Shown here: positions 1 through 64,000 of the stretch, piece by piece
Layout of the letters: every line of letters begins with the position of its first letter
Numbering within the stretch: position 1 is the stretch's first letter
Source: an uncultured Clostridia bacterium
Lineage (GTDB): Bacteria > Bacillota > Clostridia > TANB77 > CAG-508
Assembly (NCBI GenBank): GCA_963556905.1
Contig: CAUWAY010000001.1
Coordinates: 23,709 to 87,708 of the forward strand
Reading direction: 5' to 3'
Length of the DNA: 64,000 bases
Made by a program: the position numbers and the translations under genes
Notes under the pieces: generated by a model
What the model saw: the letters and a program-made list of their open reading frames with translations, nothing else
What the model was told of the DNA's origin: nothing
Databases searched by the model: none

Positions 1-1023
1 ATCTTCTTTTATTTCTATATCTGAAATTGATTTTTCTATTTTTATTACAGTTTCAAATAAATTTCTTCTTCCTTCTTGAATATATTGTCCCATTGAGTGT
101 AAGTCTGTTGTAAAATCTACTCCTGCTGGAAATATTCCTAGTTGGTCTTTTCCTTCACTTTCTCCAAATAGTTGTTTCCACCATTCTGTAAAATAATGCA
201 TTTTAGGTTCATAGTTTACTAATATTTCTGTATTTTTATATAATTTATATAATATATTTCTTACTACTGCATATTGATAACATGCATTATATTTTAAATT
301 TGAATCTTCATATTTTAATTGTGCTGTTCTTGCACCTTCCATTAATTTGTCTATATCTATTCCAGCTACTGCTATTGGTAATAGTCCTACTGCTGTTAAT
401 ACTGAGTATCTTCCTCCTACATTATTTGGAATTACAAAAGTTTCATATCCTTCGGAATTTGCTAATGTTTTTAATGCTCCTTTTTCCTTGTCTGTTGTAA
501 CGTATATTCTATTTCTGGCTTCTTCAATTCCATATCTATTTTCAAGTATTTCTCTAAATATTCTAAAAGCTATTGCAGGTTCTGTCGTTGTTCCAGATTT
601 TGATATTACATTTACTGAAAAATCTTTAGTTCCTAATACTTCAATTAAATCATTTATATAGTTCGGACTTAAATTATTTCCTACATACATTATTTGTGGA
701 TGTTTCCTTTTTTCTTCTGGCAACATGTTGTCAAATGTATTTGTTAGGCTTTCAATTACTGCTCTTGCACCTAAATATGAACCTCCTATTCCTATTACAA
801 CTAATACTTCTGAATCTTCTTGTATTCTTTGGGCTACTTCTTTTATTTTTTTTAGTTCTTCTTTATCATAATTTGTTGGTAATTCAAGCCAACCTATAAA
901 ATCTTCTTCACTATTAGCTCTCTTATGTAACTCTTGATGTATCTGTTCTACTTTTTCTTTGTACTGCATTATTGCTTTTTGCTCTATTCCTGAGTACTTT
1001 AAATTTAATTTTAGGTTTAACAT
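1..1023 (-). CDS. pgi: glucose-6-phosphate isomerase (N-terminal ~340 aa; C-terminus lies beyond window start)
   Basis: Not in the ORF track because it is open at the window edge. My own translation from ATG 1023..1021, behind an AAGGAG RBS, gives [15 protein letters not shown]...[14 protein letters not shown]...[10 protein letters not shown]...[14 protein letters not shown]...FGESEGKD, which are typical PGI signatures. Confidence 0.85.
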
Positions 1024-1050
1024 AAATTCTTCTCCTTAATATAGTTTATT

Positions 1051-1716
1051 TTAATTTTTTTCTTTTAGTTCATCTATAATTATTTTATAATCTGATGCTT
1101 TTAGTATTGCTGTTCCTGAAACTAATATATTTGCTCCTGATTCTTTTACTCTTGGCGCTGTTTTTAAGTTTATTCCTCCATCTACTTCTATATCAATTTC
1201 TATTTTATTACTTTCTATATATTTTTTTAAAGTTTCTATTTTTGCTAGCATATCTGTTATTAATGTTTGACCACCTTTTCCTGGTTCTACTGTCATTATT
1301 AGACACATATGTATATATGGTAAATATTCATAAATTTTTTCTAATGGAGTTTCTGGTTTTATTGCAATTCCTACTCTTGCACCTTTTTCTTTTATTAATT
1401 GAATATTTTTCAATATTTCTTCTTTATTTTTACAGGCTTCTATATGAAATGTTATTATGTTTGGTTCAACTGCTGAAAATACCTCAATTCCTGTTGTTAT
1501 ATCTTCTACCATTAAATGTACATCTAATGGTAGATTTGATATTCTTTTTATGCATTCACTATATTCTCTCATGCTTTGGTATGTGTCTTTTTCTACAAAT
1601 TTTCCATCCATTACATCTATATGGAAATAATCTGTTTTGGCTTTTTCTAATAGTAAAAATGTTTCAGCTTCATTTCCTTTTTCAACTGATAATATTGATG
1701 TTGATATTTCTACCAT
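1051..1716 (-). CDS. rpe: ribulose-phosphate 3-epimerase
   Basis: 221-aa ORF with HIDVMDGKFV, LDVHLMV, MTVEPGKGGQ and VDGGIN motifs. It follows rsgA, which is the usual order. Confidence 0.9.
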   Translation of the reverse strand: MVEISTSILSVEKGNEAETFLLLEKAKTDYFHIDVMDGKFVEKDTYQSMREYSECIKRISNLPLDVHLMVEDITTGIEVFSAVEPNIITFHIEACKNKEEILKNIQLIKEKGARVGIAIKPETPLEKIYEYLPYIHMCLIMTVEPGKGGQTLITDMLAKIETLKKYIESNKIEIDIEVDGGINLKTAPRVKESGANILVSGTAILKASDYKIIIDELKEKN

Positions 1717-1731
1717 GTTTTTTTCTTCCTT

Positions 1732-2605
1732 TCATTTATATCTTTCTTTTTCCTTTAATTCTTCATATATTTTACAAAAATTTTCATATCTTTCTTTTGA
1801 AATTTTTCCTTTTTCTAGTGCTGTTTTTATTCCACAATTTATTTCTTTTAAATGCGTACATCCTACATATTCGCAATTTTTAATTTCATTTTTTATTTCT
1901 TTAAAATATTTATCTAATTCATTACTCTTAATTTCACTTACTTCAAAGCTTGAAAATCCTGGTGTGTCTGCAATATATGTGTTTTTTCTAAGTTCATATA
2001 ATTTTGTATCTGTTGTTGTGTTTTTTCCTTTTTTATTTTTTTTGCTTATTTCTCCTTCTTGAGTTTTTGTTATATTAAATATTAAATTTATAATACTTGA
2101 TTTTCCTACTCCTGAATTTCCTGAAAGAACACTGATTTTATTTTTTAATATTTGCTTGATTTCTTCTGTTCCGAATTTTTTCTTTAGCACTTGCTACAAT
2201 TACTTTATATCCAATTTTTGTATATATTTCTTTTATTTTTTTATAGTCTTCACTTAAGTCTATTTTATTAATAATTATAATTGATTGAATTTTTAGTTTT
2301 TCTGCATATGCTAATTGTTTGTCTAACATTAGTAAGTCTGGTTTTGGATTTTTTGTTGATATTATAAATATTATTTGATCTATGTTCGCAATTTTAGGTC
2401 TTTTTATGTAATTTTTTCTTAATAATATTTTTTCTATAATTGCTTCTTTTTTTTCTTCATTTGTTATTTGTATTTCTACATTATCACCTACTGCCGGTAC
2501 AATTTCTTCATTTTTTAGCTTTCCTCTTGCATATGCTTCATATTCATTGTTTTTTGTTTTTATTTTATATATATTTGATATATTTCCTATTATTTTTCCT
2601 TGCAT
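1732..2605 (-). CDS. rsgA: ribosome small-subunit biogenesis GTPase RsgA, frame broken once at att-CGG-A (extra C at 2173)
   Basis: ORFs 2138..2605 (OB-fold N-part, NKIDL G4 motif) and 1732..2190 (SGNSGVGKSS P-loop, DTPGF, C-x-H-x-C zinc knuckle) overlap. Skipping C2173 joins ..SAKEKI-G-TEEIKQILKNKISVLSG. Confidence 0.8.
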
Positions 2606-2685
2606 GTTTCTCCTTTTTTCTTTTTGTTCTAATATATCACATTTTTATATTAAAAACAATATTATTTCATTGTTTTATACCTGAT

Positions 2686-2721
2686 TTAAAAAAAGACCGC
2701 TATGCTTTTACATAGCGGTCT
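2686..2721 (-). terminator. rho-independent terminator after the S1-like gene
   Basis: Perfect 11-bp stem AGACCGCTATG/CATAGCGGTCT (2694..2721), followed on the minus strand by a T-run. Confidence 0.7.
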
Positions 2722-2726
2722 TCTCT

Positions 2727-3446
2727 TTAAGTAAAACTTAACTTAAATCCTTTGTCCTTTATTCTTACTATTTTTACAAAAACTTTTCTCCCTATTCTGT
2801 ATTTCCATGTGGGAGATATATCTAATATCCCTGCTACGGTTGGTGTCACTTCGCAAAATATTCCATCTCCTTTTTTGGTTAAATTCCCCAATTTTACTTG
2901 GATAATATCCCCCTCTTTAAATTTCCTTTTTTCATCTATTTTTCTACTTCCATAGAGAAAAATTTCCCCATTTTTCTCTACTTTTTCTATAATTTTTACA
3001 GGAAATTCTTCTCCTATTCTTACAACTTTTTTTAAGTCGTAAAATCTTGTTCTGCTGTAATTTACAGCAGAAACTACAATTGTTATGTCTTCATCTATTG
3101 TGCAATAGCACCCCCAGCTTTCAACTGCGGTAACTCTTGCAGTTTTTACTTCTCCTTCTTTTATTTTTTCTTTTTTATCTCTTAGATATCTTCTTTTTGA
3201 AAAAATAAAATTTTCGTTTTCCTTTCCAATTATCATCATTTTGGAGTTTTCAAAGAACTTCTTTACTCCTATTGGGAGTTTTGAATTTACTAACTGGCCT
3301 TCTAATTCAGTTTGTGGTATGATGCCACTCCACTCTTCTGTTTTTACTTTTATTAGTCTTTTTTCTTTATCCCAGTAACAATTTTCTACTGGAATTTCAA
3401 TAGCCTCCATTTTTTCCATTTTAGTCTCAAGTTCTTGTTTTGTCAT
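2727..3446 (-). CDS. S1/OB-fold-like RNA-binding repeat protein (uncertain)
   Basis: 239-aa ORF with two repeats resembling S1 domains (G.V..A.V..V..WG.Y..I; GDII.VK...L...GDGIF.EV). Family assignment is by eye only. Confidence 0.4.
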   Translation of the reverse strand: MTKQELETKMEKMEAIEIPVENCYWDKEKRLIKVKTEEWSGIIPQTELEGQLVNSKLPIGVKKFFENSKMMIIGKENENFIFSKRRYLRDKKEKIKEGEVKTARVTAVESWGCYCTIDEDITIVVSAVNYSRTRFYDLKKVVRIGEEFPVKIIEKVEKNGEIFLYGSRKIDEKRKFKEGDIIQVKLGNLTKKGDGIFCEVTPTVAGILDISPTWKYRIGRKVFVKIVRIKDKGFKLSFT

Positions 3447-3598
3447 TTTTTCTCTTCCTATTATTTAAGTTTGAATATTCGGACAAGTTTTAATTTTTTC
3501 ACCTTCCTTAATTAGTTAATTCAAGGTTTTATACAGAGAATTTCTCTATTTTTTATTATACAACATTTTACATAATTTTGCAACATTTTTTATTTTTA

Positions 3599-6500
3599 TT
3601 AAATTTCAACTTCTATATTAAAAATTTTTCCACATGGGTCTAAGATAATTTTATTTTCTATCTCTTCTCCATTTATTAATATCTTCTTTACTTCTGTTAA
3701 AGATTTTGAAATATTTCTTACTTTTATATTATATATGCTTTCACCAAACTTAAATCTCATGCTATATCCTTCCCAATTCTTAGGAATACATGGGTTTATA
3801 CTCATTGTATTATGATATATTCTTAGTCCTAGAATATATTCAATTCCCGCCAAGTAATACCAACTACTTGATCCTGTATACCAAGTCCAACCTCCTGCTC
3901 CTGCTAAATTCTGTGCACCATAAATGTCTGCTGCCATAACATATGGCTCAACTTTATATTTTCTGGATGATTCTTTTGTACGTGCATGTTCTATAGGATT
4001 AATCATTTTGTACCATTCTACTGCTTTGTCTCCATCTTTTAAAATTGCTTCTGCTATAATTGCCCAAATTGCTGCATGAGTGTATTGTCCACCGTTTTCA
4101 CGTACACCTGGTAAATATGCTTTAATATATCCTGGTTCAAGCTTTCCTTTGTCAAAAGGAGGATCTAATAATTTAATTATTCCATTTTCTCTATCAACTA
4201 AATGATTTTCTAAACTTTGCATTGCTATAACTGTTTTCTCATCTTCTCCAGCACCCGAAATAATTGACCAGCTCTGTGATATACTATCTATTCTGCATTC
4301 TTCATTTTCCATGCTACCATAAGTTTCTCCAAAATCTCCAAATGCTCTTTTATACCATCTTCCATCCCATGCATTTTTATTCAAATTATCTTGCAGATTT
4401 CTTGCTATATCTAAATATTTTTTACTTGTTTCGATATCATATTTTACATGATTCAAATCATTTTTATTTTCATCTTGCATAGGCATTTCCTGTTTCTGAG
4501 CAATTTTTGCAAATTCTTTTAAAATTTTATATAAGAAAAATCCTAACCATACACTTTCACCTTTGCCTTGTGGACCTATATTGCTAAATCCGTCATTCCA
4601 GTCTCCTATACCTATTTTAGGCAATCCATTTTCTCCAAAATTGCAGGCTCTATTAATCGCTTTTTTGCAATGATTATAAATTGTTTCTTCAATATCACTT
4701 AATATATATTTATCATACTTTTCTGTTTCATTTTCACTTAAAATAGCACCTTCCAAATACGGTGTTTTTACATTTAAAATACTATAATCTCCTGTATAAT
4801 TTATATATTGAATTACCGCATATGGAAGCCATAGTAAATCATCCGAAAATTTAGTTCTTATTCCTCTACCATTTTCTTCATGCCACCAATGTTGTACATC
4901 TCCTTCTAAAAATTGGTGTTTACTGTGTTTTATAATTTGATTTTTTAGAATATCACTATTTATATATTTAGTTGACAATGCATCTTGAAGTTGATCTCTA
5001 AATCCATATGCTCCTCCCGATTGATAAAATCCACTTTTTCCACATAGTCTACTTTCAATAGTTTGATACATAATCCAGCCATTTAACATTATATTTAAAG
5101 ATTCATATGGTGTATTTACTTGAATTTTTCCTAATGTTTCATTCCATTTATTTTTTACTTTTCCTAGTTCAATATAGCAATTTTGAATTTTGGAATATTT
5201 ATAAGCTATATCTTTTGCGTTTATTATATTATCTTCTGCACCTAATATTATTGAAACTTTTTTATCAGAGAAACTTTCAATTTCAATTTCTAATTCTATT
5301 GCTATACAAGTTTTCTTACCTATACCATTATCATTGTCTAGTCTCATACAGTGTAATCCATCTGGATTACTAATTCCGCCTTTCCCCATAAACTTTGATT
5401 TATTTCCAGTATAAGTTTTTATTTGCTCACTACTTGAAACATATATAACATTTCTAAATTCATCTGTTTTATATAAATTTTTTGCAATTAAAATATTTGA
5501 ATTTTCCTCATATTGTAATTTTATATATCCACTTGATTTTATTTCATCTTCACCCAATACTGGTTTTGTATAATATATAATTTTAATTTTTTTCTTTTTA
5601 GGTGCTATATTTTTTAATGTTAAAATATTTATTTTACAACTGTCTTCTTGAGGTACAAATAATTCTAATTCTTGGATTATATCATCACTTGCATGTATGA
5701 ATTTGGTATAGCCAAATCCATATACAGTATTGTAATTTTTACTATCTGGCATAGGCATTGCTGTTGGAGACCATATTCTTCCATTTTCTTCATCTTTCAA
5801 ATAAATTGTTTCTGAGGGAATATTTACAGAACTACTATTATGCCAACTTGTTACTCTATTTAATCTACTGTTTTTGTACCATGAATAGCCACCATTTGAT
5901 TCTGTAACCACTGTTCCAAAATTTTTATTTGCCATTATGTGACTCCATGTTGCTGGAACTTTATTTTCTTTATTTGTTTTTATCCAGTATTCTTTTCCAT
6001 CTTCTGAAAAAGCTCCATATTCATTATAATATTTTAGGTTTTGAGTATTACTTAGTAAGTCTATTTCTTGTGTCATATCATCATCTTCTATTGTTTCTTT
6101 TGAAAGTTCTATTGTTCTATAATTATCTAAGACTTCATCTTCCATATCTTTTATAATATTCTCTAGATTTCCTAAATGGCTGTCTATTACAATTGTTGAT
6201 ACAAATTTTATTAAATTTACATCTTGAATATCAATTTCACTTTTTGAAAGTATAAATATCCCTCCAAAAGTATTTTTCATATATGATAATTGACTATTCA
6301 AGATTACCCCTTCTACTTCATTTTTTACATAGTTTTCATAACTATAATCTTCTTCATCAATAATAACTAATTCTATTTTTAAATTTTTTGTTCTTAAATA
6401 TTCATACATCTTAACAACTTGTTCTACTACATATAAATCATTTACATATTTTATTGTTACAACTATAATAGGTAAGTCTCCTGAAATACCATATTTCCAT

Positions 6501-9500
6501 AAATTTGCTTGTTCATAAATTTTGTTTTCGAATTTTTCATTCTTATTTAATGGATTTTCAAATAAGATATATGATGCTATTGTTTGATAAATGTCTATGT
6601 CTTTTCCTTTTACATCTAAATATCTTGATTCTGCATCTACTTTTGCTTTTACTATTTCAAACTCTCTTGATACATTTTCTGTTATTTTATATTTTTCTAT
6701 ATTTTGAATTGCAATTTGCTTATTATATTCTACTGATAAAATTAAATCTATATAAACTTTTTCATTTGGTTTTACTTTTATTGTATTTTTAAGTGCTACT
6801 ATTCCTTCTGTTGTAAGTCCTATCTTTTTCGATAATGGTGCTGATTTTTTAATAGCATTTGGAAGTCCTAAATTGTTTCTTCCTATAAATCTTTCTTTAT
6901 CTATTTCAAATTCTGTTTCTCCTATTTTTTCGCAATTTGTTTGCATTTTGGCAATTAAATATAATTCTTTTTTGTTTGCCTCTCTATTTTTACGTTTTAA
7001 AAGAATCGCATCTAGTTTTTCATCATATTCATATATTAAAAATAAATTATTAAAAGCTTGATGTGCATAATCTTGTTCTTTTTTTGATAGTACTGGTTCA
7101 AAAAAACCTGTGACTTCAAATATTTTTTCTTGGTTACTATTATTTTTTATTTCTAGTCTTCTTATTTCAACAGGTTCATTTGCATCTACTGTAATTTCTA
7201 ATTTGGTTTTTATATCTTCATTTTCTTTTTCAAATTGATTTTTATCTGGCATAAAGTCTATAGTAAATTTGTCACAATTTTTATTTCCTGTTGCAGACCA
7301 AATTTGATTTGTTTGTATATCTTTTATATAAATAAATATTCCTTGCTCATAATCATCTGTTTTTTTAAATCTATTTATATAATTTCCATCAAATTTACTA
7401 ACTCCTATTCCTTTTTGATTTATTGCTATATTGTATTTTTCATTTCCTATTAGATTTCCTCTTTCTACTCTTTCATCTATTTTTGTATATTCTCTTATAC
7501 TATAATTTTCATAATCTTTATATTTAATTTTTTCTGGCTTTTCTTTATTTTCTTTAGTTATTATAAATGTTTCTGGCATTCTTTCTTGTAGTAAAATATT
7601 TACAGCCTGAATTTCTGGATTTTTCATAAATCTTTCCTGAAAAATTTTCTCATTAAATAGATTATTTATTGAAAGTAATATTAATGCTTGATGATGTGCC
7701 ATATATGTTTTTACTGGTTCAGATTTTTTCCCTTTAGATAGTCTTTCAGGAGTATAATCTATCGATTCATAAAAACCATATTTATCATACATTCCTTCTT
7801 TTTCTAGTTTTTTTAAGTTTTCGACTACCTCTTTAGGCTTATCTGTTATAGCAAGTATACTTCCATAACTTGCTACTACCATTTCATCTTCAAGCCCTCT
7901 TTTTAGTCCTAGCCATGGTATTCCAAATGCTTTATATTGATAATTAGAATGTAAGTCTTTTAAATTAAATGCTGATTCTGATATTCCCCATGGTATTCCT
8001 AGTTTTTGACTATATTCTATTTGGTTCATTATTAAGAATTTACAAGATTCATCTAATAAACTCCCCTCATATCTTTTTACATTTATATTTGGCATTAAAT
8101 ATTCAAATGCTGTTCCTGACCATGAAATTAGTCCTTTATATTTTTTTAGTACTGTTAAAGTTCTACTTAAATTGTTCCAATGTTTTGGTGATATATCTTT
8201 TTTGGCTATTGCAACTAAACTTGCTTGCCTTGCTTCTGATGCTAATAAGTCATAATATGAATCTGTCAATTTATTTTCTTCTACATTATATCCTATTGAA
8301 AATAGGCTTTGTTCGTCATTATATAATACTTTAAAATTTGTTTCTTCTATCATTTTTGAAAGTTTTGTTATTAGTTCTTGAATTTCATTTACATCTATAT
8401 TTTCTTGTTTTAATTGTTTTTCTTCAATTTCTTCATATTTATCGTTGATTTCTTGCAAAAAAGCTTTTGTTGTAAACATATAACCTACTAAATTTCCACT
8501 ATCTACTGTTGATACATATCTTGGATTTAGAGGAGTTTTATTTTTTATATTATACCAATTATATAGGTGCCCATTCCACTTTGGCAATTCATAAATACTG
8601 TTAATAATATTTTTTAATAAATTTATCGTATCTTCTAGATTTTCAAATCCTAAATCATAACTCGAAATTACAGCAAGCAATGATAATCCTATATTTGTTG
8701 AAGAGGTTCTAGAAACAACTATTTCTTTTCTTTCTTCTTGATAATTATCTGGAATTAGATAATTATTTTTAGGTGTAATATAGTCCTTAAAAAATTTCCA
8801 TGTTTTTTGTGATATTTGTTTTATATATGTTTTTTCTTTTTCTTCTAATTTTTCAACAGTTTTGTTTTTTATTGGTATTTTGCTTATTTGATACATTATA
8901 TAAGGAGAAGTTCCCCATAAAATCCCAAGAATTAATAGTATCATATTATTATTTATTATTGAACTAATTATTGCTAAAATACCCATTATTATATTTATAA
9001 ACATCATATTGTAATATGTTGATAATTTAGTTTGTGCTTGTTTTTCCGCTTCTTCTGACGTCATCCATTCTAATAAATGTTTATGAGATATATTTACTCT
9101 GTATATTGTTTTTAAAATTGCTTTTAATTCTTCATAAGCTTTATGTGGCAAGCAACCTAATGTTAAGATTGCTCTATATATTGCTCCTTTATATCCATTT
9201 ATATGTGTTGCATAAGTTTTTTGTTTCTTTTCCCCTTCTTTTTTTGAGAAAACTCTAGTCATCATTTCCAGTAAAAACGGATAAATTGTAATTATTAAAG
9301 TTATTATTAATAGCAATTTAGAATTGCTTAATCCAATTATAGTCCAACATATTAATAAAATTATCGAAGTTTCAAATAGGCTTCTTCTTAAATTATCCAA
9401 TATCTTAAATTTTGACAATAAATTCAAATTACTATTATTTATCCACTTTGAAATTTGCCAATCTCCTCTTGTCCAACGAACAAGTCTATTAATAAAACTT

Positions 9501-11737
9501 GCATATTTTGCAGGATATCCATCTAATAGCATTATATCTGTTACTAAACCACATCTTAAATAACTTCCTTCTAACAAATCATGGCTTAATACAGTATTTT
9601 CAGGTATTTCATCTTTTAATATATTTGAAAATACTTCTACATCATATATTCCCTTTCCTGTAAAAATTCCTTCTTCAAAATTGTCTTGATATGCATCTGA
9701 TATTGCATTTGTATAATTATCAATTCCTCCTGCTCCCGCAAAAATTTTTGTAAATAAATTTTTATTGCTATCTTCTAAGTTAATTCCTACTCTTGGTTGC
9801 ATAAGTGCGTGTCCATTTTCAACAATTTTTTTGTTTTCGTTTATTTCTGGTTTATTTAAAATATGTGCCATTGCTCCAATTAGTTGAAATGCTGTGTTTA
9901 ATGGTAAATCTGTATCTGCATCTAATGTAATTACATATTTTATTTGTGGCAAACTATTTTGGTCTATTGTATTTATTTTAAATTTGTTTTTTTCATGTTT
10001 TAAAATATATTCATTAAATTGTGTTAACATGCCTCTTTTTCTTTCCCAACCCAAGTATTTTCCTTCTCCATTATTAAATTCTCTTTCTCTATATATAAAG
10101 TGAAAAATTGGGAATTTTTTATTAGAATATTTTTTATTCAGTTTTTTAACTTGTCTCAAGCCTTCTTCTATTATTTCTTTATCAAATTTTTCTTCTTTTG
10201 AATTACTTTCAGAGCAGTCTCCTAGTATTGAAAAATATAAGTTTTCGCTTTTATTTGCTAAATAATATACTTCTAATTTTTTGAATAGTTCTTGTACTTT
10301 TTCTTTTGATTTTATTATTGTTGGAATTACTACAAATGTTGTATTTTCTTGTGTTATACCTTTTTCAAAATCCATTTTAGGTATTATTTTTGGTTTTATA
10401 ACTTTTCCTAGTAAATATTGTATTGTCTTTATTACAAGTTCTGATACTGGAATTATCAGTAAAACTAATGTTATAATATATTTTATAAAGTTGTTTGATA
10501 CTGTTTGTGCTAAAAGTATTGATATTAACATTGTAAACGTTATTATTGATAAAATATATATTTTTACTTTTGAGTTATTGCTCAGTTTTTCTTGTGGTAA
10601 TTCTAATGTTTTATATAATTTTTTTCTTCCTTTATCTATTAAATAATATCCTATATGTTTTTCTTTTTCTCTATTGTTTTTTATTTTGCAAAGTTCAATT
10701 GTTTTTTTTGCAATATATATTTCTGACATATGTGTTTTTTGAGCAATTTCTTTTATTGCATTTCTATAATATTCTTTAGTACTATATTCCATTTTTTCAT
10801 ATATTCCTGCTGGATCTTGATTTAAAATTTCTTCTACTCCATTTATTTTTTCAAATATTTTTAAAAAGTTTATTCTTTGTATTTTTCTTATACTTGTTAT
10901 GCAATTTGCCATTGTTATTTTTTTTATTGCTGAATCAAAATGTTCTTTTTGAATTGCTTCTGATACCGTTATTCCTGTTTTCTCAACTTCTTCTTCTAAT
11001 ATGTTTAAATATCCATATGCTTTTTTTCCATATTTTTTCAATGAATATGACATATATTCTATAAATGAGTATCTCATATCTTTAAATTCATTATTTTTTA
11101 GCTTTATACCATATATGTTGTTATATTTTAATTCATCTTTTTCTTTTTTCTCTATTAATCTTTCAATTATATTTTTTACTTTATATTTTTGAAGTTGTGA
11201 ACTATATATTTTTTCACATATTTCTGCTATATTTTGAATTATAGATATTTGCAAAAAAACTCCTATATTCCATATTTCTTCCATATTTAATGTTTTTTTA
11301 GTTTGATATGCTTGTAAATATTTTTTTAAATTTTCTCCTGTTATTTTACTGTCTGTATATGCTACTATTTCTGTCGCTAATACATATATTCTAGCAAATC
11401 CTGAATACTTTCCATTTTGTATTCCTACAAAATTAGTATATTTTTTTAGTGTCATTTCTTTTTCTATTTGCCTTACTACTTCTTCTATTATATAAAAATT
11501 GTCTAATATCCATTCTCCTGCCGGATGGATATTTATTCCAAGTTTTATATGTTCATTTAATAAATTATATACTGTTTTTATTATATAATAATTTTCTAAC
11601 ATTTGTGGTATTGGATATGTTTGTTTGTTAGACTTTACTTTTAATATATGTTGCATTGCCATTTTTTCTAAATGTTGTTCTAGTTGTTCTTCATCTAATA
11701 TGGCTCCTTCTATATTTAGTTTTTGATATTTCCTCAA
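3599..11737 (-). CDS. cyclic beta-1,2-glucan synthase-like giant protein (membrane GT84-like glycosyltransferase plus C-terminal GH94-like glycoside phosphorylase)
   Basis: Uninterrupted 2712-aa ORF. It has TM segments and the motifs LGWERKRG, TLDADTDLP and SHDLLEGSYLRCGLVTD...RWTRGDWQ, as in NdvB/Cgs. The C-terminal region has FRDQLQD and other GH94-like blocks. Confidence 0.8.
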   Translation of the reverse strand: MRKYQKLNIEGAILDEEQLEQHLEKMAMQHILKVKSNKQTYPIPQMLENYYIIKTVYNLLNEHIKLGINIHPAGEWILDNFYIIEEVVRQIEKEMTLKKYTNFVGIQNGKYSGFARIYVLATEIVAYTDSKITGENLKKYLQAYQTKKTLNMEEIWNIGVFLQISIIQNIAEICEKIYSSQLQKYKVKNIIERLIEKKEKDELKYNNIYGIKLKNNEFKDMRYSFIEYMSYSLKKYGKKAYGYLNILEEEVEKTGITVSEAIQKEHFDSAIKKITMANCITSIRKIQRINFLKIFEKINGVEEILNQDPAGIYEKMEYSTKEYYRNAIKEIAQKTHMSEIYIAKKTIELCKIKNNREKEKHIGYYLIDKGRKKLYKTLELPQEKLSNNSKVKIYILSIITFTMLISILLAQTVSNNFIKYIITLVLLIIPVSELVIKTIQYLLGKVIKPKIIPKMDFEKGITQENTTFVVIPTIIKSKEKVQELFKKLEVYYLANKSENLYFSILGDCSESNSKEEKFDKEIIEEGLRQVKKLNKKYSNKKFPIFHFIYREREFNNGEGKYLGWERKRGMLTQFNEYILKHEKNKFKINTIDQNSLPQIKYVITLDADTDLPLNTAFQLIGAMAHILNKPEINENKKIVENGHALMQPRVGINLEDSNKNLFTKIFAGAGGIDNYTNAISDAYQDNFEEGIFTGKGIYDVEVFSNILKDEIPENTVLSHDLLEGSYLRCGLVTDIMLLDGYPAKYASFINRLVRWTRGDWQISKWINNSNLNLLSKFKILDNLRRSLFETSIILLICWTIIGLSNSKLLLIITLIITIYPFLLEMMTRVFSKKEGEKKQKTYATHINGYKGAIYRAILTLGCLPHKAYEELKAILKTIYRVNISHKHLLEWMTSEEAEKQAQTKLSTYYNMMFINIIMGILAIISSIINNNMILLILGILWGTSPYIMYQISKIPIKNKTVEKLEEKEKTYIKQISQKTWKFFKDYITPKNNYLIPDNYQEERKEIVVSRTSSTNIGLSLLAVISSYDLGFENLEDTINLLKNIINSIYELPKWNGHLYNWYNIKNKTPLNPRYVSTVDSGNLVGYMFTTKAFLQEINDKYEEIEEKQLKQENIDVNEIQELITKLSKMIEETNFKVLYNDEQSLFSIGYNVEENKLTDSYYDLLASEARQASLVAIAKKDISPKHWNNLSRTLTVLKKYKGLISWSGTAFEYLMPNINVKRYEGSLLDESCKFLIMNQIEYSQKLGIPWGISESAFNLKDLHSNYQYKAFGIPWLGLKRGLEDEMVVASYGSILAITDKPKEVVENLKKLEKEGMYDKYGFYESIDYTPERLSKGKKSEPVKTYMAHHQALILLSINNLFNEKIFQERFMKNPEIQAVNILLQERMPETFIITKENKEKPEKIKYKDYENYSIREYTKIDERVERGNLIGNEKYNIAINQKGIGVSKFDGNYINRFKKTDDYEQGIFIYIKDIQTNQIWSATGNKNCDKFTIDFMPDKNQFEKENEDIKTKLEITVDANEPVEIRRLEIKNNSNQEKIFEVTGFFEPVLSKKEQDYAHQAFNNLFLIYEYDEKLDAILLKRKNREANKKELYLIAKMQTNCEKIGETEFEIDKERFIGRNNLGLPNAIKKSAPLSKKIGLTTEGIVALKNTIKVKPNEKVYIDLILSVEYNKQIAIQNIEKYKITENVSREFEIVKAKVDAESRYLDVKGKDIDIYQTIASYILFENPLNKNEKFENKIYEQANLWKYGISGDLPIIVVTIKYVNDLYVVEQVVKMYEYLRTKNLKIELVIIDEEDYSYENYVKNEVEGVILNSQLSYMKNTFGGIFILSKSEIDIQDVNLIKFVSTIVIDSHLGNLENIIKDMEDEVLDNYRTIELSKETIEDDDMTQEIDLLSNTQNLKYYNEYGAFSEDGKEYWIKTNKENKVPATWSHIMANKNFGTVVTESNGGYSWYKNSRLNRVTSWHNSSSVNIPSETIYLKDEENGRIWSPTAMPMPDSKNYNTVYGFGYTKFIHASDDIIQELELFVPQEDSCKINILTLKNIAPKKKKIKIIYYTKPVLGEDEIKSSGYIKLQYEENSNILIAKNLYKTDEFRNVIYVSSSEQIKTYTGNKSKFMGKGGISNPDGLHCMRLDNDNGIGKKTCIAIELEIEIESFSDKKVSIILGAEDNIINAKDIAYKYSKIQNCYIELGKVKNKWNETLGKIQVNTPYESLNIMLNGWIMYQTIESRLCGKSGFYQSGGAYGFRDQLQDALSTKYINSDILKNQIIKHSKHQFLEGDVQHWWHEENGRGIRTKFSDDLLWLPYAVIQYINYTGDYSILNVKTPYLEGAILSENETEKYDKYILSDIEETIYNHCKKAINRACNFGENGLPKIGIGDWNDGFSNIGPQGKGESVWLGFFLYKILKEFAKIAQKQEMPMQDENKNDLNHVKYDIETSKKYLDIARNLQDNLNKNAWDGRWYKRAFGDFGETYGSMENEECRIDSISQSWSIISGAGEDEKTVIAMQSLENHLVDRENGIIKLLDPPFDKGKLEPGYIKAYLPGVRENGGQYTHAAIWAIIAEAILKDGDKAVEWYKMINPIEHARTKESSRKYKVEPYVMAADIYGAQNLAGAGGWTWYTGSSSWYYLAGIEYILGLRIYHNTMSINPCIPKNWEGYSMRFKFGESIYNIKVRNISKSLTEVKKILINGEEIENKIILDPCGKIFNIEVEI

Positions 11738-11801
11738 AAAAATCCACTCCTTGCATTTTTCTCTATTGTTTGCAATTTGTGGATTTTTATACCTTTATAT
11801 T

Positions 11802-14033
11802 TTAATATAATTTTTTTAATTTATATTCTAGCCCTGTATTTCTTTTTTTGCTATCTACATTTTGTATCATGTAATCAACTATTTTTTCATTTCCTATAAT
11901 TATTAATAATTTTTTCGCTCTTGTTAGACCTGTATATAATAGATTTCTTGTTAATAACATTGGGGCTGCTTGTGGTATTATCATTATTACTACATCAAAT
12001 TCACTTCCTTGAGCCTTGTGTATTGTTATGCAATAACTATGTTCTATTTGTTCTAGTTCATTATATTCATACCAACATATTTTTTCATCATCAAATTTTA
12101 CAGTAATGTTTTTTTCTTTTTCATTTATATATATTATTGTTCCTGTTTCTCCATTAAATATTCCATTTCCAACTTCTAATGTTTCTCCATTTTTCTTTTC
12201 CCAATACATGTCATAATTGTTTTTTATTTGCATTACTCTATCACCAATTCTAAAAATAGCACCCATACTTACTTTTTCTGTTTCTCCATCTCTTGGTGGA
12301 TTTAATTCTTTTTGTAATGCTTTATTCATTTCTTTTGTTCCTAGTAAACCTTTTTTAGTTGGTGTCAATACTTGTATATTTTCAAAGAAGTCATAATTTC
12401 CAAATTTTTTTAATCTTCCATTGCATAATGATAGTACTTGTTCTAATACTTTTTCTTGGTTATTTTCTTTTATGAAGAAAAAATCTTGTTTTGAGTCTTC
12501 TTTTAATTCTGTTTCATCTTTTTCGACAAATTTTCTTCCACTGTTTACTCTATGAGCATTTACTATTATTTTGCTTTTGGCTGCTTGTCTAAAGATTTTG
12601 TCTAAATGAACTGTTGTAATTTTTTCTGATAAAATCATATCTTGTAATACACTTCCTGGGCCAACTGATGGTAATTGATCACTATCTCCTACTAATATTA
12701 GTTTTGTTCCTAAATATATACAGTCTAATAAATATCCCATTATGAACATATCTACCATTGATACTTCATCTACTATTATTATGTCTCCATCTATTGGAGA
12801 ACCTTGATATTCATTTTCTTTTTTAAATAGTGATTCTTCATCTACTTTCCCTATTTCTAATAGTCTATGCAATGTGCTTGCTTCTTCTCCTGTTGTTTCA
12901 GTCATCCTTTTGGCTGCTCTTCCTGTTGGTGCACTTAATACTATTTTATATTTTTTTTGCTTATATATTTCTATTATGCTTTTTATTATTGTTGTTTTTC
13001 CTGTTCCCGGCCCTCCTGTTATTATTGTTACATTGTTATCATTTATTGCTGTTATTGCTTCTTTTTGTTTTTCAGAGAGTATTATATCTGTTTTTTCTTC
13101 AATTTTTTTTAATTCTTTTTCTATATTATTTACTTTTTTTATATTTTTGGCATTATCTAATTTTGCTATTCTTTCTGTTATTTTGTTTTCTGCATTATAA
13201 AAACTATATAAATATATCCATTGTTTTTCATCTCTGTCTTCTATTATTATTTCATTATTTACTCTTAAGTTAACTATTCCATCTTCTATCGTTTTTTTAC
13301 TTACATCTAAAAGTTGCTCAACATATTCTATTAAGTTTTCTTTTTGTGTACAACAATGTCCATTATATGTAATTCTTATTAAAGCATATTTTATACCACT
13401 TTTTACTCTTTTTTGATTTTCTTTTTCTATTCCAAGTTCTATTGCCATTTGGTCTATTTGTCTAAAGTCTACTCCTCTTGATATATCTATTAATATATAT
13501 GGGTTTGATTCTATTTCCTCTATTGCATTTATTCCTAATAGACTATAAACTTTTTTTGCATTTTCTGCACCTATTCCAAATCTTTCTAAAAAGCCTACTA
13601 TTTGCCATACTTCCCAGTTTTCTATAAAACTTTCTGAAATTTCTATTGCCTTTTCTTTACTTATTCCTTTTATTTGTTCTAATTTTTGTGGCTCAAATTT
13701 TAAGACATGTATTGTTTCTTCTCCGAATTTATTTATTATTTTTGTTGCTGTTGCAGGTCCAACTCCTTTTATGTTTCCATTTGCTAAGTATTTTTCTAAT
13801 GCTCCTAATGTTTGTGGCATTATTTTTTCGAACGTTTCTATTTTAAATTGCTCTCCATAATCTTTATGTTCTACAAATTTTCCGATTATTTTTATATTAT
13901 CTCCTTTATTTATAAATGGTAAATATCCTACAATAGTAAGTTGTTCTTCTTCAGTTTCAAATATTCCAACAGTATAACTATTTACTTCATTTTGATATAT
14001 TATATCTGTTAGTGTTCCTTCTTTTTCTTCCAA
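11802..14033 (-). CDS. recD2: ATP-dependent RecD2-type (RecD/TraA family) DNA helicase
   Basis: 743 aa. Motifs: HhH region GVGPATATKI, Walker A TGGPGTGKTT, DEVSMVD, LVGDSDQLPSVGPG, and C-terminal ITIHKAQGSEF. Confidence 0.85.
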   Translation of the reverse strand: MEEKEGTLTDIIYQNEVNSYTVGIFETEEEQLTIVGYLPFINKGDNIKIIGKFVEHKDYGEQFKIETFEKIMPQTLGALEKYLANGNIKGVGPATATKIINKFGEETIHVLKFEPQKLEQIKGISKEKAIEISESFIENWEVWQIVGFLERFGIGAENAKKVYSLLGINAIEEIESNPYILIDISRGVDFRQIDQMAIELGIEKENQKRVKSGIKYALIRITYNGHCCTQKENLIEYVEQLLDVSKKTIEDGIVNLRVNNEIIIEDRDEKQWIYLYSFYNAENKITERIAKLDNAKNIKKVNNIEKELKKIEEKTDIILSEKQKEAITAINDNNVTIITGGPGTGKTTIIKSIIEIYKQKKYKIVLSAPTGRAAKRMTETTGEEASTLHRLLEIGKVDEESLFKKENEYQGSPIDGDIIIVDEVSMVDMFIMGYLLDCIYLGTKLILVGDSDQLPSVGPGSVLQDMILSEKITTVHLDKIFRQAAKSKIIVNAHRVNSGRKFVEKDETELKEDSKQDFFFIKENNQEKVLEQVLSLCNGRLKKFGNYDFFENIQVLTPTKKGLLGTKEMNKALQKELNPPRDGETEKVSMGAIFRIGDRVMQIKNNYDMYWEKKNGETLEVGNGIFNGETGTIIYINEKEKNITVKFDDEKICWYEYNELEQIEHSYCITIHKAQGSEFDVVIMIIPQAAPMLLTRNLLYTGLTRAKKLLIIIGNEKIVDYMIQNVDSKKRNTGLEYKLKKLY

Positions 14034-14113
14034 TATTTGTCCTCTTTTCTTTATGTTTTTATTTAGTACTTTCTAGTATATATTTATTAGTGTATCACAG
14101 AATTTTTTTGATT

Positions 14114-14470
14114 TCAATTGTTTTCTTCTATATTGTCAATTATATCTTTACATTCTTTCCAATTAGCTATTCTTACACATTCATAGTCTAAAGACATTTT
14201 ATCTACTATTTCTTTTGTTTTATCTGTTGAGCCTAAATCTGTAACAATTATGTCCTTTATATATTCTTCTTTTCCGTATAAAAGCTTAAATAAACTTGAA
14301 CGTAAAAATCCTTCTATTGTTTCTTCCTGATTTTTTACTGCTATTATTATGTATATTCCATCTGCTCTCATTTTGGTATATGTGAAAATATATATAATTT
14401 GTTTTACCAATTCAAATAAGCCATAAAGGGCAAGTGTCCAAAGTATTGAATTTATGATAAAATTCTCCAT
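14114..14470 (-). CDS. hypothetical membrane-anchored protein
   Basis: The ORF runs 14114..14557, but the AAGGAGG RBS precedes the internal Met at 14470 (MENFIINSILWTLALYG..). It has one N-terminal TM. No family was recognised. Confidence 0.4.
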   Translation of the reverse strand: MENFIINSILWTLALYGLFELVKQIIYIFTYTKMRADGIYIIIAVKNQEETIEGFLRSSLFKLLYGKEEYIKDIIVTDLGSTDKTKEIVDKMSLDYECVRIANWKECKDIIDNIEENN

Positions 14471-14532
14471 ACCTTTTTCCTCCTTATGACTATTATATGA
14501 TTTTATTTTTATTTTGCTACTACTATTATTAT

Positions 14533-15642
14533 CTATAGTTTTATTATCTTTTCCCAAGGTAATTCTGGCTTTCCAAAATGACCATAATTTGTTGTTTTAG
14601 TATATATTGGCTCACATAATCCTAAATATTTTATTATTCCTTTTGGAGTTAAGTCAAAATTTTTATTAATTATTTCTATTATTTGTTCTTCTGAAATTTT
14701 ATTTGTTCCAAATGTTTCTATGAAAATAGACATAGTTTTTTCTATACCTATTGCATATGCAACTTGTATTTCACATCTTTTGGCATATTTATTTGCTACA
14801 ATATTTTTTGCTATGTGGCGTAACATATATGCTGCACTTCTATCTACTTTTGTTGCATCTTTGCCTGAAAATGCTCCTCCTCCATGACGTGCATATCCTC
14901 CGTATGTGTCAACTATTATTTTTCTTCCTGTTAGACCTGTGTCTCCTAAAGGTCCTCCTATTACAAATCTTCCTGTTGGATTTATATAGTATTTAGTATT
15001 GATATCTAAGTATTTTTTTGGAATTACTGTATTTATAACTTGTTCTTTTATGTCTTTTTTTAATTTTTCTATATCTATTTCTGGTATATGTTGTGTAGAT
15101 ATTAGTATTGAATCTATTCTTTTTACTTCATTTTCTTCATATTCTACTGTTACTTGTGTTTTTCCGTCTGGTCTTAAATATGGTAATATTCCTTTTTTAC
15201 GAACTTCTGTAAGCTTTTTTGATAGTTTATGTGCCATTGATATTGCAAATGGCATATATTCTTCTGTTTCATCAGAGGCATATCCGAACATTATCCCTTG
15301 GTCTCCTGCTCCTCCTATATCTACTCCTTGTGAAATATCTAAGCTTTGTTTTGTTATGTTTATATCTATTTTACATGTTCGATAGTCCATATCTAGTTTT
15401 GAATTGTCATATCCTATTTCTTTTATTTTTTCTCTTACAATTTTTTCGATATCTAGTTTTGCATTCGTTGTTAATTGACCTGCTATTGTTATTTGGTTTG
15501 CAGATGCAAATGTTTCTATTGCTACTCTTGCATTTTTATCTTGTTTTAAGGCTTCATCTAATATTGTATCTGATATATAGTCACATAATTTGTCTGGATG
15601 CCCTTCTGTTACACTTTCAGATGTAAAATAAAATTTTTTCAT
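14533..15642 (-). CDS. metK: S-adenosylmethionine synthetase
   Basis: 369 aa with [19 protein letters not shown] and GGGAFSGKD motifs. Confidence 0.95.
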
Positions 15643-15688
15643 ATATTGTTTTTCCTTTCTTTTGAATAGAATTGTAATTTTTATTATA

Positions 15689-15723
15689 GAAAAAACTCTG
15701 TTAAATTATTTACTAACAGAGTT
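15689..15723 (-). terminator. rho-independent terminator after rplQ
   Basis: Stem AAACTCTGTTA/TAACAGAGTTT with a T-run on the minus strand. A TATAAT box for metK follows. Confidence 0.65.
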
Positions 15724-15745
15724 TGATAATTGTATTAAATTCTTT

Positions 15746-16264
15746 TTAAACAAGTTGTAATATAGCTACTTCTGCTGCATCTCCTCTACGAGGACCAGCT
15801 TTTATTATTCTTGTATATCCTCCAACTCTTGATTCGTATTTTGGAGCAATTTCATTGAATAATTTTGCAATTACATCTGTATCTTTTACTTTGTTTAATT
15901 TTGTCATCATTTTTCTTCTTGCATTTAATCTTGATGGCATATCTTTTTGTCTTTTTTCAGTTGTTTCTTCTTTTACAACTTTTAAATATTCTTTCCCATT
16001 TTTACTTTTCACTAATTCTGTAACTTTGTTACCTTTAGAATCTAATTTTGCTTTTACTACTTTTACTTCTACTGTTTCAAAGTTATCTTTTTCTTTTATT
16101 GCTAATGCTATTATACTATCTGCTATAGCTTTTACTTCTTTAGCTCTAGCTTCTGTTGTTTCAACTTTTCCTTTTAAGATTAAGTCTGTTGTTAGAGTTT
16201 TTAACATTGCATTTCTTATATCAGTTTTTCTACCTAATTTTCTATTTGTAGCCACTTTTTTCAC
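15746..16264 (-). CDS. rplQ: 50S ribosomal protein L17 with an unusual ~55-60 aa internal insertion
   Basis: The N-terminal LGR...R.AML..L...LI...K.ETT..RAKE and C-terminal GGYTRI.K.GPRRGDAAE blocks are typical of L17. The protein is 172 aa, versus about 115-130 usually. Confidence 0.85.
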   Translation of the reverse strand: MKKVATNRKLGRKTDIRNAMLKTLTTDLILKGKVETTEARAKEVKAIADSIIALAIKEKDNFETVEVKVVKAKLDSKGNKVTELVKSKNGKEYLKVVKEETTEKRQKDMPSRLNARRKMMTKLNKVKDTDVIAKLFNEIAPKYESRVGGYTRIIKAGPRRGDAAEVAILQLV

Positions 16265-16285
16265 CTTCCTTTTTATCTGTAAATA

Positions 16286-17233
16286 TTACTCGTCTTCTTG
16301 TGTGAAACTTAGACCTAATGAATGTAATTTTGCAATTACTTCATCTAATGATTTCTTTCCTAAGTTTCTAACTTTCATCATATCACTTTCAGATCTATTT
16401 GTTAAATCTTCTACTGTAGCAATTCCTGCTCTTTTTAAGCAGTTGAATGAACGTACAGATAATTCTAATTCTTCAATTGATGTTTCTAAAACTTTTTCTT
16501 TTTTAGATTCTTCTTTTTCAATCATTACTTGTGTATTTTTTGTTGCTTCTGATAAATCTATGAATAATTCTAAATGTCCTGTCATTACTTTTGCAGCTAA
16601 GCTTAATGCTTCATGAGCTTTTAAGCTACCATCTGTCCAAACTTCTATAATTAGCTTATCATAGTCAACCATTTGCCCTACTCTAGTGTTTTTTACTTGA
16701 TAATTTACTTTTTTAACTGGTGTATAAATTGAATCTATTGGAAGCACAGATATGTCTTGGTTTGGTTTTTTATTTTTTTCAGAAGGGCTATATCCTCTTC
16801 CCATATCTGCTGTCATTTCCATTATCAACTGTCCACCTTCAGATACAGTTGCTATATGTAAGTCTGGATTTAAAATTTCTACAGTACCATCTGTTACTAT
16901 GTCTGCTGCAGTAACTTCTCCTTCTCCTTTAAAGTTAATTCTCATAACTTTTTCTTCATTTTCAGAAAATTTTAGTCTGACATTTTTTAAATTAACTATA
17001 ATTTCAGGCACATCTTCTACAACATTTGGTATGCTTGAGAATTCGTGTAATACTCCTTCTATCTTAACACTTGTTATTGCACATCCTGTTAAAGATGAAA
17101 GTAATATACGTCTTAATGAGTTTCCTATCGTTACTCCATATCCTCTTTCTAATGGTTCACATACAAATTTTGCATAATTGTTTGTGTCATCAACCTCTAG
17201 ACATTCAATATTTGGCTTTTCAAATTCTATCAT
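16286..17233 (-). CDS. rpoA: DNA-directed RNA polymerase subunit alpha
   Basis: 315 aa with [11 protein letters not shown] and a C-terminal domain [16 protein letters not shown]. Position in the cluster is canonical. Confidence 0.95.
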
Positions 17234-17259
17234 TTCTACCTCCTAATTTTTTTTAAAAA

Positions 17260-17886
17260 CTATTTAGAGTAAAGCTCTACTATTAAATGCTCTTCAACTG
17301 GAATATCAACATCTTCTCTTGACGCTAATCTTACTACTTTACCACTTAAAGTTTCGTTATTTAATTCTAGCCATGCTGGAACTGGTCTTGCTGAGTTTGC
17401 TTCTACATTTGCTTTGATTGCTCCATTGTCTTTTTTGTTTTCTCTTACTGTTATTACATCTCCTGCTTTTACTAAATAAGATGGAATATCTACTCTTTTT
17501 CCATTAACTGCAAATTGTCCATGGTTTACAAATTGTCTTGCTTGCGCTCTTGAAGCCCCAAATCCTAATCTGTATACAACATTATCTAATCTGCTTTCTA
17601 ATATTTGTAATAAGTTTTCACCTGTTACTCCTTTTTTATTAGATGCCATTTCGAAATATCCTCTAAATTGTTTTTCTCCAACTCCATAGTATGATTTTGT
17701 TTTTTGTTTTTCTCTTAATTGTGTTCCGTATTCAGAAAGTTTTGCTCTTTTTTGTCCATGTTGTCCTGGTGCATAGTTTCTTCTAGAAATACTGCATTTG
17801 TCAGAATAACATCTTGATCCTTTTAAGAACAATTTTTGTCCTTCTCTACGGCAAATACGACATTGTTCGTCTATATAACGTGCCAT
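17260..17886 (-). CDS. rpsD: 30S ribosomal protein S4
   Basis: 208 aa: MARY..., C-x-C zinc-like N-terminus, [12 protein letters not shown]4 domain. Confidence 0.95.
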
Positions 17887-17983
17887 CTTTTATTTACACC
17901 TCTTTCTTTATTTCCTTAATATTTTTGATGCGTCATTTTTTAGATCACATCTTACCTTTTTTTCTCTATATTATAAATATATT

Positions 17984-18382
17984 TTATACTCTTCTTCTTT
18001 TTGGTGGTCTACATCCATTGTGTGGGATTGGTGTTACGTCTTTTATGCTACTGATTTCTAATCCAGCAGATTGAAGTGATCTTATTGCAGCTTCTCTACC
18101 AGCCCCTGGACCTTTAACATATACTTCAACAGTTTTTAATCCATGTTCCATTGCTGCTTTTGCTGCTGTTTCAGCAACTTCTCCAGCTGCAAATGGTGTG
18201 CTTTTTCTTGAACCTTTGAATCCTAATCCTCCTGCACTTCCCCATGATATTGTATTTCCGTTTGTATCTGTTATTGTAACTATTGTATTATTAAAGCTAG
18301 AATGAATGTGTGCTTCTCCTTTATCAATGTTTTTTCTGTTTCTTCTAGCAACTGTTTTCTTTGCAACATTTTTGTTAGCCAT
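17984..18382 (-). CDS. rpsK: 30S ribosomal protein S11
   Basis: 132 aa: [31 protein letters not shown]. Confidence 0.95.
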
Positions 18383-18500
18383 TTTTTTATTTCCCTCCCT
18401 TTAAAAAACGGAATTAGTATTTTCTAATATTTTTAGAAAAACTATATTTCATTTCGAATATTTAATTTTCTCTACATAACTTTACTTTTTTGATTATGTA

Positions 18501-18875
18501 TTAAACAGCTTTTTTTGATCTGCTTACTAATTTTCTTGGACCTTTTCTTGTACGAGCATTAGTTTTTGTTCTTTGTCCTCTTACCGGAAGACTTCTTCTA
18601 TGTCTTAATCCTCTGTAGCATCCAATTTCTGTTAGTCTCTTAATGTTAAGAGCTACTTCTCTTCTTAAATCACCTTCAACCTTATATGATTCATCAATAG
18701 CTTTTCTTATGCTATTTACTTCATCATCTGTTAGGTCTTTTACTCTAGTGTCTGGATTTACTCCAGCTTTTGCTAATATTTTTTGTGAGCTAGCTACTCC
18801 TATACCATAGATATATGTAAGTCCTATTTCTATTCTTTTTTCTTTAGGTAAATCTACTCCTGCTATACGAGCCAT
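18501..18875 (-). CDS. rpsM: 30S ribosomal protein S13
   Basis: The track ORF extends to 18935, but the GGAGGTG RBS precedes [14 protein letters not shown] at 18875. Confidence 0.9.
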
Positions 18876-19125
18876 GTTTTTTTGCACCTCCAAATTTTTT
18901 TTTGCTCTGTGAGCTTTATTTTTTTCTTTGAACATTTCTTGTTTTTTTAGTTATGTTCTTGTGGTTTTGTCCTCATTTTTCTTAAAGGTGAAATGCATCT
19001 AATGAAATGTTTTTTCATTTCTTAGATCTTTAAGTTGAAATTTTGGACATATATATAAACACAAACCGGATTTGAAAACTTATAGTTTTTCAGCCGCTAC
19101 CCTATTTGTGCTATAAACTTAAGGA

Positions 19126-19239
19126 TTAACCTTGTCTTTGTTTGTGTTTTGGGTTTTCACAAATAACTCTAATTACACCTTTTCTTTTTATTACTTTGCA
19201 TTTGTCACATATTTTCTTTACTGATGGTCTAACTTTCAT
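19126..19239 (-). CDS. rpmJ: 50S ribosomal protein L36
   Basis: Below the ORF-track size cutoff. My own translation is [37 protein letters not shown], behind a GGAGGTG RBS. Confidence 0.9.
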
Positions 19240-19373
19240 TTCTTTGCACCTCCTTGAACTGTCTTTGGACATTCCTTAGCTGCCGCATTCCACTTTGGCT
19301 AAGGAACATCCTTCGCCTGTTGTGTTACTTTCTTGTCCTCTAACTTATATATTTTTGGGTTAATTACATTGTT

Positions 19374-19592
19374 TTATTTTGCTCTCCAAGTAATTCTTCC
19401 TCTTGTTAAATCATATGGTGATAATTCAACTTTAACTTTATCTCCTGGTAATATTTTTATGTAATTCATTCTAAGTTTTCCTGAAATATGTGCTAATATT
19501 TGATGCCCATTTTCAAGTTCTACTTTGAAAGTAGTGTTTGGTAGTGTTTCTACTACTGTTCCTTCTACTTCTATAATATCTTCCTTTGCCAA
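19374..19592 (-). CDS. infA: translation initiation factor IF-1
   Basis: (M)[27 protein letters not shown], 72 aa. The likely start is TTG at 19592, 9 nt after GGAGG. The track ORF extends to 19619. Confidence 0.9.
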
Positions 19593-19754
19593 GTTTTTTA
19601 CCTCCTTCTTAAAGAGCATTTAAAATCCATAATCACTTATTCTTTTTTTAGAAATTTTATATTTTTCTAAAATGCTTTTTGTGACCTAGATTTTACTTTA
19701 TTTCTGCTATAATTTGCAAAATTATAGTTTTAACTCATACATTATACATCATTT

Positions 19755-20525
19755 TTATATCATTGTCAAGATTTCTGGCTCATTTTCTGTAATTAATATT
19801 GTATTTTCATAATGTGCTGCAAGTGAACCGTCTTCTGTTATTATTGTCCAGCCATCTTCTAGTTCTAATATATTAGGTTTTCCTTGTATTACCATTGGTT
19901 CTATTGCAAGTGTCATTCCTGGTTCTAATCTTATTCCTCTTCCTGCTTTTCCATAGTTTGGTATTCCTGGTTCTTCATGCATTTCTTTTCCTATTCCATG
20001 TCCTTCAAATTCTCTTACTACTGAATATCCTTGTGATTTTACATATTCTCCTATTGCGTGTGAAATATCTCCTAGTCTGTTTCCTTTTCTTGCATATTTT
20101 ATTCCTTCAAAAAATGCTTGCTTTGTTACTTCTACAAGTCTTTTTGCTTCTTTTGATACATTTCCAACCATGTATGTTCTGGCTGCATCTCCATTATATC
20201 CATTTTTTAATGCTACCAAATCTACACTTACTATGTCTCCTTCTTTTATTATTTTATTTTTTGATGGTATTCCATGTATTACTTCATCATTTACAGATAT
20301 ACATGTTGATGCTGGATATGGTGGTATTCCTCTTATTCCTGGGTCATATCCTTTTTCTGCTGATATCGCTCCATATTTTTTCATTGTTTGTTCTGCTATT
20401 TTGTCTAAATCTAAAGTTGTTATTCCTGGTTTTATTGCTTCTTCTATTGCTTTGTGCACTAATGCTGTTACTTTTCCAGCTTCTTTCATTAATTCTATTT
20501 CTTTTTTAGATTTTATTGTTACCAT
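19755..20525 (-). CDS. map: type I methionine aminopeptidase
   Basis: MVTIKSKKEIELMKEAG..., with metal ligands in the VDLV, GDAARTY, HGIG and EPM blocks. The start was refined to Met-14 of the track ORF. Confidence 0.9.
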   Translation of the reverse strand: MVTIKSKKEIELMKEAGKVTALVHKAIEEAIKPGITTLDLDKIAEQTMKKYGAISAEKGYDPGIRGIPPYPASTCISVNDEVIHGIPSKNKIIKEGDIVSVDLVALKNGYNGDAARTYMVGNVSKEAKRLVEVTKQAFFEGIKYARKGNRLGDISHAIGEYVKSQGYSVVREFEGHGIGKEMHEEPGIPNYGKAGRGIRLEPGMTLAIEPMVIQGKPNILELEDGWTIITEDGSLAAHYENTILITENEPEILTMI

Positions 20526-20565
20526 TTTTTTGACTTCCTTTCTTAATTGCTTTTTCTGGTACAAT

Positions 20566-21240
20566 TTATTTTAAGTTGTTTCTTATTTCTTTTACTATCT
20601 CTTCTGCAACATCTTTTCCCATTCTGTTTATTGCTATACTTACTGTTTCTGCTTTTAATACTCCTTTTTTTGTGTAGTATTCTACTAGCGGACTTGTTTT
20701 TTCTTCATATATTTCTAGTCTTCTTTTTATTGCTTCTGGATCTGAGTCATCTGCTCTTTGTTTTAGTGATGAACCACATTTGTCGCATATTCCATCTTTT
20801 ATTGGCGGATGTAATTTTATGTTATATGTTGCTTTGCATTCTTGGTTTGTACATACTCTTCTTGTTAACATTCTGTCTACAAGTTCTTCTTTTGGTGTTA
20901 TTAAGTTTATTACTAGGTCTATTTTTTCTCCTTTTTCTTTTAATATTTCATCTAGTTTTTCTGCTTGCTCTATTGTTCTTGGGAATCCGTCTAATATTAC
21001 TCCTTTTTTTGCATCTTCCCATGTTAATCTATCTTCTACCATTGGTACTGTTATTTCGTCTGGTACTAAGTTTCCTTTTGATATATATTTGTCTGCTTCT
21101 ATTCCTAGCGTTGTTTGTTCACTTATGTTTTTTCTGAATATGTCTCCTGTTGATATTTGTGGTAGTCCTGTTTGCTCACTTATTAATCCTGCAACAGTTC
21201 CTTTTCCAGTTCCTTGTGCTCCTAACATTATAATATTCAT
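20566..21240 (-). CDS. adk: adenylate kinase (zinc-lid type)
   Basis: MNIIMLGAQGTGKGT P-loop, GFPRT, and a CxxC...CDKC lid. Confidence 0.95.
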   Translation of the reverse strand: MNIIMLGAQGTGKGTVAGLISEQTGLPQISTGDIFRKNISEQTTLGIEADKYISKGNLVPDEITVPMVEDRLTWEDAKKGVILDGFPRTIEQAEKLDEILKEKGEKIDLVINLITPKEELVDRMLTRRVCTNQECKATYNIKLHPPIKDGICDKCGSSLKQRADDSDPEAIKRRLEIYEEKTSPLVEYYTKKGVLKAETVSIAINRMGKDVAEEIVKEIRNNLK

Positions 21241-21283
21241 ATATTTATCCTCCCTTTTTGTTTATCTCTTTTAGAATAGATTT

Positions 21284-21312
21284 ATTTTAGCTTATTTCTT
21301 GCTTTTTGTCAA
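21284..21312 (-). promoter_or_regulatory. candidate sigma-A promoter for adk
   Basis: Minus strand TTGACA (21312..21307), 17-nt spacer, TAAAAT (21289..21284), about 40 nt upstream of the adk RBS. Confidence 0.45.
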
Positions 21313-21660
21313 TTGATTTATGGTATTATTTGTTTTTTGATGACATATTTATTTGCTGTGTACATTTACGCAATAAGTGTAGTAACATGTTATCACTACA
21401 CTTATTATTTTTACTCTTATCACAGATTATTTCTGTATTATTGTACAATCCTATAATTCCCTGTATTTGGATTCTTTTCGAGTTGGATATTAGATTGTAG
21501 GCCACTTGGTTCGCATTTCTAATCTTATTGCTTTTAATGAAACAAATTGCTTTTGTTCAAAAACAAACTCAAGTCACTGATGTTGTAAGCATATCAGTTG
21601 TACTTAACAAAGAAGATTTTGAAGATCCAATACCGAGCAAGAGAAGATCAGATTTCTCTT

Positions 21661-21694
21661 AGAAAGAGGGAACCATAACTTGTTCCCTCTTTCT
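21661..21694. terminator. bidirectional rho-independent terminator
   Basis: Perfect 13-bp stem AGAAAGAGGGAAC/GTTCCCTCTTTCT, flanked by A/T runs. It lies directly after the RsiV-like gene. Confidence 0.7.
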
Positions 21695-21708
21695 TTATAT
21701 TATTCATA

Positions 21709-22596
21709 TTATTTAAAATCTTCTTTTAAAAATTTTTCATAAACCTTTTTGTCAATTTCGAATTCAGGTGCGCCACTTGAACCAGGTCCAACCTCATACT
21801 TATCAAATACTATAACTATATTTCCATTTTCTGAAAAGTAAAAATTCTGCTCATTATCTACTCTTCTAAAACTCCATTCTTTTGATTCTTCATCAAACCA
21901 ATAAACTATATTATCATTTTCCTTCATCTTCGAAATCATTTGCCTTTTTATTTCCGTACTTATAGCATCTTTATAATCTTCATTTATAAATAAATCTGAT
22001 AATTTTATTATTTTATCTGTTCTTTTATCTAAATGATAATACTTATATTGAACATCACTACTTGCTAATGTTTGAATTATTGTTAGTTTCAATGTAAACC
22101 ACTTATTACTATTTGTTATTATATGTGGTTTAATTTCAATTGAAAAATGATTTTCTGGATTCCTTTCAAAATAATATTGGTCAATAAATTTTTGTGTTAG
22201 AGCTTTTACATCTTCATTTATAGTTTCATTAGACTCACTTTTTGAACCATCGTCATTTTCTATGTTTGGTACCTCTGCATTTAATTCACTATTTCCTTCT
22301 TTATCAAAATAATTTTTTATCGTTATTACTTTAACAATATTTCCTACTATAGGCCATTGTTGCATAGCATATGATATTTTAGGACTAATATTAGGTAACA
22401 ATATAAAACTTGCTAATACTATTGCTGTTGCAAATTTTAAAGTATATCCCCATAATGGTTTTATATTATTTTTTTGTTTTTCTTCTTTTATTAAGTTTTC
22501 CAGTGTGGCATCTATAAGTTTACTGTACTTATCTGAAGCTTTTACGTTTTCCTTTTGGGCAATTTTCCTTATTTTTTTATCATCTAAAAAGTTCAT
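21709..22596 (-). CDS. anti-sigma factor, RsiV-like (single TM, DUF3298-like extracytoplasmic domain)
   Basis: Overlaps the upstream ECF sigma gene by 4 nt (ATGA). It has a central TM (FATAIVLASFILLP). The C-terminal block IVFDKYEVGPGSSGAPEFEI resembles the PdaC/RsiV domain. Confidence 0.6.
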   Translation of the reverse strand: MNFLDDKKIRKIAQKENVKASDKYSKLIDATLENLIKEEKQKNNIKPLWGYTLKFATAIVLASFILLPNISPKISYAMQQWPIVGNIVKVITIKNYFDKEGNSELNAEVPNIENDDGSKSESNETINEDVKALTQKFIDQYYFERNPENHFSIEIKPHIITNSNKWFTLKLTIIQTLASSDVQYKYYHLDKRTDKIIKLSDLFINEDYKDAISTEIKRQMISKMKENDNIVYWFDEESKEWSFRRVDNEQNFYFSENGNIVIVFDKYEVGPGSSGAPEFEIDKKVYEKFLKEDFK

Positions 22597-23063
22597 AATT
22601 CCATAACCTCCTTAATTTTTTCTCTCCCTCTCGATAATTGCTTTTTTACTGCATCTACATTTGTTCCAGTTATTTTACTTATTTCTTTTATTGACATATC
22701 TTCATAATAAAATAGTGTTATTACTGTTCTATAAGGCTGTTTTAGTTCTTGTACTGCATTCCAAAGAGATAAATTAGTATCAATGTCTTCTTTTTCTGAC
22801 TGTATATCTTCTTGTTCTATGTCTAAATAGTTTTTCTTACTATTTATAATTTCAAAAGAAACATTTGTTAATATTTTATAAATCCACGTTTTAAATTTCT
22901 TTTTATCTTTTAAGTTTTCTAAATTTTTATAAGATTTATAAATAGTTTCTTGAACTGCATCTTGAGCATCTGCTTCATTTTTTAATATACTATATGAAAG
23001 CCTATACATACCATTTTCTAAGTTTTTAACATTTTTACAAAACCATTCTTTTTGGTCTATCAT
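22593..23063 (-). CDS. ECF-type RNA polymerase sigma factor (SigV-like context)
   Basis: Region 2 is DAQDAVQETIYKSYKN...FKTWIYKILTN. Region 4 is ITLFYYEDMSIKEISKITGTNVDAVKKQLSRGREKI. Confidence 0.8.
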   Translation of the reverse strand: MIDQKEWFCKNVKNLENGMYRLSYSILKNEADAQDAVQETIYKSYKNLENLKDKKKFKTWIYKILTNVSFEIINSKKNYLDIEQEDIQSEKEDIDTNLSLWNAVQELKQPYRTVITLFYYEDMSIKEISKITGTNVDAVKKQLSRGREKIKEVMEL

Positions 23064-23068
23064 TAATA

Positions 23069-23917
23069 TTAGCCCCCTTTTTCTACTGCATTTTGGCTTA
23101 ACCAGTTACTCCACTCTTTATAATATTTCGCATAAATATGAACATTATCTTTTGTGTATTCTGAATTTAAGTTTCCATTTTTATCATCAAATTTTTCATT
23201 CACGTCTATATAAAAAATTTTTTTGTTATCTGCTAGTTTAGATATTTCATTATTAAAATTATTAATATTAGTATTATTTATTATTTTATCTTTGCTTGAT
23301 TTTTCTGCTGTTACATGTAAATTGCCTTGTATATATATTATAGCATCGCTTTGAGTCTTTCTTATATATTCTATTAATTTTTTATAGTTTTCTATTGTTT
23401 TTTTTGTATTATATCCTAGTTCATTTATTCCTAGCATGACATATACTTTTTGAAATTTTTTAGATTTTAGTAGTTGTTCTAATTTCAGTTTTCCAACTTT
23501 AGGTACTGATACAGATTTTTCAAATACATTATATACACTCATTCCAGTATTTGCAAAAAATGTTGCATTATTTATGTTTCCATATTCTGATATTCCTACT
23601 GTTCTAGAGTCTCCTATAAATAGTGCATCATCAAAATATGTTTTCTCTACTTTTTGTACCTTATTATTTTCTTGTGTTTCTTTATTTTCTTCTTGTACTT
23701 CCGTAATTTGAGTTTTTTCTTCTTCTATCGTTTCATTTTTTTGAGCTACTTTTTCTTCATTTATATTTTGATTTATTTCTTCTTTAATTTGTGTCTCTGC
23801 CTTTTCAATATTATTTAAACTTGTAGCAGATTTATCTTTTCCAACACTTTTTATTATTAGAAATCCTATTATTATAAAAAATGTACTAATAACTATAATT
23901 ATTCTTGTTTTTTTCAT
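23069..23917 (-). CDS. secreted/anchored SGNH (GDSL-like) hydrolase or acyltransferase
   Basis: N-terminal TM followed by SGNH blocks FIGDSRT, GINELG and DNVH. Confidence 0.6.
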   Translation of the reverse strand: MKKTRIIIVISTFFIIIGFLIIKSVGKDKSATSLNNIEKAETQIKEEINQNINEEKVAQKNETIEEEKTQITEVQEENKETQENNKVQKVEKTYFDDALFIGDSRTVGISEYGNINNATFFANTGMSVYNVFEKSVSVPKVGKLKLEQLLKSKKFQKVYVMLGINELGYNTKKTIENYKKLIEYIRKTQSDAIIYIQGNLHVTAEKSSKDKIINNTNINNFNNEISKLADNKKIFYIDVNEKFDDKNGNLNSEYTKDNVHIYAKYYKEWSNWLSQNAVEKGG

Positions 23918-23934
23918 TTTACTTCATCCTTTCT

Positions 23935-25311
23935 TTAAAAACTAAAATATAAAAATGGATTATTTAAACCTATGTATAAGTAATAAATAGAACTAGCCAA
24001 AATAAGTGCTAATAATAATGTACTTAATATAGTATTTTTTTTAGTTAAAAATATTTTTTCAGGTAATTTAGTAGCACATACTATTCCAGCTATAATTAAA
24101 ATTCCATATATTTTTATGTATTTTACAAAGTCTAATATATAAAGCCCTTCATTCCATATAAATAATTTGCTAAACATTATTTGTATTTGTTGTATATCTG
24201 TTATTGCAAAAATCGACCAAGTTATTGGAATTAAAATTAACATATATATATGTCCTAAAAATTTATATTTTTGCAAATATCTGCCTATCCATAACTTTTC
24301 TATTACTATTATAAAAAATATAAATAGTCCCCATATTATAAAATTATAATTTGCTCCATGCCATAGCCCTGTAAGTATCCATACTACAAATAAATTAAAA
24401 ATCATTCGTAGTCTTCCTTTTCGGTTTCCTCCCAAGGGAATATATATGTAATTTTTAAACCAATTTCCTAATGTTATATGCCATCTTCTGAAAAATTCTG
24501 TCATACTTGTCGCTAAATATGGTGTTTTAAAATTAGTTGGAAGCTTAAATCCCATAATTTTTCCAAGGCCTATTGCCATTAAAGAATATCCACAAAAGTC
24601 AAAATATATTTGCAAAGAATATCCTATTATGCCAAGCCAAGCGAGTCCTGTTGAAATACTTTCAATTCCAATCATATTAATATCATTCCACAAACATCCT
24701 ATTCTATTTGCTAATAATACTTTAAATCCTAGTCCTACAATAAAATATTTTACTCCTCTTACAATATTTTGAATATTATGGCTTCTTTTTTCTAATTGTC
24801 TACTTATATTATCATATGTTACAATTGGTCCTGATACTAACTGTGGAAACATTAATACATACATTCCATATTTTATTATAGATTTTTCAGATTCATATTT
24901 TCCTTTATATATGTCTACTAAATAAGATATTGACTGAAATGTATAAAAACTTATTCCTATTGGTAATAGTAAATTTAATTGTTTTATATGAATTTTGCTT
25001 ACATCTAATATTATTGCAATTATAAAGTCCAAATATTTGAATACTATAAGCCATATTAAGTTATATATAATTCCAATTATAAGTATCTTTTTACTTTTTG
25101 TTTTCTCTATTTTATTTCCTATAATATAATTTACTAAAATTGTAAATAATAATAGTATAATATAATATGGATGTTCTCTTGCACCTACTATATAAAATAT
25201 AAGACTTCCTATCAGTAAAATGTAGTTTCTATATTTGGCTGATGTTACAAAATATAGAATTAAAAATATTGGCAAAAAAATAAATATAAATTCTAAGCTA
25301 CTAAATATCAT
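23935..25311 (-). CDS. MBOAT family O-acyltransferase (AlgI/DltB/PatA-like)
   Basis: 458 aa and polytopic. It has FFRRWHITLGNWFKNYIYIPLGGNR and the conserved His in LWHGA. Confidence 0.8.
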   Translation of the reverse strand: MIFSSLEFIFIFLPIFLILYFVTSAKYRNYILLIGSLIFYIVGAREHPYYIILLLFTILVNYIIGNKIEKTKSKKILIIGIIYNLIWLIVFKYLDFIIAIILDVSKIHIKQLNLLLPIGISFYTFQSISYLVDIYKGKYESEKSIIKYGMYVLMFPQLVSGPIVTYDNISRQLEKRSHNIQNIVRGVKYFIVGLGFKVLLANRIGCLWNDINMIGIESISTGLAWLGIIGYSLQIYFDFCGYSLMAIGLGKIMGFKLPTNFKTPYLATSMTEFFRRWHITLGNWFKNYIYIPLGGNRKGRLRMIFNLFVVWILTGLWHGANYNFIIWGLFIFFIIVIEKLWIGRYLQKYKFLGHIYMLILIPITWSIFAITDIQQIQIMFSKLFIWNEGLYILDFVKYIKIYGILIIAGIVCATKLPEKIFLTKKNTILSTLLLALILASSIYYLYIGLNNPFLYFSF

Positions 25312-25405
25312 TTGTAATCCCTTTCTTAATTTTCGTTCTACTTTTTAGACGAATTTAATGATATAAAAGTGACAAAAAATTTATATTTTTTTATTTCTTT
25401 CTTAT

Positions 25406-25915
25406 TTATCTTTCATCTTGTTCTTCTAATTGCTTTATTCTTCCTAGTCTTTGAATAATTTTTTTTACATCTTCTTTTTGCAAACCTTCTCCTAATCCTT
25501 TTCCATTTCCATTAGATATTTTTATTAATTTGTTAATTAAATTTTCATCATATGAATCAAATATTTCATCATCTAATATTACAAAGTCTTCTGTGTCTTT
25601 GTTTTCAGAAATCCACAGTTTAATTTCTTCTCCTCTTTCATTTTCTAGAAATTTAGTTGTATCTGTTAGAAAAACTCCATTTTGTAATAATAATTGTTTT
25701 AAATGTGGTAAATATTTTGTTAGTCTCCATGAAGACGTTAATACTACTTTTGCTCCTGTTTCATCTATTGCTCTTTTTAATAATCTTATCTTTTGGGCAT
25801 CTACTGCTTTTTCAATTCCTTTTACATTTGATTCTTTCATTTTATTTATATATTCATCTGAATTAAGTACTCCATCTATATCTAAAAAAATAACTTTCAT
25901 AATAACATTCTCCAT
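25406..25915 (-). CDS. HAD-like phosphatase domain protein
   Basis: VIFLDIDGVLNS (DxDG motif), ..TSSWR.., and a FVILDDE acidic motif. Confidence 0.5.
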   Translation of the reverse strand: MENVIMKVIFLDIDGVLNSDEYINKMKESNVKGIEKAVDAQKIRLLKRAIDETGAKVVLTSSWRLTKYLPHLKQLLLQNGVFLTDTTKFLENERGEEIKLWISENKDTEDFVILDDEIFDSYDENLINKLIKISNGNGKGLGEGLQKEDVKKIIQRLGRIKQLEEQDER

Positions 25916-25970
25916 TTTTTTTTGTGATGTTTGTATTATATCAGATTTTTATTAAATTTTAAATATCTAA

Positions 25971-26459
25971 TTAAATTTTTATTAATAATATTATAATACC
26001 TATTATTAATAAAGTTGCTATTATTCCTATTGGTGATTTTATAAATAATAATATTTTTCCTATTTTACTTATTTTGAATTTATATATTCCTTCTACTTGT
26101 TTTGGTAAAATGTGTTTGCTGTCTTCTGTATTGTTATTATCTCCTTTTGTTATATATTTTCCTTCATTTTCTTCTTTAATTATATCAACAATTCTATGTG
26201 TTACTATTGTTTCATCATCTTGAAATGCTATAATATCTCCTTTTTTTAATTTTTCATTTTTCGTTTCTTTTACTACTATTACATCTCCAGCATAAAATTC
26301 AGGTTCCATAGAACCTGATAGTACAATAAATGTTTTCCATCCTAAAATTCCTGGTGTTTTTTCTTTATATATAAGTACTTTGATTAATGTTGTAGTACTT
26401 ACTAATATAATTATTGTTAATATTAATATTTTGATAACTTTCTTTAATTTTGTGGACAT
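25971..26459 (-). CDS. signal peptidase I, SipW (archaeal/ER) type
   Basis: N-terminal and C-terminal TMs, with LSGSMEP (catalytic Ser), THRIV (His) and KGDNNN..D motifs. Confidence 0.7.
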   Translation of the reverse strand: MSTKLKKVIKILILTIIILVSTTTLIKVLIYKEKTPGILGWKTFIVLSGSMEPEFYAGDVIVVKETKNEKLKKGDIIAFQDDETIVTHRIVDIIKEENEGKYITKGDNNNTEDSKHILPKQVEGIYKFKISKIGKILLFIKSPIGIIATLLIIGIIILLIKI

Positions 26460-26607
26460 CTTTATTTTCTCCTTGCTTTATAAATTCGTTATGTTTTATA
26501 ATAGCATATTATTATAAAATTGTAAATATTTGTAATTTTTTATTTTCTGATAATCTTTAAAATTTTTATTGAATATTTTTAGTTTTTGCATTATAATATA
26601 TATGTAT

Positions 26608-26960
26608 GGGGATGTAATGGTTTCGACATTATATTTGAAACACAAATAGCGAGTAGTGGATTCTCGTTGGCCACTTAAAAAACGAGAGTTTAAATATAAA
26701 CGCTGATAATAATAAAGAATTAGCTTTTGCTGCTTAGTTGCAGCAACGCCTGTTAAGATATCCCCACATATTTTAATTTGGTGTCATTTAGTGGGAAACA
26801 AAACTGCTTTTTCTACGTAAGCAGTGGGTATTTAGTAGATATATTTAATTGTCGTTTGTTTGTTAATGATTTTTAAATGAAGTTTTATAACATTCTGCAC
26901 TCGGAGAAGTTTGTGTGAATTTTATAGTGGACAGGGGTTCAATTCCCCTCATCTCCACCA
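26608..26960 (+). ncRNA. ssrA: tmRNA (SsrA)
   Basis: 5' GGGGATGTAATGGTTTCGACA. The 3' tRNA-like end is GGACAGGGGTTCAATTCCCCTCATCTCCACCA. The tag ORF is GCT GAT AAT AAT AAA GAA TTA GCT TTT GCT GCT TAG (26702..26737), giving (A)DNNKELAFAA. Confidence 0.92.
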
Positions 26961-26987
26961 ATGACGTTTCTGTTCAAACTAAATTGA

Positions 26988-27035
26988 ACAGATAGATATG
27001 AAAATCAATCAGAAATGGTTGATTTTTTTGTTGCC
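26988..27035 (+). repeat. direct repeat copy 1 (contains the ssrA-distal terminator hairpin); putative att remnant
   Basis: ACAGATAGATATGAAAATCAATCAGAAATGGTTGATTTTTTTGTTG is repeated at 28485..28528 with a few mismatches. Confidence 0.7.
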
Positions 27036-27195
27036 TTTCATTAAAAAAGAAGAGATGGTATGATATGATAAGTACTGTAAAGAATAATTTATATTTATAA
27101 AATAAAACTTAAAAAAAGTGCCAATAATTATGTATTTAGCTAGAGGCTCTTTATTTAATGCCTACCCATTCAAAGTGAAGTGAGGATTTAAAAAT

Positions 27196-27270
27196 ATAAA
27201 TGAAGAAAGAAAGGTAGCAGGAACTTATATTCGTATAAGTACAGGAAATCAAGTAAGGGAACTGATTTAG
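27196..27270 (+). pseudogene. remnant of a serine recombinase N-terminus
   Basis: My own translation is INEERKVAGTYIRISTGNQVRELI*. The (K)V..YIR.ST..Q catalytic-serine block is present, there is no start codon, and it is truncated after 24 codons. Confidence 0.45.
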
Positions 27271-27398
27271 TTTAGGAGAACAAATTGTATTATTTTACAA
27301 AGACAATAAATAAAAAAATATATAAATAATGGAAAACACTTGGCAATAGTAAACAAGTGTTTTGTATTGTATATAGTTTTATATAAGGATGTGAAATT

Positions 27399-28364
27399 AT
27401 GGAACATGAAATAAATAATTTGGTAGTTCAAGACAACATATCAAATGAAGAAATAAAAAATTTAATATATACAATAAGAGAAAAACAAGTAATGTTAGAT
27501 AGTGATGTTGCAATGTTGTATCATTATCCTACTAAAAGAATAAATGAAACTGTAAATAGAAATAAACAAAGATTTCCTGATAATTTTTGTTTTCAATTAA
27601 CAGAAGAAGAATATAAATTTTTAAGATGCAAAAATTTTACCTTAAACGAGGTTAATTCAGAAAATATAATTGAAGATAAATCTTTAAGGTCGCAATTTGC
27701 GACCTTAGAAGAAAATACTGGTAGAGGTAAACATCGTAAATACTTACCATATGTTTTTACAGAACAAGGAATAGCAATGTTATCAGGTTTACTAAAAAAT
27801 GATATAGCAATTCAAGTAAGTATAAATATTATGAATGCATTTGTAGAAATGAGAAAATTTTTAGCTGTAAATGGACAACTATTCGAGAGATTAACAAATG
27901 TAGAATATAAATTATTAGAACATGACAAAAAATTTGATAAAGTATTTGACCAATTACAAAATGAAGAAAATATAAAACAAAAAATATTCTTTGAAGGTCA
28001 AATATATGATGCATACAGTTTAATAATTGATATTATCAAAAAAGCAAATAAGAAGATTTTAATAATAGATAATTATATAGATGATAGTATTTTAAAAATG
28101 CTTACAAAAAAGAATAAGAATGTAGAAGTTGTAATATTAACATCTGATAAAAGTACTATACAGAAAATTGATATACAAAAGTTTAATAAAGAATATCCAA
28201 TATTAAAAGTTGCTAAAACAACTAAATTTCACGACAGATTTATAGTAATAGATAATAAAGAAATGTACCATTTAGGCGCTTCAATAAAAGATTTTGGAAA
28301 AAAATGTTTTGGAATTAATAAAATTGAAGGTTTAGATATTATAGAAAAGATTGTTAATTTATAA
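27399..28364 (+). CDS. ORF6N (KilA-N-related) DNA-binding domain protein with PLD-like C-terminal region
   Basis: IREKQVMLDSDVAMLYHYPTKRINETVNRNKQRFPDNFCFQLTEEE is the ORF6N signature. The C-terminus has FHDRFIVID...LGASIKDFGKK. Confidence 0.7.
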   Translation: MEHEINNLVVQDNISNEEIKNLIYTIREKQVMLDSDVAMLYHYPTKRINETVNRNKQRFPDNFCFQLTEEEYKFLRCKNFTLNEVNSENIIEDKSLRSQFATLEENTGRGKHRKYLPYVFTEQGIAMLSGLLKNDIAIQVSINIMNAFVEMRKFLAVNGQLFERLTNVEYKLLEHDKKFDKVFDQLQNEENIKQKIFFEGQIYDAYSLIIDIIKKANKKILIIDNYIDDSILKMLTKKNKNVEVVILTSDKSTIQKIDIQKFNKEYPILKVAKTTKFHDRFIVIDNKEMYHLGASIKDFGKKCFGINKIEGLDIIEKIVNL

Positions 28365-28431
28365 AGGCTAAAAAAGCATGTTTGTGCATCAATAATATCT
28401 TTGATTATTATAATATGGCTTAAGCTAAAGA

Positions 28432-28464
28432 AAAACACATAAATGAAAAACATTTATGTGTTTT
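28432..28464 (+). terminator. rho-independent terminator after the ORF6N gene
   Basis: 14-bp stem AAAACACATAAATG/CATTTATGTGTTTT with an AAAAA loop. Confidence 0.65.
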
Positions 28465-28484
28465 CAAGTGAACTTTTTTATAAG

Positions 28485-28528
28485 ACAGATGATATGAAAA
28501 TCGATCAGAAATGGTTGATTTTTTGTTG
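28485..28528 (+). repeat. direct repeat copy 2
   Basis: ACAGATGATATGAAAATCGATCAGAAATGGTTGATTTTTTGTTG matches 26988..27035. Confidence 0.7.
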
Positions 28529-28813
28529 TGAAAAAAGAATGGTCCTCAAAATTTATTCTCAAAAAGAAGTTTTGAATAGAATTTGTATTTATGAGGAGTG
28601 AATACAAGCCTTATCGAAAATTTCACATCTTATTTGAATAATATTTTACATTCCTAAAAAATCTGTGTATAATAAATATATGAAATGACAATTCACAAAT
28701 GTGGTTTTGCCAGATAAATTGAGAAAATTCATATCTAAATAATTTTTAAAAAAACATTTTTTGATTATTTTTCATATTATACTAATATTTTATTTCATAT
28801 TATGGAGGTTTAG

Positions 28814-29276
28814 ATGGAAGAAGATAATTTTAAATACAATTCTACTATATTATCAAAAGAATTAAATTTTTTAAAAAAAGTTTACCCTTTTCTTCAAGTT
28901 TATTCTGCGGGAAAAAGTGTTTTAGGTAAAGATATTTGGTATATCAAAATTGGAAATGGTTCAAAAGAAATTTTTTATTCTGGTGCAATTCACCGGAAAT
29001 GAATGGATTACATCTAATGTTCTTATGGAATTTTTGAAAGATTTTTGTTATGCTTACCAAAATAATCTTTCTATTTTTGGCTTTTCTGCTCGTAATATTT
29101 ACAATTCTGCTACAATTTATATTATGCCTATGGTTAATCCTGATGGAGTTGATTTAGTTACTGGTGAAATCCTTCCTAATTCTACTCCTTATAATTCTGC
29201 AAAACAAATTTCTAATAATTTTCCGTCAATTCCTTTTGTTGATGGTTGGAAGTCCAATATTAGAGGTGTGGATTTT
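28814..29276 (+). pseudogene. M14 gamma-D-glutamyl-(L)-meso-diaminopimelate peptidase-like gene, 5' part (split by the 10.4-kb element; frame break at cac-CGG-A, C at 28994)
   Basis: ORFs 28814..29002 and 28950..29309 join as ..KEIFYSGAIH-G-NEWITSNVLMEFLKDF..IMPMVNPDGVDLV..GWKSNIRGVDF. The HxxE zinc motif spans the break. Confidence 0.75.
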
Positions 29277-29337
29277 AAAAACTTCCAACCAATTTGCAAA
29301 GTCTTGTAACTTACTAAAATCACACAACTTTGCATTT

Positions 29338-30974
29338 TTAATCTTCATTTATTAATTCTTCAATTTTTATAAATTCGTCCAAATTTTCATTAATATAATT
29401 TAGTTTTGAAAAGTTAAAATATATGTATACATTTTTATCTTTGTCAATCTCAATTTTGTTAATTAATCTGTATAAATACATTTTATCAATTTGATTTAAT
29501 TTCAAAAAATTTTCTATTAATTCATCTAATTCCTTTTCTTCTTTTATGTAATTTTTACTCTCAATTTCATTATCAAGTCCAATTAATTTTTGCTTTTGTT
29601 CATTTAATTTTGTTCTTTCAAACTTAAATTTTTGTGATATTCTAACATAATCTTCTTCTTGTAAGATTCCTATTAACTTATCCATATACATTTTATCTAA
29701 ATTAGTATTTATATCAAATATAACCTTATTAATTTGCTCAATTTTTTTCTTATATCCGTCTCGAATATCAAGTGTTTTATTTTGATATTTTTCATAAATA
29801 GAATAAAAAATTTTTTTATCAACGTATGTCCTACATATCTTTTTTACAATATAAATAATATGATTTTCAAATTTTCCGTAATTAATACTTAATGGATAGC
29901 AACCTCTTGATTTATGGTCGCTGCAAGTTATATATGGATGTGATTTTGCATTTCTTTTAGAGTTCTTTTTTAACACAATTTGCAGTTTTCTTTTACAATG
30001 ATAACAATAAAGTAATCCTCGTAATAAATAATCATATTTTAGTTTTGTATTTGTTCCTTTTTTTTCAATAATACATTGTACCTTTTCAAATGTGTCTTTA
30101 TCAATAATAGCTTCGTGTGTATTATCAACTCTTATTTGATTTTCCTTTTCAACTGTTCTTATTTTCTTAACTTTGTATGATATAACTGACTTTTTATTTT
30201 GTACTGTATTTCCGATATACACCTCATTTTTTAACATATTGCACAATGTCACTTCATTCCAATCATAGCTTGTTTTATTATCATCTTGAACTATTCCAGT
30301 TTTTCTATACCCTGTTGGAGATAAGTATTTATTGGTGTTTAAATAATTTACTATTTCCATACTTCCATGTCCATTTGCATACATATCAAAAATATTTTCT
30401 ACAGTATCTCTTACTTGTTCATCTATAATTAATTTATTTTTAATACTTGGATTCCTTTTATATCCGATAGGCTGGAATACTACATAAATATTCACCTTGT
30501 TTCTGTTTTTCCTTATAAACACTTCTAATTTTCTTGGATATATCTTTAGCATAATAATCGTTCATTATTGCTTTAAAAGGTGTTATATCATTATTTGTGC
30601 TATCAATATATGTATCTATTCCATCAGTTATTGCAACATACCTTATATTATTTTGTGGAAAATAATTTTCTATGTAATGGCCTATTTTAATATAATCTCT
30701 TCCAAGTCTTGATAAATCTTTGGTTATTACCATATTAATAGTTTTATTTTCGATGTCTGTGAGCATTCTATTGAACCCAAGTCTATCAAATGTAGTTCCA
30801 GAAATTCCGTCATCAACATATTCCTTTACCAAACATAAATTATTCTCCTTTACATATCTTTGCAAAATTTTTCTTTGATTACTGATACTTTCGCTTTCTT
30901 GCTTGTCGCCATCTTCTCTAGATAGTCTTATATACATTCCGTACTTTAAAGTTTTGACTATTTAAGTTTAGCAT
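29338..30974 (-). CDS. large serine recombinase (resolvase domain, recombinase domain, zinc ribbon, coiled coil), frame broken twice at CGG-A (C at 30941 and 30466)
   Basis: GGAGG RBS plus ATG at 30974 gives MLNLNSQNFKV. After skipping a C it reads GMYIRLSREDGD..SISNQ (catalytic Ser region)..SIPAY. After skipping another C it reads GYKRNPSIKNKLIIDE...YCYHCKRKL..CSDHKSRGC. Confidence 0.85.
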
Positions 30975-31048
30975 TTGACCTCCTATCTGTAATCATCTAT
31001 GTTTAAATTGTAACGTGCTCAAAATTATTTTGCAATAATATGTAATAA

Positions 31049-31192
31049 TTACTTAGTTTTTATTTTTATATTTTCTAAATAATCTTTAAAAATTAATCCA
31101 ATTGTTTCTTTCACTCCTTGCTTTTCTTCCGTAAATATGCAATATGTATTAAACTCTGACTTATCTTTTTTATGTTTGATTTTCTCACACAT
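31049..31192 (-). CDS. small hypothetical protein upstream of the recombinase (possible directionality factor)
   Basis: My own translation is MCEKIKHKKDKSEFNTYCIFTEEKQGVKETIGLIFKDYLENIKIKTK (47 aa), behind an AAGGAG RBS. The function is a guess from position only. Confidence 0.3.
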   Translation of the reverse strand: MCEKIKHKKDKSEFNTYCIFTEEKQGVKETIGLIFKDYLENIKIKTK

Positions 31193-31802
31193 ATTTACAT
31201 CATCTCCTTACTGTTTTTAATAAAATTATCTAATACAGAATATTAAAGAAAATGGCTTGTTATGACACTTAAAATTAGTGTATTTGTCAATGTAGTTTTT
31301 AACTTCTTCTATATAGAAGTCCGCTTCATATAGCAAAAAAAAGTATTAAAATAATTTTTTTCATAAAAAAAGACACCCTATAATGTTCTCACACTATTAG
31401 GTGTTATTATATCTTTACAATACTAAAATTTTGCTACATTTTTACTTAACTTTTTGCTAACACATTTTCTTAATTAGCAAATCCGTGTAATGCCTATGTC
31501 ATCACACTTTCTTTTCATTTTTTCATATACATTTACATATTTTGTCAAGACCTATTTAAAAATTTTTATTTGGGAAATGTCGGACATTTAAAACAAATTT
31601 TATTTTTATGCTAAAAGGCAGAAAAGAGATTCAGAGTGAATCTCATAAACACCTAGAAAACCAAGTTTTCTAGTCCTGTACAAGTATTTAAAAAACACAG
31701 AAACAACACAGAGGAATATATCATTCCCACTTCAGTATTTGGTTCATTTTTTTGGTATATTACATTATGTATAAATTTATTTAATTTGCTTTTACTAATA
31801 GT

Positions 31803-32279
31803 TTAGCGCTTGTTTATTATATCTTCTTTAATTTTATTTATAGAATCTGTAACATATTTTGTAGCTTGTTCATCATAAATATATTTTCCACCAACTTTTC
31901 TAACGACATCTCCTAATTTTATATTTTCTGGCAAGTCTTTTTCAAAAGCAATATATTTACATTCTTTATTATTTTTGTATTGAGTTACTTTGTATCTATG
32001 ATATTCGTAATCATTTTCATACTTATCTGTAACAATAAATGTATCACCTTTACTTAAGTTTGATAATTCCTTGCTAAAATAACCTTCCAAAAAAGACCAT
32101 TTTTTTCTATAAAGTTCCATATCTTCTTCAGGAGTTAATTTAATATCATCCATTTTTTCACCTTTTAATTCATTTCTACTATTAATTTTTTCTAATGTCT
32201 CACTTAATTCTTGCATAAAATTTTTTATAAACTCATTTTGTTCCAATTTTTCTATTATTGTATCTAAGCCTAAATTCAA
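31803..32279 (-). CDS. hypothetical cytoplasmic protein, candidate inhibitor/immunity partner of the adjacent nuclease
   Basis: 158-aa ORF, 15 nt downstream of the nuclease gene, with no signal peptide. The role is inferred only from the NucA/Nin-like gene arrangement. Confidence 0.45.
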   Translation of the reverse strand: MNLGLDTIIEKLEQNEFIKNFMQELSETLEKINSRNELKGEKMDDIKLTPEEDMELYRKKWSFLEGYFSKELSNLSKGDTFIVTDKYENDYEYHRYKVTQYKNNKECKYIAFEKDLPENIKLGDVVRKVGGKYIYDEQATKYVTDSINKIKEDIINKR

Positions 32280-32294
32280 ATTATTCCTCCTTAT

Positions 32295-33074
32295 CTATTC
32301 TAATAATTTAGCTTCTCCTGTTCTATAATTAATTTCAAAATTGTCTTGTACATTATATATAAATTTATTAAAAGACACTCCATCTTCTTCAACAGATTTT
32401 GCTTCTATTTCTACACCAGTTGCCAACTCATTTGCACCATCATAAATTGGTGTTACTCTATATATAACATGATAATCTTTACCTTTCTTATTTTTTTGTT
32501 TAATCCAATTTGCAACTATATTTTCATATTCTATCATAGCATCATTTAGCTGTACTGTACCTGTAATTAGATTTTGTCTGTTATTATTTTCATTCCCTAA
32601 TTGCCATGCAATTAGATGACATCTCTCATATAAATGATAACGGTTATTTTCTCCATGTAAATATTGAAACCATCCAGTAGGCTTATATGATAAACTTCCT
32701 CTTTTAGTTCCTTCTAGTGGCATTGTATATTTACATATATTTGCAAAAGCTACATCTGCTCTTTCAAATTCATCAAGTGGTGAATAATATTCAAAATTTT
32801 CCGTAGTTATATCTGCATCTTTAAAATATGGTACATTATTATTAATGTCAATAACTATTTGTCCAGAATATTCTGGAATATCATTTATACTAATGTTAGT
32901 ATGAGTATTATTGACTATATTAGTTTGTGTATTTTCAGTTGAAATATTGTTTGATAATTCTTCTCTGTTTGGAAATATTGCATAGCCAATTAAAGTTAAT
33001 AATATTATTAAACTTACTATTATTCCTATTTGTTTTAAGTTTTTCTCTTTCATATCTTCTTTATTATTATTCAT
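32295..33074 (-). CDS. membrane-anchored DNA/RNA non-specific endonuclease (EndA / DNA-entry-nuclease-like)
   Basis: N-terminal TM (IGIIVSLIILLTLIGYAIF). The catalytic block is YERCHLIAWQLGNENNNRQNLITGTVQLN..MIEYEN, as in the Endonuclease_NS_2 family. Confidence 0.7.
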   Translation of the reverse strand: MNNNKEDMKEKNLKQIGIIVSLIILLTLIGYAIFPNREELSNNISTENTQTNIVNNTHTNISINDIPEYSGQIVIDINNNVPYFKDADITTENFEYYSPLDEFERADVAFANICKYTMPLEGTKRGSLSYKPTGWFQYLHGENNRYHLYERCHLIAWQLGNENNNRQNLITGTVQLNDAMIEYENIVANWIKQKNKKGKDYHVIYRVTPIYDGANELATGVEIEAKSVEEDGVSFNKFIYNVQDNFEINYRTGEAKLLE

Positions 33075-33378
33075 GTTTCCCCCCTAGCAACAATTCTTCA
33101 TAATTATTTTACATTATAATATTATAATACTGGAAATTTTTCAACTCTAATATCAATAGAAATAATAGAACCAAAAAAAATTTGAATGCAAACAATTAAG
33201 AAATAAATTTTTAAAATGAGATAACTGTTTATTTTATACCATATTTTGTAAATTTTTTCAATAATTACTGATTAATTTATACAATAAATTTATTTAAAAT
33301 TTAAAAAAGTAAGAAAATTAATAAACATATTAAATTCCTTACTTCTTCTTGTAATAATATTATTAACAAATTATTTAA

Positions 33379-33600
33379 TTACTCATGATATTTTTTATAA
33401 ACGGTTTCTAACATAGAAAAATCTTCAACTGCAATACGAAACATTGCAAGCCTTATAGAAACAACTGAGCTTCTTATAACATTTGGTGTACAATGTTGTT
33501 CTCTTGCAATTGCAGATAATGTATCTTTTTTAAATTCTATTGGTTTTAATCCATAATATCTTTTAAATCGTTCTTTCTGTAAATCTGTCTTTTTATGCAA
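33379..33600 (-). CDS. small sigma-70 region-4-like HTH protein
   Basis: LQKERFKRYYGL....LSAIAREQHCTPNVIRSSV resembles region 4 HTH proteins of integrative elements. The start is TTG, and an in-frame open stretch upstream is cut by a single TAA. Confidence 0.4.
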   Translation of the reverse strand: MHKKTDLQKERFKRYYGLKPIEFKKDTLSAIAREQHCTPNVIRSSVVSIRLAMFRIAVEDFSMLETVYKKYHE

Positions 33601-33777
33601 TTTAAGAACTATATTATAGAGTTACTCTTTATGATTATTTGAAATATTATATTCTTTCATATAATCCAAGAGATACTCAACTAGATTTCTTCTATCTGTA
33701 AATTTACTTATGTTATACCACCTCCGATTTAAATAATTTAATAATCTATTATTAATAATGGTATAACGTATATTCAG

Positions 33778-35025
33778 CTATTTGTCAGCGCTCTTTTTGC
33801 TTTTTCTATTTATTTTTTTATAAGTATTATCTTTTGCATTATCTATTGTCTTTGTTAGAGCACTTATAATTATTCGATTTATTACTCTAAAATCTGATAT
33901 TTTATTGATTGTCTCATAGTCTAAATTGCTTTTTATTTCTGTAGCAGTAATTTTAGGTTGTAGATTTTCTTCTTTATATACACTTAACAATTTGTTTATT
34001 CTTTTTTCTATAAATACTTGTTTTTCCACGTTATTTGGACTTTCAAAAAAAGATTTTAATGTAAATCTTGATACTAATGGTGGTGGTAAAACTTCCTTGT
34101 AATTATCTTTAGATAAATTTGTTGTAAAAATAATTATATATCCATTTAAATCATATTCATTTCCTGTTAAATCTGTAAATTTTCCATCTTCTAATAATTC
34201 ATAGAAAAAATTAAATATATCAGTATCTGCTTTTTCAAATTCATCAATTAATATTACTTTTGAATCACTATTTCGTATTTTATTTGATAGTTCTCCACCT
34301 CTTTCACTACCAATAAATCCAATTGGAGAACCTATTAAACTATTTAGTGCTCCATGCGTTTTATAATTTCCTAAATTTATTTTTATCATCTTTGACTCTT
34401 TATACATAGTGTTGTGGATTATTCTAGCTAATTCAGTTTTTCCAACACCTGGATTTCCACATATAAGTAATGAAAATATTCTCATTTCCCCCAACTTATA
34501 TAATATTGGAAAATCTTTCAATTTCTTTAAAAACTCTTTTCTAAATGCATTATGTCCGATTAAATCATCTGTTAATGATTTCTCTATCTTTTTTAATCCA
34601 TCGTTATCTATGCTAATAAAGTCATAATTAACTAAATCTTTTTCTTCATAAATTGTTTGTATTGGTTTAAATTCATCAAAAGACGTTGCAAAATCCTGTC
34701 TAAATCTATTTTTGCTATTTTCATTTAATATAACATGTATATTTTCTGTTAAATAAATTTGATGCATAATATTTTCAATAATCATATTATTAGTTTCTGT
34801 ATTTGTTCTATATAAATTACTTATATCAACATAATAATTATTACTCTCTTCAATTTGTATAGGATTATTTTTATCTGCAAATGCTATTGCTGTTATAATC
34901 TCGTCATTGGTAGCCTTTTTAGTTTTAAATTCATTTAATCTTTCAAATGTAAATGTATAAACAATTTTATTCTTCATTATTCTCTTTATCTCCATTCTCA
35001 AATGATAAATCTTGTATAATTGCAA
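33778..35025 (-). CDS. ClpA/ClpB-D2-like (AAA_2) ATPase with unknown ~170-aa N-terminal domain
   Basis: LIGHNAFRKE...SLLICGNPGVGKTELARII (Walker A), LIGSPIGFIGSERGGELS, VILIDEFEKA (Walker B), FYELLEDGKFTD, IIFTTN (sensor 1). The true start is possibly Met at 34995 or 34977. Confidence 0.75.
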   Translation of the reverse strand: MQLYKIYHLRMEIKRIMKNKIVYTFTFERLNEFKTKKATNDEIITAIAFADKNNPIQIEESNNYYVDISNLYRTNTETNNMIIENIMHQIYLTENIHVILNENSKNRFRQDFATSFDEFKPIQTIYEEKDLVNYDFISIDNDGLKKIEKSLTDDLIGHNAFRKEFLKKLKDFPILYKLGEMRIFSLLICGNPGVGKTELARIIHNTMYKESKMIKINLGNYKTHGALNSLIGSPIGFIGSERGGELSNKIRNSDSKVILIDEFEKADTDIFNFFYELLEDGKFTDLTGNEYDLNGYIIIFTTNLSKDNYKEVLPPPLVSRFTLKSFFESPNNVEKQVFIEKRINKLLSVYKEENLQPKITATEIKSNLDYETINKISDFRVINRIIISALTKTIDNAKDNTYKKINRKSKKSADK

Positions 35026-35998
35026 TTAAATCAATGTACGGAGCTCTCACCAATTCAATTAATGGATCACCATTTACTTTTGTTTCTCTTGAAGATTTCA
35101 TTTCATCTATTTCTACATTTTGTTTATTGCCTAATTCTTGCAATTTTGAATATGTTGTTTTGTTTTTTGGATCATAATTTTTTGTTCTATATATTCCTAT
35201 AATATTTACTAAACCAATTTCTAAATCATATATTGAATATTCGTTTTCAAATTCTTTTTCTGCTTTCATTGGAATATCAATATAAAATTTTTCTTTTCCT
35301 TTTGTACACATTAAATAATATTTGTAATCTTTTAATATCATATTAGTTAATGAATTTACATTTATTTTAAAAGCTTGTCCATCTGAATATGTATCGACTG
35401 TATTACCGTTAAATGCACCACTTATAATAGAGTTTGCTTGTAATATTTCTTCATTATTCCAAATTTTCAATTTTACATTATCTATTTTTACTAAATCTCC
35501 ATTCTGCAAATCTTCTAGATTTTCTACTTTTTTACATTTTTTTAGAATTTCTCTTAAATATGTAGAATTTGTATTTTTTATTTCTTGAATTTCTTTATAT
35601 TCGTGATTTGTTAATTCAGAATACTCCCCACCTAAATCTCCTTTTATTGGTAATTTCTTTGTATTAAATGAACTCTCAATTCCGTAACTTTGCTTATAAC
35701 CTTTCTGCTTTTTTATTGATTCTTCAGCATTTATTTTTATTTTATTATTAATTAACATTGCAATTTCAAACACTTTCGGGTAATTAATATAATAAGTATT
35801 AAATAATTCTTTAAAATCATCTGTGGGGTTTATTTCTACTTCTTTTAAATCAAGATACAAAATTATTAGTGCAAATATAATGATACCTACCCATTTAATT
35901 GCAACTAAATCATTTAAAACTTTATCTAAAAACATATACATTACAATTACAAATAATATTTGAATTGTTATTTTTATTATCCATTTTAACTTTTCCAT
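34967..35998 (-). CDS. two-TM membrane protein of unknown function, translationally coupled to the AAA+ ATPase
   Basis: AGGAGA RBS precedes MEKLKWIIKITIQILFVIVMYMFL..IKWVGIIIFALIILYL, then a ~280-aa soluble part with no recognisable motif. Its 3' end overlaps the ATPase ORF. Confidence 0.6.
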   Translation of the reverse strand: MEKLKWIIKITIQILFVIVMYMFLDKVLNDLVAIKWVGIIIFALIILYLDLKEVEINPTDDFKELFNTYYINYPKVFEIAMLINNKIKINAEESIKKQKGYKQSYGIESSFNTKKLPIKGDLGGEYSELTNHEYKEIQEIKNTNSTYLREILKKCKKVENLEDLQNGDLVKIDNVKLKIWNNEEILQANSIISGAFNGNTVDTYSDGQAFKINVNSLTNMILKDYKYYLMCTKGKEKFYIDIPMKAEKEFENEYSIYDLEIGLVNIIGIYRTKNYDPKNKTTYSKLQELGNKQNVEIDEMKSSRETKVNGDPLIELVRAPYIDLIAIIQDLSFENGDKENNEE

Positions 35999-36072
35999 TT
36001 TATCTCTCCTAAAACAAAAGCGAAATATAATAATAGAATATTCTAATCTCATATTTCACTTATCTCTTGTAT

Positions 36073-36831
36073 TTATAAATTATTAAATCCAGCATATTCC
36101 TTAAATGCCAACAAGTATAATGCTTTTAATAAGTCAGGATTTTTCTCTCTTAGTTCATCTACTACTGTATCTGAACCAACTTGTAATTCTCTATTTTCTT
36201 CTATAATTTCATCTATTAACTTTGGTAATTCTATACAAATTTTATAAAATGCTTCTTTATCTCCAGTAACTATTTCATAGAACTTGTCCATTGAAACACG
36301 TCTAATTCTTTCGTTTTCCATTCTTTCTTCATCTAGAGAAACTTTCCAAACTATATTTTGACTATTCTTTGCTATAACTTCTACAAGATAACATTCTGCT
36401 TTATTGTCACTTGCAATTTTATTTAGCATTCTCATATATGTTTTTTGTGATGAAGAAGAATTCATTGTATTATGCTTATTTTTCATTTCTACATATATTT
36501 TAGTTCCATTATTCTTTGTATAAATGACATCGAATCCTTCTTTTGGTACTTCACAATTTTTTATGTATTTAAACATATTCTGATGAAAATATCCAATAGC
36601 ATTTGAATTCGTTTTATCTCTTTGTCTTACTAATTCATCTTTTATTACTTCTTCAAAATCTTTTCTATATACTTTACTATCAAATACCATTTTAATCGGA
36701 TCTACTATATTAAAATTAAATTTACTCAAGTCAATTCCGTCTAATCTTTTTTCATATGTAGAAATTGTATTTTTTATATGTTGTTTTAAATCTTCCCTTG
36801 TTATAAAATTAAGATTCCACATTTTCATCAA
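36073..36831 (-). CDS. type II restriction endonuclease candidate (Eco47II-like by recollection)
   Basis: 252 aa, overlapping the 3' end of the C5-methyltransferase gene by 23 nt. It has the blocks IGYFHQNMF and VEMKNKHNTMNSSS. Specificity is unknown. Confidence 0.55.
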   Translation of the reverse strand: MMKMWNLNFITREDLKQHIKNTISTYEKRLDGIDLSKFNFNIVDPIKMVFDSKVYRKDFEEVIKDELVRQRDKTNSNAIGYFHQNMFKYIKNCEVPKEGFDVIYTKNNGTKIYVEMKNKHNTMNSSSSQKTYMRMLNKIASDNKAECYLVEVIAKNSQNIVWKVSLDEERMENERIRRVSMDKFYEIVTGDKEAFYKICIELPKLIDEIIEENRELQVGSDTVVDELREKNPDLLKALYLLAFKEYAGFNNL

Positions 36832-37840
36832 CTCCTTTATTTAGTGCATTCATAATTGATATTCCAACTTCTTTTGCAAGCTCTACCGGTACAGCATTTC
36901 CTATTTGTTTATATATGTCATTCATTTTTCCTGAAAATTCCCATTCATCTGGAAAAGATTGAATTCTTGCATATTCTCTAGTAGTAAATGGTCTACTTTC
37001 CTCTGGATGACATCTATCAGTCTGTTTCATCATCGGAGAACATGTTAATGTTAATGATGGCTCATCCCAAGAAATTCTTCTTGCAATTCCAGTTCGTCCA
37101 CCACCCATAAAATAACATGATTTCATATAATCTCTTGCTACATCATCTGGTAAATCTCTCCAATATCCTCCAGGTGGTACTAAATCAAATACCTTTTTCT
37201 TTTTCTCAGGATATTTTGCGCCAACTGACTCCGGTACATTTTGTAACACATCTCTTAAAACAGGCTTATAATCGTGGGGTTCTGGATATTCAAATTTAAC
37301 ATTTTCTTTTAAATCATTTCTAGTTCCTATTATAACAACCCTTTGTCTCTTTTCAGCCACCCCATAATCCCATGCATTTAAAACTTTCCACTCAACTGTA
37401 TAACCTAAATCTTCAAAAACATCTACCATTGTTTGAATTGTTCTACCACCATCATGAGTAGTTAATCCTTTAACATTTTCTGCTAAAAACATTTTGGGTT
37501 GCAACTGTCTCAAAAATTCAGCATAATAGAAGAACATTGTTCCTCTTACATCTTCTAAACCTAGTTTTTTTCCTGCGTAACTAAATGATTGACAAGGATA
37601 CCCTCCAGATAATAAATCTAATTCTCCTTTTTTCAAGTTGAATTCCTTTAATAAATCTTTTTGAGAAAACTTCACAATATCTTCTTCAATTACATTCCAA
37701 TTAGGTCTATTTAATCTTAATGTATCACATGCAGTTTTATTTATTTCTACTAATCCTATTTCTTCAAATCCTGCTTTTTCTAAACCTAATGCTAAGCCCC
37801 CTGCTCCAGCAAATAGTTCTATACACTTTCTTTTCATCAA
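36809..37840 (-). CDS. DNA (cytosine-5)-methyltransferase
   Basis: Motif I is ELFAGAGG, motif IV is GGYPCQSFS, motif VI is ENVKGL, motif VIII is QRVVIIG, and motif X is GNAVPV. Confidence 0.9.
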   Translation of the reverse strand: MMKRKCIELFAGAGGLALGLEKAGFEEIGLVEINKTACDTLRLNRPNWNVIEEDIVKFSQKDLLKEFNLKKGELDLLSGGYPCQSFSYAGKKLGLEDVRGTMFFYYAEFLRQLQPKMFLAENVKGLTTHDGGRTIQTMVDVFEDLGYTVEWKVLNAWDYGVAEKRQRVVIIGTRNDLKENVKFEYPEPHDYKPVLRDVLQNVPESVGAKYPEKKKKVFDLVPPGGYWRDLPDDVARDYMKSCYFMGGGRTGIARRISWDEPSLTLTCSPMMKQTDRCHPEESRPFTTREYARIQSFPDEWEFSGKMNDIYKQIGNAVPVELAKEVGISIMNALNKGVDENVES

Positions 37841-37851
37841 CTATCTCTCCT

Positions 37852-38262
37852 TTAGTACAATTTTGTTGTTCCTACTTTATCTATATACTCTAACAATTCT
37901 TGATATTTTTCTCCATAAGCAAATGATTGCGGTGCAGTAAAATTAAATTTTTGTTTTAATGTATCTAATTTTATTGTTTTATTTATTTCATAAACACTTT
38001 CTATTTGATAAGCATACTTTTCTGTGTTGGTATTATTAAATTCCTTGTTGCCATATCCATCTATACTAATCTTGTTTGGACTAGCCACAGGTTGTTTTAC
38101 TCTTAAAACATATTTAAGTTCCTTTATAGGTGTTGGAACATATACTATTATATAATCAAAATCATTTTTAGGTTTTTTAGTCCTAAATTCATGATTTTTT
38201 ATTTTACTTAAAATTCTATTTATATGTATTTCTTTTATACTCATAAATACAGCACTTTTCAT
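37852..38262 (-). CDS. ASCH/PUA-like domain protein (uncertain)
   Basis: MSIKEIHINRILSKIKNHEFRTKKP....YIIVYVPTPIKELKYVLRV resembles the ASCH N-terminal pattern (SIKP.y...I..G.K..E.R). The likely start is at 38244. Confidence 0.45.
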   Translation of the reverse strand: MKSAVFMSIKEIHINRILSKIKNHEFRTKKPKNDFDYIIVYVPTPIKELKYVLRVKQPVASPNKISIDGYGNKEFNNTNTEKYAYQIESVYEINKTIKLDTLKQKFNFTAPQSFAYGEKYQELLEYIDKVGTTKLY

Positions 38263-38370
38263 ATTAGCTATCCTCGTTTTTCCTTAAATCGTATACAATA
38301 TATCATAAATTTCATTTTTTTTCTACAAACTAATAGTATTTCCTACAAGTTTTTCTATAAAATTATTTTT

Positions 38371-44722: not shown

Positions 44723-47290
44723 TTATTCTTCTACCCATTTTATTAAATTAAGATTTGCACTTTCTAAAATCATTTCATGTTGAGGCATAACTCTAAATGA
44801 ATATCCATAGTTTCCTCCTGAGCATAAATCTATTTTGGCTACATAATAATATTTCTTGTTTTCTTCTTCTTTTCTTTCTATTTTCATTGGAATAATTTTT
44901 ACATCTTGTACTGTTCCATCTTCTAAAAATTTTCCATAATAGACTTCAGCTCTTATATTTGATACATTGATGTTTGGAAGTGTTACCGCACATCTTACTT
45001 CTATTTGTGTTCCTGCATCAACTGTAATATCATCTGCATTTCCTTCTACTTGTTCTATTTTTATGTCTTTCCAATTTGTACATAGATTTTGCTTCCAACT
45101 GTTAAATTCTGTAACTTTTTCTAAATCATTATAATATTTTTTATTTAGATTACATAATGGTATATAAAGTTTGTTTGTATAATCAACTAACATTCTTGAT
45201 GTACTATATTTTCCTCCTGTTGATATAATAGAATTTTTCATGTAGTCCATCCATATTTTTGATATTCCATTTTTGTCTTTGTCATAATATGCTGGAATTA
45301 TTTTGTTTTCTAAAGTATAATACATACTTTCACTGTCTGCTATGTCTTGCTCTTCATATGATGAGTATTCTTGGTTTGTTCCTATTGTCCAGCCGTTTTT
45401 TTGGTTATATCCTTCTGCCCACCAACCATCTAGAACACTAAAGTTTATAACTCCATTTACAGATGCTTTTTGTCCACTTGTTCCTGATGCTTCCATTGGT
45501 CTTCTTGGGTTGTTTAACCATACATCTACACCACTTACTAAATATTTTGAAATTGTTATATTATAGTTTTCTAAAATAAATATTTTTCCTTTAAATTGTG
45601 GTTTCATTGAAATGTCATGTATAAATTTTATTAAATCTGCTCCTTCTTTATCTGCTGGATGTGCTTTTCCTGCAAATATTAATTGAACAGGCTTGTTTTC
45701 ATCATTTAATATTTGTGTAATTCTTTCTAAATCTTTAAAAATTAATGTTGCTCTTTTATATGTTGCAAACCTTCTTGCAAATCCTATTGTTAGTGCATTT
45801 GGATTTAGTTTTGATGTTGCTTCACTTATTTCATCATAACTTACTCCTTCACGTCTTAGTCTGTTTGTTACATTTTGTTTTACTAATGCTAATAATTTTT
45901 CTTTTCTTTCCATATGAATTTTCCATAATTTTTCATCTGGAATGTTCTTTATTTTCTCCCATACTTCGTCTTCATGTATATTGTCTTGCCAATATGGTAT
46001 TAAATATTTATTGTATAATTCTTTTAATTTTGGTGCTAACCATGTACAAGTGTGAATTCCATTTGTAACATATGTTATTGGTGATTCACTTGGTGCTATG
46101 TTTGACCAAACATCTGAAAATAGTTCTCTTGATACTTCTCCATGTAATTTACTTACACCATTTTTCTTTCCTGCTATTTTTAAGGCAAAAATTCCCATAT
46201 TAAATCCTGGTTCTAATTCTCCACAAGGTTTCATTCCAAGTTTTAAAAATTCTTCTCTAGTTAGTCCTAAACGTGGCCAAAAATCTTTGAAATATTTTTC
46301 CACTAAGCTTATTGGGAATATATCATTTCCTGCTGGTACAGGTGTATGTGTTGTAAATACTGTTTTTGATGATGCTATATCTCTTGCTACTTCAAATGAT
46401 ACTTGTTTTTCTTTTATTATGTTCTTGATTATTTCTAAATTTAAAAATGCTGAGTGCCCTTCATTCATATGATATACTGTTGGTTTTAGTCCTAGTTTTT
46501 TTAATACATTTACTCCTCCCATTCCAAGTATAATTTCTTGGCGAATTCTCATTTCTTGGTCTCCACCATAAAGACGAGCTGTTGTGTTTCTATCTTCTTG
46601 GTTGTTTATGTCAATATCTGAATCTAGTAAGTATAGTTTTACTCTCCCAACATTTACTTGCCATACCTTTAAGTAGATTCTTCTTTTTGGGAATTTTATG
46701 TATATTATAAAGTCATTTCCGTCTTCTCCTTTTACTGGTGTTATTGGTAAGTCATATAAATTTATATCTCTATATTCTGGTTTTTGCATTCCTTGTTTGT
46801 CTATTATTTGATTAAAATATCCATTTTTATATAATAATCCTATTGCAACAAGTGGTATTCCTAAATCACTTGCTGATTTTAAGTGGTCTCCTGATAATAT
46901 TCCAAGTCCTCCTGAATATATTGCTATTGTTTGGTCTAGTCCATATTCTGCTGAAAAATATGCAATTAAATCTTTTTGATTTTCTGGATATTTTTGTGAA
47001 AACCATGTGTTTTTGCTTTCCATATATCCTTCGAAATTTTCAACTACTTTATCATATTCTCTTAAAAATAGTAGGTCTTTTGAGGCATTTTCTAATTTCT
47101 CTTGATCTACCATTTTTAAGAATTTTACTGGGTTTTTATTGCATCTTTCCCATAAATCTTCATCTATCTTTTTGAATAGTCTTAAAAATTCTGTGTTCCA
47201 TGCCCACCATAAGTTATATGCAATTTCTGTTATTTTTGATATTCTTTTTGGTAATTGTGGGTTTACTGTTATTCTATTAAATATATACAT
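44723..47290 (-). CDS. glgP: alpha-glucan (glycogen/maltodextrin) phosphorylase, GT35
   Basis: 855 aa with SAEYGL..GGLGILSGDHLKSASDLG, FTTHTPVPAGND, and the PLP region EASGTSGQKA. Confidence 0.85.
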   Translation of the reverse strand: MYIFNRITVNPQLPKRISKITEIAYNLWWAWNTEFLRLFKKIDEDLWERCNKNPVKFLKMVDQEKLENASKDLLFLREYDKVVENFEGYMESKNTWFSQKYPENQKDLIAYFSAEYGLDQTIAIYSGGLGILSGDHLKSASDLGIPLVAIGLLYKNGYFNQIIDKQGMQKPEYRDINLYDLPITPVKGEDGNDFIIYIKFPKRRIYLKVWQVNVGRVKLYLLDSDIDINNQEDRNTTARLYGGDQEMRIRQEIILGMGGVNVLKKLGLKPTVYHMNEGHSAFLNLEIIKNIIKEKQVSFEVARDIASSKTVFTTHTPVPAGNDIFPISLVEKYFKDFWPRLGLTREEFLKLGMKPCGELEPGFNMGIFALKIAGKKNGVSKLHGEVSRELFSDVWSNIAPSESPITYVTNGIHTCTWLAPKLKELYNKYLIPYWQDNIHEDEVWEKIKNIPDEKLWKIHMERKEKLLALVKQNVTNRLRREGVSYDEISEATSKLNPNALTIGFARRFATYKRATLIFKDLERITQILNDENKPVQLIFAGKAHPADKEGADLIKFIHDISMKPQFKGKIFILENYNITISKYLVSGVDVWLNNPRRPMEASGTSGQKASVNGVINFSVLDGWWAEGYNQKNGWTIGTNQEYSSYEEQDIADSESMYYTLENKIIPAYYDKDKNGISKIWMDYMKNSIISTGGKYSTSRMLVDYTNKLYIPLCNLNKKYYNDLEKVTEFNSWKQNLCTNWKDIKIEQVEGNADDITVDAGTQIEVRCAVTLPNINVSNIRAEVYYGKFLEDGTVQDVKIIPMKIERKEEENKKYYYVAKIDLCSGGNYGYSFRVMPQHEMILESANLNLIKWVEE

Positions 47291-47393
47291 TTTATTTTCC
47301 TCCTAAGTTTATTGTATTACTGTTCTTTTGTTAATTTTACAATTATTATTATCTACTAATTTTACTTTTTTGTCAATTATTTTTATGAATAAT

Positions 47394-47831
47394 TTATTTT
47401 ATGCTTTCATTAAGCATCCATAATATTTTTGTGAATTTACTTAAATATTCATCAATTAATGATGAGATTTCATAGTCTTCTTGTTTTTCTGCTTCTATTT
47501 TTATTTCATTTGCTTTTTGTTGTAATGTTTTATAATCATTTATTATATTGCTTATAATTTCTGTTGCTTTGATTTTTTCATTTTGAGCTTCTTGGATTTC
47601 TGAATTTTGTAGGAAGTCCTTCATTGTTCCAAGAGGCTCATATCCTTTTGCTAAAATGTGTTCTGCAACTTCATCTATTTGCTTTCTTATTTCTTCATAA
47701 TATTCTTCCAATTTCTCATGTATTACAAAAAATTCTATTCCTTGTATATTCCAATGATAATTTTGTAATTTTATAGACATTACTTCAAGTTCACTTAAAA
47801 ACTCGTTTAAATTTTTTATATTTTCATTCAT
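47394..47831 (-). CDS. dps: Dps family DNA-protection/ferritin-like protein
   Basis: LNEFLSELEVMSIKLQNYHWNIQGIEFFVIHEKLEEYYEE..DEVAEHI. The start was refined to the MNENIK Met behind a GAGAGG RBS. Confidence 0.85.
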   Translation of the reverse strand: MNENIKNLNEFLSELEVMSIKLQNYHWNIQGIEFFVIHEKLEEYYEEIRKQIDEVAEHILAKGYEPLGTMKDFLQNSEIQEAQNEKIKATEIISNIINDYKTLQQKANEIKIEAEKQEDYEISSLIDEYLSKFTKILWMLNESIK

Positions 47832-47899
47832 AATGTACCTCTCTTTCAAATACATTATGTTCAAAAAATGTTTTTTTATTCAATTGTACTTATTATTAC

Positions 47900-48847
47900 C
47901 TAATTTCCAAATTGGCTTCCTTCCTTAATTTCATTTCCTCTTAAAAAGTCAAGTATATTCATTTTTTTTGAATTTTCAGCTTGTATTTCTAATACCTTTA
48001 TAGTTCCTCCTTTGGCTTTTATATATAATCCTTCTTTGGTGTTTGATTTTAATACTGTTCCATTTTTTTCTTTTTCTTCTTTATCTGTTTGATTAATTAC
48101 TTCCACTTTCCAAAATTTTATTTTTTTTCCATTTAAAAAGGAATATGTTCCCATTATTGGATTTAATCCTCTTACAAGATTTTTTATTTCATTTGCATTT
48201 TTATTGTTCCAGTCTATTTTTGATATTTCTTTGTCAAGCATAGGTGCTAATGAAAATTCGTTACCCTGTGGAACCCTTGGTGCTGTTCCATTTTCGATTT
48301 TTTCTAATGTTTCTACTAAGAGTTTTGCTCCTATTTTAGATAGTTTCTCCCATAATTCTCCTGTTGTTTCATTTTCTCCAATTTCTACTTCTTCTTTTAA
48401 AATCATATCTCCTGTATCCATTCCAATGTCCATGTACATTGTTGTTATTCCAGTTTTTTTGTCTCCATTTATAATAGACCATTGAATTGGTGCAGCACCT
48501 CTATATTGTGGTAATAATGATCCATGTACATTTATGCAGCCTAGTCTTGGAATTTCTAATATTTCTTTTGGGAGTATTTTTCCATATGCTACAACACAAA
48601 TAACATCTGGCTTTAATTTTTTGATTTCTTCTATAAATTCAATATTGTTTTTTATTTTTTCAGGTTGATATATTTTTAATTTTTTTTCTATTGCAAATTC
48701 TTTAACTGGTGTAGGAATTGTTTTCATTCCTCTTCCTTTTGGCTTATCTACATTTGTTACTACCCCTAGAATCTCATGTTTAGCATTATATATTGCTTCT
48801 AATGATTTTTTTGCAAAATCCGGTGTTCCCATAAATATGATTTTCAT
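47900..48847 (-). CDS. fmt: methionyl-tRNA formyltransferase
   Basis: MKIIFMGTPDFA, INVHGSLLPQYRGAAPIQW. Confidence 0.95.
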   Translation of the reverse strand: MKIIFMGTPDFAKKSLEAIYNAKHEILGVVTNVDKPKGRGMKTIPTPVKEFAIEKKLKIYQPEKIKNNIEFIEEIKKLKPDVICVVAYGKILPKEILEIPRLGCINVHGSLLPQYRGAAPIQWSIINGDKKTGITTMYMDIGMDTGDMILKEEVEIGENETTGELWEKLSKIGAKLLVETLEKIENGTAPRVPQGNEFSLAPMLDKEISKIDWNNKNANEIKNLVRGLNPIMGTYSFLNGKKIKFWKVEVINQTDKEEKEKNGTVLKSNTKEGLYIKAKGGTIKVLEIQAENSKKMNILDFLRGNEIKEGSQFGN

Positions 48848-48852
48848 CTATT

Positions 48853-49734
48853 CTATTTTTCCTTTCTTTTTGATATTTCTGTTGCAATGTTTGCAAAGTC
48901 TTGTATTGTTAAGTTTTCAGCCCTTATATTTTCATTTAATTTTAATTTTTTAAATATTTCTATTCCCTCTTCTTTGTTAATAAATACTTTTGTATTTGTA
49001 AGTGCATTTATTAATGTTTTTCTTCTTTGCATAAAAGCACTTTTTATAATCATAAACATTATTTTGGGATTGTCTACTTTTACTACAGCCTCTTTTCTTA
49101 ATTTCATTTTTATAACTTCTGATGTTACTTCTGGTTCTGGTATAAAAGAGCTATTAGGTACTTCCATTATTTTTTCTGATTCACAATAATAATATACTGT
49201 ATATGTTATTGCACCTGTATTTTTTTTGCTTGGCGTTTCTATTAGTCTTTCTGCTACTTCTTTTTGTATCATTACTGTTATGCTTTCAATATCTAGTTTT
49301 TCTTCTAAAAGTTTCATTATTATTGGTGTTGTTATATAATATGGTAAATTTGCAACTACTTTTACATTTTTTATTTGAGATATATTAGTTTCTTCCTTAT
49401 TTTCTTTTATTATTTTATTCAAGTCTACTTTTAATACATCATCATTTATTATTTCAAAATTTTGAAATTGGCTAAATCTGTCTTTTAATATTTTTACCAT
49501 TTTATTGTCTAATTCTATACATATAACTTTTCCTGCTTTTTCTAACAAGTATTTTGTTAATGTCCCAAGTCCTGGTCCTATTTCTATTACTAAGTCTTCT
49601 TTATCTATTTGACTATTACTTATAATATTTTCTACTACTTCTGAATTTATTAAAAAATTTTGACCTAAGCTTTTATTAGCTCTTATTCCATATTTTTTCA
49701 TTATGTTTTTGGTTTCTTGTAATATATTTTCCAT
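48853..49734 (-). CDS. rsmA: 16S rRNA (adenine1518/1519-N6)-dimethyltransferase
   Basis: LGQNFL, EIGPGLGTLT, VANLPYYITTPI. Confidence 0.9.
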   Translation of the reverse strand: MENILQETKNIMKKYGIRANKSLGQNFLINSEVVENIISNSQIDKEDLVIEIGPGLGTLTKYLLEKAGKVICIELDNKMVKILKDRFSQFQNFEIINDDVLKVDLNKIIKENKEETNISQIKNVKVVANLPYYITTPIIMKLLEEKLDIESITVMIQKEVAERLIETPSKKNTGAITYTVYYYCESEKIMEVPNSSFIPEPEVTSEVIKMKLRKEAVVKVDNPKIMFMIIKSAFMQRRKTLINALTNTKVFINKEEGIEIFKKLKLNENIRAENLTIQDFANIATEISKRKEK

Positions 49735-49758
49735 ATTAATTTTTATTTTACTTCTCCT

Positions 49759-50832
49759 TTATATGCTTTCTACTTTTGATACAACACATTTTCCATTTTC
49801 ATATTTTAATGTTATTTTTTCCTTTAAAGTTATAAATGCATTCATATTTTGTTTTGATACTTCATATGTTGTTTCATTTCCCTTTATAAGTATAGGTTGT
49901 ATTTTTTCAATCATATAGTTTGTTTGCATTCCAGTTATTTCTTTTACAAATAATATTTCTTTATAGTTTATAAATTCACTGAATTGACTTTTTAAAACTT
50001 CTTCTGTCATTACAGTTTCCATTTTTGTTTTGAAATCATTATAACTTATTCCTGTCCATTTATATTCTGAATATTCTTCTGGCAATTTTGAGTTTTCTTC
50101 TGTCATTTCTATTGTTTGTGGAAGATTTAAACTTGTTAATAAATATTGTGTTGCACCTTTTTTTATGTTTGCTAAATTGTCATAGTTATATATTACTTCT
50201 GATACAATTTCTTCTGGAATTTTGTTTGCGATTTTTACAGTCATAACTGTTTTCATTGCTTCATTATAATATTGGTTGTATAAATTTTCTTCTCCATTTA
50301 TTTCTAGTGCATACATATATCCTTCATACATTATTGCTAATATTTTAGCTTTTACTCCTTTATTTGATGCTTCAAATTCTCTCCATTGTATATCATTTAT
50401 TTCTTGAACTTTCGTGTATTCTATATTTGAATATATTGAGTGTTCTAACATTTGTTTTTTTAATTCTTCATTTGTCATATTACTTTTTTCTATGTAAATA
50501 TTTATTCTAATATCATTAGATGTTCCATCTTCATTTTCTTGTTTTGGTCCTTGTATATAAAATTTAATAGAACCATTTTCTTTTTCTATTACTTCCCATT
50601 TTTCTGATAATTTTCCTATATCTATTGTTATAACATCATTTGAATATAGTTTTATTTCTTCTGGCTTTATTTCTTCTGCTTGCATATTATTTTCTTCTGT
50701 TTTTTGTTCGTTTTTGTCATTTGTAGAACGTGCTAGTAAAAATACTAATATTATTAGTATAATTATTAGTATGAAAAATGTTCCAAAATTTAACTCTATT
50801 GACGTTTTTGGGGCCATTCTTTTTCCTTTCAT
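49759..50832 (-). CDS. hypothetical membrane-anchored extracytoplasmic protein
   Basis: 357 aa with an N-terminal TM (FGTFFILIIILIILVFLLA). No family was recognised. Confidence 0.4.
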   Translation of the reverse strand: MKGKRMAPKTSIELNFGTFFILIIILIILVFLLARSTNDKNEQKTEENNMQAEEIKPEEIKLYSNDVITIDIGKLSEKWEVIEKENGSIKFYIQGPKQENEDGTSNDIRINIYIEKSNMTNEELKKQMLEHSIYSNIEYTKVQEINDIQWREFEASNKGVKAKILAIMYEGYMYALEINGEENLYNQYYNEAMKTVMTVKIANKIPEEIVSEVIYNYDNLANIKKGATQYLLTSLNLPQTIEMTEENSKLPEEYSEYKWTGISYNDFKTKMETVMTEEVLKSQFSEFINYKEILFVKEITGMQTNYMIEKIQPILIKGNETTYEVSKQNMNAFITLKEKITLKYENGKCVVSKVESI

Positions 50833-51059
50833 TTTATCATCCTCTCTATTAAATATATTTTTTAAAATTTTGAATTTTTTTCGTGTAAATTTATTCTATT
50901 ATATCATTTTTATATTTTTTTTCAATATTCTTTTAGTAGTTAATAGTTAATTTTAAAAAAATATTGAAAAAAAATATAATATATGATATTATAACAAATA
51001 TATTTTTACTATTATAAAAAACAAAAATTTTTTTATAATATAAAGAAGGAGGTATTCAT

Positions 51060-51614
51060 ATGATTTGGATAATATTAGCAATCATCTTATTTTTAGTAAT
51101 TTGGGTTATATCAATTTATAATGGACTAATTGCTTCAAGACAAAAAGTAGAAAATGCATGGAGTCAAATTGATGTACAATTACAAAGAAGATTTGACCTA
51201 ATCCCTAATTTCGTTGAAACTGTAAAAGGCTATATGACACATGAAGCTGAAACATTTGAAAAAATAGCTAATTTAAGAACATCATGGGCAAATTCATCAT
51301 CTGTTGGTGAAAAAGCAAAATTAGACGGAGAACTTTCTGGTGCTTTAAAAACCATAATGGCTGTTTCAGAAAATTATCCTGATTTAAAAGCAAATACAAA
51401 CTTTTCGGATTTATCTGAAGAATTGCGTAATACAGAAAATAAAATTTCTTTTTCAAGGCAATTCTACAATGATAGTGTTACAATATATAACACTAAATTA
51501 GAGCTTTTCCCTTCAAGTATAATTGCAAATATGTTTAATTTCAAAGCCAAAGAATTATTTACTGCTGAAAGTGATGAAGCTAGAAAAAATGTAAAAGTAG
51601 ATTTTGGAAAATAG
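51060..51614 (+). CDS. lemA: LemA family protein
   Basis: N-terminal TM, then YNGLI..RQKVENAWSQIDVQLQRRFDLIPN and FYNDSV..YN. Confidence 0.85.
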   Translation: MIWIILAIILFLVIWVISIYNGLIASRQKVENAWSQIDVQLQRRFDLIPNFVETVKGYMTHEAETFEKIANLRTSWANSSSVGEKAKLDGELSGALKTIMAVSENYPDLKANTNFSDLSEELRNTENKISFSRQFYNDSVTIYNTKLELFPSSIIANMFNFKAKELFTAESDEARKNVKVDFGK

Positions 51615-51715
51615 TGTTGATTACTTTTTATTAAATTTCGGGATAGAATTAATAATTCTATCTCTTTGTTTTAATATAAAAATATTTTTTATATTGTTAT
51701 GTGAAAGGAGTATTT

Positions 51716-52609
51716 ATGTTTGAAGATATCAAAAAAAATAAAATAAAATCTTGGATTATAATTTTTCTATTTTTAGCTTTTATATCTGTAATCATTTATT
51801 ATATATGTATGGCTTTAAATTTAGGAAAATTGTCAATTATTATAGCTTTAGTTTTTGCAATTGCATCAACTTGGGGCTCTTATTATTATAGTGATAAAAT
51901 AGTTTTAAAATTAAATAGAGCTAGACCAGCAACAAAAGAAGAAAATTTAAAATTAGTAAATATTTTAGACTCATTAGTTGTATCTTCTGGATTACCCGTT
52001 ACACCAAAGTTATACATTGTAGAAGATTCTCAAGCAAATGCTTTTGCAACTGGTAGAAATCCTCAAAATGCTGTTATATGTGTAACTACAGGTTTACTTG
52101 ATAAACTAGAATATTATGAATTAGAAGGAGTTATTGCTCATGAAATGGCTCATATAAAAAATTATGATATTTTACTTTCTGCTGTTGTTTCTGTAATGGT
52201 TGGATTTGTTGTAATTCTTTCAGACTATTTTACTAGACTTACATTTTGGGGTGGTGTTAGAAATAGTGATGATGATAGTGATAATAAAGGAAATGGCATT
52301 TTGATGGTTCTTGGACTTATTTTCTTAATACTGTCTCCGATTTTTGGTCAACTTATGCAACTTGCTATTTCAAGAAAGAGAGAATTTTTAGCTGATGCAA
52401 CAGCTATTGAGTTTACTAGAAATCCTGATGGGTTAATTTCTGCACTCGAGAAGATTTCAAGTGATCCTAATGAGCTAAATGTTGCAAATAAAGCCACCGA
52501 AAATATGTATATTGTTAATCCTTTTCATGGAAAAAGAAAAACTTCTAGCTTATGGTCTACTCACCCAAGTACAGAAGATAGAATTGAAGCATTAAGGAAT
52601 TTAAGATAA
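51716..52609 (+). CDS. htpX: M48 family zinc metalloprotease HtpX-like
   Basis: HEMAHIKNYD (HExxH), multiple TMs, distal REFLADA. The start was refined to the Met after an AAAGGAG RBS. Confidence 0.85.
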   Translation: MFEDIKKNKIKSWIIIFLFLAFISVIIYYICMALNLGKLSIIIALVFAIASTWGSYYYSDKIVLKLNRARPATKEENLKLVNILDSLVVSSGLPVTPKLYIVEDSQANAFATGRNPQNAVICVTTGLLDKLEYYELEGVIAHEMAHIKNYDILLSAVVSVMVGFVVILSDYFTRLTFWGGVRNSDDDSDNKGNGILMVLGLIFLILSPIFGQLMQLAISRKREFLADATAIEFTRNPDGLISALEKISSDPNELNVANKATENMYIVNPFHGKRKTSSLWSTHPSTEDRIEALRNLR

Positions 52610-52648
52610 AAAATAAAGCTAAGATTTTTATTTTCTTAGCTTGTTTTT

Positions 52649-55600
52649 TTATGATTTCAATTTCATAGAAAGTAACTTTGAAATACCTTTTTCTTCCATT
52701 GTTACTCCATATACTGTATCTGCGGCTTCCATTGTTCCTTTTCTATGTGTAATAACTAAAAATTGTGTTTCTTTAGCAAATTTTTTTAGGTATTCTGCAT
52801 ATCTATAAACATTTACATCATCAAGTGCTGCTTCTATTTCATCAAGTACACAAAATGGTGCTGGATTTATTTTTAATATAGCAAATAATAATGCGATTGC
52901 AGTAAATGCTCTTTCTCCTCCTGAAAGGAGTGTCATACTTTGAAGTTTCTTTCCTGGTGGTTGTACAGTTATTTCTATTCCACATTCTAAAATATTTTCT
53001 TCATCTGTTAATGTAACTTGTGCCATTCCTCCACCAAACAATTCTTTAAATACTTCTCCAAAGTTTTTATTGATAATTTCGAATTTTTCTTTAAATTGTT
53101 GTTTCATTGTGTCAAGCATTTCTTGAATAACTTTTCTAAGTTTTGACATTGTATTTTCTAAATCAAGCCTTTGTTCACACATAAAGTCATATCTTTGTTT
53201 TTGGTTTTTATATTCTTCTATAGAGTCTACATTTACACTTCCTAATTCTCTTATGTCTGTTCTCAAATTGTTTACTTTTCTTTGAGTTAATTGTACATTC
53301 TCTGGTTTTTGATAGTTTTCAACATTATTAGGTGTTAGTTCATATTCTTCCCATAATTTATTAATAAATTCTGTGATATCTTCTTCTGTTTTTGTTTTTT
53401 TAATTTCAATTTTAGTTAGTTGTGTTTTTAAATCTTCTATTATTCTAAATTCTTCTGTTTGTTCTTCTTCTTTTTTAGTTAATTTTTCATTTTTTTGAAT
53501 TCTATCTTTTTTTAACTTTCCAATATTTTCTCCACTATGCTCAACTTGAGATTTTATTTCTTCTATCTTGTTTTTTATGTTTTCAATTTCTTGTTGTAAC
53601 TTGATATTATCATCTTTTAATCTTTCTATTTGATTTTTTTTGTTGTCTTTGTTTTTATTATGTGTATCTATTTCTTTACTTATTATTTCAGTCATTTCTT
53701 CAATTGAAGTTTCACTTTCATAAAATGATGATACAGAAATTTTTAAATTTGTAATGTCTAAATTTAAGTCATCTATATAATTTTGGCTTTCTTTGTTTGA
53801 ATTTGAAAATTCGTCAATTATCTTTTGTTTTTCTTCATTTTGTTTTGAAATTTCTTCTATTTGTTTTTGGATTTCTTCTTTATCTTTTAAATTTTCTTTA
53901 TAGTTTTGCTCATTTTTGTTACTTTCTTCTTTTAATTTAATTATTCTTTCTTGAATTCCTTGTATGTTTTCTTCTATTGATATTACTCTTTGTTTTTCAG
54001 TTGCATATGTTATGTCTATTTCTTGTAATTGCTTTTCTAAATTTTCTATCCCTTCAATTATATTTTCTGATGAGTTTATATATTCTTCTTTTTCTTTTTC
54101 AATTTTTGAAATTTTATCTTTTAGATTTTTTATTTCTTTTTCTAAATTTTCTATTTCTCTACTTCTTCCTAAAATATTTACTGTCTTTTTGGCAACTGAA
54201 CCTCCTGTCATTGCTCCTGAAGGGTTTATTACATCTCCATCTATTGTTATTATTTTAAAAGTATAATTATTTTCTTTTGCAATAGTTATTGCATTTTGCA
54301 TATTGTCTACTATTAAAGTTTTTCCTAACAAATTTAAAATTATTTGTTCATATTTTTTATCATATGTTACTATATCTGAAGCAATTCCTATTACTCCTAG
54401 TTTTTTTCCTTTGATATTGTCTATTTTTTTTCCTTTTACAGCACTTATCGGCAAAAATGATGCTCTTCCAAGATTATTTTTCCTTAAATGCTCTATTAGT
54501 TTTTTTGCATCTTCTTCTGTTTCTGTTACAATATTTTGTAATCCTGCTCCTAAGCACATTTCTATTGCAGTTTCATATTCTTTTGGTACTGAAATAATAT
54601 TGGCAATGATTCCACACATTCCTTTTCCTAGTTCTTTAGTTTTTTCACACTCTATTAACAATGATTTTACACTTTTTATATAACCTTCTTTTTCTTTTTC
54701 TGTTTCTACTAAAAAGTTGTATCTAGATTGTTTCATCCTCATTTCGTTTGTATGATTTACAAGTTGTAAATCATATTCTTTTAATTTTTCATTTATTTCT
54801 TGTTTTTGTTTTTCTATTTCTTCAATATTTTTTAAAACTTTGTTTCTATTTGTTTCTATTTCATAAAAGTTTTTTGCTATATCTTCATTTTTTATCTTCA
54901 CTCTATCTAATTCTAGTGTTTGACTATTTATTTCTTGTTTTAACTGCTTACTTCTTTTTTCTAAATTTTCTAAATTTGCTTGTTTTGTACTTATCTGAGC
55001 TTGTAATTCATATTTTTTGTCTGTATTTTCTTCTACTTGTTTTTTTATTTTTTCGATTTCTAATTCTTTTGAGCTTAACTTTTCTGTCAATTTTTCAAGT
55101 TCTGTTTCTTTTTCTTTTAATTCATTTTCAAATTTTTCTTTGCTTTGCTTTAAATTGTCCTTTTTATTTTTTTTCAGTTCTATATCTTCTTTTAAATTTT
55201 TTATTTTTTCTTCTAATTCTAATATTTCACTTTCATATATTTCTGAATTTGTTTTATTACTATGAATTTTAGCATTTGCCACATTTATGTTAGAATTTAG
55301 TTGTTCTATTTCTCTTTGACTTTCAAATCCAATATTTTGCATATTTTCAATTTGTGTTGTTATTTCATCTATGTCGTCTTTTAGTTCTTCTTTTAAAATT
55401 TTAATTTTTTCAAGTTTTCCTTCTTCTTGATTTAGTGTTCCTTTCATTATTTCTTCATCTTTTGTTAGTTCTTCTAAGTCTTTTTTATATTTTTCAATAT
55501 TATATATAAATAGTCCTACTTCTATATTTTTTAACTCTTCTTTTAAATTTAAGTATTTTTTTGCTTTATCAGCTTGAGTTTGCAATGGTTCTAAATTGGT

Positions 55601-56197
55601 TTCAATTTCTGATAGTATATCATTTATTCGTAATAAGTTGAGTTTCGTTTGTTCTAGTTTTTTTTCTGTTTCTTCTTTCCTAGCTCTATATTTTACAATT
55701 CCTGCTGCTTCTTCAAATATATGTCTTCTGTCTTCTGACTTATTACTTAAAATTTCGTCTATTTTTCCTTGGCCTATTATAGAATATCCATCTCTTCCTA
55801 TTCCTGTATCCATAAAAAGTTCTACCACATCTTTTAGTCTACATGGAACTTTATTTATATAATACCCTGTTTCTCCACTTCTATATATTTTTCTTGTTAC
55901 TGTTACTTCTGAATATTCTATTGGTAAACTTCCATCTGTATTGTCAAATATTAATGATGCTTCTGCAAATCCTAATGATTTTCTATTTTGTGTTCCTGCA
56001 AATATGATATCTTGTGTCTTTGCCCCTCTTAGTTCTTTCATACTTTGTTCTCCAAGTATCCATCTTATTGCATCTGATATATTACTTTTTCCTGAACCAT
56101 TTGGTCCTATTACACTTGTTATTCCTGGCATAAATTCTAATACTGTTTTATCTGCAAATGACTTAAATCCTTGCATTTCTAGTCTTTTTAAATACAT
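52649..56197 (-). CDS. smc: chromosome segregation protein SMC
   Basis: MYLKRLEMQGFKSF..GPNGSGKSN Walker A, long coiled coils, a hinge, and C-terminal LSGGERA..LDEIEAALD. Confidence 0.95.
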   Translation of the reverse strand: MYLKRLEMQGFKSFADKTVLEFMPGITSVIGPNGSGKSNISDAIRWILGEQSMKELRGAKTQDIIFAGTQNRKSLGFAEASLIFDNTDGSLPIEYSEVTVTRKIYRSGETGYYINKVPCRLKDVVELFMDTGIGRDGYSIIGQGKIDEILSNKSEDRRHIFEEAAGIVKYRARKEETEKKLEQTKLNLLRINDILSEIETNLEPLQTQADKAKKYLNLKEELKNIEVGLFIYNIEKYKKDLEELTKDEEIMKGTLNQEEGKLEKIKILKEELKDDIDEITTQIENMQNIGFESQREIEQLNSNINVANAKIHSNKTNSEIYESEILELEEKIKNLKEDIELKKNKKDNLKQSKEKFENELKEKETELEKLTEKLSSKELEIEKIKKQVEENTDKKYELQAQISTKQANLENLEKRSKQLKQEINSQTLELDRVKIKNEDIAKNFYEIETNRNKVLKNIEEIEKQKQEINEKLKEYDLQLVNHTNEMRMKQSRYNFLVETEKEKEGYIKSVKSLLIECEKTKELGKGMCGIIANIISVPKEYETAIEMCLGAGLQNIVTETEEDAKKLIEHLRKNNLGRASFLPISAVKGKKIDNIKGKKLGVIGIASDIVTYDKKYEQIILNLLGKTLIVDNMQNAITIAKENNYTFKIITIDGDVINPSGAMTGGSVAKKTVNILGRSREIENLEKEIKNLKDKISKIEKEKEEYINSSENIIEGIENLEKQLQEIDITYATEKQRVISIEENIQGIQERIIKLKEESNKNEQNYKENLKDKEEIQKQIEEISKQNEEKQKIIDEFSNSNKESQNYIDDLNLDITNLKISVSSFYESETSIEEMTEIISKEIDTHNKNKDNKKNQIERLKDDNIKLQQEIENIKNKIEEIKSQVEHSGENIGKLKKDRIQKNEKLTKKEEEQTEEFRIIEDLKTQLTKIEIKKTKTEEDITEFINKLWEEYELTPNNVENYQKPENVQLTQRKVNNLRTDIRELGSVNVDSIEEYKNQKQRYDFMCEQRLDLENTMSKLRKVIQEMLDTMKQQFKEKFEIINKNFGEVFKELFGGGMAQVTLTDEENILECGIEITVQPPGKKLQSMTLLSGGERAFTAIALLFAILKINPAPFCVLDEIEAALDDVNVYRYAEYLKKFAKETQFLVITHRKGTMEAADTVYGVTMEEKGISKLLSMKLKS

Positions 56198-56311
56198 GTT
56201 TCTCACCTTTTTGTTTCTCTATTTGTGCTTTGTCGCACTTCTCTTTGTATTTTATATTAAAATACAAAAAATAGCAAGTATTCTTGCTATTTTTAATTTA
56301 CCTCTGTTTTA

Positions 56312-64000: not shown

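What the first reader, a model, noticed from the sequence alone, without database searches (positions are those of the whole stretch)
33778..35998. Translationally coupled two-TM protein plus ClpB-D2-like AAA+ ATPase inside the island: candidate two-gene defence system
The upstream gene (34967..35998) encodes two N-terminal TM helices and a ~280-aa soluble region with no motif I can place.

Its 3' end overlaps the downstream ORF, which has an unknown ~170-aa N-domain followed by an unmistakable Clp-type AAA_2 module:
- GNPGVGKTELA (Walker A)
- LIGSPIGFIGSERGG, which mirrors ClpB LIGAPPGYVG
- VILIDEFEKA (Walker B)
- ELLEDGKFTD
- IIFTTN (sensor 1)

It lacks the ClpB D1, middle and N domains, so it is not a housekeeping disaggregase.

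The pair sits on a mobile element between a nuclease pair and an R-M system, which is the classic defence-island context. The architecture is reminiscent of the published Dodola system (DolA DUF6414 plus DolB ClpB-like ATPase, as I recall it). I cannot tell whether the membrane partner here is DolA-like. If it is not, this is an undescribed membrane-effector plus Clp-like-sensor pairing.
Basis: partly seen in the sequence, partly recalled or inferred. Interest (0 to 1): 0.75.

Follow-up and report, generated by a model that had tools for sequence, protein, structure and literature searches.

The report
Dodola-like two-gene phage-defence candidate (PDC-M37)
This is a real, tightly coupled gene pair (a membrane-anchored partner plus a single-ring Clp-type ATPase), but it is already catalogued as the untested phage-defence candidate PDC-M37, and both of its proteins are distant relatives of the validated Dodola system.

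Summary
Two minus-strand genes overlap by 11 nt. A (34967-35998, 343 aa) has an N-terminal two-helix membrane hairpin. B (33778-34977, 399 aa) has one ClpB/ClpC-D2-type AAA+ module with every quoted motif.

The pair is not undescribed. PADLOC-DB models PDC-M37A and PDC-M37B match at 3e-57 and 1e-103. PDC-M37 is one of 145 untested "phage defence candidates".

B also matches DolB (1e-32). The soluble part of A is a remote homologue of DolA/DUF6414: profile-profile P = 8e-5, score 39 against 11-22 for shuffled controls. Pfam DUF6414 does not detect A itself.

In 30 of 30 related loci, B lies directly downstream of A, and the two proteins' identities fall together. The 2.2-kb cassette moves between serine-recombinase elements, often beside type II R-M genes.

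- The membrane anchor is optional: 64% of family representatives have none. "Membrane effector" is therefore unsupported.
- PDC-M37B keeps the Hsp100 aromatic pore loop (17/17). Canonical DolB has lost it (0/113).

Most likely this is an anti-phage module driven by a protein-threading ATPase. Neither the function nor the mechanism has been tested.

The parts
34967..35998 (-). Gene A: PDC-M37A family protein, 343 aa. It is a remote DolA/DUF6414 relative with an N-terminal membrane hairpin.
   Evidence: ORF. SD AGGAG lies 7 nt upstream. PADLOC PDC-M37A matches at 3.3e-57. There are 161 close homologues and 343 cluster representatives.
35837..35995 (-). Predicted two-helix transmembrane hairpin of A (residues 2-54).
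   Evidence: Hydropathy analysis. AF2 helices 2-27 and 32-54 have pLDDT 80-88. No invariant columns in this region. The segment is optional across the family.
35003..35809 (-). DolA-like soluble domain of A (residues 64-332). Conserved motifs: LFNxYYINxxKVFEIxMLINN, EYKExQEIKNTNS, LKDYKY, IPxKAEKEFENxYSIYDLEIGxVNIIGIYRT, PYIDLIAIIQDL.
   Evidence: Alignments. hhalign against the DolA alignment. AF2 core has pLDDT 80-94. Only weak OB-fold-like fold matches were found.
34967..34977 (-). 11-nt overlap, ATGAAGAATAA. The start codon of B lies inside the end of A, consistent with translational coupling.
   Evidence: Homologous loci show 8-nt overlaps or 1-nt gaps. The Dodola locus L014 also overlaps by 11 nt.
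33778..34977 (-). Gene B: PDC-M37B family, 399 aa, a single-module ClpB-D2-type AAA+ ATPase.
   Evidence: PADLOC PDC-M37B matches at 1.4e-103 and DolB at 1.4e-32. AAA_2 matches at 3e-26. ClpC/ClpB D2 matches at 6e-27.
34480..34977 (-). N-terminal domain of B (residues 1-166). Its fold is unknown. It is conserved within PDC-M37B.
   Evidence: No Pfam hit. Alignment.
34093..34479 (-). AAA_2 large subdomain of B: Walker A 34426-34458, pore loop GFIG within 34294-34338, Walker B 34228-34257, sensor-1 34117-34134.
   Evidence: Pore-loop census.
33781..34092 (-). C-terminal lid region of B, with a conserved Arg (LVSRFT, 34060-34077) and a candidate sensor-2 Arg (DFRVINR, 33874-33894).
   Evidence: Alignment with homologues and DolB shows both arginines are invariant. 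The functional labels are inferred by analogy with ClpB D2.
36073..37840 (-). Adjacent type II R-M system: Eco47II-family REase (36073-36831) plus a C5 methyltransferase (36809-37840). This is context, not part of the pair.
   Evidence: Pfam RE_Eco47II 3e-86 and PADLOC REase_II. The methyltransferase ORF is and was not itself scanned; its assignment rests on its translation and on the syntenic homologues in related loci that match PF00145 and PADLOC MTase_II.

Best explanation
The pair is a member of the PDC-M37 family, a divergent sister of the Dodola (DolA+DolB) anti-phage system, carried as a self-contained 2.2-kb cassette on a serine-recombinase element.

Proposed working model:
- Protein A is a DolA-like adaptor or sensor held at the cytoplasmic face of the membrane by a two-helix hairpin.
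- A is made in fixed ratio with, and binds, protein B.
- B assembles into a single-ring Hsp100-type hexamer. It has an intact Walker A, Walker B, sensor-1, arginine finger and aromatic pore loop (GFIG).
- On phage infection the complex uses ATP to thread and unfold a protein substrate. The substrate is either a phage protein or A itself (as an activation step). This blocks phage multiplication.

Shown here: the gene pair, its motifs, family membership, strict pairing, co-divergence, cassette mobility, and homology of both partners to Dodola.

Inferred: the anti-phage function (by homology to tested Dodola, catalogue membership and context), hexamer formation, A-B binding, substrate threading, and the tether role of the TM hairpin.
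For: Family membership:
- PADLOC PDC-M37A matches at 3.3e-57, PDC-M37B at 1.4e-103 and DolB at 1.4e-32.

Homology of A to DolA:
- hhalign gives P 1.4e-4 to 8e-5 and score 39.3, collinear over up to 224 columns. Thirty column-shuffled controls score 11-22 and the reversed control 23.6.
- PADLOC DolA hits 11 of 78 relatives. Pfam DUF6414 hits 1 of 42.

Pairing:
- B lies directly downstream in 30 of 30 loci and on 4 plasmids.
- A/B identities co-vary from 95/89 down to 31/35.
- The genes overlap by 8-11 nt or abut.

Mobility and context:
- Only the A-B cassette is shared with several loci.
- Neighbours are rich in type II R-M genes and serine recombinases. One locus lies beside a FokI-type R-M, and a true Dodola locus lies beside Thoeris.
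- The pair also occurs alone between housekeeping genes.

Motor competence:
- Catalytic motifs are invariant.
- The pore loop G[YF][IVYF]G is present in 17 of 17 PDC-M37B. Two of three plasmid homologues also keep G[YF][IV]G, and the third has GYVN.

Literature:
- Dodola protects B. subtilis against phage SPP1 (cited in PMC11514479) and protects S. thermophilus and L. cremoris (10.1101/2024.10.22.618286).
- PDCs were derived from genes embedded in BREX, DISARM and type I R-M systems (10.1101/2024.01.29.577857).
- PADLOC calls some loci both Dodola and PDC-M37 (PMC11811056).
Against: - No member of PDC-M37 has a published phage phenotype. The PDC set is explicitly 'untested'.
- The Dodola mechanism is itself unknown, so homology gives the function class but not the mechanism.
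- A is not detected by Pfam DUF6414 or the PADLOC DolA model. hhalign probability is only 53-61%.
- The fold of A has no significant structural match. No catalytic or binding activity can be assigned.
- Many neighbours are mobility genes, so a role for the element itself is not excluded.
- A-B interaction, hexamer formation and threading were not tested. No multimer prediction was available.
- TM prediction rests on hydropathy and AF2 helices only.
Confidence: 0.6

Rival explanations
1. Abortive-infection or toxin-like reading. The TM hairpin of A is the effector that damages the membrane, and B senses infection and releases or activates it.
For: - A has two predicted TM helices.
- The genes are overlapping and co-inherited, as in toxin-antitoxin-like pairs.
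- A subset of relatives carries about 4 TM helices.
Against: - 72 of 112 family representatives have no TM segment, and 119 of 120 DolA proteins have none.
- No invariant residue occurs in residues 1-64, even among close homologues.
- All strongly conserved positions lie in the soluble domain.
Confidence: 0.12
2. The pair serves the mobile element, for example in maintenance, exclusion of competing elements or transfer, rather than host defence against phages.
For: - Neighbours are dominated by large serine recombinases, TnpV and Mob_Pre/relaxases.
- The pair is found on mobilizable plasmids.
Against: - The cassette occurs without any mobility gene between housekeeping genes (L011-L013).
- It moves between unrelated element backbones.
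- Its homologue Dodola has direct anti-phage activity (PMC11514479; 10.1101/2024.10.22.618286).
Confidence: 0.15
3. Housekeeping proteostasis: a membrane-associated Clp-type chaperone with an adaptor.
For: B is closest in sequence to ClpB/ClpC D2 and keeps the pore loop.
Against: - It has a single AAA+ module with no D1, M or N domain.
- Its distribution is patchy and it sits on mobile elements and plasmids.
- It lies inside a roughly 11-kb insertion absent as such elsewhere.
Confidence: 0.03

Closest known systems
PDC-M37 (PADLOC-DB v2 'phage defence candidate'; Payne et al., bioRxiv 10.1101/2024.01.29.577857)
   Same: - Both proteins match the family's own HMMs nearly end to end: A 64-334 on 3-275/277, and B 17-397 of the 415-aa reading on 1-386/390.
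- The genes are adjacent on the same strand.
- One of the four A models (PDLC04601, 374 positions) aligns from residue 23, so it extends into the N-terminal region.
   Different: Nothing structural differs. This is a new instance in an uncultured Clostridia-like genome. The family has no published experimental test and no assigned mechanism.
Dodola (DolA DUF6414 + DolB ClpB-like ATPase)
   Same: - The architecture is two genes, with the partner upstream and the ATPase downstream, and the same 11-nt overlap in L014.
- B matches DolB at 1.4e-32.
- A's soluble domain aligns collinearly with DolA. Shared motifs are KTxS..L, (D/G)Y.Y.L, F.N.Y...DL......G and a C-terminal (Y/I)D(V/L)I.A strand.
- Both occur on plasmids and islands of Bacillota.
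   Different: - A is not detected by the Pfam DUF6414 or PADLOC DolA models.
- A carries a 60-residue TM hairpin, and its soluble domain is about 280 aa against about 250.
- DolA proteins have no TM segment in 119 of 120 cases.
- PDC-M37B keeps the Hsp100 aromatic pore loop in 17 of 17. DolB lacks it in 0 of 113, and its Walker A to Walker B spacing is about 7 residues shorter.
- The N-domains of B and DolB align poorly.
Hsp100/Clp unfoldases (ClpB, ClpC, ClpA D2 module)
   Same: - The AAA_2 module carries Walker A, Walker B, sensor-1 and an Arg finger.
- The LIGSPxG(F/Y)(I/V)G pore-loop block parallels ClpB LIGAPPGYVG.
- Matches run from 6e-27 down to 1e-16.
   Different: - It has one ring only, with no D1, M-domain or Clp N-domain.
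- It has a novel 166-aa N-domain.
- It is encoded with an obligate partner on mobile DNA.

Membership tests
PADLOC PDC-M37 | Partner protein matches a PDC-M37A HMM | tested here: met
   E-values are 3.3e-57 (PDLC04602), 1.1e-52, 1.3e-19 and 2.4e-19 for the four models. All 78 diverse relatives also match.
PADLOC PDC-M37 | ATPase matches a PDC-M37B HMM | tested here: met
   E-values are 1.4e-103 (PDLC04606) and 1.7e-101 (PDLC04605).
PADLOC PDC-M37 | The two genes are adjacent on one strand | tested here: met
   They overlap by 11 nt in the window. B lies downstream in 30 of 30 related loci.
PADLOC PDC-M37 | Anti-phage activity | not testable with these tools
   The catalogue describes the PDCs as untested (10.1101/2024.01.29.577857). 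The full-text search found no paper testing PDC-M37.
Dodola | DolB: ClpB-like AAA+ ATPase matching the DolB model | tested here: met
   PADLOC DolB matches at 1.4e-32, covering residues 43-394. The PDC-M37B models score far higher.
Dodola | DolA: partner matches Pfam DUF6414 (PF19952) or the PADLOC DolA model | tested here: not met
   This protein gives no hit at E<=0.01 in Pfam or PADLOC, nor at E<=10 in Pfam.
Dodola | Partner is homologous to DolA at superfamily level | tested here: met
   hhalign of the family profile against a 45-sequence DolA alignment gives P 8e-5 and score 39.3. Controls score 11-22 (shuffled) and 23.6 (reversed). Intermediate sequences hit DolA in 11 of 78 cases and DUF6414 in 1 of 42. 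Probability is only 53-61%, so this is a remote relationship.
Dodola | Gene order partner then ATPase, tightly coupled | tested here: met
   In L014, DUF6414 is at 2923-3702 and the AAA gene at 3692-4777. In L015, they are at 390-1115 and 1117-2241. The window pair is arranged the same way.
Hsp100/Clp disaggregase (ClpB) | Two AAA+ modules (D1 and D2) with an M-domain and an N-domain | tested here: not met
   Only ClpB positions 595-722 (D2) are matched. The score of 103 bits is far below the 1232-bit cut-off. There is a single AAA_2 domain.
Hsp100/Clp disaggregase (ClpB) | D2-type aromatic pore loop and catalytic motifs | tested here: met
   GFIG sits in LIGSPIGFIGSERGG. Walker A, Walker B, sensor-1 and the arginines are invariant in the alignment.

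The most novel reading that the evidence does not exclude
PDC-M37 is not just 'another Dodola' but a mechanistically distinct branch. It would be a single-ring Hsp100-type unfoldase that has kept its substrate-threading pore loop, which canonical DolB has lost. In some lineages it is tethered to the membrane by its DolA-like partner. It would confer immunity by ATP-driven unfolding or extraction of phage proteins, for example injected or membrane-associated ones, or by unfolding its own partner to trigger a response. Defence by protein unfolding at the membrane would be a mode of immunity not yet described.
Probability: 0.18. Interest if true: 0.7.

Novelty: new member of a known kind. Interest (0 to 1): 0.35.

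Why it matters
As a genome-scan finding this is a correct call of a defence candidate. It adds an instance rather than a new kind, because standard tools (PADLOC) already flag it as PDC-M37.

What may be useful to specialists is the comparison made here:
- Both PDC-M37 proteins are homologous to Dodola's, which links an untested candidate to a validated system whose mechanism is unknown.
- The ATPase branch found here retains the Hsp100 pore loop that DolB has lost.
- The partner's membrane anchor comes in 0-, 2- and roughly 4-helix versions.

These contrasts give concrete mutants and comparisons for working out how Dodola-type systems act.

Tried and rejected
- Pfam, NCBIfam and PHROGs scans of A gave nothing significant. 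Only sub-threshold POT1/OB-like hits appeared.
- A PDB sequence search with the A-family profile gave no hit at E<=1.
- Two AF2 models of A reached pLDDT 64 and 71. Three Foldseek searches found no match at E<=1e-3. The recurring weak hits are to OB-fold proteins (MCM N-domain, Asp/Asn/Lys-tRNA synthetase N-domains, RPA, Tetrahymena p19, HIN-200). I treat these as a hint only and do not claim nucleic-acid binding.
- Single-sequence hhalign of the family profile against individual DolA proteins was not significant (E 0.24 and 0.005). Only profile against profile was.
- The promoter/terminator scan was uninformative in this AT-rich DNA: 30 sites against 42 expected, and no terminators.
- The viral-contig scan found only 2 loci, so there is no evidence that the system is typically phage-borne.
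- The metagenome scan with the diverse alignment failed for lack of a conserved stretch and was repeated with the closer alignment.
- I considered B as a ClpP-coupled protease partner and rejected it. B has no ClpP-docking loop that I could recognise, and no protease gene is adjacent. This is a reading of the sequence, not a formal test.
Full report
**1. What is in the sequence**

Two long minus-strand ORFs occupy 33778-36052.

Gene A:
- It most likely starts at ATG 35998. AGGAG lies 7 nt upstream, and homologues are 337-347 aa.
- It ends at 34967, giving 343 aa.
- Its first ~55 residues form two hydrophobic helices. Evidence is hydropathy and AF2 helices 2-27 and 32-54 with pLDDT 80-88.
- The rest is soluble and has no significant Pfam, NCBIfam or PHROG match.

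Gene B:
- The mechanical ORF starts at TTG 35025. The family HMM begins at residue 17, and homologues begin MKNK/MKSK.
- The likely start is therefore ATG 34977 (399 aa). It overlaps the stop of A by 11 nt, ATGAAGAATAA.
- It has a 166-aa N-domain without database matches.
- This is followed by one AAA_2 module (3e-26). The nearest relatives of that module are the D2 rings of ClpB, ClpC and ClpA (1e-29 in NCBIfam; 6e-27 among PDB sequences).

**2. What family it belongs to**

- PADLOC-DB has dedicated models for both proteins: PDC-M37A (3.3e-57) and PDC-M37B (1.4e-103). B also matches DolB at 1.4e-32, and A does not match DolA.
- 'PDC' are phage defence candidates. There are 145 single- and multi-gene cassettes found embedded in BREX, DISARM or type I R-M loci. 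They were added to PADLOC explicitly as untested candidates (10.1101/2024.01.29.577857).
- That 'M' stands for multi-gene is my inference.
- A survey of the B. cereus group reports PADLOC calling the same locus both Dodola and PDC-M37. It also reports DefenseFinder giving other names to PDC-M37 proteins (PMC11811056).
- The pairing is therefore catalogued, not undescribed.

**3. Is the partner DolA-like?**

I fetched true Dodola loci from plasmids:
- L014 is from B. thuringiensis. The DUF6414 protein is at 2923-3702 and the AAA ATPase at 3692-4777, next to Thoeris.
- L015 is from E. faecium.

I then built a 45-sequence DolA alignment from proteins that all carry PF19952.

Profile-profile comparison with a 78-sequence alignment of diverse A relatives gave:
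- P = 1.4e-4 over 177 columns.
- With the TM part trimmed: score 39.3, P = 8e-5, extending collinearly to 224 columns.
- Thirty column-shuffled controls scored 11-22, and the reversed alignment scored 23.6.

The aligned blocks are the conserved ones in both families:
- the N-terminal strand;
- KTxS..L;
- (D/G)Y.Y.L;
- F.N.Y...DL......G;
- the C-terminal (Y/I)D(V/L)I.A strand.

Independently, 11 of 78 A relatives hit the PADLOC DolA model (best 5.4e-7), and 1 of 42 close relatives hits Pfam DUF6414 (1.3e-5).

I conclude that A is a remote DUF6414-superfamily member that current Pfam and NCBI models do not recognise. RefSeq calls its plasmid homologues 'hypothetical protein'.

**4. Is the pair a unit?**

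- Across genome, metagenome, viral and assembly collections, every locus with an A homologue and enough downstream DNA has a B homologue immediately downstream on the same strand. This is 30 of 30, with some redundancy.
- Four plasmids from Listeria, Halobacillus and Priestia show the same arrangement.
- A/B identities to the window pair fall together: 95/89, 83/85, 70/80, 64/63, 48/52, 43/53, 31/35.
- The genes overlap by 8-11 nt or abut.
- At nucleotide level, several loci share only the A-B cassette with the window (33.83-36.03 or 36.11 kb). The closest elements share the whole ~28.9-40.2 kb segment except the nuclease region.
- Among 149 neighbouring ORFs in 15 loci there are 9 large serine recombinases, 5 TnpV, 5 relaxases, 6 C5 methylases, Eco47II, HpaII and other type II R-M components. 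One locus sits beside a FokI-type R-M.
- Another set sits alone between housekeeping genes.

This is the pattern of a mobile accessory module that often travels with R-M systems.

**5. Anatomy that bears on mechanism**

*(a) The membrane anchor is optional.*
- Of 112 cluster representatives in which the N-terminal motif can be located, 72 start directly with the DolA-like domain, 13 have a short extension with 1-2 hydrophobic segments (as here), and 27 have a longer extension with about four.
- DolA proteins have none in 119 of 120 cases.
- Within the TM-bearing subfamily there is no invariant residue before F66.
- This fits a tether rather than a conserved effector.

*(b) B looks like a working threading motor.*
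- Walker A, Walker B, sensor-1 and two arginines are invariant in B homologues and DolB.
- B keeps the Hsp100 D2 pore-loop block LIGSPxG(F/Y)(I/V/Y/F)G, present in 17 of 17 PDC-M37B. Two of three plasmid homologues also keep it, and the third has GYVN.
- None of 113 full-length DolB homologues has an aromatic pore-loop motif between Walker A and Walker B. Their spacing there is about 7 residues shorter.

*(c) The fold of A is unresolved.*
- The better AF2 model has pLDDT 71, with a confident alpha/beta core at residues 140-290 and a low-confidence 90-139 segment.
- It has no significant match in the PDB or BFVD.
- The weak top hits are consistently OB-fold proteins, as is the sub-threshold Pfam POT1 hit.
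- I treat this as a hint only.

**6. Most likely function and mechanism**

- By homology of both components to Dodola, by catalogue membership and by context, the pair is most likely an anti-phage module (about 0.6-0.7).
- Dodola protects B. subtilis against SPP1 (cited in PMC11514479) and gives broad protection in S. thermophilus and L. cremoris (10.1101/2024.10.22.618286).
- My working model is a membrane-tethered DolA-like adaptor or sensor bound to a single-ring Hsp100-type hexamer that unfolds a protein substrate on infection.
- The model is inferred from the motifs and the strict coupling. No step of it has been tested, and the Dodola mechanism is unpublished in the library searched.
- Three rivals are listed with their refutation tests: a TM-effector abortive-infection model, a function for the mobile element itself, and housekeeping proteostasis.

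**7. Novelty and score**

- This is a new instance of a catalogued candidate family that is itself a Dodola relative: a new member of a known kind.
- A specialist running PADLOC would get the call at once.
- The residual interest lies in the untested status of PDC-M37 and in the two contrasts found here (pore loop retained against lost; 0, 2 or ~4 TM versions of the partner). Both could help in dissecting Dodola-type systems.
- Interest: 0.35.

Noticed in passing
window 26608-26960 (+): A tmRNA (ssrA) gene with tag peptide ADNNKELAFAA lies about 2 kb from the left end of the ~28.9-40.2 kb element. A related element (L004) also has a tmRNA-like stretch nearby (window 26606-26850 matches L004 16671-16918). 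This suggests a shared insertion neighbourhood.
   Followed up: partly
window 29338-30937 (-): The large serine recombinase is split into two overlapping ORFs in different frames: Resolvase domain at 30458-30937, and Recombinase plus Zn-ribbon at 29338-30552. The orthologue in L019 is an intact 543-aa protein. This is either a frameshift pseudogene (an immobilised element) or a sequencing error.
   Followed up: partly
window 28826-29309 (+): A Peptidase_M14 (zinc carboxypeptidase) fragment lies next to the recombinase and is apparently interrupted (two tblastn pieces). Peptidase_M14 ORFs also flank five related copies of the element. It may be the insertion target or part of the element.
   Followed up: partly
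window 31293-33303 (-): This region holds an Endonuclease_NS_2 protein with an N-terminal hydrophobic anchor (32295-33074) and a 158-aa protein with a sub-threshold DUF3006 hit (31803-32279). It is missing from the otherwise syntenic elements L001, L019 and L020. It is variable cargo and possibly a secreted nuclease with an inhibitor.
   Followed up: partly
DolB homologues P0388-P0507; loci L014-L016: Canonical DolB ATPases lack the aromatic pore-loop motif between Walker A and Walker B (0 of 113) and have a shorter spacing there. I found no mention of this in the papers read.
   Followed up: yes
A-family representatives P0121-P0267: The DolA-like partner comes with no TM segment, with 1-2 hydrophobic segments, or with about four. 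One representative (P0140, 745 aa) carries a ~450-residue N-terminal extension with no Pfam match.
   Followed up: partly
window 37852-38262 and 38371-39081 (-): Two ORFs of unknown function (136 and 236 aa, no significant Pfam hit) lie just upstream of the R-M genes. The first is conserved together with the R-M and A-B block in L001 and L019.
   Followed up: no
window 3599-11737 (-): A very long ORF of 2712 aa, far outside the finding. It was not examined.
   Followed up: no
window 27399-28364 (+): An ORF6N-domain protein (2.8e-32) lies between the tmRNA gene and the element. Such domains are common in phage and mobile-element regulators.
   Followed up: no
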